Assembly (NCBI GenBank): GCA_945869735.1
Contig: CAMBPQ010000003.1
Coordinates: 4,076 to 68,075, forward strand
Length of the DNA: 64,000 nucleotides
Reading direction: 5' to 3'
Source of the DNA: Planctomicrobium piriforme
Lineage (GTDB): Bacteria > Planctomycetota > Planctomycetia > Pirellulales > UBA1268
The notes beneath the pieces are model-generated. The model was given only the letters and a program-made list of their open reading frames with translations, was not told where the DNA came from and did no database searches. The position numbers and the translations under genes are program-made. Within the stretch, counting starts at the first letter, position 1; every line of letters begins with the position of its first letter. Shown here in pieces: positions 1-64,000 of this stretch.

Positions 1-2
1 TC

Positions 3-758
3 GAGGAGTATTTCGGCAAGCCGCTCGCCCCCTGCCATCCGGCCGACGTCCACGGCTTCGACGACCACATCGGCTGGTTTCCGCAGGGCGACGGGAAGTT
101 CTTCTACGGCTTCAATATCGAGAACGGCCGAATCCACGACAGGGGCGACTTCCGGCTGAAGACGGCCCTCCGGCGGATCCTCCGCGACATCAAGCCCGGT
201 GCACGGATCACGGCCCACCAGAGCCTGCTTTTTACCGACCTCGGCATCACCGACCGGGAGCGGATCGCGGAGATCCTCCACGCCCACGGTGTAAAGACCT
301 CCGAGGAGATCAGCACCATCCGTCGCTGGAGCATGGCCTGCGTTGCCCTCCCGACCTGTGGGCTCGCGGTCGCCGAGAGCGAGCGGGTGTTACCCGGTCT
401 GATCGACACGCTCGAACCGGAAGTGGCGAAACTCGGCCTCTCCCACGAGGCCTTCACGCTGCGAATGACGGGCTGCCCCAACGCCTGCGCCCGCCCCTAC
501 AACTCCGACATCGGCATCGTGGGCCGCACGCTCGGGAAGTACACGATCTTCCTGGGCGGCCGGCTGCTCGGCGACCGGCTCAACGAGCAGTACAAAGACG
601 TCGTGCCGTTTGAGGATCTCGCCCGCGAAATCACGGCCGTGCTCGCCTGCTACAAGGCGGAGCGGCAGGCGAGCGAGACGCTCGGCGACTTCTGCCACCG
701 CAAGGGCATCGAGGGCGTCCGCACGTGGGCCGACGCGTGGCTCTCCAGTGGCGGCTGA
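3..758 (+). CDS. cysI: Sulfite reductase hemoprotein (CysI/Sir family), C-terminal part; 5' end lies outside the window
   Basis: The frame is open from nt 3. The translation EEYFGKPLAPCHPADVHGFDDHIGW...RRWSMACVALPTCGLA...MTGCPNACARPY carries the siroheme/4Fe-4S Cys motifs (PTCG, TGCPNxCA). Stop at 756-758. Confidence 0.8.
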   Translation, partial: EEYFGKPLAPCHPADVHGFDDHIGWFPQGDGKFFYGFNIENGRIHDRGDFRLKTALRRILRDIKPGARITAHQSLLFTDLGITDRERIAEILHAHGVKTSEEISTIRRWSMACVALPTCGLAVAESERVLPGLIDTLEPEVAKLGLSHEAFTLRMTGCPNACARPYNSDIGIVGRTLGKYTIFLGGRLLGDRLNEQYKDVVPFEDLAREITAVLACYKAERQASETLGDFCHRKGIEGVRTWADAWLSSGG

Positions 759-836
759 CGCCGCAAATCGCGTCAGGAAGCCCGAACCGCGAGCGCGGGA
801 AAGACGCCCGCCACCCCGTCTCGCGTCGCCACGCCA

Positions 837-2102
837 TCACGCCGGCAGGTCGTCCCACATCGGGCACCAGAGAGGCGTTCGCGGAAAGAGCTGCGAAGCG
901 AGTTTCTGTGCGACCTGCGTCGAGGACTCGAGCTTACCGGCCGCGGCCGCCTCGGCTGGATCGCACTGGCCGAGGAGCAGCCGCGCCAGTTCGTCGTCGG
1001 AAAGCCGTAGGTAACTGCGGCCGACCCTGCCGGGCTGGACCGTGGCCTGCCGCTCGGCCCCCTTGGCCTCGGCGACGATGACCGAGCCGCGGAACGATGG
1101 CGCGTCGAGCCCGAGTTCCAACGTCTCGCGGACGTCGGATTCGGCCACCCGGGCCGCGACGGCGGGCAACAATGACGTGAGCAGGTCGAGCGGTCTGAAA
1201 ACCTTGGCGACAAGCATGCGGTCGCCCCCCTGCACGAGGCTGCCATCGCCGGCCACCGCCTCGTGGAGCGGGTCGGAGGCGCTCGACTCGTAGACGATCT
1301 CCTGGCGATCGTTTTCGATGGCCTCGGCACAGACCCGGGCGAGGAGGTCCCGCTCCAAGCCCGCAAACTCGGGATCGGCCATGAGTTCGAGCACCCGGTT
1401 GCCCGACTGGATCGCATATCCCACGATCCGCGCGCTGCTCTCGTGGAGCTCGTAGCGATCTTGGCCAACAAGGGCCACGATGATCGAGTCGAACGCCCCG
1501 CGGCTCACGAGCCAGCGACAGTAGTTCTCACTACGGTCGAGCGGGCCGACGAACCGCGATGCATTCTGCTTGTAGATGCGAAGGATCGCCGGCAACTCGA
1601 CGTGCCGCCACTGCCGCATCGTCACCGGCTCGCCCACCCGCTGAGTCCCTTCGAGCAGCCGGGCCAGGATGTCCGTCGGGCGGCCGGGCGTGGCCGAGTC
1701 GCGGCCCAGCACGCTCCAGCCGATTTCATGGAACGACGGCGCGATCCGCGTGCGCGAAAAGGCGACCACCGCACCCGACTGTCGCATGCGGTCTTCCGCC
1801 GCGCGGACAAGCCGCTGGCCGTGTCCGGCGCCGCGACACTCGGGCAGCACGGCGACGCGGTCGATGATCGCGCCACGCACCGACGCCGTCCCAACGAGCA
1901 GGTCGCGGGGGATGATTTCGGCATGGCCGACGATGCGGCCGGCGAGCCGGGCGACGAGACGGTTGGCTGAGTCGTGCTCCGGATGGTCGACGGCCGCATG
2001 AAACTCGGCCCGCGAGGGGGGTGTCGGCAGACCCGAGAGCAGCTGGAGAATCTCGCTCTGATCGCCCGCTCGGGCGGGCGCGACATGGCACTCCTCGAGC
2101 AT
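837..2102 (-). CDS. GNAT family N-acetyltransferase with an extended C-terminal domain (Eis-like architecture)
   Basis: Acetyl-CoA-binding-like segment AIIDRVAVLPECRGAGHGQRLV. The start is set at the internal Met (MLEECHV, nt 2102). The ORF stays open up to 2582, so the true start is uncertain (alternative Met at 2327). Confidence 0.65.
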   Translation of the reverse strand: MLEECHVAPARAGDQSEILQLLSGLPTPPSRAEFHAAVDHPEHDSANRLVARLAGRIVGHAEIIPRDLLVGTASVRGAIIDRVAVLPECRGAGHGQRLVRAAEDRMRQSGAVVAFSRTRIAPSFHEIGWSVLGRDSATPGRPTDILARLLEGTQRVGEPVTMRQWRHVELPAILRIYKQNASRFVGPLDRSENYCRWLVSRGAFDSIIVALVGQDRYELHESSARIVGYAIQSGNRVLELMADPEFAGLERDLLARVCAEAIENDRQEIVYESSASDPLHEAVAGDGSLVQGGDRMLVAKVFRPLDLLTSLLPAVAARVAESDVRETLELGLDAPSFRGSVIVAEAKGAERQATVQPGRVGRSYLRLSDDELARLLLGQCDPAEAAAAGKLESSTQVAQKLASQLFPRTPLWCPMWDDLPA

Positions 2103-2632
2103 CCACGCTGGGGGCTTGAGCGGGAGGATCGGGTGCTGCGGCAGGTGCTGGATGGCCGGCCTCTTCTCGAGGGGGCGGCGGCTCACGACCGTGCCGGACG
2201 GACGGATTTCCAGGGTCTCGACCGCTTCCGTCGGCCGCTCCGTCCGATCCTTCGCGATGGCTTTCGTAGAGGCCCGACGCTCAGTTCCTTCGGCGAGCTT
2301 CACGGCGGCGTTCACGACTACTGGCATGCTCGCAGCCTTGGGCTGCGCGGGACGCACCGCGGCGTCGGCTGACCGAACCGTGAGCTGCCTCTTTTTCTTT
2401 TTCCGCTGGGCCGTCACCGGGGTGCCACCCGACACCGGCCGCGTACGGGCCGTGGAACGGGACGCTGAACGAGGAGCCGGCCGATAGCCTGAAGAAGCCT
2501 GACGCGGCGAATGGCGCGGCGAAGACGAGCGGCCTTGGAAAACCGCAAGACGCTGTCTCGGGAAACAACCCACCCAATGCATGATGCCTCCTGTCCCTGG
2601 AGCAACTCGAAACCATTCCGTTGGCGATCAAT

Positions 2633-4303
2633 CTATGCCGGGTCGGGGTCGTTTTCCAGTAGCAAGAATGTTTTGAGCGCGTTTTCCTGAAAAAAACACC
2701 AGGGATAGTCGCGGGCGCGCAGCACTGTCCTGGCCTTCGCCGCATCCGACAGTTGCGTTGTTCGAGCCGCCACGTCGCGGCGGGCGGGGTCAATTCGTGC
2801 CGCAAGTCGCTCGTTGATCGCGCGAATCTCCCGGCAGCGACGCTTGGCAAGCGTGACCGTGGGGTGCGTGTCGATCCAGCGGTGTTTCGCCGCGATAAGT
2901 TCCCGCACCTCCGCCGGTTGCGCAGTCTGCGGTAGGAGGTGCCGCTCCGGATGAAACTCGATGTCACGGAGCATTGCCTTGACCGCCGCCAGTTCACCCG
3001 CGGGATTCCCGGCCTCGAATCCCGGAAACGCCTCCTCGAGCGGGAGCCGCAGCGTGCCCGACACGACGGCATGCCGCGGTGGATCAGAACCGATAAGCCG
3101 GCAGACGATGTCGTCGGTGATGGAGTCGTATGCCGCCCCCCCGATTCCATGCACGAATACATCGGCGACAAGGAGCCGCGACACGAGCGTCGTCACGATC
3201 GCCCGCGGCCGCAGCCGGATCGAATGCTCCTCCATCCGCGACAGCGCATCGACCCATTTCGACGGCGACGTATCGGCCACGATCGGCAGTTCGACGCGGA
3301 GCGTATCCATGTCGGAGAGCGCCAGCACCCCCGCAGTCGATGTGTTGGCAAACACCCGCCGCCGCCGCGGATCGTCTCGTGACCACATCCACCACGGCAA
3401 CTCGATCCATTCCCCCGAGGCGTCGTGCCGCACGACGAGGTCGGGCATGGGCCGGCCGCGGCCGCGGACCCGCCGCTCCCGACGGTAGGTGGACAGCGCC
3501 GCGTTGTAGGCCTCGTGCAACTGCCGTCCGTGCGCGAGTAGCCAACCCATGAAGACCATGACCGTCGGCAGGCGAACCATCTCGCTGACCGGCAACTCCA
3601 GGGTCTCGAGCCCGAGCCGCTCCTCGAGCATGTGACGGGCCTGCGCGATCCCGAGGCCGATGCGGTGACTTTCCCGCGCGCGGTCGACGGCCAGCGGCCA
3701 CCAGCGACGCAAGATCGGCTTGGGCACGAGCGGGGCAAGCAGGTCGCTCGCCCGCTGCCCAAACGATGCGAAGCAGTCGGTGTCGATGACCGGCCGCTCC
3801 TCCCACGCCATCTCGCCGTTGAAGACGTCGAAGGGTACATCCTCGATGTGTGCCGCCCGGGGTCCGCCGAGCGGCACCGGCACGCTCGTACGACCACAGC
3901 GGTCGGTGTCGACGACGAGGTTCAGCGCCGTCCCGCCGACCTGCCGGGCGTAGGCGTCGAGCGCCGAGTTCTTGAGCCACACGCCGGGATGGAAGAGGTC
4001 GGGCTGATGGCCGCCCATGATGATCGGCCTGGCAATCCAATCGGCGACGTCGGCCGGCCGGGTGACGTCGCGGTAGTGGCCCGTGTATTCGGCCGCCACC
4101 ATCAGCACCTCGCGCCGGGTCGCGGCCACAAGCTCCCAGAGCCGCATGTCGCCGATCCGCGCATCGAGGGCGGCTCGAAGGAGCCGGTTGTTGTCGACAA
4201 GGGCCTCGATCGAGCCGCTGCCGAGGCTCGGGGCCACGGGCGGATCGATAAGGCGGCCGCCGGAAGACTCGGGCGGAGAGTAGGTTCGACGCGACGGAGG
4301 CAT
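2633..4303 (-). CDS. Conserved hypothetical protein (~556 aa), with a weak BshC-like GxQPxLF motif
   Basis: Long ORF with coding-like composition. The start is chosen at MPPSRRTY (nt 4303), 53 nt downstream of the preceding gene's stop. The motif MGGHQPDLFHPGVWLKN loosely resembles the BshC signature. Confidence 0.5.
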   Translation of the reverse strand: MPPSRRTYSPPESSGGRLIDPPVAPSLGSGSIEALVDNNRLLRAALDARIGDMRLWELVAATRREVLMVAAEYTGHYRDVTRPADVADWIARPIIMGGHQPDLFHPGVWLKNSALDAYARQVGGTALNLVVDTDRCGRTSVPVPLGGPRAAHIEDVPFDVFNGEMAWEERPVIDTDCFASFGQRASDLLAPLVPKPILRRWWPLAVDRARESHRIGLGIAQARHMLEERLGLETLELPVSEMVRLPTVMVFMGWLLAHGRQLHEAYNAALSTYRRERRVRGRGRPMPDLVVRHDASGEWIELPWWMWSRDDPRRRRVFANTSTAGVLALSDMDTLRVELPIVADTSPSKWVDALSRMEEHSIRLRPRAIVTTLVSRLLVADVFVHGIGGAAYDSITDDIVCRLIGSDPPRHAVVSGTLRLPLEEAFPGFEAGNPAGELAAVKAMLRDIEFHPERHLLPQTAQPAEVRELIAAKHRWIDTHPTVTLAKRRCREIRAINERLAARIDPARRDVAARTTQLSDAAKARTVLRARDYPWCFFQENALKTFLLLENDPDPA

Positions 4304-4356
4304 TGCCGGCAACGGGGCCCTGGGACGGACGACGTTCTCGCCGGCGGACGAAAGCC

Positions 4357-5106
4357 TCAGGTCGAAGCGTCGCGGCCCGCGGCGGCCGCAGCAACCGTCG
4401 CTTCGGCCCGATCGAGGACGCAGCGATAGTAGGCCAGACGGGTCGCTGCGACGTCCAGAGCACCTCCGAAACTCCGCGCCAGGTCGAGGTAGACCAGGGG
4501 AACCGGGAGTTCGACGACGGCGAGGCCCGCGGCGGCGGCCTGCACCCACACCTCCAGCGGCATCGCATACCCGGTCTCGGTGACGTGGAGATGCTCGAGG
4601 GCGTGCCGCGAATACGCCTTGAACCCGCAGAAGGCGTCGGTCAGGTTGAGCCCGAGCCGGTTATTGATCTCGGCAGTGATCTCGGCATTGATTCTCCTCC
4701 GCGCCTCCGGAGGGGCGCTGTCCCCGGCAAATCGCCGCAGGTAGCGGCTCCCACTGACGATGTCTGCCGGCACGGCTCGATCGCTCGCGGCGACGATAAA
4801 GTCGGGAATCAGCCCCGGCTGGTGCTGGCCATCGCAGTCGATCGTCACAACTCCGTCCCAGGGGCCGGCGAGGGTCTCTCGGAAGGCCGTGGCCAGCGAG
4901 GCGCCGTAGCCGGCATTGAGGGCATGCCGTACCACGCGAACATCGCCGCGGCGGGCGACGCGGGCAGCGAGGAGCTCCGAGGTGCCGTCATTCGAGCCGT
5001 CATCGACCACGAGCACGTCGGGGGCGAACCGCAGCACCTCGTCGAGCACACCCTCGACATGGGCGGCCTCGTTGTAGACCGGCAAGGCAGTAAGAAACCG
5101 GGGCAT
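4357..5106 (-). CDS. Family 2 glycosyltransferase (dolichyl-phosphate mannose synthase-like)
   Basis: N-terminus LPVYNEAAHVEGVL...VVDDGSNDGT, and DxD-type TIDCDGQH. Confidence 0.85.
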   Translation of the reverse strand: MPRFLTALPVYNEAAHVEGVLDEVLRFAPDVLVVDDGSNDGTSELLAARVARRGDVRVVRHALNAGYGASLATAFRETLAGPWDGVVTIDCDGQHQPGLIPDFIVAASDRAVPADIVSGSRYLRRFAGDSAPPEARRRINAEITAEINNRLGLNLTDAFCGFKAYSRHALEHLHVTETGYAMPLEVWVQAAAAGLAVVELPVPLVYLDLARSFGGALDVAATRLAYYRCVLDRAEATVAAAAAGRDAST

Positions 5107-5196
5107 GCCACCGTCTCAAAAGGGCTTTATTGCCGGACAACGAACTTCCCAAGTGTAGCGCACGAAATGGCCGGAGCAACGCGCCGGCGGCCGCCC

Positions 5197-5985
5197 CTAC
5201 AACCAGCCCAGCGGATCACGCTCGTCGCGGCTGGCCCAGCAGGATAGCCCCACAACGGCTGCGGCGAGCCGCCCGGCGAGCACGTCCATCGAAAACCGTT
5301 CGCTGGCGTGGTGCCCGACGGCCACCACGGCCAGGCCAGCGGCCACGGCCTCGATCGCCTGATGGAGTTTGATCTCGCCGGTGACGAGTGTGTGGCAGCC
5401 ACTCTGGCGAACCTCCTCGAGGCAATCGCCCCCCGACCCACAGACGATTCCCACGCGGCCGGCCGCACGAGTGGCATTGCCGGCGAGCTGCACCCGCGAC
5501 ACCCCGAGCGCCTTCCCGGCCCGCGCCGCCACGTCGGCCACCGTGCAGTTTTCACCGGCAACGCCCGCGCGGCCAAACCCCACCTGCGAGAGATGGAGAT
5601 CGGGGCCGATCGGCGACACGTGGGCGAGTTCGAGCAGGTGGGCGAGTTGGTCGTTGATGCCGCCGGCCGCTGAATCCCAGGCGGTATGGCTGCTCCAGAT
5701 GCCGGCCCCCGCATGGATGAGATCGAGAACCGCGCGGCCGGGGCCGGTCGCAGTCGTGATCCGCTGCATGGGCCGAAACGGCAGCGGATGGTGGGAGACC
5801 ACCAGATCAGCCCCCTCCCGCACCGCCTCGGCCACCACCTCCGGGGTGAGCGTGAGGCAGGTCATCACCCGGTCGATTTGATCGCGGTGCGGGGCGACGA
5901 GCAGACCGACCGAGTCCCAGTCGGCGGCGAGCCGCAGGGGCGCGAGGTGCTCGAGGGCGGCGGTCACGACAGCGAGCGCAGGCAT
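5197..5985 (-). CDS. Nif3-like dinuclear metal centre protein (GTP cyclohydrolase 1 type 2 homologue)
   Basis: WDSVGLLV...VVSHHPLPFRP...WSSHTAWDSAAGGINDQLA are typical NIF3/YbgI motifs. Confidence 0.85.
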   Translation of the reverse strand: MPALAVVTAALEHLAPLRLAADWDSVGLLVAPHRDQIDRVMTCLTLTPEVVAEAVREGADLVVSHHPLPFRPMQRITTATGPGRAVLDLIHAGAGIWSSHTAWDSAAGGINDQLAHLLELAHVSPIGPDLHLSQVGFGRAGVAGENCTVADVAARAGKALGVSRVQLAGNATRAAGRVGIVCGSGGDCLEEVRQSGCHTLVTGEIKLHQAIEAVAAGLAVVAVGHHASERFSMDVLAGRLAAAVVGLSCWASRDERDPLGWL

Positions 5986-6055
5986 ACGAAGAAGATACTA
6001 TGGTGACTGGGCTATCGCGATCCCCGAACCCCCTGCCCGGACTCCCCTGCCCTTC

Positions 6056-6838
6056 ATGGACACATCCCGCCTCTCCGTGTCCGCCGCCGCGCTTTCGACG
6101 GATCTTCGCCGGGCCCTGCGGCTGGCCCGCGACCTGGGCATCCACGGCGTCGAACTCGACGCCAGAAGCGGACTCGATCCGGAGCAGATCACGCAGACCG
6201 GTTTGAGACAAATCCGCAAGTGGCTCGGTGACGAAGGTGTCGCTGTGTCGGCGGTCTCATTTCGCACGCGGGGCGGCTATGCCGACGGTGAGCGGCTCGA
6301 GGGCCGGATCGCCGCGACGAAGGCCGCCTTGAAACTGGCGCATGACCTGGGCGCCGGCATCGTGCTCAACCACGTGGGCGATATTCCTGCGGAGGCGGCA
6401 GGACCGCATTGGAATCTGCTCGTCGATGTGCTCACCGACATCGGCCACTTCGGGCAGCACATCGGCGCGACGCTCTGCGCCGAGGCAGGCCGGGCCGCGC
6501 CGGCCGATCTCGCCCGCCTCGTTGCGGCGCTCCCCGGCGGGTCGCTGACGTGCGACATCGTCACCGGTTCGCTCATCGTCCACAGTCACGATCCGGTCGC
6601 CGCAATCGAGGAGCTCGCGTCTCACGTCGCCGCCGTGCATGCGACCGACGCCGTGGCAGGAGCCTTCGCAGGCCGCGGTCGCGCGGTGATCCTCGGCACG
6701 GGCCAGGTCGATATTGCGACCGCGCTTGCGACCCTCGAGGAGAGCGGCTACCGCGGCTGGATCAGTTTGGAGCCGGTTGACGAGCGGGCTGGCCGGACGG
6801 AACTCGCCGCCGCGGTCGCCTACCTGGCAGCGCTCTGA
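6056..6838 (+). CDS. Sugar phosphate isomerase/epimerase (xylose isomerase-like TIM barrel)
   Basis: 260-aa ORF with the general pattern of AP-endonuclease-2/xylose-isomerase-like barrels (GIHGVELD...LNHVG...WISLEP). Confidence 0.65.
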   Translation: MDTSRLSVSAAALSTDLRRALRLARDLGIHGVELDARSGLDPEQITQTGLRQIRKWLGDEGVAVSAVSFRTRGGYADGERLEGRIAATKAALKLAHDLGAGIVLNHVGDIPAEAAGPHWNLLVDVLTDIGHFGQHIGATLCAEAGRAAPADLARLVAALPGGSLTCDIVTGSLIVHSHDPVAAIEELASHVAAVHATDAVAGAFAGRGRAVILGTGQVDIATALATLEESGYRGWISLEPVDERAGRTELAAAVAYLAAL

Positions 6839-6907
6839 TCGCCAGTTCGCGGCCGCAGGCTGGTCGTTGCTTTTGCCGCCGCCGGCCAGGGGATACGATC
6901 TCTTTCC

Positions 6908-7574
6908 TATGAAGCGCGGCGTATCGACAACGCGGGCCACCACGTGGGTCTGTCTCGCCGTCTCCTGTCTCGTCGCGTCAGGACTGCCCTTGCCGCTCGG
7001 TGGATCGACAGCCGGGGTCGGCGGCGGTCGGACGAACCCTGCCGCGGCGGCGCGGCTGGCCGGCAAGGATCGCTCGACGCCGTTCCCCTGCATGGACAAG
7101 GCCTGCGGCTGCGCCACCGCCGAGCAGTGCTTGAGCGACTGCTGCTGCAATACGCCCGCCGAGACGCTCGCCTGGGCCCGGGCCCATGACGTCGCCCCCG
7201 CGGTGCTCGCCAGCCTGACACGGCGCGCCGCCGTGAGCCTGCCCAAGGCTGCCGGCTCGTGCTGCAGTGCCGCGACACCGAGTTGCTGTGACGCCACGCC
7301 CGAGCCGTCGTGCTGCGACGTCGATCGGGGAGGCGAGGAGCCGGCCGGCATCCCCGACGTTCCCAGAGGCGGCGGCGTTCGGCGCATCGTGCTCCGCGCG
7401 ATGCTGGCTTGCGGCGGTGTCGCCGACGAGTGGTCTTCGGGTGGCCTCTCGCTGCCGCCCTCGCCCGTGACTTCCGTTTTCAGGCCCAGACCGACGGCGA
7501 CGATCACAAGCGGCGACGATTTGCCCCAGTCCCTCTCCCACGCTCCCGACGCGCCGCCCCCAAGGGCGGCCTGA
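6908..7574 (+). CDS. Secreted or membrane-anchored cysteine-rich hypothetical protein
   Basis: Start at MKRGVSTTRATTWVCLAVSCLVASG (hydrophobic signal/anchor). Cys clusters: PCMDKACGCATAEQCLSDCCCNTP, GSCCSAATPSCCDATPEPSCCD. Confidence 0.5.
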
Positions 7575-7710
7575 GCCGGCGTTTCTCTCCAGCCGTCAGC
7601 GGCGCCGCGCCTGCGCGAGCGGGTGCGCCGCCGCCATGCCGTCGGTTGCCGCCGCGCGCAGCGTGTGCGCGGTCGTCCGCTGCGTGCCCACGCCTTTCGG
7701 GAGCCACTTC

Positions 7711-8850
7711 ATGCCCATCCCTGCCGCGGGGCCGGCGGCCCGCAGCCGCCGCCTTCTGCCTCATCATGGTTTTACGCTCGTCGAACTGCTCGTCGTGATT
7801 GCGATCATCGCCGTGCTCATCGGCCTGCTCCTGCCGGCGGTGCAGAGTGCCCGCGAGTCGGCCCGCCGCATCGCCTGCGTGAGCAACCTCCGCCAGTTCG
7901 GCCTCGCGATGCTCATCCACGAGAGCGCCAAGCGGGCCTTTCCGCCGACCGATGCCCGTGGGAGCGGCAGCCTCAGTGGCACTGCGACGGGCGGCTGGTC
8001 GCTGCATGCCCGCCTGCTACCGTACGTCGAAGAGACGTCGCTGGCCGCGGGATTCGACTTCAAACGAGCCGCGTTCACCGGTTCCTTCAGCAATCAACAG
8101 CCCACGCCGGCGTTCGCCTCGCTGTTCGCGACGCCGATCCCGCTGCTCTTGTGTCCAAGCGACATGGCACCTGCGGTCAACCTCTGTAACGGCTTCCCTT
8201 ACGGCGGCAACAACTACATGGTCAGCATCGGCAGCGGCACGGCGAACGGGCAGGGAAGCTTCTACTGGAATTTCTCGCGGCCGACCGACGGCATCGTCTA
8301 CGAGAACTCCCGGGTGCGAATGGCACAGATCACCGATGGCGCTTCGAAGACGGTCCTCGCCAGCGAGGCGGTGCGGAGCGTCGGTGGCGACTCTGACTTC
8401 CCGGCGGGCTCCCGGCCGCCGGTTCCGTTTCAATACACGTTCAACGGCTCGAACGACTTCAACTCCGGTAACGTGTCCCTCAAAGCCAACGCGTCGGCGC
8501 CGACGACCGCCGAGATCGACGCCTTGGTCGCCGCGTGGGCCACACGCACCTCCTCGGCCTACACCTGGCGGGGTGCCAGCAGCACCGGGATGCGCGGCCG
8601 GGGCGTGTCCTGGGCCGCGACCACACAGGGAAACAGCCTGACCAACGGCTTCCTGACCCCCAATAGCCCGATCCCCGACTACGTCGTGCACTGGTCGGGG
8701 TTCTTCGGGCCGAAGAGCTGGCATCGCGGCGGCGCCAACGTGCTGTTCGCCGACGGCCACGTCGCCACTCTGGCCGAAGACACCGACCCCGGCCTTCACC
8801 GCGGCCTCCACAGCATCGCGGGAGGCGAGACGACATCGAGCGGTTTCTGA
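7711..8850 (+). CDS. DUF1559 domain protein with a prepilin-type N-terminal cleavage/methylation segment
   Basis: GFTLVELLVVIAIIAVLIGLLLPAVQSARESARRIACVSNLRQ, with C-terminal HRGGANVLFADGHV. This is the hallmark Planctomycetota family. The start is placed at the internal Met 7711; the ORF is open from 7636. Confidence 0.85.
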   Translation: MPIPAAGPAARSRRLLPHHGFTLVELLVVIAIIAVLIGLLLPAVQSARESARRIACVSNLRQFGLAMLIHESAKRAFPPTDARGSGSLSGTATGGWSLHARLLPYVEETSLAAGFDFKRAAFTGSFSNQQPTPAFASLFATPIPLLLCPSDMAPAVNLCNGFPYGGNNYMVSIGSGTANGQGSFYWNFSRPTDGIVYENSRVRMAQITDGASKTVLASEAVRSVGGDSDFPAGSRPPVPFQYTFNGSNDFNSGNVSLKANASAPTTAEIDALVAAWATRTSSAYTWRGASSTGMRGRGVSWAATTQGNSLTNGFLTPNSPIPDYVVHWSGFFGPKSWHRGGANVLFADGHVATLAEDTDPGLHRGLHSIAGGETTSSGF

Positions 8851-8884
8851 TCCATTTCCTCACCCCTCCCGGAGAGATTCCACC

Positions 8885-9682
8885 ATGAAGATTCCACTGT
8901 GTGGCGCGGCGACCGTGGCCGTGGCGTGCGCCGCGGCGGTCTCGCAGGCCCACGACACCTGGGTGCAGACCGCCACGACCGTGGCCCGCACCGCTGATGT
9001 CGTGCATGTCGATCTCGTGCTCGGTAACCACGGCAATGATCACCGGGATTTCAAGATCGCCGGGAAAATCGGTTCGCTCGACGGCGCGACGCTCGCCGTG
9101 CTCGGGCCCGACGGGTCGTCCACCGACCTGGTGCCGGCGCTCGTCGATCTCGGCTTCGCCCCGAAGGAGGGCTACTGGTCGGCGCGGTTCGTGACCGCCC
9201 GTGAAGGACTGCACTGCGTGGCCCACGCCCGGTCAGGTATTCGCCACAGGGCCATGGGATTCAAGGGGGGCAAGGCCTGGTTCCTCGCGGCCGACGCGCT
9301 CGATACGCCACCGCAGCCGACCGCGGAGTTCACGAAACCGTTGGGACACCCGCTGGAACTGGTCCCCGAAACGCATCCCGTGCTCGGCACCGGCCCCGGT
9401 AAGCCCATCGCGGTGCGGCTGCTCTTCAAAGGCGAGCCGCTCGCCGACCACCGTGTGTCGTTCATCCCACGGGGCACGACGCTCGCGGCGGGCTTTGATC
9501 CCACCTACGAGCGAATGACCGACGCCGAGGGCCGCTGCCGCTACACGCCGAACGAAGGCACGTTTGTCCTCGTCGTCACCCATCTCGAGAAACCAGACGA
9601 GAAGGGTGAGGGCTTCGACAAAACGGTCTACGCCGCCACGCTGGTCCTCAACGTGCCCCAGCGATGTGCCTGCTGCGACTAA
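8885..9682 (+). CDS. DUF4198 (NikM-like periplasmic metal-uptake component) family protein
   Basis: Signal peptide followed by AHDTWVQ. Family-like blocks PLELVPE and GKPIAVRLLFKGEPL. Unusual C-terminal CACCD. Confidence 0.7.
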   Translation: MKIPLCGAATVAVACAAAVSQAHDTWVQTATTVARTADVVHVDLVLGNHGNDHRDFKIAGKIGSLDGATLAVLGPDGSSTDLVPALVDLGFAPKEGYWSARFVTAREGLHCVAHARSGIRHRAMGFKGGKAWFLAADALDTPPQPTAEFTKPLGHPLELVPETHPVLGTGPGKPIAVRLLFKGEPLADHRVSFIPRGTTLAAGFDPTYERMTDAEGRCRYTPNEGTFVLVVTHLEKPDEKGEGFDKTVYAATLVLNVPQRCACCD

Positions 9683-9690
9683 CCCACTCA

Positions 9691-9848
9691 AGCGCGTTCG
9701 ACTTTGGTGGATCGCCGGCTCGGGGGCGGCAAAAGTCTCGTCGCCAGGGCCAGGATACGCCCAAGGTTCCTCGAGCGTTCGCCGACCCCCTCGCCTCCTG
9801 TCAGGAAGCCCCGGAGCGCAAGCGCGGGGAATGCGGGTAGCACCCACC
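9691..9848 (-). repeat. Family A element, partial copy A1 (~107 bp), fused to a family B unit (9797-9848)
   Basis: TTCGACTTTGGTGGATCGCCGGCTCGGGGGCGGCAAAAGTCTCGTCGCC...CTCGAGCGTTCGCCGACCCCCTCGCC aligns by eye with the reverse complement of 38905-39060. It is followed by TGTCAGGAAGCCCCGGAGCGCAAGCGCGGGGAAT. Confidence 0.75.
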
Positions 9849-9883
9849 TCGGATCACGTGCAAGCCATCTATCGCACCTCGGC

Positions 9884-10582
9884 TTAGGTCAGCCGCGCGG
9901 CCAGTGCGATTGCCGCCGTCTCGACGCGGAGGATATGGGGCCCAAGACCGACGCGGACGACACCGGCCGCTTCGAGCACGGCCAGTTCCTCCGCCGCGAA
10001 GCCTCCCTCCGGCCCAACGAGCGCGATCACGGCCGTGGCGTCAGGCTGCAGCTCTGCCGCCTCGAGCAACGGGGCTCCCGGATCGGCGACGAGCATCCGG
10101 GCCGCGTCTGGCCGCTCACGGAGCAGCTCGGCGATCGACCGCGGCTCACCAATCCCCATGAGCGTGTTGCGGCCCGACTGCTTGCAGGCCTCAAGCACGC
10201 CGCGGCGGAGCCGCTCGATCGCGGCGGGGGTCGCCTCGGCCACGCCCCGCAGCGTGACCAAGGGCACCAGGCGGGCGACACCGAGTTCGGTGAGTTTCTC
10301 GATGAGCCACTTCTGCCGTTCACCCTTGGGAAGTGCCACGGCGAGCGTGAGTGGCAGGGTGGTGGCAACCGCGACCGCAGTCGGCTCGCCCAGTTCGAGC
10401 GTCACTTCGTCACGGCCGATCGTCACCACTCGCGCGGGCCATTCGATGCCGCTGCCGTCGAACACGCGGACCATGTCACCGACCTTGCCGCGCAGCACGC
10501 GGACCAGATGCCGCGCCTCGTCGCCCTCGAGCACAGCCCGGCCCGCACAAGCCGCCGACGACAGGAAAAATCGCTCGCTCAT
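9884..10582 (-). CDS. rsmE: 16S rRNA (uracil1498-N3)-methyltransferase
   Basis: MSERFFL...EARHLVRVLR...VALPKGERQKWLIEKLTELGV...LVGPEGGF are RsmE motifs. The start is at the internal Met 10582. Confidence 0.85.
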   Translation of the reverse strand: MSERFFLSSAACAGRAVLEGDEARHLVRVLRGKVGDMVRVFDGSGIEWPARVVTIGRDEVTLELGEPTAVAVATTLPLTLAVALPKGERQKWLIEKLTELGVARLVPLVTLRGVAEATPAAIERLRRGVLEACKQSGRNTLMGIGEPRSIAELLRERPDAARMLVADPGAPLLEAAELQPDATAVIALVGPEGGFAAEELAVLEAAGVVRVGLGPHILRVETAAIALAARLT

Positions 10583-10666
10583 CGGGCTCGATCCGCGCCG
10601 AAAAAAGATGGGAATCGCGGCCAAGTCGCTCCTGACCCGCCGACACGTCGCCGCTACACTCCGGCC

Positions 10667-11548
10667 ATGGTACGCGATCGACTCTATCTCGCCGCAGCCG
10701 CCTTCGACGGCGCGATCGACCCCGCCGGTTTCTACGCGGGGCCCGCGCAAGAGGAGGCCCTGGCGCGGCTCGAATGGCTGCTCACCGAGCGGCAGCGGTG
10801 CGGGCTGGTGGTGGCCGCGCCCGGCCTCGGCAAAAGCCATCTGGCGGCCATGGCGGCGCGGCGGCTCGGTGGCCTCGGAGCTGAGGTGGCGGTGCTCTCG
10901 CTCCACGGGCTGCCCGCTGGGGAATGGCTCGATCTGTTACTCGCACGGCTGCCACTCGATCCGGCGAGCCGCGCGGAGACGATCCGACCCTGGCTCGCGC
11001 TCGAGAACCGGCTCCGCGAAAACACCCTGATGGAGCGGCCCACCGTCCTCATCTTCGACGACGTCGATCACGCTCCGGATGATGCGGTCGACGGCATCGC
11101 CCGGTTAGTGGCGGCCGGCGAGCCGCGGTTTGCCTCGACGGTGATCGTGGCCCTGGCGACCCCGACCGGCCTGCCCCGGGTGCCCGATGCCATCCGCCTC
11201 CGCGCTGCGGTCCGCATCGACCTGCCTCTCTGGAGCGAAGACGTCGTCGCGGCCTATGTGGCCACGGCGCTCCACCGCGCCTCGGCCGACGCCGACGCCT
11301 TCTCGGACGCCGCGGTGACCACACTCGCGCGGTTTTCCGGGGGCGTGCCCCGCATCGTCTGCCGGCTTGCGCGGCTCGCTGCCGTTGCAGCCACCGGCGA
11401 GTCGCTCGATCACATCGACGCAGCGACGGTCGAACGCGTCTGGCGGGAGCTTCTGCCCGCGGAAACCGCCGAGGGCGAGGTGAAAGATTCCTCGCCGCAA
11501 CCGGCCGCCCGTCCCCAGGTCAAAGCCGTCCGTAGACTCTGGGGATAG
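10667..11548 (+). CDS. AAA ATPase, ExeA/GspA-like
   Basis: Walker A APGLGKSH, Walker B VLIFDDVDH, and the family-like phrase ARFSGGVPRIV. ATG at 10667; the long upstream ORF extension runs through a repeat and antisense to rsmE. Confidence 0.65.
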   Translation: MVRDRLYLAAAAFDGAIDPAGFYAGPAQEEALARLEWLLTERQRCGLVVAAPGLGKSHLAAMAARRLGGLGAEVAVLSLHGLPAGEWLDLLLARLPLDPASRAETIRPWLALENRLRENTLMERPTVLIFDDVDHAPDDAVDGIARLVAAGEPRFASTVIVALATPTGLPRVPDAIRLRAAVRIDLPLWSEDVVAAYVATALHRASADADAFSDAAVTTLARFSGGVPRIVCRLARLAAVAATGESLDHIDAATVERVWRELLPAETAEGEVKDSSPQPAARPQVKAVRRLWG

Positions 11549-11582
11549 GCGATCGACCGCGCGAGCCGCTGCCTGACCTGCT

Positions 11583-11915
11583 CTATTTGCGAATCGATAC
11601 CAGGGCCTGCTTGGCGGCGGCGCTCACCTTGCCGTCCTTGTCGGTCGCCATCTTCTCGAGCAGCGGCACCGCCTTTTTGGCATTCGGTCCCATGTTGGCC
11701 AGTTCGCGGGCCGCATTGATCCGCTTGTCGCCGGCCGGGCTTTTCAGATCCTCGATGTAGGCGTCGAGCAGCAAACCACCCATCGTCTTGGGGCCCTTGG
11801 GATGCTTCCGCGCCGGGCGTGAAGATTTCGTCGTCTTCGCGCGTGACTTCGTGGACTTGCCCGAGCATCCCACCGCCGTCAAAAGCATCGCCGTCAGCCA
11901 GACCCTGCGCCGCAT
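11583..11915 (-). CDS. HEAT-repeat lipoprotein
   Basis: Lipobox LLTAVGCSG. HEAT-like AARELANMGPNAKKAVPLLEKM. Confidence 0.55.
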   Translation of the reverse strand: MRRRVWLTAMLLTAVGCSGKSTKSRAKTTKSSRPARKHPKGPKTMGGLLLDAYIEDLKSPAGDKRINAARELANMGPNAKKAVPLLEKMATDKDGKVSAAAKQALVSIRK

Positions 11916-12086
11916 GCGTTTGTTCCCTCAGATCGCCATCTCTCACGCCCGCCGCCACGCCGCGCCGGAATCGGCTGAAAGGGTATCAGGAAACAGCAGC
12001 GGCTGAAAAACACCGCCGGTCCGACCCGGTCATTCCTGCACTCCGCGGCTTCGCATAAACTTCTGGCCCGAGTCCGTTCAGCAGGA

Positions 12087-12785
12087 GTGCGACCGTTGGG
12101 AAGACAGGAATCCGCCGCAGCTCATCGATTCGTGGCACTCTCGCCCGACGATGGATCGACGATCGACCTCAGACATCCCGCACTCGCAGCCCTGCTCTCC
12201 TGGCTCGTTCCCGGACTCGGCCAGATCTACCAGGGCCGCAGGCTCAAGGGCGCTCTGTTCATGGCTACGCTGCTCTCTGCATTTCTGGCGGGCATGTGGG
12301 TGGGCGACGGCCGTGTCGTCTATGCATCATGGAAGCCGGGCGAGAAGCGGTGGGCCTTCCTCTGCCAGGCCGGTATCGGGGTGGCCGCCCTTCCCGCCAT
12401 GATCCAATCATGGCGGCTCGAAGGCCCGGCTCGGGAGCCCCTCTTTGCCAGCGGCTTCATGGCCCCGCCGCTATCCCGCGGCCAGCCGGTCTCACAGGCC
12501 TATGCCCAGCGGCTCGCCAGCCGCGACCCCGACTTGCATGCCGGTGACTTCCAACCGCTGCCCCCCTGGCAGCAGTTCCGCCCCATACCCCGGGCCGGGA
12601 TGCTCGACCGCCGCCCGTCCGACCAGCTCTCGCTCTGGCACCAACGGCTCGGCCGGTTTTTCGACATCGGCACCCTCTACACCATGCTTGCGGGGATGCT
12701 CAACTTGCTCGTGATCTACGACGCCTGGTCCGGCCCGATGCGGCTCGCGACCGAGGCGGAGACCGACGGGAAGAGTCGCTCATGA
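12087..12785 (+). CDS. Membrane protein (TM2/DUF6677-like)
   Basis: LLSWLVPGLGQIYQGRRLKGALFMATLLSAFLAG, and further hydrophobic helices. GTG start. Confidence 0.5.
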   Translation: MRPLGRQESAAAHRFVALSPDDGSTIDLRHPALAALLSWLVPGLGQIYQGRRLKGALFMATLLSAFLAGMWVGDGRVVYASWKPGEKRWAFLCQAGIGVAALPAMIQSWRLEGPAREPLFASGFMAPPLSRGQPVSQAYAQRLASRDPDLHAGDFQPLPPWQQFRPIPRAGMLDRRPSDQLSLWHQRLGRFFDIGTLYTMLAGMLNLLVIYDAWSGPMRLATEAETDGKSRS

Positions 12786-13018
12786 TGGACCTGTCGCTCT
12801 GGGCAATGACATGCCCCGTCATCGCCGTGCTGGCCGACCGTGTGCCCGGCATCGCCTTTGGTGTCCCACTGATCCTCGTGGCCGCGGTCGTGTTCGCGGC
12901 GACGCACCACGAGAGCCCGCAGGCGATCGGCCGCGCGACGATCCAGTGGATTGGCTGGCTTGGCGGCATCCTCGGTGCCGTGCTCGTGGCGGTGTCGCTG
13001 CTGGGCTGGCTGGCCTAG
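12782..13018 (+). CDS. Small integral membrane protein
   Basis: 78 aa with three hydrophobic segments. The ATGA start/stop overlap with the upstream gene suggests coupling. Confidence 0.4.
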   Translation: MMDLSLWAMTCPVIAVLADRVPGIAFGVPLILVAAVVFAATHHESPQAIGRATIQWIGWLGGILGAVLVAVSLLGWLA

Positions 13019-13055
13019 AGCGGATTCGACTTCCGTGGATCGCCGGCTCGAGGCT
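13018..13055 (-). repeat. Family A element, terminal fragment (A5)
   Basis: GAGCGGATTCGACTTCCGTGGATCGCCGGCTCG matches one terminus of family A. It begins inside the TAG stop (13016-13018). Confidence 0.65.
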
Positions 13056-13087
13056 GCCCACGCAAACTTCAACGGACCCGATGTAGA

Positions 13088-14188
13088 TCACGTGGGAGAG
13101 AGCTTCGCGGCGATGCGGCGGAGCTGCCCGCAGGCGGCGTCGATCCGGGCGCCCTTGCGGCGTCGGACCTGCACGTTGACCCCGGCCCCCCGCAAGACAT
13201 CGAGAAACCGCTCGCGGGCTGCGGTCGTCGGTTCCTTCCAGGGCATGCCCGCGACGGCGTTGTATGGAATCACGTTGACGAGCGCGGCACGGCCGCCGAG
13301 GAGGCATGCCAGGCGTTCGGCATGGTCGGGTGAGTCGTTGACGCCGCCCAGCAGGACGTATTCGAACGTCAGGCGGCGGCCGGATGTCTCCCAGTAGCGG
13401 TCGGCGGCGGCCATTACCTCGGCCAGACCGATCGCCTTGTTGACCGGCACCAGCCGCGTGCGGAGATCGTCGTCGGCCGCGTGCAGGCTGACGGCCAGAT
13501 GGTAGCCGGGATTCGCAGCGCAGAGGCGGTCGATCGCCTGCGGCAGGCCGACGGTCGAGATCGTGATCCGCCGCTGCGAGATGCCGAGGCCCTCCGGATC
13601 CTGCGCCTCGGCGAGCGCGGGAAGGAGCGCGTCAAGATTGGCCAGCGGCTCGCCCATGCCCATGACCACGATGTGGCTGAGCCGCTCGTGAACCGGCAAG
13701 AGCAACGCGAGCCGCAGAAGCTGCTCCACGATCTCGCCGGTTGTCAGGTTCCGGACCACGCCGTCAATGCCACTGGCGCAGAACACACAGCCCATCGCAC
13801 AGCCCACCTGGGAACTGATGCAGACGGTCCGCCGGTCACCATCCCCTTCGCGCAAGAGCACACACTCGATCCGCTGGCCGTCGGCGAGTTCGAGCAGCAG
13901 TTTCTCAGTGCCGTCGTCGGCCCGTTGGTGGACGGCCACCGTCGTGGTCCAGATCCGAAAGTCGGCCTCGAGGTCGCCCCGCAGACCACGCGGCAGGTCG
14001 GTCATGTCTGCGAATGACTCGGCCCGCCGGCCGTGCAGCCAGCGGCGAATCGCCCCGGAACGCCACGCCGGCTGGCCACGCTGGACGAGCCACGCGGCCA
14101 GACCGCTGGCCGGATCGAGCACGTGGCGGCGGGGTTCGGGGGCTGCGGCGTTGGCGACTGGGTCGAGGGCGGGTTCGGAAGTCATCGG
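13088..14188 (-). CDS. rlmN: 23S rRNA/tRNA (adenine-C2)-methyltransferase, radical SAM
   Basis: CISSQVGCAMGCVFCASG (CxxxCxxC), and GMGEPLAN. The start is at the internal Met (MTSEPAL, 14188); the ORF is open to 14299. Confidence 0.9.
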   Translation of the reverse strand, partial: PMTSEPALDPVANAAAPEPRRHVLDPASGLAAWLVQRGQPAWRSGAIRRWLHGRRAESFADMTDLPRGLRGDLEADFRIWTTTVAVHQRADDGTEKLLLELADGQRIECVLLREGDGDRRTVCISSQVGCAMGCVFCASGIDGVVRNLTTGEIVEQLLRLALLLPVHERLSHIVVMGMGEPLANLDALLPALAEAQDPEGLGISQRRITISTVGLPQAIDRLCAANPGYHLAVSLHAADDDLRTRLVPVNKAIGLAEVMAAADRYWETSGRRLTFEYVLLGGVNDSPDHAERLACLLGGRAALVNVIPYNAVAGMPWKEPTTAARERFLDVLRGAGVNVQVRRRKGARIDAACGQLRRIAAKLSPT

Positions 14189-14297
14189 CGAAGCGGCTTT
14201 CAGCACTGGCGGGTGCCGATATCGCGGGGTACATTTCTCACGACCGGACACTTCCATCATATCTCGCAGTCCGGCCCCTCGACGGCCACCCGCCAGC

Positions 14298-14513
14298 ATG
14301 AGCCAGAAGAACTACGAAGAACGCACGCAGTGGGTCTACGACGAGCAGGCATTTCCCGTGTGGAACGGCTCATTCGACAAGTCCGACCGCGTGTCGATGA
14401 TCGACGAAGACCTCTGGGCCGGGCGCAGCATCGCGATCCTGCTGGCCGTGCTCGTCGCAGTCGGACTGGGGCTTGCCCTGGGTACGATCGCCTTCGTCGC
14501 CAACTGGCGGTAA
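14298..14513 (+). CDS. Small single-pass membrane protein
   Basis: MSQKNYEERTQWVYDEQAFPVWNG...SIAILLAVLVAVGLGLALGTIAFV. Sits directly upstream of ispE. Confidence 0.4.
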   Translation: MSQKNYEERTQWVYDEQAFPVWNGSFDKSDRVSMIDEDLWAGRSIAILLAVLVAVGLGLALGTIAFVANWR

Positions 14514-14532
14514 CCCGCCGACGGTGCCAGTG

Positions 14533-15483
14533 ATGCCGACGCCTGGACCACAGCCGGCGACGGACAACGGCCTCACCGTGCAGGCGCCGGCCAAGCTCAA
14601 CCTCTCGCTCGCGGTGCTGGCACGACGGGACGACGGGTTTCACGAGATCGAGTCGCTGATGGTGCCGGTGTCGCTTGCCGACACGCTCCACGTGCGGGGC
14701 AGCGCACACGCCGGCGTGCGGCTGCGGGTAACGTTCGCCGGCGAACTCGCGGCGGGACCGGGACGGGCCCTGGCCCGTGACGTGCCTGCGGACGGCCGGA
14801 ACCTCGTCGTCCGCGCGGCCGAACGGCTCGCCCACGAAGCCGGTATCGCAACGGGCCTCGACGTCGATCTCGTGAAGCGCATCCCGTCTGGCGCCGGGCT
14901 CGGCGGCGGATCGAGCGACGCTGCGGCCGTCCTGATGGCGGCGGCACGAATCTGGAATCTCAACTGGTCTGCCGAGCGGCTGGCCTCACTCGGTGCGGAG
15001 ATCGGCAGCGACGTGCCGTGGTTCTTCGCCGGCGGCCCCGCAATCGCCTCTGGCAGGGGAGAGCGGATCGAACGCGTCGCCGAACTACCGCCACTCGCCG
15101 CGGTGATCGCCTGCCCGCTCACGGGCCTGTCGACGGCGGCCGTCTATGGCCGCTGCGTGCCCGATGCCTCACGCCGAGGAGAGGCGGCCCGGCTGGCCGC
15201 CGCCCTCTCGAGTGGTGGGCTTCAGGCAGGCCTGCCTTTCATGACCAATGTCCTCGAGCCGCCAGCCCGCAGCCTGTCGCCCGAAGTCGATGCGCTGCTT
15301 GAGGCCCTCGGCCGGGCTGGCGGCTGCGCTCCGCGGCTCACTGGCAGCGGCAGCGCTTGCTTCACGCTGGCCCGCTCGGTCGGCGAGGCCGAGGGCGTCG
15401 CGGCCCGGGTCGCCGGGATGCGGTCCGGCGGCCGGCCGCCCTGTGCCGCCGTGTTTGTGGTCCGGCTCGCGGCGCCGGCGTAA
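14533..15483 (+). CDS. ispE: 4-(cytidine 5'-diphospho)-2-C-methyl-D-erythritol kinase
   Basis: [22 protein letters not shown], and the GHMP motif [18 protein letters not shown]. Confidence 0.85.
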
Positions 15484-15553
15484 GTACCTCACCCGGGGCT
15501 TGCCCCGGCCGGCCCCGGTCCTTCATGATTGCCTCCACGGGAGGCAGCGGGGC

Positions 15554-15991
15554 ATGGACATCTCGGAGGTACGCATCAAGCTTGTGACCAACGGCGCCGA
15601 GCGACTGCTGGCGTTTTGTTCGATCACGATCGACGCTGCGTTTGTCGTGCGCGACTTGAAACTGATCGGCGGCCCTGTCGGGCCGTTCGTGGCCATGCCC
15701 AGCCGCAAACTCTGCGCTCACTGTCACGGCTGCAGCGCCAAAAATCCGATTCGTGCCAACTACTGCAACCAGTGTGGCGGCCGCCTGTCCGCCGGGCAGG
15801 CGGCCCGCGATGCCGATGGTCGAATGCGGCTCTACGCCGACATCGCCCATCCGATCAACGCGGCCTGCCGCGATATGCTCCAGAAGCGGATCGTGGCCGA
15901 GTATGAGCACGAACTCATCCGCGCCCGGGAGCCGGGCTACGTCTCCCGATACGACGATATCGACGAGGAACCCCACCGCCCGCGGCACTGA
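15554..15991 (+). CDS. spoVG: SpoVG family protein carrying a Cys-rich (zinc-ribbon-like) insertion
   Basis: [11 protein letters not shown]...[28 protein letters not shown] and ADIAHPIN are SpoVG blocks. Between them lies [25 protein letters not shown]. Confidence 0.8.
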
Positions 15992-15993
15992 GA

Positions 15994-16851
15994 TCAGCGT
16001 CTGACGAGGGCATGGAACTCTCGTGTCAATCTCGCGGTGACCGGTCCCGGCAGGCCCGCTCCCACCTTGCGGCCGTCGATCTCGACGACCGGGATCACTT
16101 CCGCGGCCGTGCCGGTGAGAAAGCACTCGTCCGCCGTGTAGAGATCGTGCCGCACAAGCGTTGACTCACGACAGTCGATGCCCGCCGCCGCGGCGAGTTC
16201 CATCACGGCCCCGCGGGTGATGCCCTCGAGGATGCCTGCGTCGGGGGGAGGCGTGAGCAGTTTCCCACTGCGAAACACGAAGATGTTGTCGCCGGTGCAC
16301 TCGGCCACCTCGCCCTTGCTGTTGAGCATCAGCGCCTCGACGCAGCCGGCCTGCAGCCCTTCGAGTTTGGCCATGATGTTGTTGAGGTAGTTGAGCGACT
16401 TGATCCGAGGTGAGAGGGCAGCCGACTGCGTGCGCTGCGTGGCGGCCGTTACGATCCTCAAGCCCTTCTCGTAATACTCGCCGGGGTAGAGGCTGATCGT
16501 GTCGGCAATCACGATCACCTGTGGATTCTTCGTCTTGTTGGGGTCGAGTCCGAGGCTGCCGGCACCGCGGGTCACCACCAGCCGGATGTAGCCGTCGGTG
16601 AGGCCGTTGGCGGTGAGCGTGTCGTTCACGGCCTTCGCCACGACCTCCTTCGCCAGCGGGATCTCCAGGCAGATCGCCCGGGCGCTGGCATAGAGACGGT
16701 CGAGGTGGGCGTCGAGACGGAAGACCTTCCCCGAATAGCTTCGCAGGCCCTCGAAGACGCCGTCACCGTACAGCAGTCCGTGGTCGAAGACGCTGACAAC
16801 GGCCTGTTCCTCGGAAACGAGGCGGTCGTTAATGAAGATCATGCGCGGCAT
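15994..16851 (-). CDS. ilvE: Branched-chain amino acid aminotransferase (fold type IV)
   Basis: VSVFDHGLLYGDGVFEGLR.Y.G..FRL..HL.RL, and C-terminal ECTGDNIF, LTPP...ILEGITR. Confidence 0.9.
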   Translation of the reverse strand: MPRMIFINDRLVSEEQAVVSVFDHGLLYGDGVFEGLRSYSGKVFRLDAHLDRLYASARAICLEIPLAKEVVAKAVNDTLTANGLTDGYIRLVVTRGAGSLGLDPNKTKNPQVIVIADTISLYPGEYYEKGLRIVTAATQRTQSAALSPRIKSLNYLNNIMAKLEGLQAGCVEALMLNSKGEVAECTGDNIFVFRSGKLLTPPPDAGILEGITRGAVMELAAAAGIDCRESTLVRHDLYTADECFLTGTAAEVIPVVEIDGRKVGAGLPGPVTARLTREFHALVRR

Positions 16852-16910
16852 GGGCGTTTCCTGGCGAATGGAACGACGGGCCGGGCCGAGTCGCGCCGGC
16901 GGTGACAAGA

Positions 16911-17645
16911 CTATCCCGCCTTCCGCTCTGCGGCCGGGCACGTCTCGTCGACGCGACCCGCTGCCAATCGCACGATCCGGTCAGCCCGGCGAGCGACAAC
17001 GGGGTCGTGGGTGACCAAAACTATAGAAAGGCCGTCGGCGCGGTTCAACTCACAGAGCGTATCGAGGATTCCCGCACCGGTTGTCTCGTCGAGATTACCC
17101 GTCGGCTCGTCGGCGAGCAGAACTTGGGGCTGCGTGACCAAGGCGCGGGCGATCGCCACCCGCTGCATCTCCCCGCCAGAGAGTTGCCGGGGATGGTGGT
17201 GGAGGCGGCCCCCGAGGCCGAAGCGGTCGAGCAACTCGCGGGCCCTGGCCCGGACCGCCGAGCGGACCGTGAGCCACTCGAAGATGCCGTGCCGCACCAT
17301 CAGCGGCGCCATTACGTTTTCCAGCGCGTCGAGTTCCGGAAGCAGGTAGTACGACTGGAAAACCATCCCGACGCAGGTATTCCGGAGCCGGTCGCGGCGG
17401 GCGGCCGAGAGGCCGGCGATCCGCGTGCCGGCGAGCACGACCTCGCCCGCGTCGGCCGCATCGAGCAGGCCCATCAGGTGTAAAAGCGTGCTCTTGCCGG
17501 AGCCGCTCTGGCCGACCACCGACACAAACTCACCGGCGGCCAGGTCGAAGTCGACGCCGCGGAGCACATCGAGTCGGGTGTCGCCCGAGCGGTAGCTCTT
17601 GCAGAGGTTCCGCACGCGGAGGATATCGGTCGCGGCTTCAGTCAT
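16911..17645 (-). CDS. lolD: Lipoprotein-releasing/MacB-type ABC transporter ATP-binding protein
   Basis: GQSGSGKSTLLHLMGLLD, LSGGEMQRVAIARAL, LLADEPTGNLD. The start overlaps the stop of the upstream permease by 8 nt. Confidence 0.85.
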   Translation of the reverse strand: MTEAATDILRVRNLCKSYRSGDTRLDVLRGVDFDLAAGEFVSVVGQSGSGKSTLLHLMGLLDAADAGEVVLAGTRIAGLSAARRDRLRNTCVGMVFQSYYLLPELDALENVMAPLMVRHGIFEWLTVRSAVRARARELLDRFGLGGRLHHHPRQLSGGEMQRVAIARALVTQPQVLLADEPTGNLDETTGAGILDTLCELNRADGLSIVLVTHDPVVARRADRIVRLAAGRVDETCPAAERKAG

Positions 17646-19293
17646 GGCGAAGGGCCTCGACGGGATGCAGCCGTGCCGCACGCAGCGCGGGCAGCACGCT
17701 CGACGCCACGGCGATCCCCACCGCGCCGACGATGATCCACGCGACGGTGAACGGATCGACGATCGAAGGGATCCGGTGGAAGTAGTAGATTGAGGGGTCG
17801 AAGACCCGCTGGCCGGTCAGCCATTCGACGCCGACGCGGATCGTGTTGATGTTCCAGGCGATCGCCAGCCCCATGGCCAGTCCCGCCCCGGCCCCGACAA
17901 GTCCGAGAAACAGGCCATAGCCGAGGAAGATACCGGCGATCCCCGAGGCTCCGGCGCCCAGCGACTTGAGAATCCCAATGTCGCGTGTCTTCTCCACGAC
18001 GATCATGAAAAAGATTGCGAGGATCCCGAAGCCTGCCACGGCGATGATCAGAAACAGCAAGATGTTGAGCACCGACATCTCCATGTCGACCGCGGCGAGC
18101 AGCGGTCCCTGCTTGTCGCGCCAGGTCGCGACGGCGTAGAGGTCGGCGGGAAAGACCTTGCGAAGCTTATCGCGGACGAGGTCGAGGTCGGCCCCCTCAC
18201 GGAGTTTGATCTGGATGGAGTTGACGCTCGCGAGGCCCGTCTGCGGATCAATCATGCCCCGCATCCGCTGCAGCATCGCGAGCGGCACGAACACGAAGTT
18301 CGAGTCATACTCGCTCATCTTGCTCTCGTAGTAGTCGACGATGGTGAACGAGTCGCTGACCGCCTTGGGGGGCGTGCCCGCCGTCGGAAACGTCACCTTC
18401 ACGTCGTCGCCCGGCAGCACCAGGAAGCGGTCGACGCCGGTGGAGTCGCGAAAGCTCGCCAGTCCGATGCCCGGCACGATGCCGGTGAACTGTTCTCTGG
18501 CGGGGTCCATGCGGGTACCTTCCTCGGGCCGGGCCTGCCGGAACGGATCGGGCGGCTTCACCACAGCGGTCGTGTCGGCCACGTCGATCGCAGGGGGGGC
18601 GACCGCGGAAGCCTCATCGCCGGTCGTGGCCGCGAGCACGGCGTCGACCTGGCGGTCGATCGATCGGGTCGGACCGCCACTCCCGCTGGCTGCCGTGGGA
18701 TCAGCGGCTTCACTTGCCCGCCGGTCGGCCTCAAGTTTCTCGCGCCACACCCGCTCCCGCTCCACCCGCATGCGGCGATGCGGCCAGCCGGCACCCTCGA
18801 GCGCGGGCCGCGTCGGCGTGGTGGCCTCCGACTGGCTGTCGACGGTGTCGTAGCCCCCTTCGCGGAGATCGAACGACAGTTGCGTGCGGTTGCCGGGATG
18901 CTGGAGGTAGCGACCGAAGTCGCTGACCCTGGCGTGCGTCGCCTCGTCGATCCCGATGAACATGATCTGCCGGGTGACCCACTGGCCGCGGACCTGAAAG
19001 TTGAGCATCGCCGGGACGGCCACCGTGGGCGTCATACCGACGATGTCATCGCCAGCCGCTCGGCGGATCTCGTCCATGTGCCACTGGGGATCCTGAAACC
19101 CGGAGAGCGAGTGGCTCTCGAAGACGAGGTCCGAGAGGATGCCGTGGATCCGCGTCTGCATCTCGTACGAGAAGCCGGCCATCACCGAATTGACGACGAT
19201 CATCGTCGCCACTCCGAGCGTCACGCTGATGATGCTCGCCAGCGCGATCCAGCGGGTGCGGAGATATCGCCAGCAGAGAAGGAGTTTGTACAT
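17638..19293 (-). CDS. FtsX/LolC/LolE-type ABC transporter permease with a large periplasmic loop
   Basis: MYKLLLCWRYLRTRWIALASIISVTLGVATMIVV, and C-terminal ILKSLGA...PALRAARLHPVEALR. The start is at Met 19293; the upstream ORF extension is repeat DNA. Confidence 0.8.
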   Translation of the reverse strand: MYKLLLCWRYLRTRWIALASIISVTLGVATMIVVNSVMAGFSYEMQTRIHGILSDLVFESHSLSGFQDPQWHMDEIRRAAGDDIVGMTPTVAVPAMLNFQVRGQWVTRQIMFIGIDEATHARVSDFGRYLQHPGNRTQLSFDLREGGYDTVDSQSEATTPTRPALEGAGWPHRRMRVERERVWREKLEADRRASEAADPTAASGSGGPTRSIDRQVDAVLAATTGDEASAVAPPAIDVADTTAVVKPPDPFRQARPEEGTRMDPAREQFTGIVPGIGLASFRDSTGVDRFLVLPGDDVKVTFPTAGTPPKAVSDSFTIVDYYESKMSEYDSNFVFVPLAMLQRMRGMIDPQTGLASVNSIQIKLREGADLDLVRDKLRKVFPADLYAVATWRDKQGPLLAAVDMEMSVLNILLFLIIAVAGFGILAIFFMIVVEKTRDIGILKSLGAGASGIAGIFLGYGLFLGLVGAGAGLAMGLAIAWNINTIRVGVEWLTGQRVFDPSIYYFHRIPSIVDPFTVAWIIVGAVGIAVASSVLPALRAARLHPVEALRHD

Positions 19294-19392
19294 CGGCGAG
19301 CCGGTCTCACGGGGGACGGGGAAGGTAGCAGCCCGGCCCACTCTGCCGAAACCCCGGAATCGACCCGTTTTCCCGCGGTGTTGGAATCTGCC

Positions 19393-19548
19393 GTACGCAT
19401 CCGACTTCCGTGGAACGCCGGCTCGGGGGCGGCAAAAGTCTCGTCGCCGGGGCGAGGATACGCCCGAGGCTCCTCGAGCGTTCGCCGACCCCCTTGCCTC
19501 CCTCCTCCAAGGTGACATCTCGACGCTCTGCCAAAAGCGGATGGGCTC
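19393..19548 (-). mobile_element. Family A MITE-like element, full-length copy (A2)
   Basis: ~155 bp collinear with the reverse complement of 38905-39060. Degenerate termini: ACGCAT...ATGGGCTC. Confidence 0.7.
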
Positions 19549-19650
19549 TCGTTGCTCGAGGCGAGCATGTCACCCCCGGCGAACCAATCCGGCACCGTAT
19601 CGATGCCACCCGTATTCCCCCCGCTGGCGCTGAGGGCTTCCGTGCGGGCG
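19549..19650. repeat. Mosaic of a family C unit (19561-19598) and a degenerate family B unit (19613-19648)
   Basis: GGCGAGCATGTCACCCCCGGCGAACCAATCCGGCACCG is the reverse complement of 54109-54148. ATTCCCCCCGCTGGCGCTGAGGGCTTCCGTGCGGG resembles the B core. Confidence 0.6.
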
Positions 19651-19655
19651 GCTCG

Positions 19656-21194
19656 TCACCCACCCGTCCGCGGCCGATGGATCGGGAACAGAATCACGTC
19701 GCGGATGCTCGGTGCCGCGGTGAGAAACATCACCAGCCGGTCGATGCCAATGCCAAGGCCGCCGGCCGGTGGCATCCCGTGACGCAAGGCGCGGATAAAG
19801 TCGGTGTCCATCTGGGCCATCGATTCGTCGGCCGAGAGTCCTGCAAGCTGCGTGCGGAAGAGTTGCTCCTGCAAGTCTGGGTCGTTGAGCTCGGTGTAGG
19901 CGTTGGCCAGTTCCATGCCCGCGACATAGAGCTCGAACCGCTCGGCGACGTGGGGCTGACCCACCTTCCGCTTCGTCAGCGGACAGATCGATGCCGGATA
20001 ATCGATCACGAATACGGGGCCATCGAGCGTCTGTTCGACCTTCGCCTCGAAGAGGTCGCTTTTGACCACGTCCGGATGCCGTCCAGCCGTCTCGACGCCA
20101 GCAGCGGCGGCCGCCGTGGCGACGCTCGCTGGATCCGTGGGGTCGCAGCCGGTCACATCACGGAGCAGGTCGTCGTATTTCGCCCGCCGGAACGGCGGCG
20201 TGAGGTCGATCATGCGGCCCATCCATTCAAACCGCATGGGCGTGCCCGCAGCCTGTCCCGCCTCTATGAGGATTGCCTCGGTGAGATCCATCATCGTGCC
20301 GTAATCGCCGTAGGCCTCGTAGGCCTCGAGCATCGTGAACTCAGGATTGTGCCGGGGGCTCACGCCCTCGTTACGGTAGACACGGCCGAGTTCGAAGACA
20401 CGTTCCATGCCGCCGACGAGCAGCCGCTTGAGATGGAGCTCGAGCGCGATCCGCAGCACCAGCGGCATATCGAGGGCGTTATGGTGTGTCTTGAACGGCC
20501 GTGCCGCGGCACCGCCGGCGCTCTCCTGAAGCGTCGGCCCCTCCACCTCGAGGTAGCCCCGCGACGTGAGCACGCGGCGAACGGTCTCCACGATTTTGCT
20601 GCGGGCGACGAACCGTTCGCGAACACCTTCGCCATGAATGAGGTCGAGATACCGCATCCGCTGGCGGAGGTCTGTGTCGACCAGCCCGTGGTACTTGTCA
20701 GGGGGCGTCTCCAGCGACTTGGTGAGAAACTCGAGGTGCGAGACGAAGATCGTCATCTCGCCGGACTTCGAGTAGCCGAGCCGACCGTCGACACCGATGA
20801 GGTCGCCGAGGTCGAGGCAGTCCACGATCTTCCAGGCATCCGGGCCAACCTGCTTCTTGCCGAGCATGAGTTGGATGCGGCCAGTGCGATCGTGGAGTTC
20901 GATGAACACGAGGCTGCCGGCGCTCCTGAGCAGCATGATCCGCCCGGCCACACGGACAGCCGGCCCGGTCTCGCTCGTCGTGTCGAGCGATTCGCCCTCC
21001 GCCCGCACGATCGCGACCGATGTCATGCCGTCGAATCGCCTGCCCCAGGGATCGATCCCAAGAGCCACGAGGCGGTCCAACTTGTCGCGGCGCGCTTTCT
21101 CGAGCGCTGCACCGGTGCCGGTGGACGGCGTGGCGACGCCAGGGCTGGGAACGGGGGAGGCCGGCTGGCGGGTCGATTCGGGCGAGTCGTGCAT
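19656..21194 (-). CDS. lysS: Lysine--tRNA ligase (class II)
   Basis: OB-fold N-terminal domain, RYLDLI, VFELGRVYRNEG, and C-terminal GMPPAGGLGIGIDRLVM. Confidence 0.95.
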   Translation of the reverse strand: MHDSPESTRQPASPVPSPGVATPSTGTGAALEKARRDKLDRLVALGIDPWGRRFDGMTSVAIVRAEGESLDTTSETGPAVRVAGRIMLLRSAGSLVFIELHDRTGRIQLMLGKKQVGPDAWKIVDCLDLGDLIGVDGRLGYSKSGEMTIFVSHLEFLTKSLETPPDKYHGLVDTDLRQRMRYLDLIHGEGVRERFVARSKIVETVRRVLTSRGYLEVEGPTLQESAGGAAARPFKTHHNALDMPLVLRIALELHLKRLLVGGMERVFELGRVYRNEGVSPRHNPEFTMLEAYEAYGDYGTMMDLTEAILIEAGQAAGTPMRFEWMGRMIDLTPPFRRAKYDDLLRDVTGCDPTDPASVATAAAAAGVETAGRHPDVVKSDLFEAKVEQTLDGPVFVIDYPASICPLTKRKVGQPHVAERFELYVAGMELANAYTELNDPDLQEQLFRTQLAGLSADESMAQMDTDFIRALRHGMPPAGGLGIGIDRLVMFLTAAPSIRDVILFPIHRPRTGG

Positions 21195-21343
21195 GCGAGA
21201 GTTGGGAGTGCGAAAGGGCGGGAAACTGGCGCGGCTGGCGCCACGCTGTCCGGGGATTGTCGGCTCTGGGGCCAGTTTGGAGAAGGTGCCTTTGCCGGCC
21301 GCACGGCTACACTGCGGCGAAAAGCCCGCCGGAAGCGTTGCCG

Positions 21344-21727
21344 ATGACCCATTCCATCCTGCCGCGACCGTCGCTCTTCAGTGTCGAACTCCGCACGGCG
21401 CGGTGGCCGACGCTCGTAGATTGGTACCGCGATGCCCTCGGGCTCAAGGTGCTCGTCCGCGTGCTCGACGACGAATATGCCCTCCTCGAGGCGGGTGACA
21501 CGCGGTTGGCTATCCTCGGCCGCGCGTCGGCCGGCGAGGCCAGCGGCCGCTGGAGCCTTGGCTTTGAGGTGCCTGACGTCGTGGTCGCCCGCGAACGGCT
21601 TCTCGGCATGGCGATGACCGTCGGCGAACCGACCATCCATCCCGAGGGATTTCACGAACTCCGCGTCGTCGATCCTGACGGCAACCGGCTCCGTCTCTTC
21701 GCCTGGGCCCTGGGGCATCACGCGTGA
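21344..21727 (+). CDS. VOC (glyoxalase/bleomycin-resistance/dioxygenase) family protein
   Basis: ~127 aa, with ...WYRDALGL.V......YALLE.G...L.L and a C-terminal DPDGNRLRLF pattern. Confidence 0.65.
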   Translation: MTHSILPRPSLFSVELRTARWPTLVDWYRDALGLKVLVRVLDDEYALLEAGDTRLAILGRASAGEASGRWSLGFEVPDVVVARERLLGMAMTVGEPTIHPEGFHELRVVDPDGNRLRLFAWALGHHA

Positions 21728-22278
21728 ACGAGCCGACGACATCCGCGCTCATCGGAATCCTGACGGTCTCCGATCGTGCCAGCCGTGGGGAGTATGCCGA
21801 CGAGGGTGGCCCCGCGATCCGCGACTACCTCCGCGAGGTGCTGGCAAGCCCGTGGGAGCCCCGTGAGCGGATCGTACCGGACGACCTCGACACGATCGCC
21901 GCCGCGATTCGTGACCTCGCCGCCGATGGCTGCTGCCTCGTGGTGACGACCGGCGGCACGGGCCCAGCGCTCCGCGACGTTACTCCTGAGGCGACGGAGA
22001 GGGTCTGCACGCGGATGCTGCCGGGCTTTGGCGAACTGATGCGGCAGGCGTCGCTGAGGCATGTGCCGACGGCGATCCTGTCGCGGCAGACGGCAGGCGT
22101 GTGCGGCAACGCCCTGGTTGTGAACCTCCCCGGTCGGCCCCGGAGCATCCGCCAGTGCCTCGACGCCGTGTTCCCGGCGATCCCCTACTGCATCGACCTG
22201 ATCCACACTGGCCACTCGTCGCCACCGCGGCTTGAGACGAACCCCGCCCGGCTCGTCGCCTTTCGCCCGCAGGGATGA
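21724..22278 (+). CDS. mogA: Molybdopterin adenylyltransferase / MoCF_biosynth domain protein
   Basis: IGILTVSDRASRGEYADEGGPAI...LVVTTGGTGPALRDVTPEAT...LPGFGE..R. GTG start overlapping the upstream stop (GTGA). Confidence 0.8.
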   Translation: MNEPTTSALIGILTVSDRASRGEYADEGGPAIRDYLREVLASPWEPRERIVPDDLDTIAAAIRDLAADGCCLVVTTGGTGPALRDVTPEATERVCTRMLPGFGELMRQASLRHVPTAILSRQTAGVCGNALVVNLPGRPRSIRQCLDAVFPAIPYCIDLIHTGHSSPPRLETNPARLVAFRPQG

Positions 22279-22339
22279 TCGCGGAGGTGACGTTCCGTGC
22301 ACAGGAATACGGGCCGCGACTGTGGGCGCGGTGCGGAAC

Positions 22340-22610
22340 CCGTTGAGAAACAACCCGTATTCCCCGCGCTCGCGCTTGGGGCTTCCTGTCGGGAGGTACA
22401 TCTCCCGATCGTGAGGCGCCCTCAAGAAGCCCGAAGCGCAAGCGACGGGAAAGCGGGTGGCGGGCGAGGTGGTGGTGGGGAGCGGGTTGGGGTGGTGGGC
22501 GCATTCCCCGCGCTCGCGCTTGGGGCTTCCTGTCGGGAACGAACGCCCACATAGATCGCGACCGTAGGGCGCACGCCGTTGGGATTCCTGACGGGAGGCG
22601 CCACCCAACT
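22340..22610. repeat. Cluster of family B units in both orientations
   Basis: ATTCCCCGCGCTCGCGCTTGGGGCTTCCTGTCGGGA occurs at 22358-22395 and 22502-22538. An inverted degenerate unit lies at 22423-22460. The GGTTGGGGTGGTGGGCG tail matches 55050-55070 and 59710-59730 in reverse complement. Confidence 0.75.
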
Positions 22611-22615
22611 CAAGG

Positions 22616-23641
22616 TCAGCCCTGCACCACCCGCGCGATCTCGGGGGCGAAGTAGGTGAGGATGCCGTCAGCGCCGGCCCGCTTGATCACCAGCACGCTC
22701 TCGAGCGCCGCCTTTGCGCCGTCGAGCCAGCCGTTGTCGGCAGCGGCCTTGATCATCGCGTACTCGCCGCTCACCTGGTAGGCGAAGGTTGGCACGCCGA
22801 AGGTGGTCTTCACGCGGTGGATGATGTCGAGCGACGTGCCGGCCGGCTTCACCATCACCATGTCGGCCCCCTCGGCGATATCAAGCGCCACCTCGCGGAG
22901 GGCCTCGTCGACGTTGGCTGGGTCCATCTGGTAGGTCTTCTTGTCGCCCACGCCCCGGCCCGCCGCCGTGCCGAGCGCCGCTGAACTGCCGACGGCGTCG
23001 CGGAACGGGCCGTAGAAGGCCGAGGCATATTTCGCCGCGTAGGCGAGGATGCAGACATCGTCATGGTCCGCCTCGTCGAGCGCCATGCGGATCGAGCCCA
23101 CGCGGCCGTCCATCATGTCGGAGGGGGCGACGACGTCGCAGCCGGCGGCGGCGAGCACCACCGCCTGCCGGCAGAGCACCTCGACTGTCTCGTCATTGAG
23201 GATCCGCCCGTCTCGCAGCAGGCCGTCGTGACCGTGGCTCGTGTAGGGGTCGAGGGCCACGTCGCAGACGATGCCCAGGGCATCGCCAAACTCCTGCTTC
23301 ACCGCGCGGACCGTGCGGCAGGCGAGGTTGTTGGGATCGCAGGCATGGGCCGCGTCGTCCGTCTTAAGCGCTGGCTCGACCACTGGAAAGATCGCGATCG
23401 CCGGGATGCCGAGCCGGAGCGCCTCGCCCGCGGTACGGACGACGCCTTCGATCGGCAGTCGCTCCACGCCCGGCATGCTCGTCACCGGCGCCGCGGCCTC
23501 GTGGGCGTGCACAAAGAGCGGCCAGACGAGGTCGGCAGTCGAGAGCGTGGTCTCGGCGACGGCACGCCTGAGCCACTCGTGCCGCCGCGTGCGGCGGAGC
23601 CGCGTGTCGGGAAACCGGCCGGGATAGGCATGCTGTGACAT
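22616..23641 (-). CDS. hemB: Porphobilinogen synthase (delta-aminolevulinic acid dehydratase)
   Basis: RLRRTRR..W.R....E..L...DL..PLFV, DVALDPYT.HGHDG, MVKPA. The start overlaps the queD stop (TGATG). Confidence 0.95.
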   Translation of the reverse strand: MSQHAYPGRFPDTRLRRTRRHEWLRRAVAETTLSTADLVWPLFVHAHEAAAPVTSMPGVERLPIEGVVRTAGEALRLGIPAIAIFPVVEPALKTDDAAHACDPNNLACRTVRAVKQEFGDALGIVCDVALDPYTSHGHDGLLRDGRILNDETVEVLCRQAVVLAAAGCDVVAPSDMMDGRVGSIRMALDEADHDDVCILAYAAKYASAFYGPFRDAVGSSAALGTAAGRGVGDKKTYQMDPANVDEALREVALDIAEGADMVMVKPAGTSLDIIHRVKTTFGVPTFAYQVSGEYAMIKAAADNGWLDGAKAALESVLVIKRAGADGILTYFAPEIARVVQG

Positions 23642-24153
23642 CAGTTCCTCGTATCGACGATGACGGCCGAGCCGATCGGCATAGGCGACGTGCCGGGCCG
23701 ACCGACGAGTGTGGCGACCGCGCAGGCCTCGTCGGTCTCCCAGAGGCTCACGCGGCGGGCCACGACGCCCAAGCCCGTGAGCACGTGCGGCGCGACCACC
23801 TCGAGCAGATAACGGGCCATGTTCTCGGCGGTGGGGTTCCAGGGCAACACAAAATACTTGGTCGGCTCCGCCACGCGGACCGCCGCGAGCGTTGTCTCGT
23901 CCTTCTCGAAGAGGATAAACGCATGGTCCCAGTGCTCGTCGAGCCAGCCGAGCATCCGCTTCTTGATCAACGAGAAGTCGACGACACGGCCGACCGTATC
24001 GACCTCCGCGCCGCCCCCCACGGCCTCAACCTCGATGTCGACGCGATAGTTGTGGCCGTGAAGAAAGGCGCAGCGGCCCTCGTGGCCGTAGAGACGGTGC
24101 CCGGCACAGAACGAGAGTTGGCGGACGAGCGAAAGATGGGTGGACTGGCTCAT
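23641..24153 (-). CDS. queD: 6-carboxy-5,6,7,8-tetrahydropterin synthase / 6-pyruvoyl-tetrahydropterin synthase family
   Basis: FCAGHRLYGHEGRCAFLHGHNY.V.I.V is the zinc-binding His pattern of PTPS/QueD. Confidence 0.8.
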   Translation of the reverse strand: MSQSTHLSLVRQLSFCAGHRLYGHEGRCAFLHGHNYRVDIEVEAVGGGAEVDTVGRVVDFSLIKKRMLGWLDEHWDHAFILFEKDETTLAAVRVAEPTKYFVLPWNPTAENMARYLLEVVAPHVLTGLGVVARRVSLWETDEACAVATLVGRPGTSPMPIGSAVIVDTRN

Positions 24154-24213
24154 GAAGCTCTCAATGACCGCTGCTGACTGATGTCGCCGGGAGCGGTGGC
24201 GCGTCGGAGATCG

Positions 24214-25038
24214 TCAGCTCGCCGTCTCCACGCGGATCGGCTTGATGTCGAACTTCGGGTTCTGGCCGAGGAATCGGCAGGGATTGTTGTGGAAGACCTC
24301 GATCGCTTCCTGGAGCGAGTGGCCGCGACGGCGGTACTCCAAGACGCACTCCTGGAGCGTGAAGGGGTCGCTCGGGCCCCAGTCGGCAGAGGAGTTGACG
24401 AGGATCCGCTCCGTGCCGTACTTCTCGAGCAGATCGACGGCCCGCTTCGGCGAGCACTTGGTGATGGGATAGAGCGTGAAGCCGACCCAGTAACCGGCGT
24501 CGAGGCAGGGCCGGATCGTCTGCTCCTCGACGTGGTCGATCCAGACCCGGTCGCGGTCAACGTTCATCCCGGCGAGCACCTCGAGCACCCGCTTCGTGCC
24601 ATGGGCCTTGTCGGCGAGGTGCGGCGTGTGGATCAGCACGAGCTGCCCGTGCTTCATCGCGATCTCGACATGGGCCTCGAGTGAGCTGCATTCATTCTTC
24701 GACGACTTGTGCAGGCCGGTCTCGCCGACGCCGAGCACCGTCGGCTTCGCGAAAAACTCGGGGAAGGATTTGAGGACCTCGCGGGTGAGCGTCGTGTTCT
24801 CAGCCTCTTTCGGGTTCACGGCCACCCAGGAGAAGTGGCGGATGCCGTACTGGGCCGCCCGCGTCGGCTCGAACTCCGAGATCTGCCGGAAGTAGTCGAT
24901 GAAGGTTTCGGGATAGAGGCGGTCGAAGCCTGCCCAGAAGGCCGGCTCGGCGACGGCCACGACGCCGCTCATCGCCATCCGCTCGTAGTCCTGCGCCGTC
25001 CGCGCGATCGCATGGTAGTGGGGCTGGATGATCTGCAT
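24214..25038 (-). CDS. TatD-family metal-dependent hydrolase
   Basis: IQPHYHA at the N-terminus, GVGETGLH, LIHTPH, and a C-terminal NSSADWG pattern typical of TatD-related amidohydrolase-fold proteins. Confidence 0.6.
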   Translation of the reverse strand: MQIIQPHYHAIARTAQDYERMAMSGVVAVAEPAFWAGFDRLYPETFIDYFRQISEFEPTRAAQYGIRHFSWVAVNPKEAENTTLTREVLKSFPEFFAKPTVLGVGETGLHKSSKNECSSLEAHVEIAMKHGQLVLIHTPHLADKAHGTKRVLEVLAGMNVDRDRVWIDHVEEQTIRPCLDAGYWVGFTLYPITKCSPKRAVDLLEKYGTERILVNSSADWGPSDPFTLQECVLEYRRRGHSLQEAIEVFHNNPCRFLGQNPKFDIKPIRVETAS

Positions 25039-25081
25039 ACGGGTGATTCCTCCGAGTGCCCGGCGCCGCCGGACGGGAACG

Positions 25082-25330
25082 TTAGGCGCGGGCGAAGAGT
25101 TCAAGCAGGGCTACGGTTCGCTCCTGCGTCGGGCCCTGCTCCCGGAGAACGCCCAGGGCCTCGCGGAGGACCGCGAGCTTCGCCTCCGCAGCCGTCCCCC
25201 GGCCGTTGCCAGGGTGGCCTCCGGAACGGGCCTCAGCGGCGTCATACCTGTCGAGCAGCGCGGCGATTTCGAGAAGCATGTGCCGGGCTTCGAGGAAATA
25301 CGTGTCAACGACCTGCTCGGGCGACAGCAT
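25082..25330 (-). CDS. Small helical hypothetical protein
   Basis: 82-aa ORF immediately upstream of, and co-oriented with, the TatD-like gene. Composition is coding-like but no motif was recognised. Confidence 0.35.
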   Translation of the reverse strand: MLSPEQVVDTYFLEARHMLLEIAALLDRYDAAEARSGGHPGNGRGTAAEAKLAVLREALGVLREQGPTQERTVALLELFARA

Positions 25331-25474
25331 CGGGAAACCTGTGCGGGGGATGCGGCTGGATGGGACGAACTGGCCATCTCAGGTACATAATAGCCTCCAT
25401 CCAGTGGCATGTCCGGTAGCACACCCCTCAGGATGGTCTTCGCCGGGCCCCAAATCACGAAACCGTCAGCACCC

Positions 25475-26533
25475 ATGATCCTCGTCACCGGCGGGGCCGG
25501 CTTCATCGGCTCAAACTTCGTGATCGACTGGCTCGGCGCCTCTGACGAGCCCGTGGTGAATCTCGATAAGCTCACCTACGCGGGGAATGTCAGGAACCTC
25601 GACTGCCTCGCCGGCGACCCGCGGCACCGCTTCGTCCGGGGCGACATCGCCGACCAGCGCCTCGTCGAGAGCCTGCTCTCCGAGCACCGGATTCGGGCGA
25701 TCGTCCATTTTGCGGCCGAGAGCCATGTCGACCGCTCGATCCATGGTCCCGCCGACTTCGTCGACACCAACATCGTGGGCACGTTCAGGCTCCTCGAGGC
25801 GGCCCGGGCCTATTGGACAGCACTCGCTCCGGCCGACCGTGAAGCTTTTCGCTTCCTCCATGTCTCGACCGACGAGGTCTTCGGCACGCTCGGCGCCGAT
25901 GATCCCCCGTTTGCGGAGACAAACCAGTACCTGCCCAACAGCCCCTACGCCGCCAGCAAGGCCGCATCGGACCATCTCGTCCGCGGCCACCACCACACCT
26001 ATGGCCTACCGGTGCTCACGACCAACTGCTCCAACAACTACGGGCCCTGGCAGTTTCCCGAAAAGCTCATTCCGCTCATCATCGCCAACGCCCTCGCCGG
26101 CAAGCCGCTGCCGATCTACGGTGACGGCCGCCAGATCCGCGACTGGCTCTCTGTCGGCGACCACTGTGCGGCGATCCGCCGCGTGCTCGAGGCGGGCAGA
26201 CCTGGAGAGGTCTACTGCGTTGGCGGCTCGAGCGAGAAGGCCAACATCGATGTCGTGCAGACGCTCTGCGGCATCCTCGACACGGAGCGTCCGCGGACGG
26301 ATGGCTCGCCCTATGCGTCGCTGATCACGTTCGTGAAGGATCGGCCGGGCCACGACCGTCGCTACGCAATCGACGCCCGGAAGATCACGGCTGAGCTCGG
26401 CTGGACGCCGGCGGAGACGTTTGCGACAGGCATGCGGCACACGGTCCGCTGGTACCTCGACCATCAGGACTGGGTCGCCGATGTGACCAGCGGCGGCTAC
26501 CGGGAATGGGTCGCGAAACATTACGCCTCCTGA
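25475..26533 (+). CDS. rfbB: dTDP-glucose 4,6-dehydratase
   Basis: MILVTGGAGFIGSNF, YAASKAASDHLV, and C-terminal DRPGHDRRYAID. Confidence 0.95.
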   Translation: MILVTGGAGFIGSNFVIDWLGASDEPVVNLDKLTYAGNVRNLDCLAGDPRHRFVRGDIADQRLVESLLSEHRIRAIVHFAAESHVDRSIHGPADFVDTNIVGTFRLLEAARAYWTALAPADREAFRFLHVSTDEVFGTLGADDPPFAETNQYLPNSPYAASKAASDHLVRGHHHTYGLPVLTTNCSNNYGPWQFPEKLIPLIIANALAGKPLPIYGDGRQIRDWLSVGDHCAAIRRVLEAGRPGEVYCVGGSSEKANIDVVQTLCGILDTERPRTDGSPYASLITFVKDRPGHDRRYAIDARKITAELGWTPAETFATGMRHTVRWYLDHQDWVADVTSGGYREWVAKHYAS

Positions 26534-27456
26534 TGCCTCCTACCACGACGCGACTACCGAGGATCGTTCTGCTGGGCGCGAGTGGCCAAGTGGGCCGCGA
26601 ACTGCGTGGACCCCTCGCCGCCTGTGGCGAAGTACTGGCCTGCGACCGCCGCCTAGCCGACCTCGAACGGCCCGAGGGCGTGGTCGCTCTCCTCCAACGG
26701 GAGCGGCCGGACGTGATCGTCAACGCCGCCGCCTACACGGCCGTCGACCGCGCCGAGTCGGAGCCTGACCACGCCCGGCTCGTCAACGCCACGGCTGTTG
26801 GCTTGGTCGCGGCGGAGGCGGCGCGGTCGGGCGCGATGCTCGTCCACTACTCGACCGACTACGTCTTCGACGGCCTGAAGGTGGGCTCGTACGCCGAAAC
26901 CGATGAGCCGCATCCGCTTTCCGTCTACGGGGCCACGAAGCTTGCAGGAGAGCGGGCGATCGCAGCCGCCGGCTGTCGCCACTGGATTTTCCGCACGACC
27001 TGGGTCTACGCGGCCGAGGGCCACAACTTCGTCCGCACGATGCTCCGTCTGGCGCGGCAGCGCGACGAACTGCGGGTGGTCGACGACCAGTTCGGGGCGC
27101 CGACACCCGCGGGCCTGATCGCCGATGTGACAGCGGCCTTCGTCGGCCGGCTCGCGGAGCCCACCGCGGCGCCGAACGATGGCCTCTACCATCTCGCCCC
27201 ACACGGCGAGACCACGTGGTGTGGCTTTGCCCGGTTGGTGCTGGCGACAGCTCGTGCGCAGGGCCTCACCCTGCGGTGCGGTCCCGAACAGGTGCGGGCG
27301 ATCGCCACCGCCGACTACCCGCTGCCTGCGCAGCGGCCCGCCAATTCCCGCCTCTGCACGGCCAAGCTTGAGGCCGCTCTCGGCAAGATGCTCCCGGGCT
27401 GGCAGGATGGTTTGGCTCCCGTTGTTGCGGATCTCGCCGCGAAATCCACTTTCTGA
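26533..27456 (+). CDS. rfbD: dTDP-4-dehydrorhamnose reductase
   Basis: LLGASGQVGREL, VNAAAYTAVDRAE, YGATKLAGE, and ATWVYA-like blocks. The ATG overlaps the rfbB TGA. Confidence 0.9.
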   Translation: MPPTTTRLPRIVLLGASGQVGRELRGPLAACGEVLACDRRLADLERPEGVVALLQRERPDVIVNAAAYTAVDRAESEPDHARLVNATAVGLVAAEAARSGAMLVHYSTDYVFDGLKVGSYAETDEPHPLSVYGATKLAGERAIAAAGCRHWIFRTTWVYAAEGHNFVRTMLRLARQRDELRVVDDQFGAPTPAGLIADVTAAFVGRLAEPTAAPNDGLYHLAPHGETTWCGFARLVLATARAQGLTLRCGPEQVRAIATADYPLPAQRPANSRLCTAKLEAALGKMLPGWQDGLAPVVADLAAKSTF

Positions 27457-27474
27457 CCAGACTCGACTCCCGGC

Positions 27475-28362
27475 ATGCAGACACGCAAAGGCATCATTCT
27501 CGCCGGCGGCTCGGGCTCGCGGCTCCATCCGGTCACGCTCGCCGTCTCGAAGCAGCTGATGCCGGTCTACGACAAGCCGATGATCTACTACCCCCTGAGC
27601 GTACTCATGCTCGCGGGCGTCCGTGAGATCCTCGTGATCTCCACGCCACAGGACACGCCGCGGTTCCGCGACCTGCTCGGCGACGGCGCCGCCTGGGGCA
27701 TCGACATCCGCTATGCGGTGCAGCCGAGCCCCGACGGCCTGGCGCAGGCGTTCATCATCGGTGCCGACTTCGTGGGATCCGGGCCGTCGGTACTCGTGCT
27801 CGGAGACAACATCTTCTATGGCCATGGCCTCGGCCGGCGGCTCACGGCGGCGAGTGGCCAGGCGGCCGGGGCCACGGTGTTTGCCTATCCCGTCGCCGAT
27901 CCCGAGCGATATGGCGTCGTCGAGTTTGGTGCGGACGGGCGGGCCAAGTCGCTCGCGGAGAAGCCGCCGGATCCCCGCAGCCGCTACGCCGTCACGGGGC
28001 TCTACTTCTACGACGAGCAGGTGGTCGATATCGCGCGGCACATGAAGCCAAGCCCACGCGGCGAACTGGAGATCACCGACGTCAACCGGGTCTACCTCGA
28101 CCGCGGCCAACTCGACGTGCAGGTGATGGGCCGCGGCGACGCCTGGCTCGACACCGGCACGCACGACAGCCTGCTCGAGGCCGGGCAGTTCATCCAGTCG
28201 CTGGAGAAGCGGCAGGGGCTCAAGATCTGCTGCCCTGAGGAGATCGCCTGGCGAAACGGCTGGATCGACGGCGACCAACTCGAACGGCTCGCAGCCCCGC
28301 TGGCCAAGAGCGGCTACGGGCGTTATCTCCTCGAACTGAAGCGCGAGGCGGACCGGGCATGA
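27475..28362 (+). CDS. rfbA: Glucose-1-phosphate thymidylyltransferase
   Basis: [49 protein letters not shown]. Confidence 0.95.
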
Positions 28363-28907
28363 ACGTGACGACCGTGTCCATTCCCGGTGTGCTCGTGATC
28401 GAGCCGAGAGTCTACGAAGACGACCGTGGGCACTTCTTCGAAAGCTTCAACCACGCCGCCTTCGAGCGGGCGATCGGCAGCGACGTCCGCTTCGTGCAGG
28501 ACAACCAGAGTTTCAGCAAGGCGAACGTGCTCCGGGGCCTGCACTACCAGGTCGACCAGCCGCAGGGAAAGCTTGTCCGCGCGATCCAGGGCGCGATCTA
28601 CGACGTGGCGGTCGACATCCGCCCCGACTCGCCAACCTATGGAACGTGGGTCGGCGTCGAACTGTCGGCCGACAACTGCCGCCAGCTCTGGATTCCCGCG
28701 GGGCTGGCCCATGGGTTTCTCGTGCGATCCACCACGGCGGAGGTCCTCTACAAGACGACCGATTACTACGCCCCCGCAGCGGAGCGGTGCATCCTCTGGA
28801 ACGATCCCACGATCGCGATCGCCTGGCCGCTCAAGGGCGAGCCGGTCGTGTCGCTGAAGGACCGGCAGGGTACGACGTTCGCACCCGTGGCTCCACGGCC
28901 TGCCTGA
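28359..28907 (+). CDS. rfbC: dTDP-4-dehydrorhamnose 3,5-epimerase
   Basis: [23 protein letters not shown]...RGLHYQ...KLVR...[10 protein letters not shown], and GFAHGF-like LAHGF. Confidence 0.95.
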
Positions 28908-28981
28908 CACGCGGTTCTCAGGAAGCCCACCGGCTTGAACCGTGGGGGCTGCGCGAGAATCACTTTGGGGTGCTGATTTTC

Positions 28982-29009
28982 TTGACTTGCGGCCCGCCAC
29001 GGGTACGGT
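28982..29009 (+). promoter_or_regulatory. Candidate sigma70-like promoter (TTGACT-16 nt-TACGGT) upstream of the large glycan-assembly gene
   Basis: Hexamers read directly from the sequence. Promoter consensus in this phylum is poorly defined, so this is tentative. Confidence 0.2.
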
Positions 29010-29096
29010 TGAACGGAGCGTTTGCTTGAGCCTGCCCATCTCGCCGCGAACTTCCGGGCTCTTGTCCGAGGTACCTCGGCCGCACGAAGCGACGAC

Positions 29097-32087
29097 ATGA
29101 GCGATTTCTCCGCCTCTCCACCCGTGCTCGTGATCGGCGGCATGCATCGGTCCGGGACGTCGTACGCGGCGTCGCTGGTGCACTCGGCCGGCCTGTTCAT
29201 CGGCGACCGCCTGCTGGGGGCCGACGCCACGAATCCTCAGGGCCACTTCGAAGACCTCGACTTTCTCGAGTTTCACCAGTTTCTGCTGCGCGGGCACGGC
29301 CTGTCCGATGACGGCTTCATGGCTGACGGCGTCCTCGAGCCCGCGGCTGCTTCCCGAGAGCGGGCCCTGGGGCTCCTTGCCGCCCGGCGGGCGCTCGGCA
29401 GGCCGTGGGGCTGGAAGGATCCACGAACCGTCCTGCTGCTCGACTTCTGGAATGAACTGCTGCCCGACGCCCGATACCTGTTTGTATTTCGCCCAGCGTG
29501 GGACGTGATCGATTCGCTCTATCGCCGCGGCGATCCCGCATTTGTCGCCAACCCGACGTTCGCGGTCACAGTCTGGTTGCACTCCAACCGGCTGATCCGC
29601 GACTTCGCCCGCCGTCACCCCGACCGCGTGCTCGTCCGGGAGGTCTCGCAGCTGGCGGTGAATCCTGTCGAGACTCTCAACACCCTGCGGACGCGGTTCG
29701 GCATCCCGCTGGGACAGGCCGAGCCGACGTTCGCTCCCGACCTGCTGTCATCCGCATCGCCCTGTGACGCGGCGTTTCTCTCGACCGCGCTGCCCGCCTG
29801 TGGTGAGTTGCTCGCCGACCTCCGAGAGCTGGCCGGAATCACCCGGGACCGGTGCAGGACTCCACCTGTCGCCATCGACTCCGCGATTCTCGACCAGGGC
29901 CTAGCCGCCTGGCAGCGAGTCCGAGCTCTCGAGCGGGCCGCCCGGACTGCCGAGGTCGAACGAACTGCCGAGGTCGAACGGTTGGCCGAGGTCGTCCGCC
30001 ACCGCGATGCGATCATCCACAAACTTGAAGCCGATGAGACCGCGCAAACGGCCGCCGCGGCCACCACCGAGGAACTGCTGCGGCGCGAGCTCGCCGCGAC
30101 ACGGCAGGACACGCAGAACAGCAGCCTGCGGATCGCGGCCCTGGAGCAGCTCATCGGAGACATCCGGGGCAGCACGTCCTGGCGGCTGACGGCGCCGCTG
30201 CGGGCGCTCTTCGGGAAAGTCCGCGAAAAAGTCCGGGACCGGCGGCTCGCCGGGCACAGCCGGTTTATCCTCCGCCGCCTCGCCTCGCCGGCCGTCGCAA
30301 TGCGATCGCTGTCCCGAGCCGCCACAGTTCTCCGCACGCACGGCGTCGCCGGTCTGGTGCGGGCCGTCAGAACGGCTCGCACACTCGAGGGCTCTCACGA
30401 GCCATCACCCCGGCCGGCCGCGGCGCAGCGGGTCGTGCGGATGCCACTGGAAGTGCCGCGGTCGTTGAGGCCGTCCGTCGCCGAGGGCGACGCGCCGCTC
30501 GTGTCGGTGCTCGTGCCCGTCTTCGACACGCCAGCCGAGGTGCTGGAGGCGACGATCCAGTCGGTGCTAGCGCAGTCCGTCCCCCACTGGGAACTGATCC
30601 TCGTCAACGACGCCTCGTCGGCCCGCCATGTGCCCGAGATCCTCGCCCGTCACGCGGCCCGTGACGCACGCATCCGGCTGCACCACCGCGGCTCCAACGG
30701 CGGGATCAGCGCGGCGACGAACGACGCACTCGCGCAGGCTACTGGTGAGTTCGTAGCCTTTCTCGACCACGACGACCTGCTCGACCCCGACGCAGTCGCC
30801 CGGTGTACCGCTGCCCTGCTCGCCACCGGCGCCGATGCCGTCTATACCGATCAAGACACGATCGACGGCCGGGACCGCCATGTGTGGACGTTCCACAAGC
30901 CGGACTGGTCGCCCGAGTATCTCCGCCATGTGATGTATGTGGGGCACCTGCTCATCGTCCGGCGGTCGCTCGTGAACCGTCTCGGCGGCTTCTCGAGCGA
31001 GTTCGACGGTGTGCAGGATTTCGAGTTTATGCTCCGGCTCGGCGAGGAAACCTCGCGAATCGCCCACGTGCCGGAGGTGCTCTATCACTGGCGGGCGATC
31101 AACGGCAGCCTCGCCTCGGCGAGTGATTCCAAGCGGGGAATCGACGGCCTCCAGGCCCGCGCCGTTCAGGCCCACCTCGACCGGCTCGGTATTCCAGCCA
31201 GTGCGGCGGCTCACCCACGATTTCGCCACCGCTGCGTCGTATCCCCGAAGCTCACGCGGTTTCCCCGCGTGTCGATTGTGATTCCCACGAAGGACCAGCC
31301 CGAACACATCGGCGCGTGCCTCGACTCGATCTTCGCGAAGACCCGCTATCCCGACTTCGAAGTCGTGGTCGTCGACACCGGCACCGAAGACGTGACGGCG
31401 GCGGCGATCCTCCGCTCCCATCCCGTCCGCGTGGTCGAGTTCACGAAGCCCTTCAACTATGCGGCTGCCAACAACGACGGTGCGGCAGCGGCCACGGGCG
31501 ACGTGCTCATATTTCTCAACAATGACACGGCGGTGCTTTCGCCCGACTGGCTCGACCACCTTGTCTTCCACCTCTCGGCGGCCGACGTGGGAGCGGTCGG
31601 GCCACTCTTGCTCTATCGCGACGGCAGCGTACAGCACGCCGGCGTGGTCCTTGGCGCCCGGGGCACAGCCGATCACGTGATGCGGAGATTTCCAGCCGAT
31701 GCCGATGGCTATGCCGGCAGCCTCTCGTGTCCGCGTGAGGTGTCGGCCGTCACTGGCGCCTGCCTGGCGATCCACCGCAGCACGCTCGCCCGGGTCGGCG
31801 GGTGGAACGACATGTACGCCACCCATTATCAGGATGTCGATCTCTGCCTGAGGCTACGTCACGAGGGCTTGCGGGTCATCTTCACTCCCGACACAAGGCT
31901 CACGCACCACGAGAGCCCCTCCCGGGGCGAACGCTACGATGTTCTCGATCGGCTGCTGCTCATCGACACGTGGCGGGATGAACTGGCCGGAGGGGACCCC
32001 GCCTACCCGGCCGCCTGTTCGCTCGACCGTCTCGATTACTCGCCACGCGACGATCCCGCGGAGCCGGCAGATGCCTGTCGCGCCTGA
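29097..32087 (+). CDS. Multidomain glycan-assembly protein: N-terminal sulfotransferase, coiled coil, two family-2 glycosyltransferase domains
   Basis: Sulfotransferase 5'-PSB GGMHRSGTS and 3'-PB-like WKDPRTVLLL. A heptad-rich segment RALERAARTAEVERTAEVERLAEVV...LRIAALEQLIGDI is followed by STSWRLTAPLR. GT2-1: VSVLVPVFDT...LILVNDASS...FLDHDD. GT2-2: VSIVIPTKDQ...VVVVDTGTED...FLNNDT. Confidence 0.85.
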   Translation: MSDFSASPPVLVIGGMHRSGTSYAASLVHSAGLFIGDRLLGADATNPQGHFEDLDFLEFHQFLLRGHGLSDDGFMADGVLEPAAASRERALGLLAARRALGRPWGWKDPRTVLLLDFWNELLPDARYLFVFRPAWDVIDSLYRRGDPAFVANPTFAVTVWLHSNRLIRDFARRHPDRVLVREVSQLAVNPVETLNTLRTRFGIPLGQAEPTFAPDLLSSASPCDAAFLSTALPACGELLADLRELAGITRDRCRTPPVAIDSAILDQGLAAWQRVRALERAARTAEVERTAEVERLAEVVRHRDAIIHKLEADETAQTAAAATTEELLRRELAATRQDTQNSSLRIAALEQLIGDIRGSTSWRLTAPLRALFGKVREKVRDRRLAGHSRFILRRLASPAVAMRSLSRAATVLRTHGVAGLVRAVRTARTLEGSHEPSPRPAAAQRVVRMPLEVPRSLRPSVAEGDAPLVSVLVPVFDTPAEVLEATIQSVLAQSVPHWELILVNDASSARHVPEILARHAARDARIRLHHRGSNGGISAATNDALAQATGEFVAFLDHDDLLDPDAVARCTAALLATGADAVYTDQDTIDGRDRHVWTFHKPDWSPEYLRHVMYVGHLLIVRRSLVNRLGGFSSEFDGVQDFEFMLRLGEETSRIAHVPEVLYHWRAINGSLASASDSKRGIDGLQARAVQAHLDRLGIPASAAAHPRFRHRCVVSPKLTRFPRVSIVIPTKDQPEHIGACLDSIFAKTRYPDFEVVVVDTGTEDVTAAAILRSHPVRVVEFTKPFNYAAANNDGAAAATGDVLIFLNNDTAVLSPDWLDHLVFHLSAADVGAVGPLLLYRDGSVQHAGVVLGARGTADHVMRRFPADADGYAGSLSCPREVSAVTGACLAIHRSTLARVGGWNDMYATHYQDVDLCLRLRHEGLRVIFTPDTRLTHHESPSRGERYDVLDRLLLIDTWRDELAGGDPAYPAACSLDRLDYSPRDDPAEPADACRA

Positions 32088-33246
32088 CATCTGGCTAGCC
32101 TGCCACGGTCCGCTCGAGTGCAATAGTGGCCAGCATGTGCGGTCGCTCGCCGGGGCGCTCGCCGACCGCGGCTTCGCCGTTACGGTGTGCGTGCCGGAAC
32201 GGTCCCCGGCCGACGCCGGCCTCCCAGGGTCCATCCGGCTCCGCTCATTCGCCGATGCACTCCGCGTCGCCGTCGACGCACCGCCCCGCATCCTGCACAT
32301 CTGGACGGCCCGCGAGCGGATGCGAATCTTTCACCGTGACCTGTCGCGACGGCTGGAGACGCCGGTGCCCCATGTGATCCACCTTGAAGACAACGAGTCA
32401 CTCCTGCTCACCGATCAGATGCGGCTCACCCCCGACGAGTTCCAGGATGTCCGCGACGGCCTCCGGCCGCTTGTCGTACCCAACCACCTCACCCACCCGC
32501 TGCATGGACGGCAGCTCATCGCCACGGCGGCGGGCGTTACTGCCCTGGTCGAGCCACTCATGAGGGGACTCCCCACCGGACTACCGACGGCGGTCTTCCA
32601 CCCGGGATACGACCCGATCTTCGCCCCAGCCCGGCCCGAAGCCGCGGCCGTCGTGCGGCGTCGCCTGCGCATCCCGGCCGACACCGCGATCGTGACCTAC
32701 ACCGGCAACGTGCATCCATCAAACGTCGACGAGGTGCGGAGCCTCTCTATCGCCGTGGCGCTCGCCAACCGCATGGGACGACCCACGACACTCGTGCGCA
32801 CCGGCAGTGACCACGTGCCGCTCACGGACCTCGGTGCCGACCTGCTCCGCCAGCACACCGTCGAACTCGGCACCGTGCCCCGGGGCGAGTTGCCGGATCT
32901 CGTCCACGCCGCCGACATCCTCGTCCAGCCCGGCCGCGTCGATGAGTGGAACATGTTGCGGTTTCCCTCGAAGCTACCCGACTACCTCGTGTCGGGCCGG
33001 CCGCTGATGCTGCCGCGGGTGAATCTCGGCATGGAACTCGACCACGGCCGTAACGCCATCGTGCTTCCCGAGGCGACGGCCGAACGCATCGCCGTCGCCC
33101 TCGTCGAATGGCTGCCCCAGCGCGACACGCTGGCCGCGATCGGCACCGCCGGAGCCGAGTTCGCCCGGCGGTCGCTCACCTGGTCTGCCGCGGCCGACGT
33201 GGTCGAGGGTCTGTACCGCAGGATCCTGCCGCCCGTGAGTGGATGA
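32071..33246 (+). CDS. GT4 (GT-B fold) glycosyltransferase
   Basis: C-terminal domain pattern VTYTGNV...LG.VP..ELPDL...ADILVQP.....W...FPSKLPDYL.SGRPL. The start at Met 32071 overlaps the upstream gene by 17 nt. Confidence 0.7.
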   Translation: MPVAPDIWLACHGPLECNSGQHVRSLAGALADRGFAVTVCVPERSPADAGLPGSIRLRSFADALRVAVDAPPRILHIWTARERMRIFHRDLSRRLETPVPHVIHLEDNESLLLTDQMRLTPDEFQDVRDGLRPLVVPNHLTHPLHGRQLIATAAGVTALVEPLMRGLPTGLPTAVFHPGYDPIFAPARPEAAAVVRRRLRIPADTAIVTYTGNVHPSNVDEVRSLSIAVALANRMGRPTTLVRTGSDHVPLTDLGADLLRQHTVELGTVPRGELPDLVHAADILVQPGRVDEWNMLRFPSKLPDYLVSGRPLMLPRVNLGMELDHGRNAIVLPEATAERIAVALVEWLPQRDTLAAIGTAGAEFARRSLTWSAAADVVEGLYRRILPPVSG

Positions 33247-33259
33247 GTCGGGCAAACGC

Positions 33260-34309
33260 TCAGCCGTGGTTGGCCGCGATGATCCGCGAGAGTTCCCGGA
33301 AGGTGGGCGATGCGGATTCGGCGGCACGGGCTGCCGTCACCACGGCCCGGATTCGGGCAGCGAAGACCGGGTCGTCGGCGAGTCGGCTCCAGACGGCCTC
33401 CGCCGTGTCGATCGTCGTGGTCGGACGCGCGACATCGCGGCCCAGACAGATGCCAAACTCAGCTTCCAGCCGGTCGACGGTCGGCCGGAAGACGCGGTCG
33501 AGCGCGGCGCACGTGTCTGCATCGAGGAGTTCGGTGAGGGTCGGCCGGGGTTCTTGCCGGCTGTCGGCATCGGCCTGCAGCCGCAGGTCAAACTCGCCGT
33601 CGACCGCGTCGAGCAGTTTCGTGGGGAGATGGTTGACCAGCCGCTTGAGCTCGACGGCCCCAGGCGTGTAACTCCGATTCACCTGCCCGGCCGGGGCCTC
33701 CGCGGGGAGACCGATTAGCTCCCGGAGCATGGCCGTGGCATCGACGGGCACGCCGGCCACCACGTAAGGCAGCACGGTGAGCCGCTCGTCACCGCAGCAT
33801 GCGCGCCATTCGAAGAGCGGCTCACCCGAGAGCGACCGCGGCGGCTCGCGGGCTGCGAGGATCATCGCAGCCAGCCTGCGGAGGGGCCGCTTGGTACGGT
33901 GCCGCTTCACCCCCTGGTTATGATGCGACACGACGGCGTCGAGCGGATGGCGCGCCAGGCAGATGACGTGGAAACGGGATGTCGGCAGCGTCGCAACGAT
34001 CGCCTGCGGATGCAAAAACGCGCTCTCTGCCGAAAGTAGCAGCCGACATTCCGCCCGACGTGCCGCGGCGAGGTTTTGGGCGATGGCCTGCCGGCCGGCG
34101 ATCGGCCCAGCGGCCAGCGCTTGCGCCAGCAGGTCGCCATGGCCGCCCGACACGCCGTTGGCGTCGAGATGGTGGTGCGGGTAGTGGATGCCGTGCCGCC
34201 GCAGCACGTCGGCCTGCGCGTGGAAGTGACGCTGCACCGCCGAGGTACCCGTCTTGGGAGCGCCAACATGCAGAATCAGTTCCGTATCCGGCGAGATCAG
34301 CGTCGTCAT
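33260..34309 (-). CDS. Sulfotransferase-family protein
   Basis: P-loop-like PAPS 5'-phosphosulfate motif HVGAPKTGTSAV, and ARHPLDAVVSHHNQ (3'-PB-like). ATGA overlap with the wzt stop. Confidence 0.6.
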   Translation of the reverse strand: MTTLISPDTELILHVGAPKTGTSAVQRHFHAQADVLRRHGIHYPHHHLDANGVSGGHGDLLAQALAAGPIAGRQAIAQNLAAARRAECRLLLSAESAFLHPQAIVATLPTSRFHVICLARHPLDAVVSHHNQGVKRHRTKRPLRRLAAMILAAREPPRSLSGEPLFEWRACCGDERLTVLPYVVAGVPVDATAMLRELIGLPAEAPAGQVNRSYTPGAVELKRLVNHLPTKLLDAVDGEFDLRLQADADSRQEPRPTLTELLDADTCAALDRVFRPTVDRLEAEFGICLGRDVARPTTTIDTAEAVWSRLADDPVFAARIRAVVTAARAAESASPTFRELSRIIAANHG

Positions 34310-35049
34310 ACCCCGGTTCCGTCGGCCGCGGGTAGCCGGGAGATGCTCTTCCTCGCGACGATCGCACCGTGTTCAAGTTCCACGACGCTGTCGCACTCAC
34401 GGGCGATCAGCTCGGGAGAGTGCGAGGCGAGCACGAGAATCCCCGTCGATTGGATCATGTCCCGCAGTCGCACCGCGCCCCGCTCGCGAAACTCGGCGTC
34501 GCCGACCGACAGCCACTCGTCCATGAGCACGATGTCGGCGCGGAAACTCGTCACGATCGAGAAGGCCAGCCGCATGAGCATGCCCGTCGAGTAGGTCCGC
34601 ACCGGCATCGACAGATAGTCCCCCAAGCCGCTGAACTCGGCGATCTCGGGCGTCCGCCCGCGGATCTCCCCCCGCGAGAGTCCTTGGACGAGCCCCCGGA
34701 TAATGATGTTCTCATACCCGGTCGCATCCCGCTCGATGCCGAGCATCGGATTGACGAGGCTGGAAATTGTCCCTTGGCGAACGATCCGGCCACGTGTGGG
34801 CTCGTAGACGCCGGCCAGCGTCTGCAGGAGCGTCGACTTGCCGGCGCCGTTGTGGCCCACGATGCCGAGCCGGTCACCGGCCGACAGCGTGAGTGAGATA
34901 TCCCGCAGGGCCTCCACGACGGTGACGCCCGTCTCGCGGCCGATCCGGCCACCGGTCGCCGCAGCCGCCAGCGTGGTCTTCAGCGAGGCGGCATGCGTCC
35001 CGAAGATCGGGAACTCGACCGTCACCGCATCGAGCACGAGTGACGCCAT
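34306..35049 (-). CDS. wzt: Polysaccharide ABC exporter ATP-binding protein (Wzt/KpsT type, no C-terminal carbohydrate-binding extension)
   Basis: GIVGHNGAGKSTLL, YSTGMLMRLAFS, VLMDEWLSVGD. 247 aa. The start is at Met 35049, 6 nt after the wzm stop. Confidence 0.85.
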   Translation of the reverse strand: MASLVLDAVTVEFPIFGTHAASLKTTLAAAATGGRIGRETGVTVVEALRDISLTLSAGDRLGIVGHNGAGKSTLLQTLAGVYEPTRGRIVRQGTISSLVNPMLGIERDATGYENIIIRGLVQGLSRGEIRGRTPEIAEFSGLGDYLSMPVRTYSTGMLMRLAFSIVTSFRADIVLMDEWLSVGDAEFRERGAVRLRDMIQSTGILVLASHSPELIARECDSVVELEHGAIVARKSISRLPAADGTGV

Positions 35050-35054
35050 GGCGG

Positions 35055-35861
35055 CTAGATCCAGTAAACGACGCGGTGACGAAAGGCCGTGTAGAGCATC
35101 CCGGCGAGCGTCACGGTGAGGGTCGTCCAGCCGAGGAGGAACCACCACGTGCCGGGGGCCGGTAGGCTGCCAAGGAGCGGCAGCCGCATCACGTCGAGCA
35201 TCTGCGCGAGTGGGTTCAAAAGGAGGAACGTCGCGCGCTCGGGCAGCCGATCGGGCATCCAGAACACGGGCGTGAGAAACATCAGGAACTGCATGGCGCT
35301 GGTCACGATCTGCGCCACGTCGCGGAACCGTGCCGAGAGAATGCCGAGGATAATCGCCAGCGCGTGCAGGTTGACGAGCACGATCACAAACCCCGGCACG
35401 AACAGCAGTTGACGCGGGGTGATGCCGATCCCGGCCCACACCGCCACGGGCAGGTAGAGCACCAGGTGGTGGGCCAATAGGATCACCTGCTTCGCGAGGC
35501 TTCGCCAGACAAACACGCTCAGCGAAAACTTCGCTTGCTTCAGATACGGCGCCGCGGCGATGAAGACCTGGCAGCCCTCGTTGATGCTCGCGACGAAGAA
35601 GTGCCAGAAGATGATCCCGAGCGTGAGGTGGGGATAAAATCGCCGCAGGCCCACGTCGAACAAGCCCGAGTAGAGCGGCCCCATACCGAGCAGCATGATC
35701 CCCATGCTGAGCGTGATCCAGAGCGGCCCGAGCATCGACCGGCGATACCGTAGGATCGTGTCGTACCAGGCGAGCGTGGCCCAGAGACCGACCCGGCGGG
35801 TGCCGGACCACCAGTCGGCGAAGGCCCCGCGGGGATCGAAGGAAACGGCTCGTCCTGTCAT
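35055..35861 (-). CDS. wzm: Polysaccharide ABC exporter permease (ABC-2 type, Wzm/KpsM)
   Basis: RYRRSMLGPLWITL....., six hydrophobic helices, and the C-terminal NPL..... motif LLNPLAQMLDV. Confidence 0.85.
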   Translation of the reverse strand: MTGRAVSFDPRGAFADWWSGTRRVGLWATLAWYDTILRYRRSMLGPLWITLSMGIMLLGMGPLYSGLFDVGLRRFYPHLTLGIIFWHFFVASINEGCQVFIAAAPYLKQAKFSLSVFVWRSLAKQVILLAHHLVLYLPVAVWAGIGITPRQLLFVPGFVIVLVNLHALAIILGILSARFRDVAQIVTSAMQFLMFLTPVFWMPDRLPERATFLLLNPLAQMLDVMRLPLLGSLPAPGTWWFLLGWTTLTVTLAGMLYTAFRHRVVYWI

Positions 35862-36027
35862 CGTGCTTTCCACCCTGGGCCGTGAGAAACGGGTGGGGCG
35901 TGGTGGCGGCGGACTTCTGGCCGGGGTACCGTGCAGGAGGCCCGTCGCGGCTGAGACTCGACAGTATGTGGCCGCCCCGGCCGGGTCAAGAATCGCCTGT
36001 TTTCTCACGCCGCCTGGGATCGATCGA

Positions 36028-37017
36028 GTGTCCGCAAACGCTGATTCCGTCACGGTCATCGTCGTCAACCATGGCGGCGGCTTGCACGTGCTCCGCTGCC
36101 TGGCGTGCCTCGCCGACCAGACGCTCCCCCCAGCGCGGATCCTCGTGATCGACAACGCGAGCACCGATGGTTCCGCCGCCGCCTGCGAACGTGCGATTGC
36201 AGCCGATGTGCGGCTCGACGGCCTGGCCGAGGTGTGGCGGTTCGCCACCAACCTCGGCTTCGCCGCCGCCTGCAACCGCGGGATCCACGCGGCCGACACA
36301 CCGCTGGTTGCGCTGCTCAACCCCGATGCCTTCCCCGAGCCTGAGTGGCTCGAGAGGCTCGTGGCTGCTCAATCCGCCCATCCCACCTGCGTAGCCTTCG
36401 GTTCGCGGCAGATGCTTGCCGACCACCCCGATGTGCTCGACGGCATCGGCGACCGCTATCACCTAGGGGGCATGGCCTGGCGGCAGGGGCACGGCCGCTC
36501 CATCCGCTCCGACGACCTCGGCGACCGCGAAATTTTCTCGGCCTGTGCCGCCGCGGTGCTCTATCGACGGGATGCCGTCACCGCCGTGGGTGGGTTCGAC
36601 GAAGACTTTTTCTGCTATTGCGAGGACGTCGACCTCGGCTTTCGGCTCCGACTCGCCGGCCACCACGCGAGGTACGTGCCCGATGCCGTCGTCCACCACG
36701 TGGGTGGGGCGAGTTCCCGGAGTGACGGTTGCCTGGCGGCCGCCCTCGGCCATCGCAATCTCGTGTGGACGCTCGTCAAAAACATGCCGGGACCGCTCCT
36801 GGCCGCGTCTTTGCCCGCACATTTTCTGCAGACTATTCTGGCAGCTGTCGTGCTTGCGCGTCGCGGGCACGCCGCTGCATTCGTGCGGGCCAAACTCGAT
36901 GCGGTGCGGGGGTTCCCGAACGTGTGGCGGAAGCGGCGGCAGGTCCAGGCATCCCGCGTGGCCTCGGTGGCTGCGATCTGGCGCGCGATCGACAAGGGGC
37001 TCGTCCGGATTCGGTAG
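36028..37017 (+). CDS. Family 2 glycosyltransferase (rhamnosyltransferase-like)
   Basis: VTVIVVNHGGG...LVIDNASTDGS...NLGFAAACNRG...LLNPDA...FFCYCEDVDLGFR. The start (GTG 36028) is approximate. Confidence 0.8.
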   Translation: MSANADSVTVIVVNHGGGLHVLRCLACLADQTLPPARILVIDNASTDGSAAACERAIAADVRLDGLAEVWRFATNLGFAAACNRGIHAADTPLVALLNPDAFPEPEWLERLVAAQSAHPTCVAFGSRQMLADHPDVLDGIGDRYHLGGMAWRQGHGRSIRSDDLGDREIFSACAAAVLYRRDAVTAVGGFDEDFFCYCEDVDLGFRLRLAGHHARYVPDAVVHHVGGASSRSDGCLAAALGHRNLVWTLVKNMPGPLLAASLPAHFLQTILAAVVLARRGHAAAFVRAKLDAVRGFPNVWRKRRQVQASRVASVAAIWRAIDKGLVRIR

Positions 37018-37029
37018 AGCGACACGGTC

Positions 37030-38010
37030 ATGGATCACATGCACGACGACATGCCGCCGGTGACCGTGGTGGTCGTCAACCACAACGCCGGGCCGCTCCT
37101 GGCCGACTGCCTGCGGGCTGCGCTGGCCCAGACGCGACAGGTGGTGCTCGTCGACAACGCCTCCGAGCCACGACCCGTGGACGATGTGCTCGGCTGCTTT
37201 CCGGCCCACTCCGACTTCGACGTGGTGCGGTGCCCCGTGAACGCCGGCTTCGCCGCGGGCTGTAACCGTGGGCTGGCATTGGCCCGCGAGCCGATCCTTT
37301 TGTTTCTCAACCCCGACTGTATCCTGGCTGCCGGGGCAGTCGCGGCGCTCGTGCGTGCGCTCGGAGGCGAGGCCCACATCGGGATGGTCGGCGGACTGCT
37401 CACCGACGAGCAGGGCTTCGAACAGGGTGGCTCGCGGCGGGCCGTCCCCACGCCGTGGCGGTCGTTCGTCCGGGGCTTCGGGCTCACGCGCTTTTCGAGC
37501 CGCTGGCCGAGACTCTTCTCCGATTTCAATCTCCACGGCCAGCCGCTGCCCACGGCCCCGATCGACGTCGAAGCCGTATCGGGGGCATGCACGATGGTGA
37601 CGCGGCAGGCCCTCGACGACGTCGGCCTCTGGGACGAGGGCTTCTTTCTGCACTGCGAGGATCTCGACCTCTGCATGCGGTTTCGCAAGCGCGGCTGGCG
37701 GATCCAGTTCGTGCCGGCGGCCCGGGCGGTGCATCATCGCGGCATGTGCGGCCGATCCCGACCAATCTTCGTCGAGTGGCACAAGCACAAGGGCATGATC
37801 CGCTTCTACCAAAAGCACTTTCGCCACCAGTACCCGCTCGGGCTGATGGGCCTGGTGATCGCCGGTGTGTGGCTCAGGTTTGTGGCGTTCGCCTCCCGCC
37901 TCGCCATGCGGCGGCTGCGGGTCGCAGCGGGGCAGTTCGTTGGTGCAATACCGCGGCCACGTGCCGCCGCGAGGCCGCGGGCCGCCTCCGCCCCAGCGTC
38001 GTCGTCATAA
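37030..38010 (+). CDS. Family 2 glycosyltransferase (rhamnosyltransferase-like)
   Basis: VTVVVVNHNAG...VLVDNAS...NAGFAAGCNRG...FLNPDC...FFLHCEDLDLCMR. Confidence 0.85.
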   Translation: MDHMHDDMPPVTVVVVNHNAGPLLADCLRAALAQTRQVVLVDNASEPRPVDDVLGCFPAHSDFDVVRCPVNAGFAAGCNRGLALAREPILLFLNPDCILAAGAVAALVRALGGEAHIGMVGGLLTDEQGFEQGGSRRAVPTPWRSFVRGFGLTRFSSRWPRLFSDFNLHGQPLPTAPIDVEAVSGACTMVTRQALDDVGLWDEGFFLHCEDLDLCMRFRKRGWRIQFVPAARAVHHRGMCGRSRPIFVEWHKHKGMIRFYQKHFRHQYPLGLMGLVIAGVWLRFVAFASRLAMRRLRVAAGQFVGAIPRPRAAARPRAASAPASSS

Positions 38011-38048
38011 CCGGCTGGTGATACGGCCCACCGCCGGACGGTGCTCCA

Positions 38049-38906
38049 ATGAATCATCATCGCACCGTCGGTGTACTGGGCGCGACGAGCCTGGTCGGTG
38101 AGCCGCTGCTCCCGCTGCTCACCGCGGCAGGGTGGCGGACGATCGCCTGCACGCGGGCCACATGCCTGCCCTGCGGGCCTGCCGACGGCGGCGTGAGCTG
38201 GTGCCATCCAGGCGATGCGCGGCCGGGCGGCGAGACGGTCGTCGCCACGTGGATTGCGCTCTGCCCGCTCTGGGCGCTGCCCAACCAGCTCGCGTGGCTC
38301 GAATCACTCTCGATCCGCAGGCTCGTCGCCCTCTCGTCGACGAGCCTGATCACGAAGCGGGAATCACCCGACCCGGAGGAACGCCGCGTCGCCAGAGTGC
38401 TGGCCGCCACCGAACAGACGCTGCGGGCGTGGAGCGTTGCCCGGGACGTTGAGGTCTGCCTGCTGCAGCCCACGATGATCTACGACGGCGTTCGCGACGG
38501 TAACGTGGCCGCCATCGCTGCGTTCGTCCGCCGCCACGGCTGGTTCCCGGTGGCCGGCCCCGCCCGGGGGCGACGGCAACCGGTGCACGCCGCCTGCGTC
38601 GCGGCCGCGTGCGTCGCCGCGATTGGCCGCGACTCGCTCGCCCCCGCCTACACCCTCTCCGGCGGCGCGGCGCTGCCGTTTCGAGATCTCGTGGCGGCGG
38701 TGTTCGCCGCCTGCGGGCTGCCGCCGCGGATCATCCACGTGCCCCGCCCTGTGTGGACCATGCTGCTACCGCTCGCCCGGGCTTTCGGCATCGCCGAGGG
38801 GGTATCGAGGGGCATGGCCGCGCGCATGAACGACGACCTCGCTTTCGACCATGCCGACGCGGCCCACGACCTCGGCTTCCGGCCCCGGCCGTTCACCCTC
38901 GCTTGA
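38049..38906 (+). CDS. NAD(P)-dependent epimerase/dehydratase (SDR) family protein
   Basis: N-terminal Rossmann GVLGATSLVGEPL. Size and context fit the family. Confidence 0.65.
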   Translation: MNHHRTVGVLGATSLVGEPLLPLLTAAGWRTIACTRATCLPCGPADGGVSWCHPGDARPGGETVVATWIALCPLWALPNQLAWLESLSIRRLVALSSTSLITKRESPDPEERRVARVLAATEQTLRAWSVARDVEVCLLQPTMIYDGVRDGNVAAIAAFVRRHGWFPVAGPARGRRQPVHAACVAAACVAAIGRDSLAPAYTLSGGAALPFRDLVAAVFAACGLPPRIIHVPRPVWTMLLPLARAFGIAEGVSRGMAARMNDDLAFDHADAAHDLGFRPRPFTLA

Positions 38907-39060
38907 GCGCATCTGCCTTTGGCGTAGCGTCGAGATGGCACCTCGGTGAAGGTAGGCGAGGGGGTCGGCGAACGCTCGAGGAGCCTTGGGCGTATCCTCG
39001 CCGCGGCGACGAGACTTTTGCCGCCCCCGAGCCGGCGATCCACGGAAGTCGAATGCGCTC
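38905..39060 (+). mobile_element. Family A MITE-like element, reference full-length copy (A3), 156 bp
   Basis: Perfect 8-bp terminal inverted repeat GAGCGCAT (38905-38912) / ATGCGCTC (39053-39060). Internal dyad CGAGGA(38977-82)/TCCTCG(38995-39000). It has no coding capacity and starts inside the TGA of the SDR gene. Confidence 0.75.
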
Positions 39061-39087
39061 TAGACTCGATACAGAGGCTCGATCCCC

Positions 39088-41001
39088 ATGACATCGCCAT
39101 CCCCGTTCGCAACGGCCGCGACACGCTGGATCGCGATCATCCCCGTGGCCCTCCTGGCTGTCGTGCTCGTCGGCCTCAACGTGGTCATTGACCCGTCCTC
39201 CTACGACGTATCGCAGCTGCCGCGACTCCTCGTGCTCTCTGCATTTCTGCTCGTCCTCACCCCGCTCGTGCTGCTCGTACCGGCGGTCGCCTCCCGGCTC
39301 GACACGTCGGTGCTTCGTGAGCCGGTCGTCGTGGCCTCGGCCGTCTCACTCCTCATATCGGTAGCGTCGCTCACCTTCGCGACCAACATGTCGGCGGGCT
39401 GGACCGACATCTTCCGGACGCTCGCCGCGGTCAGCGTGCTCGGCGGCGGCTGCCTCCTCCTGCCGCTCGATCGGGGCTGGAGGCAACGCGTCGTGGAGGC
39501 GCTCGTGCTCGCCGCCGTCGTGGCCGTCGCCCTTGGAGCCTCCGAAACGCTGACACGCTGCGGCCCTGGTTTCCCTAGCCGCCGGGCGATGGAGGTCGTG
39601 ACCGGACGGATGGCGAACGTCAATCTCTATGCCGGCCTCCTCGCGATGCTGCTGCCGTGGTGCCTGGGCGGGACGGCACTGCTCGCCGGTGGCTGGCGCT
39701 GGCTTTCGGCAGCGACGGCGGTCGGCACACTCGCGCTCATCGTGCTGGTCCAGTCCCGGGCAGCGTGGCTGGCGGTGCTTGTCTCCGCAGCCGTAACAGG
39801 GGCCGCCGCGGTTGCCTGCCACGACCGCCTGGCACTCTCGCGCAGCCTGCGGCGTTCGCTCGCGGCAGCTTTTCTCGGTGGTGCCGCGACGGTCCTCGGG
39901 ATAGCGTCGCTGACCGGCACCGACACACCGCTCGGTCACCTCCTCGAGACAACGCTCGTGACGCGGCCCCATCAAGCCGGCGGTCCGACCGACGGCGGCC
40001 GCACGATGATCTGGGGCGTCACGGCTCGGATGATCGCCGACCATCCGCTCACGGGCGTCGGCGCCGGCAACTTCACCATCCGGCTCCACGATTATTACGA
40101 CGGCAACCTCGACTTCTCGAACCTCTCAAGTGACAACTGGATTCAGCCGCATAACGACTTCCTGTGGGTATTCGCCGAGAAGGGACTGCCCGGGCTCGTG
40201 GCCTTTACGGCGATCTTCGTCGCGGCCCTCCTCGCCGTCCGCGACGTGCTCCGTTGTGGCTCAGTACGCGAGGCCAGGCTCGCCCTCGTCTGCCTGATGG
40301 CACTCGTGGCGTACCTCGTCTTCTCCTGCGTCGATTTTCCACTCGATCGTGTCACTCATCAGGTGCATCTCGCAGTCCTCTTGGCTGTGATCACCCTCGA
40401 GAAACATGCCGTGCGGCCCGTTTCGACGCGGCCCGTGCCGCTCCCCGGCTGGCTCGTCGTGCCGCCGACGGTCGCGGCCCTCGCGCTCGGCGTGACCTAT
40501 GCGACTGCGGCGCTCGACCAGGAACGGCAGGTCATGATCGCGCGGCGGGCAGGCCACGCCGGCGACTGGAAGACGATGCGGACCGCGGCCCGCGCGGCGG
40601 CGACCCCTTGGAAGTCCCTCGATCCGCTGGCCACGCCCATCGCCTTCCTCGAAGGCATGGCGGACATGCGACTCGGCCACCGTGACCAGGCGACCGCCTG
40701 CCTGGAACGAGCCTTCACGGCCAACCCCAACCGCATGTACGTCGTCAACAACCTCGCCGCCCTGTACGCAGAGGCCGGCCGGTTCGACGATGCGATCCCC
40801 CTGTTCGCTGCTGCCGCCGACCGCTATCCCGACCGGCTCGAACCGCGACACAACCTCGCTGGCTGCCTCGTCGACGCGGGCCGGTTCGCTGAGGCCGTGG
40901 CGGTGATCGAAACGGTACCCGAGGAGTATCGGACCGATCCGCTCAAGGAGATGCTGGCGTTTGCCCGTGAAAAGCTCGCGGTGTCGCCGGACGGTCGTTA
41001 G
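39088..41001 (+). CDS. O-antigen ligase/polymerase-like (Wzy_C) membrane protein with C-terminal TPR repeats
   Basis: Multiple TM helices, and the Wzy_C signature NWIQPHNDFLWVFAEKGLPGLV. C-terminal TPR-like NLAALYAEAGRFDDAIPLF...NLAGCLVDAGRFAEAV. Confidence 0.8.
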   Translation: MTSPSPFATAATRWIAIIPVALLAVVLVGLNVVIDPSSYDVSQLPRLLVLSAFLLVLTPLVLLVPAVASRLDTSVLREPVVVASAVSLLISVASLTFATNMSAGWTDIFRTLAAVSVLGGGCLLLPLDRGWRQRVVEALVLAAVVAVALGASETLTRCGPGFPSRRAMEVVTGRMANVNLYAGLLAMLLPWCLGGTALLAGGWRWLSAATAVGTLALIVLVQSRAAWLAVLVSAAVTGAAAVACHDRLALSRSLRRSLAAAFLGGAATVLGIASLTGTDTPLGHLLETTLVTRPHQAGGPTDGGRTMIWGVTARMIADHPLTGVGAGNFTIRLHDYYDGNLDFSNLSSDNWIQPHNDFLWVFAEKGLPGLVAFTAIFVAALLAVRDVLRCGSVREARLALVCLMALVAYLVFSCVDFPLDRVTHQVHLAVLLAVITLEKHAVRPVSTRPVPLPGWLVVPPTVAALALGVTYATAALDQERQVMIARRAGHAGDWKTMRTAARAAATPWKSLDPLATPIAFLEGMADMRLGHRDQATACLERAFTANPNRMYVVNNLAALYAEAGRFDDAIPLFAAAADRYPDRLEPRHNLAGCLVDAGRFAEAVAVIETVPEEYRTDPLKEMLAFAREKLAVSPDGR

Positions 41002-41165
41002 AGCGCATCTGCCATCAGTGGAGCGGGGCGGGGTGCTCCCCGCATTCCCCACGATTGGGGCTTCCTGACGGGAGGCAAAGAGGGTCGGCGAACGCTCGAG
41101 GAGCCTCGGGCGTATCCTCGCACCGGCGACGAGACTTTTGCCGCCCCCGAGCCAGCGATCCACCT
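41001..41165 (+). repeat. Family A element (A4) with an internal family B insertion; far terminus missing
   Basis: Starts GAGCGCATCTGCC inside the TAG stop (40999-41001). The B-like unit CCCCGCATTCCCCACGATTGGGGCTTCCTGACGGGAGG lies at ~41040-41080, after which the A body resumes (GGTCGGCGAACGCTCGAGGAGCC...GCCGCCCCCGAGCC). Confidence 0.7.
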
Positions 41166-41180
41166 CTCACCGGTTGCGTT

Positions 41181-41666
41181 TTAAAGCTGCGTCGGGTTGG
41201 GCGCGTCGCCATAGACGGCCTTCGGGTCGAAGGCCTTCTCATGCTCGAGAAACTCAAGCGCCGTTCCTTGGGTTCGTTCGGCTCCGACGGGCACTTTGCG
41301 GTAGAAGCACGAGCGATAGCCGACGTGGCAACTAGCGCCGCCGGCAATCTCCACACGGAGCCAGACGCAGTCTTGGTCGTCATCGATCCTCATCTCGACA
41401 ACTTTCTGCACGAGGCCGCTCGTGGCCCCCTTGTGCCAGAGTTGCTGGCGGCTGCGGCTCCAGTAGTGGGCCTCACCCGTCTCGATCGTCCTACCGAGCG
41501 CCTCGCGGTTCATCACCGCCACCATCAGCACCTCGCCCGTGTGAAAATCGGTAGTCACGCAGGGAATCAGGCCGCTGGAGTCGAACTTGGGGGCGAGGTC
41601 GTTGCCCTCCTCAACCTGCTCGACGCTGACACGATTGCCAAAGACACTTTCCGGATCACTCGACAC
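41181..41666 (-). CDS. hisI: Phosphoribosyl-AMP cyclohydrolase
   Basis: [41 protein letters not shown]....DDDQD..WL.V. Confidence 0.9.
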
Positions 41667-41788
41667 GGCTCTGCTCCTCGCTGACGGACTCGATCGGCTG
41701 GTACTATACCACCCTGATGTGCTCTGCTTCGGCCGTAGGTGGCCCGGGCAGAGCCGCCGTATTCTCTTTCGTTCCGGAGCACGTCGCC

Positions 41789-43072
41789 ATGATTTCGGCC
41801 TGCCTGCGATCCCTCGCCCTGCTCGGTCTGGGCCCGCTCATCCTCGCCTCGGCGGCTACCGCGTCCGATTGGCCGACCTTTCGCGGCGCCGACCGCACCG
41901 CGGTCGCCCCCGACACTGATCTCCTCGACTCATGGCCCGCCGACGGGCCGCCGCTCGTCTGGGAAACGAAGGGGGCCGGCCGCGGCTACGCGAGCCTCGC
42001 GATCGTGGGCGATCGGATCTTCACGCTCGGCGACGGGCTGTCGACCGCTGACGATACGGATGAATACCTCTGCTGCTTTGAGCGGACGACGGGCCGGCCG
42101 CTCTGGAAGACGAAGACGGGTGGGCCGTGGACCGACGGTCCGGAATCGTGGCAGAGCTCGCGGAGCACACCCACCGTTGATGGCGACATGGTCTACGTGA
42201 TCACGCCCTTCGGCCAGCTCGTCGCCTGCCTCACCGCCGACGGCCGCGAGGTCTTCCGGGTCGATCTCAAACAGCAGTTCAGCGGCAAGAAAGGAGATAG
42301 CTGGGGCTACAGCGAGTCGGTTCTCATCGACGATAACCAGCTCGTCTGCACGCCCGGGGGCGAGCAGGCGGCCATGGTCGCGCTCGACAAAAAGACCGGC
42401 CGGACGCTCTGGACGTGTGCTGTGCCCGGTCTGCGTGGCGCCGGGCACTCGTCGATCGTGATCGCCGAGGTCAAGGGACGGCGCACTTATGTGCAGACGA
42501 CCGCCAGCGGCCCGATCGGCGTCGACGGCAAGGCTGGCACGCTCCTCTGGGGCTACCCGATCGACCAGACGACGGCCGTGATTCCCACGCCGATCGTGAA
42601 AGACGACCTCGTCTTCTTCTCCGCCGGCTACAAGCGCGGCGGCGCCCTGTTGAGACAGGTCCCCGGCCCCGGGGGCACCGTGAAGGTCGAGGAGATCTAT
42701 GGGCTCAACACCGACCTCGCCAACAAGCACGGCGGCATCGTCTTGGTCGGCGACCACCTCTACGGCGACTCCGACGACAAGGGCATCCCGTTCTGCGCCG
42801 AGTTGATGACCGGCAAGATCCTCTGGAAGCAGCGGGGCAGCGGCAAGAACTCGGCCACCGTGTTGGCCGCCGACGGCCATGTCTACATCCGCTATGCCGA
42901 CGGCACGGTGTCGCTTGTGAAGGCCGACCCGACGGCCTACCAGGAGGTGGGGAGCTTCAAGGTGCCGGGGAGTGGTGAGCGGCCCAGCTGGGCCCACATG
43001 GTCATCGTCGACGGGAAGCTCTACCTCCGCGAGGGCGACGCCATCCTCTGCTACGACGTGCAGGCGAAGTGA
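41789..43072 (+). CDS. PQQ-like beta-propeller repeat protein (BamB/outer-membrane-assembly-like fold), secreted
   Basis: Signal peptide followed by [11 protein letters not shown]. Repeated blade-like segments G..VY..T..G.L.C....G...W. The start is at Met 41789. Confidence 0.75.
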
Positions 43073-43130
43073 ACCCGTGCCGGCACGGCTCCGAAGAGAC
43101 CGCACCGGCACAGGATGATCGTCCAGCCGG

Positions 43131-43844
43131 TCAGTCGGCGCAGTCGGCGACGCTACGGTACACAAGCCCGCCCACGATGCCACCGACGATCGGCGCGACC
43201 CAAAACAGCCACAGCTGCTCGATTGCCCAGCCGCCGGCGAACAAGGCCGTGGCGGTACTCCGCGCCGGGTTCACCGAGGTGTTGGTGACCGGGATGCTGA
43301 CCAAGTGGATCAGCGTCAGACACAGTCCGATCGCGATCGGGGCGATCACGCTGCCGGCCTTCTTGTCGGTCACGCCGTGGATCACGAACAGAAACACGGC
43401 CGTCAGCACCGCCTCGATGATGAAGCAGCTCTGCCAGGTGTAGCCGCCGCCGCCGAGGCTCGCCATCGGCGAGTGGTCGCCGTAGCCATTGGAGGCAAAG
43501 CCGCTGATCGCCGCGTCGAACCCGGGCAGGCCCTTGGCCACGAGGTAGAGGATGCCAGCCCCGCCGATGCCGCCCACGACCTGCGCGACCCAGTAGGGGA
43601 TCAGGTCCTTCGCGGGCACGCGGCCGCTGGCCACCAGGCCGGCTGTCACCGCCGGGTTCAAATGGCAGCCGGAGATATGTCCGATAGCCGCCGCCATCGT
43701 GAGCACCGTCAGGCCGAAGGCCAGCGCCACGCCGACAAAGCCGATGCCGAGGTCGGGATAGGCAGCGGCGAGGACGGCGCTGCCGCAGCCCCCGAGCACC
43801 AGCCAGAACGTGCCGATTGCCTCGGCGAGCAGTTTTCCAATCAT
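43131..43844 (-). CDS. aqpZ: Aquaporin Z
   Basis: Two NPA boxes ([12 protein letters not shown] and [11 protein letters not shown]). N-terminus [21 protein letters not shown]. Confidence 0.9.
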
Positions 43845-43980
43845 GAAGTACTCTCCAGAAGTGTCGCAGGCGAGGGAGCAGCCGTGCCGCTCGATGCCCG
43901 CGATTGCGAAACACGCTAGGGCCGGACCGGGGCCATAGTCAATCGCAATCACAGCCAAAAACAGGCCACGCCTGCCGGCG

Positions 43981-44370
43981 TCAGCCCACAAGCAACAGGA
44001 ACCTGGGTACGAAGATAACCAGGCCCACAATGATCGCCACGGCCACGGCCACGAGCACCGCAGCGCTGGCCGTGTCGAGGGCGTCGCGGATCCGAAGGTC
44101 GGGGCCGGTCTCCATCGCCTTGGCCAAGGATTCGATCGAGGTGTTGAACACCTCGGCCGCCACAACGGCGCCGATCGCGAGCGTCACCAGGCACCATTCC
44201 ACGGAGCTGATTCGAAACCACGCGGCGCAGCCCACGGCCACGGCCGCCACCGGCAGGTGAGCCACAAAACTCCACTCGCTTGTGACCGCGTGAAAGAGTC
44301 CGCGAAACGCGTCGCCGAACTTGTGGAGCCACGATCGCGGCGGGCCAGGATGGCTTTCAGGAGCGGCCAC
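43981..44370 (-). CDS. dgkA: Diacylglycerol kinase (prokaryotic DgkA family)
   Basis: ~129 aa with three TM helices, and [10 protein letters not shown] (the E..NTAIE motif). Confidence 0.8.
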
Positions 44371-44371
44371 G

Positions 44372-44902
44372 TCAGCCAGCTTTCACGTACGGGTCGCCCT
44401 TCTTCCAGTTGCATGGGCAGAGTTCGTCGCTCTGCAGCGCGTCGAGCACGCGGAGCACCTCGGCGACATTGCGGCCCACGCGGCCCTGGTTGACGTCGAC
44501 CCACTGAATAATGCCATTCGGATCGACGATGAACGTGGCCCGCAGGCAGTAGCCCTCCGTCTTCTCCAGAATGCCGAGTTCGGGGGCAAGCTTCTGGGCC
44601 GCGATCAGCGGATAGCCGAGATTCGTCAGGTCGGCATGACCTCGCCGCCAGGCGAGGTGCGACCACTCGTTGTCGGTGCTGCCGCCCACGACGCTGGTGT
44701 CACGGTCGGCGAAGGCCTTGAGTTGCTTGTGGAACTCAGCGAGTTCCGTCGGGCAGACAAACGTGAAGTCCTTCGGATAGAAGAAGTAGACTACCCACTT
44801 GCCAGTGTAGTCGGCGTTGGTCAGCAGCTTCATGTCGTCCTTGCCGGTGCCGATGCAGGCCTGGCAGGAAAACTGGGGAAAAGAATCGCCGACAGTGAGC
44901 AT
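44372..44902 (-). CDS. Typical 2-Cys peroxiredoxin (AhpC/Prx1 family)
   Basis: Peroxidatic FFYPKDFTFVCPTE and resolving-Cys region ELCPCNW. An alternative upstream start lies at 44917. Confidence 0.9.
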   Translation of the reverse strand: MLTVGDSFPQFSCQACIGTGKDDMKLLTNADYTGKWVVYFFYPKDFTFVCPTELAEFHKQLKAFADRDTSVVGGSTDNEWSHLAWRRGHADLTNLGYPLIAAQKLAPELGILEKTEGYCLRATFIVDPNGIIQWVDVNQGRVGRNVAEVLRVLDALQSDELCPCNWKKGDPYVKAG

Positions 44903-45062
44903 GCCTGTTGTCTCCACGGGAATCGACCGAACCTACTCGTCTCGCCGCGCACGACAAGTCGCTCGACGCTGAAAGTCTCGTTCCGAGTGTACGGGTGCCG
45001 CACCGCTCCTTCAACATGACCGCGGGGCGATCCCCGGCCCGAGGGTGCATACTAGGTGGGTC

Positions 45063-46166
45063 ATGCCTCCAGACCAGCGCACCGATTCCAGCCCTCGAAT
45101 CTGCCACGACCCCCTCTCCGGCCGTCCCGTCTTCGTGGCACCCCAGCGTGGCGGGAAGCCGAACGACCGGGAACTCGTCGTGTCGGGCGACGGTGTCACC
45201 GACCATCCGTCGGTGTGGTGCCCCTTTTGTGTGGGCAACGAGTCCCGCACACCACCAGATATCGTCCGGGCGCCCGCCGACATGGCTGCCCCGTGGCAGT
45301 CGCGGATCGTCACTAACGGTTATCCCATTACGACCGATCGACCACCGCTGGATCTATCGGAGTCGGGCTGGGCGGGTAGCGACCGCTACGCCCACGGCAC
45401 CCACGACGTGGTCATCGAGTCACCGCGTCACGACCGCTCGATCCTCGCTGTCGCGCCCGAGGCGTGGCGCGACGTCTGGACGATCTGCCAGCGCCGGTTC
45501 GTGATGCTCGCCGAGCAGCCGGGCCTCGCGTGGGCCACGGTCTTCAAAAACTCTGGCCCCAGGGCCGGGGCATCGCTCGAACATGTCCACAGCCAACTGA
45601 TCGGCGTCGACATCGTCCCCCCGGCACTGCACACCGAACTTGCGACGCTCGAGGTCCAGCGCGATCCCTTCGGCCGCCTGCTCGCGGAAGCGCGTGCAGC
45701 AGGCCGGATCATTGCGACGGCGGACGACCTTGTCGCCCTCGTGCCCCCTGCCCCGCGGCAACCCTTCGAGACATGGATCGTCGTGGCGGAGCCGGAGCGG
45801 CACTTTCATGCTGCGTCGGCCGCCCGCGTAATGGCGATCGCCGACCTGACCCGCGACATTGTCGGCAGGCTTGAACGACTGGTGCCGGGCTGCGACTACA
45901 ACTGGTGGCTGCACCAGGCCCCTTTTGATCGCTCGATCAACACCCCCGGCCGCGCGGCGGCATGGCATTGGCACCTCGAGATCCTGCCGCGTCTGACTGA
46001 GTTGGCCGGATTCGAACTCGGAACGGGCTGCCACATCACGACCATGACGGCCGAGGACGCGGCCCATCGCCTGCGCGACGCCGCGGTCGAGACCGGATTC
46101 GACGTATGTGTCTCGCCAGCCCGGGGGTGGCAAAAGTCTCGTCGCCGGGGTGAGGATGCGGTCTAG
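45063..46166 (+). CDS. Galactose-1-phosphate uridylyltransferase-like (GalT/HIT superfamily) nucleotidyltransferase
   Basis: Zn site WCPFCVGNE, and the active site GASLEHVHSQLIG (HxHxQ). The last ~23 codons and the stop are contributed by a family A repeat fragment. Confidence 0.75.
   Translation: MPPDQRTDSSPRICHDPLSGRPVFVAPQRGGKPNDRELVVSGDGVTDHPSVWCPFCVGNESRTPPDIVRAPADMAAPWQSRIVTNGYPITTDRPPLDLSESGWAGSDRYAHGTHDVVIESPRHDRSILAVAPEAWRDVWTICQRRFVMLAEQPGLAWATVFKNSGPRAGASLEHVHSQLIGVDIVPPALHTELATLEVQRDPFGRLLAEARAAGRIIATADDLVALVPPAPRQPFETWIVVAEPERHFHAASAARVMAIADLTRDIVGRLERLVPGCDYNWWLHQAPFDRSINTPGRAAAWHWHLEILPRLTELAGFELGTGCHITTMTAEDAAHRLRDAAVETGFDVCVSPARGWQKSRRRGEDAV
46095..46160 (-). repeat. Family A fragment (A6) embedded in the 3' end of the GalT-like CDS
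   Basis: GGATTCGAC...CCCGGGGGTGGCAAAAGTCTCGTCGCCGGGGTGAGGAT aligns with the A1/A2 left halves. Confidence 0.65.
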
Positions 46167-46861
46167 CAGCCGGCCAGGGCGGCCCAGTCGACACCCGGCG
46201 GCATGTGTGTCGCCCCGTGTTCGAGGATCACCACGGGGATCGTTGGCAGTCGAAGAGCGATATCGGCCGCGCTATCGCGGGCGATCGCAACGTCGCTCGC
46301 CGGGTCGTGAGCGGCTCCCGTCGCCGGGGTCGTGTGCGACAGCACTACGGCAGCCACCTCGAGACCCTCCGCCCGTGCGGCCCGACACATGGCGAGTGAT
46401 CGACCGACCGCACCGAGCCGCGCGGCGTCGACGATCACGAGCGGCATGCAGAAGTCGCGGGCGAGGTCGGCGACGAGCGTCGCATCGCCCACAGGTGAAA
46501 ACAATCCGCCGGCTCCCTCGACGACGACAACGTCGGCTGCGGACAGCCAGGCGTCGAGCCCGGTGCGCAGCAGTCGCTCATCGACGTGGCTGCCAGCGTG
46601 GCGGGCGCTGCGATGGGGTGCGATCGGCGTTGCGAAAACCTGCGGACAGACGTCGCCGGGCGCCAGCGGCTTTCCCGCAGCGTCCCATAACAGCCAGGCA
46701 TCACCCGCCGTGTCGTCAGCGGTCGCGCACCCGCTGGCGACGGGCTTGTAGACCCCCACCCGTCGGCCCGTAACCGCCAGCGAGCGGACGATGGCCGTGG
46801 CGACATGCGTCTTGCCCACGTCGGTGTCTGTGCCAACGACGAACAACCCGGCTCGCTTCAT
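46163..46861 (-). CDS. bioD: Dethiobiotin synthase
   Basis: LFVVGTDTDVGKTHV (P-loop), YKPVASG, VVVEGAGG. Confidence 0.85.
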   Translation of the reverse strand: MKRAGLFVVGTDTDVGKTHVATAIVRSLAVTGRRVGVYKPVASGCATADDTAGDAWLLWDAAGKPLAPGDVCPQVFATPIAPHRSARHAGSHVDERLLRTGLDAWLSAADVVVVEGAGGLFSPVGDATLVADLARDFCMPLVIVDAARLGAVGRSLAMCRAARAEGLEVAAVVLSHTTPATGAAHDPASDVAIARDSAADIALRLPTIPVVILEHGATHMPPGVDWAALAGC

Positions 46862-46976
46862 CGAAATCCCATTCCAAACCCGCTACCGTCATTGCTTCAG
46901 CAACGCTGCTGTTTTACACTGCAGAAAGTAATGGGACTCGTTCTCACTTTTTCCCCTTACGCTTCGGCATCTTCCT

Positions 46977-47204
46977 ATGGTCTCGCTCGACGATATTCCC
47001 GTGGGCACCACGGCCCGCGTTCATGACGTTACCGGGGCTGACCCCGTATCGATTCGGCTTTTGGAGATGGGGCTGACTCCTGGCATCGAGATTCGTCTCG
47101 TGAGCCGGGCGCCGTTCGGCGACCCGCTCGAACTCGAGGTCCGCGGCTATCGCCTTTCGATCCGGCGGCACGAGGCTGCCCTGGTCTCGATCGGTGACTG
47201 CTGA
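46977..47204 (+). CDS. feoA: Ferrous iron transport protein A
   Basis: 75-aa SH3-like FeoA pattern: L.D...G..A.V......D......RLLEMGL.PG..I.......GDP.E....G..LSIRR.EA.. Confidence 0.85.
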   Translation: MVSLDDIPVGTTARVHDVTGADPVSIRLLEMGLTPGIEIRLVSRAPFGDPLELEVRGYRLSIRRHEAALVSIGDC

Positions 47205-49284
47205 ACAACGGATGACGCCCAGCCCTCTTACCGTGGCGTTGCTCGGCAATCCCAACGTCGGTAAGAGCACTCTGTTCACCTCGTTGGCGGGGATTCCCAC
47301 GCGGGTGGGCAACTATCCTGGCGTCACCGTCGAGGAGAAGGTCGGTCGCTTCGTGCACCGCGGCCGACAAATCGACCTCATCGACCTGCCAGGCACGTAT
47401 AGCCTGACACCCCAGAGCCCAGACGAACGGGTCACGGTCGACATCCTGCACGGCCACATGACTGGCGTGCGGCGACCCGACTGCCTGATCGTGGTCGTCG
47501 ACGCGACAAACCTCGAACGTAATCTCTATCTCGTCACGCAGGCGCTGGAAGTCGGCCTGCCTGTCGTCATCGCGCTGACGCTCTCCGATATCGCCGATCG
47601 TCGAGGCATTCGGATCGACGCCGACGAATTGGCCCATAGGCTTAGATGCCCGGTCGTCCGCGTGGTGGCGTCGACGGGCGAGGGCATCGGGGCCGTGCGG
47701 GATTGGATGCTCGATGCGATCGGCGGCCCTCCGCCTCGGCCGCTGGCGTTGAGCGGACCGAACCTTCCGGTAGACCCGGGCAGCACTCGGTCGCCGGCGG
47801 CCCGTGAGGCGATCGCCCGCTACGCGGCGATCGGGAGGCTGCTCGAGGGAATCTCCAGCACGTCACGTCCTGCCCTCCGACTGACCGAGGACCGGATCGA
47901 CGCGGTGCTCACGCACCGCCTCTGGGGCACGTTTTTTTTCGCCGCGGTGATGCTGGCGATGTTCGCGTCGATCTTTTGGCTGGCAGCGCCGCTCATGGAC
48001 CTGATCTCGGCGGGCATGGATGGACTATCGACTTTCGTCGCCAGACTCCTCCCGCTGGGTCCCGTGCGATCCTTAATCGTCGACGGAATCCTGGCGGGCG
48101 TCGCGGGAACCGTCGTGTTCGTGCCGCAGATCGCGCTCTTATTCCTGTTCATCGCCGTGCTGGAGGGCTGCGGCTACCTCTCGCGGGCCGCCTTCCTCAT
48201 GGACAGGCTGCTGGTCGGCGCGGGCCTCAGCGGCAAATCCTTTATTCCGCTGCTCTCGAGCTTCGCCTGCGCGATTCCGGGCATCATGGCCGCCCGCACG
48301 ATCGAGAACCGCCGTGACCGGCTGCTCACGATCCTCGTCGCGCCGCTGATGAGTTGCTCGGCGCGACTGCCGGTCTACCTCCTGCTCTGCGGTGCGTTCG
48401 TGCCTGACCGGGCCGCGGGCCTCCCCTGGCTGCCGCTCAAGGCCGCCGTGCTCACCGGCCTCTACGCCCTGGGTGTCGTCGTGGCTGCAGCCGTGGCGCT
48501 TATCCTCTCGCGGACCGTGTTTCGCGGGCCGCCACAACCATTCGTGATGGAGCTGCCGGGCTGGCGGTGGCCGCGGCCGGCAGTCGTCTTCGAGCGGGCC
48601 CGCGAGGCTGCCTGGTCGTTTCTCATGAATGCAGGCACGCTGATCGTGGCGGTGAGCGTCGTGGTCTGGGCTTTGATGAACTATCCCCGCGACGACCGGC
48701 GTATCGACGCCGATGTCGCCGCCCTCCGGACGTCGCTTGAGTCACGCATCGAGGCGACCGGTAGCGACGAGCCCGATTGGGGCGATCTCGTCGCCGAGCG
48801 TGCGTCGCTCGACACGCCGGCAGGGGTCGAATCGGCACGTCGGGGCGCCGCCCAGCGGCAGAGTTTTCTCGGTTATGCCGGGAGGTTCATCGAGCCGGTA
48901 GTCCGGCCACTGGGCTGGGACTGGCGGATCGGCTGCGCCGCCATCGCGAGTTTTCCGGCACGGGAGGTGGTGCTCGGCACGCTGGGAGTGATCTACAACC
49001 TCGGGGACGTCGATCCTGGCGAGGAGGAGGGAGCAACGCTCCTTGAGCGCCGGCTGAAGGCGGCCCGCTGGGACGGCACGAATCGCCGTGTGTTCACGCT
49101 GCCGGTCGCCCTGTCGATCATGGTGTTTTTCGCGCTGTGCGCCCAGTGCGCGAGCACGTTGGTCGTGATCGGCCACGAGACGGGATCCTGGGTCTGGCCC
49201 GTCGTGACGTTCGTCTATATGACCGTCCTGGCCTGGCTCGGCGCCTTCGCGATCTACAGGCTGGGCCTGTTCCTCGGCTGGTGA
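47194..49284 (+). CDS. feoB: Ferrous iron transport protein B
   Basis: G-domain ALLGNPNVGKSTLF, DLPGTYSL, and a large C-terminal polytopic membrane domain. GTG 47194 or ATG 47212 as start. Confidence 0.95.
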   Translation: MTAEQRMTPSPLTVALLGNPNVGKSTLFTSLAGIPTRVGNYPGVTVEEKVGRFVHRGRQIDLIDLPGTYSLTPQSPDERVTVDILHGHMTGVRRPDCLIVVVDATNLERNLYLVTQALEVGLPVVIALTLSDIADRRGIRIDADELAHRLRCPVVRVVASTGEGIGAVRDWMLDAIGGPPPRPLALSGPNLPVDPGSTRSPAAREAIARYAAIGRLLEGISSTSRPALRLTEDRIDAVLTHRLWGTFFFAAVMLAMFASIFWLAAPLMDLISAGMDGLSTFVARLLPLGPVRSLIVDGILAGVAGTVVFVPQIALLFLFIAVLEGCGYLSRAAFLMDRLLVGAGLSGKSFIPLLSSFACAIPGIMAARTIENRRDRLLTILVAPLMSCSARLPVYLLLCGAFVPDRAAGLPWLPLKAAVLTGLYALGVVVAAAVALILSRTVFRGPPQPFVMELPGWRWPRPAVVFERAREAAWSFLMNAGTLIVAVSVVVWALMNYPRDDRRIDADVAALRTSLESRIEATGSDEPDWGDLVAERASLDTPAGVESARRGAAQRQSFLGYAGRFIEPVVRPLGWDWRIGCAAIASFPAREVVLGTLGVIYNLGDVDPGEEEGATLLERRLKAARWDGTNRRVFTLPVALSIMVFFALCAQCASTLVVIGHETGSWVWPVVTFVYMTVLAWLGAFAIYRLGLFLGW

Positions 49285-49285
49285 G

Positions 49286-49474
49286 ATGCAAGACATCATC
49301 GCTATCGCTGTCGCCGTCGCCGCGGGCGTCTGGCTCGCGCGAACTCTCTGGCGCCAACTGCGTGCCCCGTCATGCGGCACACCTGCGAATCCCGCTGGAG
49401 CCGACGGCTTCATCCCGCTCGACAGCCTGATCAAGAAAAAACCGGGGCGTTCCGAAGAACGCCCCGGTCCCTGA
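49286..49474 (+). CDS. Small membrane protein downstream of feoB (position of FeoB-associated small proteins)
   Basis: MQDIIAIAVAVAAGVWLARTLW hydrophobic N-terminus. The 3' end overlaps the groEL terminator hairpin, so the exact extent is uncertain. Confidence 0.35.
   Translation: MQDIIAIAVAVAAGVWLARTLWRQLRAPSCGTPANPAGADGFIPLDSLIKKKPGRSEERPGP
49435..49467 (-). terminator. Intrinsic terminator of groESL (11-bp GC-rich stem, tetraloop, U-tract on the minus strand)
   Basis: Stem 49442-49452 CCGGGGCGTTC pairs with 49457-49467 GAACGCCCCGG. Loop CGAA. The minus-strand RNA continues with UUUUUU (plus-strand AAAAAA, 49436-49441). Confidence 0.65.
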
Positions 49475-49513
49475 TCTCGATATCCTGCCGCCCTGCGGCT
49501 GGCGGACGCGGGC

Positions 49514-51175
<1,662 letters not shown>

Positions 51176-51231
51176 TTACGGGTGGAAGACTGTGGACTGT
51201 CGTGGTTTAAAAATTGATCGGAGACGCGTGC

Positions 51232-51555
51232 TTAGCTGAGAATGGCGAGGATGTCGTCCTCTCGCATCAGCAGCAGTTCATCGTCGCCCACCTTGAAGGG
51301 CTCGCCGGCGTAGCTCGTGAAGACCACGCGGTCGCCCGGCTTGACCTGCAGGACATGACGGAGGCCCTTGTTGTCGAGCTTGCCCTCGCCGACGCTCACG
51401 ACGACGCCACGAGCGGGCTTGTCCTTGGCGGAGTCGGGCAACAGGATGCCGCCGGCGGTCTTTTGCTCGCCTTCCTCGCGCTCGACGACAACGCGGTCGC
51501 CGAGGGGGATGAGCGTCGACTTCTTGCGGACGGATTTGGTGGCCGTGGCTGACAT
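51232..51555 (-). CDS. groES: Co-chaperonin GroES (Cpn10), with a short N-terminal extension
   Basis: IPLGDRVVVEREEGEQKTAGGILLPDSAKDKP..G.VV.VG.G. SD GAGAGGA lies upstream of ATG 51555. Confidence 0.95.
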   Translation of the reverse strand: MSATATKSVRKKSTLIPLGDRVVVEREEGEQKTAGGILLPDSAKDKPARGVVVSVGEGKLDNKGLRHVLQVKPGDRVVFTSYAGEPFKVGDDELLLMREDDILAILS

Positions 51556-51989
51556 AGTTCCTCTCGTGGATCTCTGGGGTGAACGTCCCCGTCGGGCAAC
51601 GCAACGCCTGACGGGGGCGATGACGGGCCGCGTCGCCAGGCCAGACGGCCTGCCCGCAGCGACCGTCATCAGACCGGTTGTTGAGAGCAAAGCAAGTGGC
51701 GCGCCGGAACGGTGGGGATTCCCAACGGAAACTCCTCTTTGGCGACTTTCCCGATGTTTTTGCGACATCATCGGACTGGCTGGGCAGGGAATGGGTCGAC
51801 TCGCACGCTGCCAGTTTGGCAGCGACATGCCGCTCAAGCTCACGGATTCACCGAATCCGCAGCCCTGCGACCCCGGCCGACACAGCCGACCTGCAAACGG
51901 TTGTCCGTCGCCCATGCCGCATGGCAAATGCGCTATCCAGTCGGTAGTCTGCAGGCGTCTGTTGGTTTTCGCCCACCAAAGCCGTCAGG

Positions 51990-52352
51990 TTGTCCATGTC
52001 ATCGCACAAGCGGATCGACGTTTCAAAGGTCGGCGACGTCACGGTTGTGAGGTTCGTTGACAAGAAGATTCTTGATGAGGCCGGCATCCAGGAACTCGGC
52101 GCCGAACTGTTCTTCCTGATCGAACATGACAACCGCCGCAGCATCCTGCTCAACTTCGAGAATGTCGACTTTCTGTCGAGTGCGGCGCTCGGCAAACTGA
52201 TCACGCTCGACCGCAAGGTCAAGGCGGCCCAGGGCCGGCTCAAGATGAGTAACATTCGACCGGAGATCCTCGAGGTCTTCCAGATCACGAAGCTCAACAA
52301 GGTCTTCGACATTCGTGCCGAAGAAGCCGAGGCGGTCTCGGCTTTTCAGTAG
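51990..52352 (+). CDS. STAS domain protein (anti-sigma-factor antagonist, RsbV/SpoIIAA-like)
   Basis: VTVVRF......LDEAGIQELG.EL........ILLNFENVDFLSSAALGKLI.L..... Confidence 0.8.
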   Translation: MSMSSHKRIDVSKVGDVTVVRFVDKKILDEAGIQELGAELFFLIEHDNRRSILLNFENVDFLSSAALGKLITLDRKVKAAQGRLKMSNIRPEILEVFQITKLNKVFDIRAEEAEAVSAFQ

Positions 52353-52387
52353 CTGTCCCGAAGCGGGACGGGAGTGACTTTGACGCC

Positions 52388-52825
52388 ATGATCGATCAAC
52401 CTGCTGCGGATGCCTGGCGGCTCTCAATCGATCTGCCGAGCGAGCGCGGCGCGAGCCGAAGAGTCACAGACGATCTGCTCGAACACTTGGGCATCCATGG
52501 CTGGCCCCCCTCCGACATCTTCGCCATCCATCTGGCGGCAGAGGAGGCGATCGTCAATGCCATCGTCCATGGCAACCGCCTGGACCCCGCCAAAAAGGTT
52601 CACGTGGAATGTGTGGTCTCGCCGGAGGTCACGCGGATCGCTATCACAGACGAGGGCGCCGGGTTCGATCCGGCCAGCGTTCCTGACTGCACGTCCGACG
52701 AGAGGCTCGAAGCTCCGGGTGGACGCGGCGTGATGCTCATGCGGTCCTTTATGAGTAGGATCGAATATAACGCCAAGGGCAATGGCGTCGTCCTGGAAAA
52801 GATCCGAAATCCAGCGGACAACTGA
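52388..52825 (+). CDS. Anti-sigma regulatory factor, HATPase_c Ser/Thr kinase (RsbW/SpoIIAB-like)
   Basis: N-box EEAIVNAIVHGN, G1 ITDEGAGFD, G2-like GGRGVMLMRS. Confidence 0.8.
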   Translation: MIDQPAADAWRLSIDLPSERGASRRVTDDLLEHLGIHGWPPSDIFAIHLAAEEAIVNAIVHGNRLDPAKKVHVECVVSPEVTRIAITDEGAGFDPASVPDCTSDERLEAPGGRGVMLMRSFMSRIEYNAKGNGVVLEKIRNPADN

Positions 52826-52892
52826 CCTGCTCAGGCGGGTGCGTCGCCGTATCGATTTCGGGGAAAAAATACGCTACCGTACGGAGCATCGA

Positions 52893-52964
52893 TCCCCGAT
52901 AGCTCAACGGTAGAGCGGCCGGCTGTTAACCGGTAGGTTGTAGGTTCAAATCCTACTCGGGGAG
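52893..52964 (+). tRNA. tRNA-Asn (anticodon GUU)
   Basis: Full cloverleaf folded by hand. Acceptor TCCCCGA/TCGGGGA, D stem GCTC/GAGC, anticodon stem GCCGG/CCGGT with loop CTGTTAA, T arm GTAGG-TTCAAAT-CCTAC, discriminator G. No encoded CCA. Confidence 0.95.
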
Positions 52965-52966
52965 CT
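52949..52966 (+). repeat. 18-bp direct repeat, copy 1 (3' end of tRNA-Asn); putative attL
   Basis: AATCCTACTCGGGGAGCT is identical to 53894-53911. Confidence 0.85.
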
Positions 52967-53215
52967 TTGGCTCTTTTTGAAAGTGGCCGCACGAGATCGC
53001 ACGGAGCCGCAGAGTGACGCAAGTCGTTCTGCGGCTTGGTCTTTTGATGGGGAAGCCATTTTGTTGATGCGGAGGCCCATCAGGCCCGCGATCCGCAAGC
53101 CACGAGAGCATTTCGTGCAGTGTGTCTCTCGCTCACTCGTGTTTCTACGGAACCGCGTAACACTTATGGCTGGCTGCGCGGACCCAAAGTCTGCTGCCTC
53201 ACATGAACCGCACGG

Positions 53216-53485
53216 TCACCGTTGACCGCAACGCCCCTCCAAGATTCCCGTGAACGACAGGTCTTCGTCGAGCGTCGGCCAGTGCAGCCCAAATGGAGAG
53301 ATTTCGATACGGCCCACATCTTCCTCGGCAGCGGATTCCAGCCGCGGGTTGCCCTTGGTGGGAAAACTCACCTCATGGCCGCTGGCGAACCTGATAAAGA
53401 TCATTCCTCGCTCATGCCATGCCTTCAGGGCACGATCAGCCAAGGTGCTCGGCCCATTTTTGTTTGATGAGTTCGAGGTGGTCAT
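53216..53485 (-). CDS. DUF2442 family protein
   Basis: ...MIFIRFASGHEVSFP......L..A.......IEISPFGLHWPTLDEDLS is the typical DUF2442 pattern. The annotated start overlaps the upstream gene by 50 nt; an alternative Met lies at 53404. Confidence 0.65.
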   Translation of the reverse strand: MTTSNSSNKNGPSTLADRALKAWHERGMIFIRFASGHEVSFPTKGNPRLESAAEEDVGRIEISPFGLHWPTLDEDLSFTGILEGRCGQR

Positions 53486-53669
53486 CGATGAGGTCCTCCG
53501 CTCGCGAAAGTTCTCTTACATTGAACCCGACTGATTCACGCAGTTCTACTTCCGGTTCGACAACGAACACCGCTTCGCCCCCGCCCCTGCGAACATGGAC
53601 GTGGATGGGGGCATGGTCATTGCTGTAGAAGAAAAACGAATAGCCATCTTGTTCGAAAATCTTCGGCAC
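53436..53669 (-). CDS. DUF4160 family protein
   Basis: MPKIFEQDGYSFFFYSNDHAPIHVHV (GTG start) is the hallmark DUF4160 N-terminus. Confidence 0.75.
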   Translation of the reverse strand: MPKIFEQDGYSFFFYSNDHAPIHVHVRRGGGEAVFVVEPEVELRESVGFNVRELSRAEDLIDDHLELIKQKWAEHLG

Positions 53670-53893
53670 TATTCAAGTGTACATAACCGCGGTTTCGGAG
53701 GCCCTCCCCGCCGTGGCCTGATTGCTCAGCGGGTGCCGGGCAGGCGGGTTCGCTGCCGCGGCCCTTTGCCGAACACCGCTCGGGGGCCCGGTGCGACCTC
53801 CTGCGGGATCATGCGGATTGGGGAGTGAGTCGTTTTTTGAGTCGCTTTCTTACCGACACCCAGTTTTTCGCGAAGAAAGCGGCGGTTGTTACG

Positions 53894-53911
53894 AATCCTA
53901 CTCGGGGAGCT
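53894..53911 (+). repeat. 18-bp direct repeat, copy 2; putative attR
   Basis: AATCCTACTCGGGGAGCT duplicates the tRNA-Asn 3' end 945 bp downstream. Confidence 0.85.
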
Positions 53912-54099
53912 ACGCCACTCATGTCTAGAGTGGCAACCATGAGGCAGGAGGTGGCAAAACCGTCTGCCTCTCGGTGTTTCTGGAGGTGACCTGCACGAGC
54001 TCTTCCCAGTCGGTCGGCGGGCCACGGGCGGGAGAGACTTTCCGGTCCTTCGGGGAACTTTGTGGGCGTGGGGTTGCCCATGCAGTGAGCCCGTGGGGT

Positions 54100-54370
54100 C
54101 GCGGGCGAAACGGTGCCGGATTGGTTCACCGGCGGTGACATGCTCGCCGCCGGGGGATTTTGCTCCAGGATGCTCGGGTGGCCGACTGGGGAATTGCTCG
54201 TGAGTCGCAAAGATTCCCCGGCGTCTGCGCGTGCCCCCGACCGGCTCCTCACGATCAAGAATCGGTTCGATCATCCGTGCAACTTGCTTCCCGTCAGGAA
54301 GCCCCAAGCGCGAGCGCGGGGTATCCGGGTCGCATCGAGACGGTGCCGGAGTGGTTCGCCCGCGGACGCT
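54100..54370. repeat. Mosaic of family C (54109-54148, partial 54335-54365) and family B (54285-54330) units
   Basis: AACGGTGCCGGATTGGTTCACCGGCGGTGACATGCTCGCC, and GTCAGGAAGCCCCAAGCGCGAGCGCGGGGTAT. Confidence 0.65.
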
Positions 54371-54602
54371 CAAAGGCCTGGTGGCTCCCGCTCCACAAAA
54401 CCCGTCCAGACCACAGATGTGATCGCCCTGCGCGGCGGCCGTTTACCGCTCTGCCCATGAAAACCCCGGATGGACCCCGAAGGGAAGGTCGGGCGGTGCC
54501 GTTACAGGTATCCGCCCGTCCTTCGGTGTCGGCCCCTGGAGCGGCTCGAGAGAGGTCCTTCACCGGAGCCCTATCCTCCGTCCAGTTCAAGTTCACCTTT
54601 TC

Positions 54603-54957
54603 GGGATAGCCGAGGCTAATCCCGCGGGGCCCCGCCTCCCGGATCACCTCGAGGGCTGGCTCGAGGGTGGCGCCCTTTACGAGCGGCCCGTCGCGGCATA
54701 TGTCGAGGAGGATCTCCGTGGGTATCTCACGTGCGGGCTGCTCTGTTTCGGATTCGCCCGCGCAGCCTGCACGGGCTGCGGTCAAGCATTCGTCGTCGCC
54801 TTCTCGTGCAAGCGGTGGGGCGTCTGTCCATCCTTCAACGGCCGGCACATGGCGCAGACGGCGGCGCACAAAAGTTGATCACGTCATCCCGCCGGTGCCC
54901 GTGCGGCAATGGGTGAGTTCCATCCCCAAGCGTTTGCGGGGATGCTCGCCTGAAAAA
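54603..54957 (+). pseudogene. IS91-family transposase N-terminal fragment (zinc-binding domain), frameshifted and truncated
   Basis: One frame reads ...ALYERPVAAYVEEDLRGYLTCGLLCFGFARAACTGCGQAFVVAFSCKRWGVCPSFNGRHMAQTAAHKS*. After a +1 shift at ~54873 it continues VDHVIPPVPVRQWVSSIPKRLR. A conserved Cys is replaced (CPSF), and the catalytic domain is absent. Confidence 0.7.
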
Positions 54958-55014
54958 AGAGTGGGTTTTCGGTAGACGCGAGTGTCCGCATCACGCTCAT
55001 CGACCGCGATGATT

Positions 55015-55136
55015 CCCGACAGGAAGCCTCAAGCGCGAGCGCGGGGAATCCGTCCGCCACCCCAACCCGCTCCGTACCACGCCCACGGCTTGCCACCCGC
55101 ATACCCATCGCTCGCGCGCCAGGCTTCTTGGGGGAT
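55015..55136. repeat. Family B unit followed by family D unit (a diverged inverted B); an imperfect ~120-bp palindrome
   Basis: CCCGACAGGAAGCCTCAAGCGCGAGCGCGGGGAATCC...CCACCCCAACCCGCTCC, then GCCACCCGCATACCCATCGCTCGCGCGCCAGGCTTCTTGG. Confidence 0.75.
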
Positions 55137-55315
55137 GGCCACACAGCCTGCGGTGCCGCGCAGGGCCCGGGACTGAACCCCATCGACCGCTCGTCACCGG
55201 TCGCGCGCTTGTGAAAGTGCCGTTGACCGTTCTATCCTACCGGCTTCGGGCTCGGCGTCGTGCTCTACTTCGTAGTTCGACCGCTGTTTCCCCACCGCTG
55301 AGGAGGGCTTCCGTC

Positions 55316-56671
55316 ATGGGCACCGCCGCCCCCGCCGTTCCCACGCTGCCGCCCTGCGGCCACCGGTCCCGGCCCTACACGGGCCTGTCGAAGGACGAGG
55401 TGCTCTCGCTCCGCAAGCAGTTCGTCAATCCGGCGATCTTCACCTACTACTCAAAGCCCCTGATGATCGTCGAGGGGCACATGCAATACCTCTACGACGA
55501 GACGGGCCGCCGCTACCTCGACGGCTTCGGTGGGATCGTGACGGTGAGCGTGGGCCATTGCCATCCGAAGATCATCGCCGCCGTCAACCGGCAAAATGAG
55601 ATCCTCCAGCACACCACCACGATCTACCTCAACCCCTGCATCGCCGAATACGCCCGGGATCTCGCCGCGCGGATGCCCGGCGATCTCAAGGTCTGCTACT
55701 TCGTCAACTCGGGCTCGGAGGCCAACGACCTCGCGATCCTGATGGCCAGGGCCTCCACGGGCAACTTCGACGTACTGGCCCTGCGAAACGGCTACCACGG
55801 TGGCAGCATGCAGACGATGGGGCTCACAAGCCACCACACGTGGAAGTTCAACGTGCCGCACAGCTTCGGCGTGCACCATGCGATCTTCCCCGACCGGCTC
55901 CGCGGGCCCTACGGCTACGACGATCCGCAGGCTGGCGTAAAGTATGCCGCCGACGTGAAGAACCTGATCGAGTTCGGCACGCCGGGCAAGGTCGCGGCCT
56001 TCATCGCCGAAAGCATCCAGGGCGTGGGGGGCGCCGTCGTGTTTCCCGACGGCTATTTAAAGGCGGCGTATGCGCATGTCCGCGCGGCAGGCGGCCTCTG
56101 CATCGCCGACGAGGTGCAGTCGGGCTTCGCGCGGACGGGTTCTCATTTCTGGGGCTTCGAGACGCAGGGGGTGATCCCGGACATCGTCACGATGGCCAAG
56201 GGGATCGGCAACGGGGCAGCGCTCGCCGCCGTCGTGACCACGCCTGAGATCGCAGAGGCGCTCGCGTCGCGGATCCACTTCAATACCTTCGGCGGCAATC
56301 CCATCACCTGCACGCAGGGCCGCGCGGTGCTCCAGGTGATCGACGAGGACGGCATCCAGGCCAACGCCACCCGGATCGGTGGGAAGCTGAAGGCGGGCTT
56401 TGAGGTCCTGGCGCAGAAGCACGACTTGATCGGGGACGTCCGGGGCCTCGGCCTGATGCTGGGCATCGAACTGGTCAAGGATCGCGGCACCAAGGAGCCG
56501 GCCAAGGAGGCCTGCATGCGGGTTTTCGAAACCTGCCGAGACCTCGGGCTCCTGATCGGCAAGGGGGGCCTCCACGGCAACGTCCTGCGGATCAAGCCCC
56601 CGATGTGCCTGACCGAGGCCGACGCCGACTTCATGCTCGACGTGCTCGACGCGGGTTTCCGCGGCTTGTGA
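55316..56671 (+). CDS. Class III (AGXT2/omega-type) pyridoxal-phosphate aminotransferase
   Basis: [55 protein letters not shown] (PLP Lys). The start is at Met 55316, preceded by GAGGAG. Confidence 0.9.
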
Positions 56672-56794
56672 CTTTCCGCGGCTTGTGTGAGAGGCGGCTT
56701 GATCGCATTCGATTCGCGTGTCGCAACGGCTCGCGTGCCCCGCCATGGGTGCCAAGCCGAGGCTCGGCGAAGCTCCATCCGCTCTCGCAGTCGA

Positions 56795-57767
56795 TCAGGG
56801 CCGGCGACGGCAGCGGAACGCCACCACCGCCATCCCAGCTGCGGCGGCCAACAGAATGAGCGATGCCGGCTCGGGCACGCTGACGACAGTCACGTAACTC
56901 CCGGAAAGCTCGTCGCTCGTAAAGTTCGAACCACAAGTCGAGTCGTCCTATGTGAACAGCCACTGGTTCAGGCCTGCGGCGAAGGTTTCGCCATTCGCGA
57001 GTACGTTGCCGTCATACGTGAACAGGCCGTCATTCCACGAGTTGCTGCTGGAGCTGATCAGCGCGAACTTCGTGCCCTCGGGGAAGGCCACCTTCGTCAA
57101 GGCGATATCGCTGAACTCCAGAATCGAACCACTGCTGATCGAAAGATTACCGTTGGCGACGAGCAGGTCGGCGGCCGAGCCCAAGCTGATAAGGATCGAC
57201 GAATCGACCTCGTAGGCAAATGTGGATGAGCCGAAGAAGGTCGTGGCACCAACCGCCGGTGATTCGACGCTCGCACCCGGCGCCAGGATGTAGCTGGCCG
57301 TTGCCGTTGGTGTTCCAGGTGGGGTAAGAGTTGCGATCGGAACGTTGAACGACGCATAGTGCGGATTCAAGCTGCCTCCCGCCAAGGTCCCCGTGGAAAC
57401 CAGAGATGGTGAATCCCGCCTCAACGCCGGTCTGCGTGACGCCAAAGTTGTAGATTCTCGCCGTCACGTCGTCGAAGGTGACCGTAGCACCACCGTTGGA
57501 CGATGTACCCATCGTCACCAAATCGGCCCGGGCCGCCACCGAACTGGCCACGAGCAGAACGGCGATGACGGGGCAGACAAACGATCGGAGGAGCGGGCGG
57601 TGAGTGGCGTTCTTGAGTATCGTGGCGTTCTCCCCTGGATAAGCGGTGGGTTTCGGTCTGTCGGCGTTTAGACCGATGACAGACCGAAAGGCGCAAATGT
57701 CGTGCCAAAGCCAAGGCCTGCATCGCTTCAATCTGGAGAGCAGATGTTGATCAGCCGTAATGCGCAT
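56795..57767 (-). pseudogene. PEP-CTERM sorting-domain protein gene disrupted by one frameshift and one in-frame TAG
   Basis: Signal-like PLLRSFVCPVIAVLLVASSVAARA. The frame changes near 57385-57400 (G run). TAG at 56948-56950 is followed in the same frame by 50 codons ending VVSVPEPASLILLAAAAGMAVVAFRCRRRP*. Confidence 0.6.
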
Positions 57768-58201
57768 TCAGGCAGCATTACGTTGCGGCATTCCGAGGGG
57801 GTGACCTACTTCCCTCGCTAGCACCCGCTTCGCAGGGGTGGGGCAATCTGCACCCTGGGGGGCCTTTTGCAGCCCGGAGTTGGGTTTGCATGGCCCTCGT
57901 GGTGGGGCCTGTTGCGCCCGTGTTTTGGTCGCTTCGCCCCAGAAGTGGGTCGCTTTGCGCCACCCCACTCTTGACTGTCCTGCTAGCCCTGCGGAGGTGG
58001 ATGCGGCCCCCCTGGGGGTGGGCCGAGCGGTGGCCGGCGCGGCGGCCGTAACGAACGTAGCAAGCAGCGAATCGACCGCTCGACGCCGGAGCAGCGGGCT
58101 CAGCAGTCAGAATATCGCCGCGCGGTCGAGGAACGCCGCAAGGAACTCGGCTTGAGCCCCAGCCGTCGCGGCTGAAGCCATTCCGCGGATTGCGGGCGTT
58201 C

Positions 58202-58300
58202 GAGCGCATCTCGGATAGCTGAAGCGGCGACTTGGCAAACTGGAACAGGGAGGCAAAGGGGCCGGCGAACGCTCGTGGAGCGTCGGGCCGCCGCGGCATC
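58202..58300 (+). repeat. Family A fragment (A7)
   Basis: Starts GAGCGCATCT, then ...GAGGCAAAGGGGCCGGCGAACGCTCGTGGAGC, similar to A4 41080-41110. Truncated. Confidence 0.55.
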
Positions 58301-58798
58301 GTGACTGCCAGCGCCAGGATCACGAGGCCGGGCTTTGCCGACTCGGGGATCGAAAGCGACGGCCACCATGCCGAGCACCACCCGCACCGGCCACGGCGAG
58401 GATCCGCCCGCGGCTTTTGAGGTTCACGAGAATCGAGAGCAGGAGGAGAAGCACCCACATCGCACATGGGTTGAAGCATCCCCAGACGCTCGGGATCGAC
58501 GCGAACCAACCACGGCAGATCGATGGATTCGGCCGTGCGATGCCTGCGGACAAGTTCCGCGAGCACCTCGCGATCGGCCGCCGCTGCTGAGCCGGCACAT
58601 GCGGCCACAAGGATCGCGGCAGCGATGAATCGGCGGTGATCTGGCATGCGTTGTCACGTCACGTGCGGGAGCGGCTCGCGAAACGTCCGAAACATCGTAC
58701 AACCGTGGTCCAGCGTCACGTGCGAGCGTCCGCGACACGTGTCGCCGTTGAACGGCACGGAGCGGACAGGCTACCTTTCAGTCACCGGAGATCGTTGC

Positions 58799-59593
58799 AT
58801 GCTGCCCACTCGACTCATTGGCGGAATCGTCGCGGCGGCTTTCGTGGTAGCGGCCGGGATGCCGGCAACGACCCGAGCCGCCAATCCACTCCGCGTGGGC
58901 ATGGAACTCTCCTATCCGCCCTTCGAGATGACTGATCCGCAGGGCCGGCCGGCCGGCATCAGCGTGAAAATCGCCGAGGCACTCGGCCGGCACCTGGACC
59001 GTCAGGTCGTGATCGAAAATATCGCCTTCGACGGCCTGATCCCCGCGCTGAAGTCGCGAACCGTCGACTGCGTCATCTCGTCGATGACTGCGACGCCGGA
59101 GCGGGCAAAGTCGATCGCCTTCTCGGACCCGTATCTCAAGACCGGCCTCGCCCTGCTGATCGCAGCGAACTCACCCCTGCAGTTGGCGGCCGACCTCGAC
59201 GGAGAGGGCCTGGTCGTCGCGGTGAAGCAGGGTACGACCGGACAGCAGTGGGCGGCCGCGTCGCTCACGAAGGCGAAACTACTCGTGCTCGATAGCGAGG
59301 CTGCAGCCGTGCTGGAGGTACTCCAGGGCCGCGCCGATGCGTTCATCTACGACTCGATGTCGGTCTACAAGAACCACCAGCGGCATGCGGGAAAGACGCG
59401 GGCCGTGCTCAAATCCTTCAAGGAGGAGCCATGGGCCGTGGGTCTCCGGCAGGGGGATGAAGAACTGCGGCGGCAGGTCAACGAGTTCCTGCGGGAGTTC
59501 CGCGAGCAGGGGGGCTTCGAGAGGCTCGGCGACGAATTCCTTGCCGAGCAGAAGGCGTATTTCAAAGAGCACGACATCCCCTTTTACTTCTAG
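58799..59593 (+). CDS. Polar amino acid ABC transporter substrate-binding protein (family 3 SBP)
   Basis: Signal peptide, LRVGMELSYPPFEM.D..G...G..V.....L......V......FDGLIPAL.S...D..ISSMT.T.ER.....FS.PY. Confidence 0.85.
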   Translation: MLPTRLIGGIVAAAFVVAAGMPATTRAANPLRVGMELSYPPFEMTDPQGRPAGISVKIAEALGRHLDRQVVIENIAFDGLIPALKSRTVDCVISSMTATPERAKSIAFSDPYLKTGLALLIAANSPLQLAADLDGEGLVVAVKQGTTGQQWAAASLTKAKLLVLDSEAAAVLEVLQGRADAFIYDSMSVYKNHQRHAGKTRAVLKSFKEEPWAVGLRQGDEELRRQVNEFLREFREQGGFERLGDEFLAEQKAYFKEHDIPFYF

Positions 59594-59615
59594 CGCGACC
59601 GCCACTCTCAACGGG

Positions 59616-59746
59616 GTCGCCACCCGCATACCCATCGCTCGCGCTCCGGGCTTCTTGGACACGCCGCCTCCCGACAGGAAGCCCCAAGCGCGAGCGCGGG
59701 GAATACGCCCCCCACCCCAACCCGCTCCACACCGCGCCCACGCGGG
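59616..59746. repeat. Family D unit followed by family B unit (the same modules as 55015-55136 in swapped order)
   Basis: GTCGCCACCCGCATACCCATCGCTCGCGCTCCGGGCTTCTTGG, then CCCGACAGGAAGCCCCAAGCGCGAGCGCGGGGAATACGCCCCCCACCCCAACCCGCTCC. Confidence 0.75.
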
Positions 59747-59762
59747 ACGCTACACTTCCTGC

Positions 59763-60506
59763 ATGCCCCGCTGGCTCGCTTACACGCTCGTGCTCGCCCT
59801 GCTTGCCGCCGGCGGTGCGTGGGCGTTTGCCAGCCTCGACATGAACTGGAACTGGGGACTCGTCTGGGAATACCGCGCGGCTTTCGTGCGGGGCTGGTGG
59901 ATGACGGTCGCCCTCAGCCTGGCGTCACTCCTGACCAGCAGCCTGTTCGGGATCATCGCCGCCGTCATGCTGCGGTCGCGGTTCACGTTCGCTCAGGCGG
60001 TCGCCCGCGTCTACGTTGAACTGATCCGCGGCACACCCCTGCTCGTCCAATTGCTGATCGGCTGGTATGTGATCGCCGCGGCACTCCGCGTGGGCTCCGA
60101 CCAACGGTATCTGGTCGGTGTGCTCGTGCTTTCGCTGTTCAGTGGGGCCTACATGGCGGAGATCTTCCGCGGTGGGCTCGACGCGATCCCGCGAACGCAA
60201 CTCGACAGCGCGCGTGCCATCGGGCTGACGCCCTGGCAGACGCTTCGGCTCGTCGTGCTGCCCCAGGCGGTGCGGATCGTCCTGCCCGCCGTGGCTGGGC
60301 AACTTGTGTCGCTCGTCAAGGATTCGTCGCTGCTGTCGGTCATCTCGATCGCGGAGTTCACGTTCAATGCCCGCAACGTCAACTCGGCCACGTACTCGAC
60401 GCTCGAAAGTTACCTGCCGCTCGCGGTCGGCTACCTCGCCCTGACGCTGCCGCTTTCGGCTCTCTCCCGCTGGCTTGAGCGCCGCTTCCGCTACGAGGCT
60501 GCATGA
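59763..60506 (+). CDS. Amino acid ABC transporter permease (His/Glu/Gln/Arg/opine family)
   Basis: ELIRGTPLLVQLL, and the EAA-loop-like DSARAIGLTPWQTLRLVVLPQA. Confidence 0.9.
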   Translation: MPRWLAYTLVLALLAAGGAWAFASLDMNWNWGLVWEYRAAFVRGWWMTVALSLASLLTSSLFGIIAAVMLRSRFTFAQAVARVYVELIRGTPLLVQLLIGWYVIAAALRVGSDQRYLVGVLVLSLFSGAYMAEIFRGGLDAIPRTQLDSARAIGLTPWQTLRLVVLPQAVRIVLPAVAGQLVSLVKDSSLLSVISIAEFTFNARNVNSATYSTLESYLPLAVGYLALTLPLSALSRWLERRFRYEAA

Positions 60507-61255
60507 ATCTGGCGATCAACGGCCTGGTGCAGCGGTTCACCGATCCGGACGGGAGGCGGCCGCCAGCCACCGTCCTTGACGGCCTGAACCTCACGACCGG
60601 CGACATTCAGGCCCTCGTGCTCGTGGGCCCCTCCGGTGGCGGCAAGTCGACACTCCTGCGAATCCTCGCGGGGCTCGATGTGTCGACATCGGGCACGGTG
60701 GCCTTTGACGGCGTGCCACTGCCGCGCGATGAGAAGGCTCTGCAGGGGTATCGGCGGACGGTCGCGACGGTGTTCCAGGCCTACAATCTCTTTCCGCACC
60801 TGACCGCAATGCAAAACCTCCTCTTGCCGCTGGTGCACGTCCACGGGCTCACTGAGCCAGAGGCACTCGAGCGGGTCCGCGAGCCACTCGAACGATTCGG
60901 CCTCACCGCCCACGCCTACAAGCGACCGGCCGAACTCTCCGGTGGCCAAAAGCAGCGAATCGCAATCCTCCGCGCCCTCGTCGTGCAGCCGAGCCGGCTG
61001 TTCCTCGACGAACCGACATCAGCGCTCGACCCGGAGATGACCGGCGAAGTGCTGGAGATGATCGGGGAACTGAAGGCGCTGGGCACCCAGTTTGTGCTTG
61101 TGACACACGAGATGGGATTCGCGCGAAAGGTCGCCGACGAGATTGCCTTCATCGTCGACGGCAGCGTCGGAGCCCACGCCCCGGCCGCTGACTTCTTGGA
61201 CCGCTGTACGGATCCGAGGATTCGTCTGTTTCTCGACAGGACGCTCCACGCATGA
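60503..61255 (+). CDS. Amino acid ABC transporter ATP-binding protein
   Basis: GPSGGGKSTLLR, FQAYNLFPHLT, LSGGQKQRIAILRAL, LFLDEPTSALDPE, VTHEMGFA. ATGA overlap with the permease. Confidence 0.9.
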   Translation: MNLAINGLVQRFTDPDGRRPPATVLDGLNLTTGDIQALVLVGPSGGGKSTLLRILAGLDVSTSGTVAFDGVPLPRDEKALQGYRRTVATVFQAYNLFPHLTAMQNLLLPLVHVHGLTEPEALERVREPLERFGLTAHAYKRPAELSGGQKQRIAILRALVVQPSRLFLDEPTSALDPEMTGEVLEMIGELKALGTQFVLVTHEMGFARKVADEIAFIVDGSVGAHAPAADFLDRCTDPRIRLFLDRTLHA

Positions 61256-62283
61256 CATCCATCCATAAACCACCCGTCGATGCCACCCGTTCGGCTTTTC
61301 TCGGTGCGCTGATCGCCGACGCAGTGGCGATGCCCGTCCACTGGTACTACGACCAGCGGGCGCTCGAACGCGATTACGGCACGATCACGGGATACGTCGC
61401 CCCGCACAACCCGCATCCCGACAGCATTCTCTGGCGGTCGCAGTGGACGCCCCCCTCGGCAAAGTTCGACATCCTCCGCGAGCAGGCGGCCTCCTGGGGC
61501 AAACGCGGCGTTCATTACCATCAGTTTCTCGCCGCTGGTGACAACACCGTCAACTTCCAACTGGCGGTCGAACTCCACGACCTCGTCCGCCGTGATCGCG
61601 ACTACGATCCCGAGCGCTGGCTGGACCGGTATGTGGCGTTCATGCTGGAGTCGGGCCGCCACCGCGACACCTACGTCGAGGAATATCACCGCCATTTCTT
61701 TACCAACCTCGCGGCAGGCCGCAAGCCCATCAACTGCGGCGTCCGCGACGTGCATATCGGCGGCCTCGTGCCGGTGCCCGCGCTTGTGGCGGCGCTGGGG
61801 TCGCGACATCCTGACCTGCGCCGGATCGTCCGTCTCCACGTGAACCTCACCCACAAGGACGACGACGTCTTGGCGGCGGCCGATGCGCTCGTGCGGATGC
61901 TCATCGACGTGATCCCGCTTCCAGAAGCGTTGACACCGTCGGGCGACGAGGCGGCTGCCATACTCCGCGAGGCCATCCTGCAGCATGGCCGCGATTGGAT
62001 ATCCACGGCAAAACTCCGAGACTGGGCTGCCCTCTCCGACCGCCAACTCGTGGGCGGCACACTCAGTTCGGCCTGCTATATCGACGATGCGTTTCCGGCG
62101 GCACTGGCTCTGGCCCACCGGTATGCCGGCGATTTCGCGGGCGGCGTCTTCGCTAACGCGAGGTGCGGAGGCGATAACTGCCACCGCGGCGCCGTCGTGG
62201 GATCACTCCTCGGCGCGACCGCTGCCATCCCCGACCCACTGCTGGTCGGCCTCTCCAACGGTGCTAGACTTCGAGACTCGTAA
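61252..62283 (+). CDS. ADP-ribosylglycohydrolase family protein
   Basis: N-terminal GALIADAVAMPVHWYY and C-terminal GGDNCHRGAVVGSLLGA match the ARH family metal-binding blocks. ATGA overlap with the ATPase gene. Confidence 0.8.
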   Translation: MTSIHKPPVDATRSAFLGALIADAVAMPVHWYYDQRALERDYGTITGYVAPHNPHPDSILWRSQWTPPSAKFDILREQAASWGKRGVHYHQFLAAGDNTVNFQLAVELHDLVRRDRDYDPERWLDRYVAFMLESGRHRDTYVEEYHRHFFTNLAAGRKPINCGVRDVHIGGLVPVPALVAALGSRHPDLRRIVRLHVNLTHKDDDVLAAADALVRMLIDVIPLPEALTPSGDEAAAILREAILQHGRDWISTAKLRDWAALSDRQLVGGTLSSACYIDDAFPAALALAHRYAGDFAGGVFANARCGGDNCHRGAVVGSLLGATAAIPDPLLVGLSNGARLRDS

Positions 62284-62304
62284 GACCACGTCCAGAGGAC
62301 ATCC

Positions 62305-64000
62305 ATGAACCCGTCCGCCGGTTCTTTCACCAAGGCGTCGGCCTCGGCCGCTGGGGTATTTGCTGCCCTCTCAACTCCGGTCGTCCCGACCCGAACCGTC
62401 ATACTTGACGCCGATCCGGCGGCCACCGATCCAGTGGCGGCGAAGCGGGCCGAGATCCGCCGTTACTTTCACCAGACCTGCGAACTCTACGACCGGCTCT
62501 TCGCGCTCATCCGCGATGATGCGTCGCTGTACGAGCGGCACGAGCCGCTTCGGCATCCACTGATTTTCTACTTCGCCCATCCGGCCGTCTTCTACCTCAA
62601 TAAATTGACCGCCGGCCGCTTCGTGTCGGAGCGTCTCGACCCCGGCATCGAGGCGATGATGGCAGTGGGCGTCGACGAGATGTCGTGGGACGACCTCAAC
62701 ACGGCCCACTACGATTGGCCAGCGGTGACCGCCGTCCACCGCTATCGTGCCGCAATGCGGAAGCTGGTCGATGGGTTCATTCAGACGATGCCGCTGGAAC
62801 TACCGATCCGTTGGAACTCGCCAGCCTGGCTGATCCTGATGGGCATCGAGCACGAGCGGATCCATCTTGAGACCTCGAGCGTGATCATGCGGCAGATGCC
62901 GCTCGATGAGTTACGGCATGGCGACGAACTCGCGGCGGACGAGCAGCGTCTCTGGGGCTCTTGCCCCGCGAGCGGCCCGGCGGCCACCAACGAATGGCTG
63001 CCGGTCCCGGCGGCACACGTCCGGCTCGGCAAGCGGAACGACGACCGCACCTACGGCTGGGATAACGAGTACGGCAGTGATACGGTCGACCTGCCCGCCT
63101 TCCGCGCCGGAAAGCGGCTCGTATCCAACGCGGAATTTCTCGAGTTCGTGGCCGACGGCGGCTATCGCGACACCGCTTGGTGGACCGAGGAGGGCCGCGG
63201 TTGGCTGCACTACACCCGGGCCGAGCATCCAAGATTCTGGAAGAAGCAGGGCGACGCCTACCTCCAGCGGAATCTGCTCGAGGAGATCCCGCTCCCGATG
63301 AACTGGCCCGTCGAGGTGAACTGTCTGGAGGCTCAGGCCTACTGTGCTTGGCTGGCGGCAAGAACGGGGGAAAACGTCTTGTTGCCGACGGAAGCACACT
63401 GGCAGGTGCTCCGTGACACCGTCCCCGGCGACCAGCCCTCATGGAAGCACGCGCCAGGCAACATGAACCTCGAGCACTTCGCCTCCAGTTGTCCGGTCGA
63501 TGCCTTCCCACAGGGCGACTTCTGCGACATCGTTGGCAACGTCTGGCAGTGGACTCGCACGCCGATCATGCCCTTTAAGGGCTTCGAGGTGCATCCGCTC
63601 TACGACGACTTTTCGGTGCCAACGTTCGACGGCCGGCACAACCTCATCAAGGGTGGCTCGTGGATCTCGACGGGCAACGAAGCAATCGCCAGCGCCCGCT
63701 ATGCATTCCGCCGCCATTTCTTCCAGCACGCTGGTTTTCGCACGATCATCGAGGAGCCAGGCAACGAGGCGGCAACCGCCGGCTCACGACTGTACGAGAC
63801 CGATCAACTCGTCGCGCAATATCTCGACTTCCACTATTTTGACGCCCCTTCCGGCGAGTTTGACGCCGCTTCCATTCGAGGGGCCACGGTCCTCGGCGTA
63901 CCCAACTTCCCCAGGGCCTGCGTCGCAGCGACCATGCCGCACGTGGCTGCCGATCGTCGCGAACGATGCCTCGACATCGGTTGTTCCGTAGGCCGGTCGG
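62305..64000 (+). CDS. ovoA: 5-histidylcysteine sulfoxide synthase / ovothiol biosynthesis protein OvoA (3' end outside the window)
   Basis: Hand translation is open from ATG 62305 to the window end. DinB-like HPLIFYFAHPAVFYLNKL and MGIEHERIHLETSSVIMRQ. FGE-sulfatase-like GNVWQWT...KGGSW. The SAM methyltransferase motif I LDIGCSVGRS begins at the edge. It is absent from the ORF track because no stop is reached. Confidence 0.85.
   Translation, partial: MNPSAGSFTKASASAAGVFAALSTPVVPTRTVILDADPAATDPVAAKRAEIRRYFHQTCELYDRLFALIRDDASLYERHEPLRHPLIFYFAHPAVFYLNKLTAGRFVSERLDPGIEAMMAVGVDEMSWDDLNTAHYDWPAVTAVHRYRAAMRKLVDGFIQTMPLELPIRWNSPAWLILMGIEHERIHLETSSVIMRQMPLDELRHGDELAADEQRLWGSCPASGPAATNEWLPVPAAHVRLGKRNDDRTYGWDNEYGSDTVDLPAFRAGKRLVSNAEFLEFVADGGYRDTAWWTEEGRGWLHYTRAEHPRFWKKQGDAYLQRNLLEEIPLPMNWPVEVNCLEAQAYCAWLAARTGENVLLPTEAHWQVLRDTVPGDQPSWKHAPGNMNLEHFASSCPVDAFPQGDFCDIVGNVWQWTRTPIMPFKGFEVHPLYDDFSVPTFDGRHNLIKGGSWISTGNEAIASARYAFRRHFFQHAGFRTIIEEPGNEAATAGSRLYETDQLVAQYLDFHYFDAPSGEFDAASIRGATVLGVPNFPRACVAATMPHVAADRRERCLDIGCSVGRS

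Follow-up and report, generated by a model that had tools for sequence, protein, structure and literature searches.

What does a single protein do that joins a sulfotransferase-like domain to two glycosyltransferase domains, and that is encoded beside genes for dTDP-L-rhamnose synthesis and for an ABC transporter? The question is raised by an open reading frame at 29097-32087 on the forward strand of the stretch of Planctomicrobium piriforme DNA analysed here (64,000 nucleotides in full; hereafter the window). A preliminary description had read the protein as possibly a chain terminator, a molecular ruler and a polymerase in one polypeptide, with sulfate as the cap. In our judgement there is an even chance that it is the polymerase-terminator of an ABC-transporter-dependent, rhamnose-containing glycan, built in the format of ORF6, WsaE and WbbB and carrying a PAPS-dependent sulfotransferase as its distal head. 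A sulfate cap would, by analogy, be a plausible novel twist on an assembly strategy that is already known.

Domain architecture of the protein

The open reading frame is translated without interruption into 996 amino acids, and its ATG matches the N-termini of 36 full-length homologues. Translation, Pfam searches, the alignment of homologues and an AlphaFold2 model uphold the four-part make-up that had been described: a sulfotransferase-fold head, a helical spacer with a basic linker, and two GT2/GT-A modules. A relative in the PDB was not found by sequence. The preliminary description knew of no described example with a sulfotransferase as the terminating module. We found that the architecture is widespread beyond the window and not rare, occurring in Planctomycetota, Cyanobacteria, Verrucomicrobiota, Gammaproteobacteria and Acidimicrobiales.

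The sulfotransferase-fold head

The head (residues 9-250; 29121-29846, forward strand) was delimited using Pfam, the AlphaFold2 model, Foldseek and invariant motifs. The Pfam family Sulfotransfer_3 (PF13469) takes in NodH (PMC11625862). Its match to the head is nearly full-length (residues 9-205, profile positions 1-214 of 216, E=3e-5), with a score of 24.8 bits that lies just under the curated gathering score of 27, while the heads of three related proteins lie above this cutoff (P0050, 45.4 bits; P0044, 31.3 bits; P0047, 32.3 bits). Residues 1-262 were modelled with a pLDDT of 92. When this model was compared with the PDB using Foldseek, the best 28 matches were PAPS sulfotransferases without exception (28/28; E 7.5e-7 to 1.5e-3), including 4gox, 3ap3, 4gbm, 2zq5 and 3uan, at a TM-score of about 0.5 and 11-18% identity. 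Adenylate and guanylate kinases appear lower in the list.

The motifs point in the same direction. GGMHRSGTS (residues 14-22) contains the 5'-PSB loop G15-S22 (29136-29162, forward strand) and is invariant in homologues, as are the 3'-PB motif R132...S140 (29490-29516, forward strand) and K107, P109 and R110 of WKDPR. All 37 aligned sequences, whose identity falls to about 30%, share the RSGT(S/T) loop, E52 (part of GHFED) and the R-x7-S motif without exception, and G15-M-H-R-S-G-T-S22 and R132...S140 are also invariant in an alignment of heads only. Judged by this conservation, E52 and the likewise invariant H17 are candidate catalytic residues. The loop G-M-H-R-S-G-T-S matches the RSGT(T/S) 5'-phosphosulfate loop of TPST-, CurM- and Stf-type enzymes, and the Walker-A lysine is absent from it. 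The fold, the 5'-PSB loop and the 3'-PB motif are thus common to the head and the group of TPST, CurM-ST, OLS-ST, Stf1 and 3-OST; those enzymes, unlike the window head, have no coiled coil or glycosyltransferase attached.

The sub-threshold Pfam score, the TM-score of only about 0.5 to solved sulfotransferases and the kinases further down the Foldseek list might be taken to indicate an inactive, degenerate P-loop domain that serves as a nucleotide-binding, kinase-like or purely structural cap. We consider this highly improbable. A loop that lacks the Walker-A lysine and agrees with the 5'-phosphosulfate loop speaks against such a domain, and so do the invariance of the 3'-phosphate motif and of the candidate catalytic glutamate across wide divergence, the related heads that clear the Pfam cutoff and the exclusively sulfotransferase identity of the 28 best structural matches. 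Both the fold and the intact PAPS-binding motifs bear out the N-terminal sulfotransferase-like domain that had been proposed.

Spacer, linker and glycosyltransferase modules

The head is followed by a helical spacer (residues 262-357; 29880-30167, forward strand), a candidate coiled-coil ruler on the basis of predicted helices, composition and homologue lengths. Ala, Glu and Arg make up 47% of its 96 residues, compared with 29% across the whole protein, and only two residues are Pro or Gly. AlphaFold2 predicts two long helices (262-313 and 321-357; pLDDT 52-81), the interruption at 314-320 being placed by the monomer model with only moderate confidence. The segment had been described as Ala/Glu/Arg-rich and heptad-rich. 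The first part stands, with the rich segment preceding STSWRLTAPLR. Since the 3.5-residue hydrophobic periodicity of this spacer itself is not significant (z about 1.2), the second part has to draw on the predicted helices and on homology: at the same position in many homologues the heptad periodicity is strong (z up to 14). Among homologues the equivalent segment varies between 44 and 153 amino acids, while its flanks stay conserved. By analogy with known systems, the spacer is a candidate chain-length ruler.

At the spacer end lies the motif GSTSWRLTAPLR (residues 358-369, with STSWRLTAPLR at 359-369), which opens a basic helical linker (motif and linker together residues 358-432; 30168-30392, forward strand). 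S359 and W362 are invariant in homologues, and the region holds 17 Lys/Arg against 3 Asp/Glu; it is a candidate membrane-proximal or assembly region. Stand-alone relatives consisting of head plus coil (about 350-530 amino acids) also exist, and two of them, P0124 and L098, terminate in the same S-x-x-W motif. Residues 314-944 of the window protein align with residues 751-1392 of the homologue P0107 (36% identity over 651 columns, E=5e-101), and the alignment takes in GSTSW.TAPLR and VLRTHG.AG, the latter being common to both proteins as VLRTHG(V/I)AG. P0107, as well as P0092 and P0110, carries an N-terminal methyltransferase in place of the sulfotransferase head. At the level of sequence, this supports a head that is swappable on a conserved chassis of spacer end, linker and dual GT2.

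Two complete GT2 domains, each with a DxD-type motif, had been proposed and are confirmed by Pfam matches and invariant residues. PF00535 matches the protein above threshold, with 166.7 bits over two stretches. In module 1 (residues 466-700; 30492-31196, forward strand) this match begins at residue 470; D557, D559 and D560 of its DxD motif D557-H-D-D560 are invariant in homologues. Module 2 (residues 722-965; 31260-31991, forward strand) is matched by PF13641 at residues 723-941, and its invariant NND is N808-N809-D810 (FLNNDT), the NND at 792-794 being another one. The AlphaFold2 model shows the strand-helix cores of a GT-A fold at about 469-700 and 725-965. In Foldseek searches, the tandem GT-A pair resembles the bifunctional polymerases PmHS2, K4CP and LARGE1.

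Genetic context

The genes for dTDP-L-rhamnose synthesis lie directly upstream on the same strand, as had been noted: rmlB (25409-26533; GDP_Man_Dehyd/Epimerase), rmlD (26506-27456; RmlD_sub_bind), rmlA (27475-28362; NTP_transferase) and rmlC (28359-28907; dTDP_sugar_isom), with Pfam E-values from 1e-63 to 1e-101. The same order is found in three of the syntenic loci (L002-L004). Downstream, the 3' end of the open reading frame is overlapped by the start of a gene for a GT4-type glycosyltransferase of 391 amino acids (32071-33246, forward strand; weak matches to Glyco_trans_1_4 and Glyco_transf_4), a candidate adaptor glycosyltransferase. It is syntenic in L001-L004, and so are a further GT2 recognised by Pfam (37030-38010, forward strand) and a protein of 285 amino acids whose N-terminus shows a weak Rossmann/epimerase-like Pfam match (38049-38906, forward strand). 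A syntenic gene for a 637-residue protein (39088-41001, forward strand) fuses Wzy_C, the O-antigen ligase/O-oligosaccharyltransferase family (PF04932, E=3e-19), to TPR families. The entire locus is kept in four Planctomycetia MAGs. No genes for PAPS synthesis were found in the window, which is neutral because these are usually encoded elsewhere in a genome.

The transporter genes wzt (34306-35049; ATPase, 247 amino acids) and wzm (35055-35861; ABC-2 permease, PF01061, 268 amino acids) had been placed next to the open reading frame. They do lie within 3 kb of it, but on the opposite strand and with two genes in between, the GT4 gene and a second sulfotransferase-like gene, stf2 (33260-34309, reverse strand). 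Stf2 (349 amino acids) shows the motifs GAPKTGTS and RHPLDAVVS and weak Pfam matches (Sulfotransfer_1, E=0.004; Sulfotransfer_3, E=0.007); its 19 homologues keep P17, K18, T19, G20, S22, R119, P121 and S127 without variation. Sequence conservation makes Stf2 likely to be an active sulfotransferase. Its gene is translationally coupled to wzt, the stf2 ATG overlapping the wzt stop codon (ATGA), and in L003 a single open reading frame of 603 amino acids runs from wzt on through stf2. With a second sulfotransferase-like gene in the locus, a sulfated product need not be terminally sulfated by the head of the 996-residue protein; any sulfate that the product carries could stem from Stf2.

The carbohydrate-binding module Wzt_C is a hallmark of capped-glycan systems. 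Only ABC_tran was found in the window Wzt; Wzt_C was detected neither there, using Pfam and a local HMM, nor in the four syntenic relatives L001-L004, using the local HMM, so that this clade lacks the half of the paradigm that recognises the cap. In L001, L002 and L004 the Wzt is short as well. Elsewhere Wzt_C is present: a Wzt of the Wzt_C type occurs in 25 of the 78 genome loci for which the head served as seed, often immediately upstream, and adjoins head relatives in Halothece PCC 7418, L008, Salinivibrio, Gloeocapsopsis, Chroococcopsis, Laspinema and a Pseudomonas MAG. Beside some other head relatives the Wzt is short (for example L007, L034/L095, L105 and L111).

These neighbours bear on the role of the head. 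It might decorate internal residues and thereby yield a regularly sulfated polymer of the rhamnan type, in which case the helix would only oligomerise or scaffold, and chain length would depend on how polymerisation and export balance each other, as it does where a terminator is lacking. The Wzt of this clade without a cap-binding module, the short Wzt beside other head relatives, the weak heptad signal of this spacer and the two sulfotransferase-like genes in one locus, which suggest more than one sulfation event, would all agree with such a role. Nevertheless, we regard it as rather unlikely. In all characterised cases only terminators stand where this head does, beyond a spacer of variable length (PMC11231755), methyltransferase heads occupy the same chassis in homologues, and in other lineages Wzt_C transporters are strongly linked to relatives of the head; internal decoration could, moreover, fall to the stand-alone Stf2.

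Comparison with characterised systems

The preliminary description had likened the protein to WbbB. The analogy with coiled-coil terminators and polymerases is upheld by the comparative data and is strengthened by the variable spacer length, the swappable head and the Wzt_C neighbours of head relatives elsewhere. The closest characterised analogues are, however, ORF6 of Klebsiella pneumoniae O7 and WsaE rather than WbbB. ORF6 consists of an N-terminal methyltransferase-kinase, a coiled coil and two GT2 rhamnosyltransferase modules that make a rhamnose-rich repeat, and its cluster also contains rml genes, wzm/wzt and, as separate genes, adaptor or extra glycosyltransferases (PMC11231755). Its head unites a methyltransferase with an atypical kinase, includes an additional CBM-like fold and attaches methyl-phosphate (PMC11231755), whereas the window head has a sulfotransferase fold. 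The likeness to ORF6 is one of layout; the homology in sequence (36%) is to the methyltransferase-headed P0107 of the same layout. In the Klebsiella terminator systems that were studied, the transporter carries a CBM that recognises the terminal cap (PMC11231755); the window Wzt is without one.

WsaE, from the S-layer glycan cluster of Geobacillus stearothermophilus NRS 2004/3a, is trifunctional, with an N-terminal capping domain and two rhamnosyltransferase domains, which between them make two types of linkage, and the cluster also encodes Wzm, Wzt, RmlABCD, the TPR protein WsaA and the oligosaccharyltransferase WsaB of the Wzy_C family (PMC2943079). The window protein is likened to it by layout, having likewise a modifying head and two GT domains in a cluster with wzm, wzt, rml, TPR and Wzy_C. 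The WsaE cap, in contrast, is 2-O-methyl and not sulfate, its host is Gram-positive and its acceptor is a protein.

WbbB of K. pneumoniae O12 and Raoultella terrigena is a single protein in which a coiled-coil ruler joins the terminator to the polymerase (PMC11231755). Its terminator is a beta-Kdo glycosyltransferase, in contrast to the sulfotransferase fold of the window head, and we saw no sequence relationship between WbbB and the window protein. The beta-Kdo domain is classified as GT99 in CAZy, and the WbbB polymerase modules are not known to be a GT2 pair. In WbdD (Escherichia coli O9a; K. pneumoniae O3 and O5), a coiled-coil ruler carries the terminating enzyme at its distal end, and the C-terminus binds the membrane and recruits the polymerase (PMC3482155, PMC11231755). 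The stand-alone relatives of the window head copy this format. The WbdD heads, by contrast, are a kinase and a methyltransferase, and its polymerase WbdA is separate, whereas the window protein is of the fused format. The window protein may work like WbdD, without being a member of the WbdD family, since Pfam and NCBIfam scans found no kinase or methyltransferase families in it.

The comparison with WsaE also concerns the destination of the product, a matter that fits either role of the head. The chain may not be an LPS O antigen but may be put on a protein, such as an S-layer or surface glycoprotein, or be released as exopolysaccharide. The fusion of the ligase-like Wzy_C domain to TPR repeats is in line with this, given that the Geobacillus cluster pairs WsaA (TPR) and WsaB (Wzy_C family) with WsaE, wzm, wzt and rml (PMC2943079), and no lipid A-core genes were found within the window. 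We nonetheless regard such a destination as rather unlikely. The Wzy_C family includes the O-antigen ligase WaaL as well, and the sequence does not separate the two.

Proposed mechanism and implications

If the protein is a polymerase-terminator, assembly could proceed by analogy with these systems. An initiating enzyme encoded elsewhere would make a primer on undecaprenyl phosphate, to which the GT4 enzyme and the single GT2 would add adaptor sugars. The two GT2 modules would then alternate in polymerising the repeat from dTDP-rhamnose made by RmlBDAC. Meanwhile, the oligomerised helical spacer, whose 96 residues would reach at most about 14 nm if continuous, would keep the head at a distance from the membrane-proximal GT modules. 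A chain that has grown far enough to meet the head would have its non-reducing terminal sugar sulfated, and this terminal sulfation would block further extension and so set the modal length. The chain would be exported by Wzm-Wzt and moved to its acceptor by the Wzy_C-TPR protein. As the Wzt of this clade has no carbohydrate-binding module, export would either not be gated by the cap or be gated via another partner, for which the wzt-coupled Stf2 is the obvious candidate.

Taken together, we tentatively propose, with somewhat less than even confidence, that sulfation is a further chain-terminating chemistry of ABC-transporter-dependent glycans. It would be installed by a large family in which sulfotransferase heads sit on coiled-coil spacers, both stand-alone (WbdD-like) and fused (ORF6/WbbB-like), in Cyanobacteria, Planctomycetota and other phyla, and be read in many lineages by a dedicated Wzt_C. 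In the clade of the window, Wzt_C would have been lost, and its role, or an export-coupled second sulfation, would have been taken by the wzt-coupled sulfotransferase-like protein, which is fused to Wzt in one genome. If this is true, sulfate would join the known caps as a so far uncharacterised terminating chemistry for ABC-transporter-dependent bacterial glycans.

Results

Gene calls in the window (G+C ~67%) were made from third-position GC and Pfam scans. Housekeeping genes (lysyl-tRNA synthetase, ALAD, PTPS, TatD-like) extend up to 25.1 kb and are followed on the forward strand by rmlB (25409-26533), rmlD (26506-27456), rmlA (27475-28362) and rmlC (28359-28907). After a gap of 189 nt comes the 996-aa multidomain ORF (29097-32087, +), the end of which is overlapped by a GT4-type glycosyltransferase gene (ATG at 32071, +). 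Convergent with this rml-ORF-GT4 block, the reverse strand carries wzm (35055-35861), wzt (34306-35049, 247 aa) and stf2 (33260-34309), a gene for a 349-aa sulfotransferase-like protein whose ATG overlaps the wzt stop (ATGA). Beyond them, the forward strand carries a GT2 gene with one module (37030-38010), a gene for a 285-aa protein whose Rossmann signature is faint (38049-38906) and a fusion of Wzy_C with TPR repeats (39088-41001). Gene by gene, the block and its housekeeping neighbours are matched in four Planctomycetia MAGs, among which a Pirellulales MAG is closest (91-98% protein identity). Pfam scans of the window revealed no genes for PAPS synthesis or for an initiating transferase. 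Far from the main cluster there is a lone GT2 gene (4357-5106, -), and a prepilin-type methylation motif is present at the N-terminus of a DUF1559 protein encoded at 7636-8850 (+).

A preliminary description had divided the ORF into a sulfotransferase-like head, a heptad-rich segment and two GT2 domains. The translation is indeed 996 aa long, with a start that agrees with 36 full-length homologues. In the head (aa 9-250), Pfam Sulfotransfer_3 was matched end to end, although the score of 24.8 bits stays below the cutoff of 27. PDB chains searched with the sequence of aa 1-460 gave no meaningful match; the head was identified by its fold, from its model and Foldseek. The AlphaFold2 model of aa 1-262 has a pLDDT of 92, and its first 28 Foldseek matches in the PDB were all PAPS-dependent sulfotransferases (28/28; E 7.5e-7 to 1.5e-3, TM ~0.5), including the olefin-synthase and CurM ST domains, TPST1/2, Stf1, 3-OSTs and NDST1. 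The full-length model retrieved GT-A polymerases only and was uninformative on the head.

The loop G15-M-H-R-S-G-T-S22 has no Walker-A lysine and corresponds to the 5'-phosphosulfate loop RSGT(T/S) of enzymes of the TPST, CurM and Stf types. For the 3'-phosphate, R132...S140 conforms to the R-x7-S motif, and E52 (GHFED) is a candidate catalytic base. The PAPS-binding residues that the sulfotransferase assignment calls for are thus present, and the loop, R132...S140 and E52 are invariant among homologues down to ~30% identity. Taken together, the Pfam match, the fold and the invariant motifs make PAPS sulfotransferase activity of the head very probable. A 378-kb long-read contig of myxobacterial assignment, unrelated in all other respects (Kofleriaceae MAG contig CAXNMK010000007.1, L005:10022-10212), contains 191 nt that are 100% identical to window 29259-29449, inside the head, with GCGCATA on both sides; chimeric assembly, contamination and capture of a DNA fragment are possible explanations.

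The spacer (aa 262-357) is rich in Ala, Glu and Arg (47% together) and contains only 2 Pro/Gly. In the proposed heptad-rich segment, helices are predicted at moderate confidence for residues 262-313 and 321-357, but the 3.5-residue periodicity was not significant by Fourier analysis in the window's own sequence, whether taken whole or as two helices (z ~1.2). The same segment is a textbook coiled coil in many relatives (periodicity z up to 14). Among homologues the distance from W272 to S359, both invariant, ranges from 44 to 153 residues between conserved flanks, a variation that would be expected of a ruler. The spacer terminates in GSTSWRLTAPLR, in which S359 and W362 are invariant; a regular expression for this motif was too strict and was discarded. 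This motif and the basic helices after it make up the linker region (aa 358-432; 17 K/R against 3 D/E), the helices being plausibly membrane-proximal or assembly elements.

Both GT2 domains are complete, as had been proposed. The two GT-A modules (aa ~466-700 and 722-965) each have their own motif, DHDD and NND, which are invariant among homologues, and in Foldseek searches with the full-length model the pair resembles the bifunctional polymerases PmHS2, K4CP and LARGE1. Window residues 314-944 align with aa 751-1392 of the database homologue P0107 (36% identity, E=5e-101), and the alignment covers both GT2 modules as well as the spacer end, GSTSW.TAPLR and VLRTHG.AG. P0107 has a SAM-methyltransferase at its N-terminus and then ~500 residues without assignment; P0092 and P0110 are similar. 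This swapping of heads on a common chassis of spacer end, linker and dual GT2 is one of two comparative results with a direct bearing on function, the other being the Wzt partner of head relatives.

The architecture is not rare; it is widespread and not confined to the window. Dozens of 90%-identity clusters of ~930-1070 aa share it, and extra modules (GT4, GT2 or methyltransferase) are present in longer relatives. Among species-representative genomes, those with the full-length layout belong to Planctomycetota, Cyanobacteria (Halothece PCC 7418, Nostoc, Waterburya), Verrucomicrobiota, Gammaproteobacteria (Salinivibrio sp. ES.052, Rudaea) and Acidimicrobiales; some genomes, among them Gloeocapsopsis, Laspinema and a Pseudomonas MAG, apparently encode the head and the dual-GT2 part on separate ORFs. 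For the head alone, the 50%-identity representatives include 13,925 relatives at E<=1e-3, of which 592 reach E<=1e-30. Many of these are proteins of 350-530 aa with head and coiled coil only, some ending in the same S-x-x-W motif. This stand-alone format of sulfotransferase and long coiled coil, similar to that of WbdD, appears to be uncharacterised. Examples are L098:9989-11257, L117:9971-11404 and proteins P0123-P0158, and such genes often lie directly 3' of a wzt that encodes the C-terminal carbohydrate-binding module Wzt_C, with start/stop overlap in L117. The relatives are named in databases only as 'glycosyltransferase', 'sulfotransferase family protein', 'O-antigen biosynthesis protein' or 'hypothetical'.

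Wzt_C was found on the Wzt adjoining head relatives in Halothece, Salinivibrio, Gloeocapsopsis, Chroococcopsis, Laspinema, a Pseudomonas MAG and the metagenomic rmlBDAC-wzm-wzt locus L008. With a conservative local HMM built from Pfam-confirmed segments, which failed to detect Wzt_C in L008, a Wzt_C-type Wzt lay within 10 kb in 25 of 78 head-seeded genome loci, frequently as the gene directly upstream. A C-terminal extension of Wzt was rejected as a proxy, as it gave false positives with MsbA-type and sugar-ABC ATPases (L125, L143, L103). The 247-aa window Wzt has no C-terminal module; the same holds for the syntenic loci L001, L002 and L004, and L003 is also without Wzt_C. Short Wzt proteins occur in a minority of other head-containing loci, too. 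In a Microcoleaceae MAG, a Wzt_C-like domain is found on a separate 224-aa ORF (L130:7614-8285), unfused to the Wzt ATPase and adjoining a 1613-aa sulfotransferase-headed multi-GT protein.

The stf2 product, translationally coupled to wzt, carries GAPKTGTS and RHPLDAVVS and matches Sulfotransfer_1 (E=0.004) and Sulfotransfer_3 (E=0.007). Within the small family to which it belongs (23 clusters), the PAPS-binding residues do not vary. An origin of head and stf2 by gene duplication was rejected, as no relation between them was detectable by BLASTP. Identity of the stf2 product between the window and L001, L003 and L004 is 47-50%, compared with mostly 65-90% for neighbouring proteins, so that it evolves unusually fast for this locus. 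Its gene occupies the place where other Wzt proteins have their carbohydrate-binding module. In L003 (14292-15962), a difference of one base at the junction makes wzt and stf2 read as one 603-aa ORF, which is a true fusion or else a mistake of the assembly; no wzt fusion was seen among the database relatives of the stf2 product.

Discussion

We give about an even chance to the reading that the ORF product is a polymerase-terminator in which the sulfotransferase head is the capping enzyme. The dual GT2 modules would polymerise a rhamnose-containing repeat on an adaptor built by the GT4 and the single GT2, and when the chain had grown to the length of the spacer, its non-reducing end would be capped by the distal head. 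Export would then be by Wzm-Wzt and ligation by the Wzy_C-TPR protein. The analysis itself establishes the architecture, the fold, the motifs, the homology of the chassis and the genomic associations seen across the family; for this scheme we infer the donor sugar, the acceptor, the terminal regiochemistry, oligomerisation of the spacer and its ruler function.

The methyltransferase-headed P0107 has the layout of WsaE (PMC2943079) and of ORF6 of the K. pneumoniae O7 cluster; in ORF6, two GT2 modules make a chain rich in rhamnose, which the methyltransferase-kinase head terminates (PMC11231755). By analogy, the window protein may work like KpO7-ORF6, WsaE and WbbB, and its stand-alone relatives like WbdD. 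Membership of the window protein in the WbdD family itself was rejected, as neither a kinase nor a methyltransferase domain is present in it.

Capped-glycan systems have a published signature of a coiled-coil terminator together with a Wzt bearing a carbohydrate-binding module (PMC11231755). As the window Wzt is without this module, module-gated export of a capped chain cannot run here as in the prototypes. Of the seven features listed for the coiled-coil terminator/polymerase class, those found were the cluster with wzm and wzt, a non-polymerising module distal to the GT modules, the two GT modules themselves and a chassis homologous to that of methyltransferase-headed members. A non-reducing terminal cap, with chain length set by terminator and spacer, is a prediction; the module-bearing Wzt was absent and the spacer's own heptad signal is z ~1.2. 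The main rival reading, which we consider rather unlikely, is that the head decorates internal residues and the helix serves as a scaffold. Sulfate on the product could come from either enzyme, since the locus has two sulfotransferase-like genes. A possible parallel to the wzt-linked stf2 is seen in the Aeromonas salmonicida O-antigen cluster, where wzt and a WbbB homologue flank a conserved gene with a sulfotransferase domain (216 aa), left unexplained by the authors as the O antigen has no reported sulfate (PMC4483657).

In the Geobacillus S-layer glycan cluster, the TPR protein WsaA and the transferase WsaB are separate (PMC2943079). They are paralleled in the window by Wzy_C (O-antigen ligase / O-oligosaccharyltransferase family) with its C-terminal TPR fusion, and the destination of the glycan could therefore be either LPS or protein. 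It may be attached to protein rather than to lipid A-core.

Capping-based control of chain length is among the best-understood principles of bacterial surface-glycan assembly, and few caps (methyl, phosphate plus methyl, Kdo) have been proven by experiment. To our knowledge, a sulfotransferase terminator has not been demonstrated experimentally. The census of Mann, Kimber & Whitfield 2019 (Glycobiology 29:822) reportedly describes 'new chemistries', so that a sulfotransferase terminator may have been predicted in silico before. In the literature that we searched, sulfotransferases were not linked to coiled-coil rulers or chain termination. A sulfate cap would be a sensible and testable extension of the known principle, from whose prototype the window clade departs in an interesting way.

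The modular chassis, with exchanged heads and a retained spacer and polymerase, is attractive for engineering polysaccharides of defined length with functionalised ends. Should the head decorate internal residues instead, regularly sulfated rhamnans could still be made with the protein as a compact template. A sulfate cap, if true, would be a new cap chemistry that gives the glycan a strongly negative charge at its outermost tip, and Wzt carbohydrate-binding modules of a new specificity class would be predicted. A defined enzyme family with thousands of relatives would also become linked to the sulfated glycans on the surface of cyanobacteria and planctomycetes.

Follow-up and report, generated by a model that had tools for sequence, protein, structure and literature searches.

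What kind of element is the short non-coding repeat, here termed family A, that occurs in seven copies within the window, i.e., the whole 64-kb stretch of DNA that was analysed? An earlier note had called it MITE-like, and IS630/Tc1-like in the event that TA was duplicated. This description was borne out by consistent termini in more than 30 full-length copies, a fixed length, TA at both ends, an unoccupied orthologous site that contains just one TA, and a C-TA-G context. Family A is a MITE, i.e., a non-autonomous DNA transposon, that has been mobile recently. The explanation that best accounts for all of the evidence jointly, to which we assign a probability of roughly 0.8, is a TA-duplicating MITE that is mobilised in trans, amasses at gene 3′ ends and carries a nearly invariant central hairpin. 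Family A is an ordinary element of its kind apart from this hairpin, which is far better conserved than the ends.

BLASTN with the reference copy, together with a repeat search, recovered all seven copies that had been reported in the window, with identities of 75-95% (Table 1). The family A unit is 156±1 bp in length and non-coding.

Table 1. Copies of family A in the window and component parts of the reference copy.
Feature	Positions	Strand	Basis or remark
Left target TA of reference copy	38903..38904		Reads TT here (A to T change)
Reference full-length copy, 156 nt	38905..39060	+	Recent insertion, absent from closest related genome
Left TIR, ~28 nt, imperfect, tip GAGCGCAT	38905..38932	+	Arm versus arm comparison
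Conserved core, rod-like hairpin	38955..39033	+	Covariation, folding
Right TIR, inner end overlapping the foot of the core	39033..39060	+	Arm versus arm comparison
Right target TA of reference copy	39061..39062		Inside CTAG at 39060-39063
Second full-length copy	19393..19548	-	BLASTN 19396-19548, 90% over 153 nt
Short form, core and right arm, without left arm	9685..9801	-	BLASTN 9691-9796, 93%
Right-end remnant, CCTCGAGCCGGCGATCCACGGAAGTCGAATCCGCTC-TA-G on the element strand	13015..13054	-	BLASTN 13015-13053, 95%
Full-length copy, 181 nt, TA on both sides	41001..41181	+	BLASTN 41066-41163, 91%
Decayed 3′ half (3′ strand of core and right arm)	46086..46163	-	BLASTN 46086-46160, 81%
Truncated copy of a variant subfamily, 3′ part lost	58202..58306	+	BLASTN 58247-58306, 75%; left terminus GAGCGCAT at 58202

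The gene context was as previously described, with four copies (9691, 13018, 41001 and 46095) between convergent genes and two (19393 and 38905) just downstream of one gene of a tandem pair. The stop codon (TGA) of the gene at 38049-38906 overlaps the first two bases of the reference copy, and the copy at 46086-46163 encodes the last ~25 codons of the gene at 45045-46166. The reversed orientation and degenerate ends of the second full-length copy were confirmed (termini GAGCCCAT ... ATGCGTAC), with TA gone from both sides. The foreign insert noticed in the copy at 41001 is real and represents one unit of another repeat family, family B; the copy is, however, full length rather than truncated, with a 45-nt family-B-like segment in place of ~25 nt of the left arm. 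Its flanking TAs (40999-41000 and 41182-41183) belong to the stops of two convergent genes, the TAG of the gene at 39088-41001 and the TAA of hisI (41181-41666). This copy is also found in the locus L096 of the closest related genome, and as a right-end remnant only in L098. Family A has no ORF of its own, ORFs within it being spurious read-throughs, and the peptide GGGKSLVA.ARIRPRLLERSPTP of these ORFs is common to five copies, in agreement with the earlier reading.

The reference copy begins with GAGCGCAT at its 5′ end and finishes with ATGCGCTC at its 3′ end. These 8-bp tips are perfect in this copy, as had been claimed, but they are only the tip of an imperfect terminal inverted repeat (TIR) of ~28 bp. 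The 8-mer tip alone occurs in the window at chance frequency (5 found vs 5.05 expected), and it is the whole repeat that stands above chance. When the left arm was compared with the reverse complement of the right, 19/28 positions matched in the reference copy with a mean of 17.8/28 across 22 copies, and positions 9-28 had a mean match of 11.2/20 vs 5.5 in shuffled arms. An end-to-end alignment of 37 full-length copies from many genomes gave the consensus CTA-GAGCGCATC ... GCGCTC-TAG, and 20 of the 22 distinct copies with both ends measured 155-157 nt.

Family A inserts at TA, duplicates the TA and prefers CTAG. In the closest related genome, MAG LejiaB_66_22 (locus L096; 92-94% identical over window positions 38000-41700), the orthologous site of the reference copy is empty, with a single TA and with 158 nt (= 156 + 2) absent (CCCTGGA-TA-GACTCGG in L096 vs CCCTCGC-TT-[156 nt]-TA-GACTCGA in the window). 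A precise empty site was seen at this one locus only, and the left TA of the occupied copy is mutated to TT. Two further comparisons (L083/L094 and L006/L024) were too diverged for exact boundaries, and none of the metagenome contigs cleanly skipped an individual copy. TA was present at each end in ~82% of full-length copies, and the flanking bases favoured C-TA-G, i.e., TA within CTAG. The copy at 41001 lies in a T-TA-A target, indicating that the base outside the TA belongs to the flank and not to the element. Family A has also been active recently: MAG DEBay_Sum019D carries at least nine copies that are identical over 156 nt, have different flanks and are all bounded by TA on both sides.

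Junction triplets reading TAG or TAA were found at 31/42 left and 43/68 right ends; 7 of these on the left and 16 on the right terminate a long ORF of high GC3, and ~30% of intact element ends are the stop codon of the adjacent gene. Within the window CTAG occurs 18 times vs 197 expected (11-fold depleted) and TA 769 times vs 1770 expected, and the position of copies at gene 3′ ends is attributed largely to this depletion of CTAG. In the mechanism that we propose, an element starting with G and ending with C that inserts at the TA of a stop codon (TAG or TAA) would recreate TAG for a flanking gene, whichever side it lies on. As TA, and above all CTAG, is rare in a 67% G+C genome, surviving copies would gather at gene 3′ ends.

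Copies extend well beyond the window, with family A detected in ~20 species-level genomes of Pirellulales/Planctomycetota. A 25-nt word from the core was found in at least 95 stretches of the genome contig collection, representing ~20 species-level MAGs, with many of the stretches lying at contig ends. Across four metagenomes the summed contig depth on the core was ~1000x the flank depth, with 400-700 element-bearing contigs per metagenome run. At least hundreds of copies exist across many freshwater Pirellulales genomes. The core word gave 0 matches in IMG/VR, which was searched for carriage by phage.

The centre of the element folds into a rod-like hairpin. In helix P1, GGC-GA-GGGGG-U-CGGCGAA pairs with UUUGCCG-CCCCC-GA-GCC; P2 contains tandem G.A pairs, and P3 consists of GGGCG/CGCCC with the loop UAUCCU. 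In the copy at 58202, GGGCCGCCGCGGC replaces GGGCGTATCCTCGCCC as helix P3, a variant also found in L052 and L057. Among 57 distinct cores, 16 pairs were altered on both sides, and the observed values were reached in 0/500 shuffles. Compensatory changes turned GGGGG/CCCCC into GUGAA/UUCAC, C-G into U-A and tandem G.A into Watson-Crick pairs, and gave P3 in three versions. The dyad CGAGGA-12-TCCTCG pointed out previously is present, although compensation supports a different register, U25-A63 ... C34-G54 with tandem G.A pairs. The minimum free energy of the core RNA was -51.0 kcal/mol on the plus strand (z = -3.25) and -44.9 kcal/mol on the minus strand (z = -2.13). A left-arm hairpin suggested by the fold of a single sequence was dropped, as RNAalifold found no consensus structure in that region among 22 full-length copies.

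Mean pairwise identity was 95.6% (~96%) in the core compared with 57% in the left arm and 71% in the right arm, part of this excess being due to ascertainment because the loci were collected with a 25-mer from the core. The core is also better conserved than the arms between the window copies at 38905 and 19393 (~96% vs ~74%). A core better kept than the TIRs is the opposite of what is expected of a plain MITE. In ~20 copies with a good core, the arms and TA flanks are unrecognisable; when arm-less copies were checked for divergent TIRs, a few had them (L023, L026 and L066) and most gave chance-level matches. These arm-less cores are not explained by simple cut-and-paste transposition followed by neutral decay. 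Divergence between orthologous copies roughly matches or exceeds that of the sequence around them (9691 vs L067, ~91%; 41001 vs L096, 83%), although the 9691/L067 pair differs at subfamily-diagnostic positions and may represent two separate insertions. Such divergence is consistent with selection that acts on the lineage as it transposes rather than on individual resident copies, without proving it. The hairpin would then be needed either for spread or for rendering new insertions harmless, the latter possibly by forming a stable 3′ hairpin when transcripts read through, as in ERIC and Correia elements, which is the step of the mechanism that we hold most tentatively.

Family A would be moved in trans by a TA-duplicating DDE transposase, most likely of the IS630/Tc1-mariner type, a membership that we infer solely from the TA/CTAG target site. 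None of 20 window ORFs checked against Pfam was identified as a transposase or RAYT, in line with the earlier note, which had seen no transposase in the window. The IS with matching TIRs that it had proposed to look for was found neither in the fetched loci nor in pattern scans with exact subfamily TIRs. No long pairs of TIRs 600-2500 bp apart were present in ~800 kb of fetched loci, and scans for TIRs in the absence of the core gave 0 matches in three scans of genome contigs and one of metagenome contigs, negatives that are weak because MAG assemblies often fail to retain IS elements. Another such scan returned 10 coincidences in coding sequences and one unrelated small element, a 101-nt element in L124 that lacks the core, has the tips GAGCGCATTCGA / GATCCCGTTCGA and is flanked on each side by TA within CTAG. 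The possibility that the core is the 3′ end of an IS was rejected, the upstream ORFs of 77 core copies being unrelated singletons, as was a composite transposon in L021, where the 2 kb between two inverted copies encodes an ordinary protein of 524 aa and no transposase.

The failure to find an IS630-type gene with matching ends in the loci and scans leaves room for a MITE moved by a different transposase, either an IS5-family enzyme of the IS427 type or one recognising the core hairpin rather than the TIRs. IS427-type enzymes of the IS5 family use YTAR targets and make short duplications, and a GAG start, with which the TIR tip of family A begins, is common in IS5-family ends. The core is conserved as though it were the recognised part, and the element in L124, with similar tips and no core, suggests that this type of end is wider than family A. 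Imperfect TIRs of ~28 bp nevertheless fit Tc1/IS630 ends, no transposase of any family is at hand for the alternative, and a 2-bp TA duplication with a preference for CTAG is the signature documented for IS630 (Table 1 of PMC2577343, citing Tenzen and Ohtsubo 1991), and we regard a non-IS630-like enzyme as improbable. Far less credible is a REP/BIME-like mosaic repeat spread by RAYT or by recombination among intergenic modules and not by cut-and-paste, even though the intergenic regions are mosaics of modules and many copies lack one arm. In many genomes family B is joined to the core at a constant junction, it also lies inside the copy at 41001, and a family 'C' occurs at both sites in L097. 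The family-B unit at 9802-9885, which abuts the copy at 9685-9801, is however a separate insertion that is absent beside the counterpart copy in the related genome L067. REP and REPIN units are palindromes of 20-40 nt, or pairs of such palindromes, without target duplication (PMC3733652), unlike family A with its unit of fixed length (156 nt), TIRs, 2-bp target duplication and precise empty site. Of the marks of a REP/REPIN-RAYT system, family A has neither the short palindrome unit nor the lack of a target duplication, and no RAYT gene was seen among the 20 window ORFs scanned.

A reading that would add to the MITE explanation and not replace it holds that the core is a host-selected structured RNA, a 3′-UTR hairpin guarding mRNA 3′ ends or blocking read-through, with the MITE arms serving only as its vehicle and resident copies kept because they serve their neighbours. 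We consider this possible but doubtful. The covariation-supported hairpin has its greater stability on the plus strand, the only one on which a conserved G.U pair and the three tandem motifs G.A/A.G (CGAG facing CGAG) are workable, although sporadic mismatches are strand-neutral (10 G.U vs 20 A.C outside the one conserved wobble). Around 20 copies keep the core at ≥95% with no recognisable arms; against this, the divergence of the two orthologous copies is about equal to, or greater than, that of their flanks, with the caveat already given for the pair involving L067. A crude gene caller gave 25 sense vs 11 antisense copies in tandem contexts, but this orientation bias was dropped after a direct count of abutting stops (16 sense only, 16 antisense only). 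The full-length copies likewise occur in both orientations (7 sense only, 8 antisense only), as expected of a DNA transposon with symmetric ends. A few metatranscriptome contigs contain the core, but these are unstranded and may reflect DNA carry-over. ERIC and Correia elements are known to alter mRNA fate via RNase E and RNase III (PMC10969869). The terminator role suggested by the earlier note found no support, as no hairpin followed by a U-run was detected on either strand of 38600-39400, where the sole U-run (UUUU) lies inside the hairpin. A scan for a sigma-70-like promoter consensus gave no match. The core matched no Rfam family: against Rfam 15 the whole window gave only tRNA-Asn at the gathering threshold, and 38800-39200 searched with E up to 10 gave two chance-level matches (15 bits, E 7-10).

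Returning to the TA-duplicating MITE, its divergent TIRs set against a near-invariant hairpin raise the question of why a MITE needs its middle. It is conceivable, although we think it unlikely, that the ~80-nt core is an undescribed functional nucleic-acid module that contains three tandem G.A motifs (CGAG/CGAG) and travels as the cargo of a MITE lineage with freely diverging TIRs, acting either as an element RNA or ssDNA structure needed by the transposition machinery or as a portable 3′-end hairpin on which the host depends. If the hairpin were one on which the host depends, hundreds of Pirellulales genes would be overlaid by a mobile layer of regulation. Occurring a few times per 10 kb, family A may account for 1-2% of these genomes. 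There appears to be no earlier description of a MITE family in Planctomycetes; none was retrieved by text searches, and a 2024 review of prokaryotic MITEs leaves Planctomycetes unmentioned. Given the copies at contig ends, the element probably contributes to the fragmentation of MAG assemblies of abundant freshwater Pirellulales, and masking it would improve gene calls, as it sits on stops, sometimes adds the last codons of genes and seeds spurious ORFs.

Among known systems, ERIC resembles family A as a non-coding imperfect palindrome (~130-150 bp in ERIC) that is mostly intergenic, often at gene 3′ ends, and reaches copy numbers from the tens into the hundreds (711 in Photorhabdus). ERIC also makes a TA duplication. 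It has no sequence relationship to family A and belongs to another phylum, whereas family A has a near-invariant centre with diverging ends and occurs at ~7 copies per 64 kb. Co-transcribed ERIC can change mRNA decay (PMC10969869), an effect shown in Yersinia. The Correia elements of Neisseria (CREE/nemis) are, like family A, MITEs with TIRs that exist in full-length and shorter forms, in >100 copies and with no cognate transposase known. They are ~155 bp in size, with TIRs of ~26 bp and a TA duplication. Correia elements differ in carrying promoters and an IHF site and in often lying upstream of genes, whereas family A has no sigma-70-like promoter match, lies at 3′ ends and has short forms in which an arm, not an internal segment, is missing. 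In Correia transcripts the hairpin is cut by RNase III (PMC10969869). REP/REPIN sequences with RAYT share with family A their abundance as hairpin-forming repeats at gene 3′ ends and between convergent genes and their occurrence in mosaics, but their units of 20-40 nt are without its TIR-plus-duplication architecture (PMC3733652), and family B looks more REP-like than family A. Although the loci and scans yielded no IS630-family transposase bearing such ends, family A shares with IS630/Tc1-mariner elements and bacterial MITEs (e.g., RUP of pneumococcus) a 2-bp TA duplication, a preference for CTAG and short imperfect TIRs.

The earlier note's reading of the 156-bp non-coding repeat (family A) as MITE-like proved essentially right and the finding real, on the strength of its terminal inverted repeats (TIRs), TA duplication, empty site and uniform length. 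BLASTN with the reference copy and its flanks as query showed the 156-nt unit to be clearly repeated within the window (67% G+C), with concordant results from repeat finding and a multiple alignment that separated two full-length copies from five partial or rearranged ones, confirming the repeated family that the note had described. The terminal 8-mer on its own occurred at chance frequency in the window (5 found vs 5.05 expected). The 'peptide' said to be shared by spurious ORFs across copies was real.

Positions of repeats, associated genes and structural parts of family A
Feature	Position	Strand	Detail
Family-A reference copy	38905-39060		start GAGCGCAT, end ATGCGCTC
Family-A copy	19396-19548	minus	BLASTN 90% over 153 nt
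Family-A copy	9691-9796	minus	BLASTN 93%
Family-A copy	41066-41163	plus	BLASTN 91%
Family-A copy	46086-46160	minus	BLASTN 81%
Family-A copy	13015-13053	minus	BLASTN 95%
Family-A copy	58247-58306	plus	BLASTN 75%
Family-B unit	768-846		
Family-B unit	9802-9885		
Family-B unit	19573-19661		
Family-B unit	22340-22546		
Family-B unit	41027-41071		
Family-B unit	54289-54365		
Family-B unit	55006-55131		
Family-B unit	59614-59743		
Wzy_C/TPR protein gene	39088-41001		convergent with hisI at the 41001 copy
hisI	41181-41666		convergent with Wzy_C/TPR gene
Left arm	~1-47 of element		
Core	48-131 of element		
Right arm	132-156 of element		
Helix P1			GGC-GA-GGGGG-U-CGGCGAA with UUUGCCG-CCCCC-GA-GCC; 57 distinct cores
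Helix P2	U25-A63 to C34-G54		two tandem G.A/A.G blocks; 57 distinct cores
Helix P3			GGGCG/CGCCC, loop UAUCCU; 57 distinct cores

A 25-nt word chosen where family A is most conserved (GGCGACGAGACTTTTGCCRCCCCCG) matched at least 95 stretches in a collection of species-representative genomes; among the matches listed, the sources were ~20 different Pirellulales/Planctomycetota MAGs and many matches lay at contig ends. An nhmmer search of the window and fetched loci that started from the two window copies of full length detected 115 family-A copies, 37 of them full length, and end-to-end alignment of these 37 gave the consensus C-TA-GAGCGCATC ... GCGCTC-TA-G. Length was 155-157 nt in 20 of the 22 distinct copies with both ends. 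Metagenomes matching the window itself were from freshwater and sediment. Summed contig depth of the family-A core was ~1000x that of the flanks in four metagenomes (e.g., 23,838 vs 22.8), a ratio that may count copies in related genomes of the same communities, with 400-700 family-A-bearing contigs per run. This ratio is compatible with the several hundred copies per genome to which seven copies per 64 kb would scale.

Among the comparison loci (L-numbers, from other genomes or metagenome contigs) were some chosen for encoding relatives of the 637-aa protein at window 39088-41001. The closest of these, L096 from MAG LejiaB_66_22, has DNA 92-94% identical to the window and aligns with window 38000-38899 and 39061-41700, with 3 nt between the two blocks vs 161 in the window. 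Its empty site reads ...CCCTGGA-TA-GACTCGG..., and the occupied site in the window reads ...CCCTCGC-TT-[GAGCGC...156 nt...GCGCTC]-TA-GACTCGA.... The net size difference of 158 nt (156 + 2) marks the reference copy as an insertion at TA with TA duplicated, the left TA having later mutated to TT. The 41001 copy, common to L096 and reduced to a right-end remnant in L098, sits in a T-TA-A target with TA flanking each end; the base beyond each TA thus belongs to the flank, which makes CTAG a preferred target and no part of the element. TA was present at ~82% of family-A ends, and the bases outside it were mostly C and G, with T, A or C also occurring. The MAG DEBay_Sum019D contains at least nine copies identical across all 156 nt with differing flanks, every one TA-bounded, and these represent a recent burst. 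The published signature of IS630 is a 2-bp duplication in a CTAG motif (PMC2577343, Table 1, citing Tenzen and Ohtsubo 1991).

Scarcity of the target would account for the location of family-A copies at gene 3' ends. CTAG is rare in the window, with 18 observed vs 197 predicted from base composition (TA: 769 vs 1770), and 10 of the 18 lie at stop codons or outside called genes. With G as its first base and C as its last, the element rebuilds TAG for the gene on either side when it inserts into a stop-codon TA. Counted only over ends still recognisable, 31 of 42 left junctions read TAG or TAA (7 of these ending a long high-GC3 ORF), as did 43 of 68 right junctions (16 ending such an ORF). At the 41001 copy both flanking TAs belong to stop codons, those of the convergent Wzy_C/TPR gene and hisI; the reference copy contributes its first bases to the stop of gene 38049-38906, and the decayed copy at 46086-46163 encodes the last ~25 codons of gene 45045-46166 (GalT/DUF4921-like). 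A single CTAG, at 46163, serves both the stop TAG of this last gene and the stop codon of the bioD-like gene 46163-46861, which is convergent with it. The same CTAG sites recur as targets from genome to genome; the hisI stop has an insertion in the window, L096, L099 and L073, and the stop of gene 58646-59593 carries family B, a second repeat family, in the window and family A in L049 and L013. CTAG/stop-codon sites are hot spots common to several small elements. A third repeat, 'C' (GAGGCTCATCGACCGKGAAAACCCTCGGCGTTTYCMCCGGTCGATCCAGTGGACAAAGGTCA), was seen in the related genome L097 at 2350-2470 and 4490-4560, both intergenic sites with family A in the window.

An autonomous partner of family A was not found. 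The neighbouring genes checked were all ordinary housekeeping genes with no transposase among them, the fetched loci held no TIR pairs at IS-like spacing, and ORFs upstream of core copies showed no mutual relationship. A single inverted family-A pair in L021 (3832-3978 and 5946-6111) brackets a minus-strand 524-aa gene, and was rejected as an autonomous element because the enclosed protein is ordinary and not transposase-like; such pairs could in principle allow composite movement of the enclosed gene. L021 also carries a divergent core-like hairpin at 5685-5774. In genome contigs, scans for a subfamily TIR without the core behind it gave zero matches with either arm of the DEBay_Sum019D subfamily or with the window-type left arm, as did one with the DEBay left arm in metagenome contigs. 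The matches of a fifth scan were coincidental ones in coding sequence, apart from an unrelated 101-nt element in L124 (1176-1280; a metagenome contig of 54% G+C) with tips GAGCGCATTCGA / GATCCCGTTCGA, TA in CTAG at both ends and no family-A core. This is apparently another MITE whose ends are of like style, which suggests that the family-A end type is part of a wider transposon lineage and the core an addition. The target site and TIR style point to an IS630/Tc1-like enzyme as the probable mover of family A.

The TIRs are imperfect and ~28 nt long (mean 17.8/28 matches; positions 9-28, mean 11.2/20 vs 5.5 for shuffled arms). Across 33 distinct full-length copies, pairwise identity averaged 95.6% in the core compared to 57% in the left arm, 71% in the right arm and 81% and 77% in the 10-nt termini, a contrast that is partly ascertainment because the loci were fetched by the core word; it is also seen between window copies 38905 and 19393. 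In alignment A2 (57 distinct cores) the core hairpin showed both-sided changes in 16 pairs, the observed pair values were reached by 0 of 500 shuffles, and pairing was halved when partners were slid. Compensation included GGGGG/CCCCC to GUGAA/UUCAC or GGGAA/UUCCC in P1, C6-G80 to U-A, G29-C59 to C-G, and tandem G.A pairs to G-C plus C-G (A28C with A61C) or U-A, and P3 was found in three versions. The minimum-free-energy register of P2 was rejected, its consensus being richer in Watson-Crick pairs, yet its variants breaking pairs without compensating; the CGAGGA/TCCTCG dyad proposed earlier is likewise not the conserved pairing, as the compensatory changes fit the other P2 register. The plus strand of the consensus core folded more stably (-51.0 kcal/mol, z = -3.25) than the minus strand (-44.9, z = -2.13), where the G.A tandems and conserved G.U would become pyrimidine mismatches or A.C. 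Sporadic core mismatches favoured neither strand, and no consensus structure was found for the left arm.

What maintains the core was considered from two pairs of orthologous copies in all. The 9691 copy matches its L067 counterpart at ~91% over the core and 93-95% over the flanks; for the 41001 copy against that of L096, identity is 83%, and 92-95% in the flanks. Taken at face value, resident copies would not be visibly protected, in which case the invariance that the consensus shows from genus to genus would reflect selection on the transposing lineage. The 9691/L067 pair differs too at subfamily-diagnostic positions, so it may represent a site hit twice independently, or gene conversion. 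If host-level selection instead acts on the core, copies that keep it after losing their ends are the expected outcome, and ~20 copies have a near-perfect core with nothing resembling arms or TA flanks left. Orientation does not settle the matter between selection on the transposing lineage and on the host: a crude first tally, restricted to tandem gene contexts, found 25 sense and 11 antisense, and stop codons abutting the element gave 16:16 overall and 7 sense to 8 antisense for full-length copies. A metatranscriptome contained a few core-bearing contigs, in thin and unstranded data. No promoter or terminator consensus was found for the element, family A fails the test for an intrinsic terminator and matches no Rfam family, and no copy of its core was detected in viral contigs.

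The core of family B, ...ACCCGCATTCCCCGCGCTYGCGCTTGGGGCTTCCTGAC, contains an internal GC-rich hairpin, and the family is often joined to the family-A core at a fixed junction in many genomes. The unit by the 9691 copy (~85 nt) is missing from the orthologous L067 site, so family B moves independently of family A; its metagenome depth was ~130x that of the flanks. A longer module, GGCGAGCATGTCACCCCCGGCGAACCAATCCGGCACC..., occurs at window 19560-19602, adjoining the 19393 copy, at 54106-54148 and in L057, L081 and L082; in several genomes it stands ahead of family-B units, possibly as the family's full-length form. Across window 50000-55200, G+C falls to 58-62% around tRNA-Asn (52893-52965), and ORFs 53726-54373 and 54294-54869 had no Pfam match; the stretch beside the tRNA gene is possibly an integrated segment or foreign DNA.

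Family A is in kind a bacterial MITE, with all the structural features of one save an identified autonomous partner, and does not conform to the REP/REPIN definition. No description of it, nor of any planctomycete MITE, was found in the searchable literature. The closest behaviour is that of ERIC and Correia elements, which like family A are imperfect palindromes of 130-155 bp with more than 100 copies. Both duplicate TA. ERIC reaches up to 711 copies, effects on mRNA processing are known for ERIC and Correia, and a 3'-UTR location is reported for Coxiella QMITE2 (PMC10969869). Family A stands out for being abundant, for targeting stop codons in a genome poor in CTAG and for a core much better conserved than the transposon ends, and the function of this structured core is the potentially interesting question that it poses.
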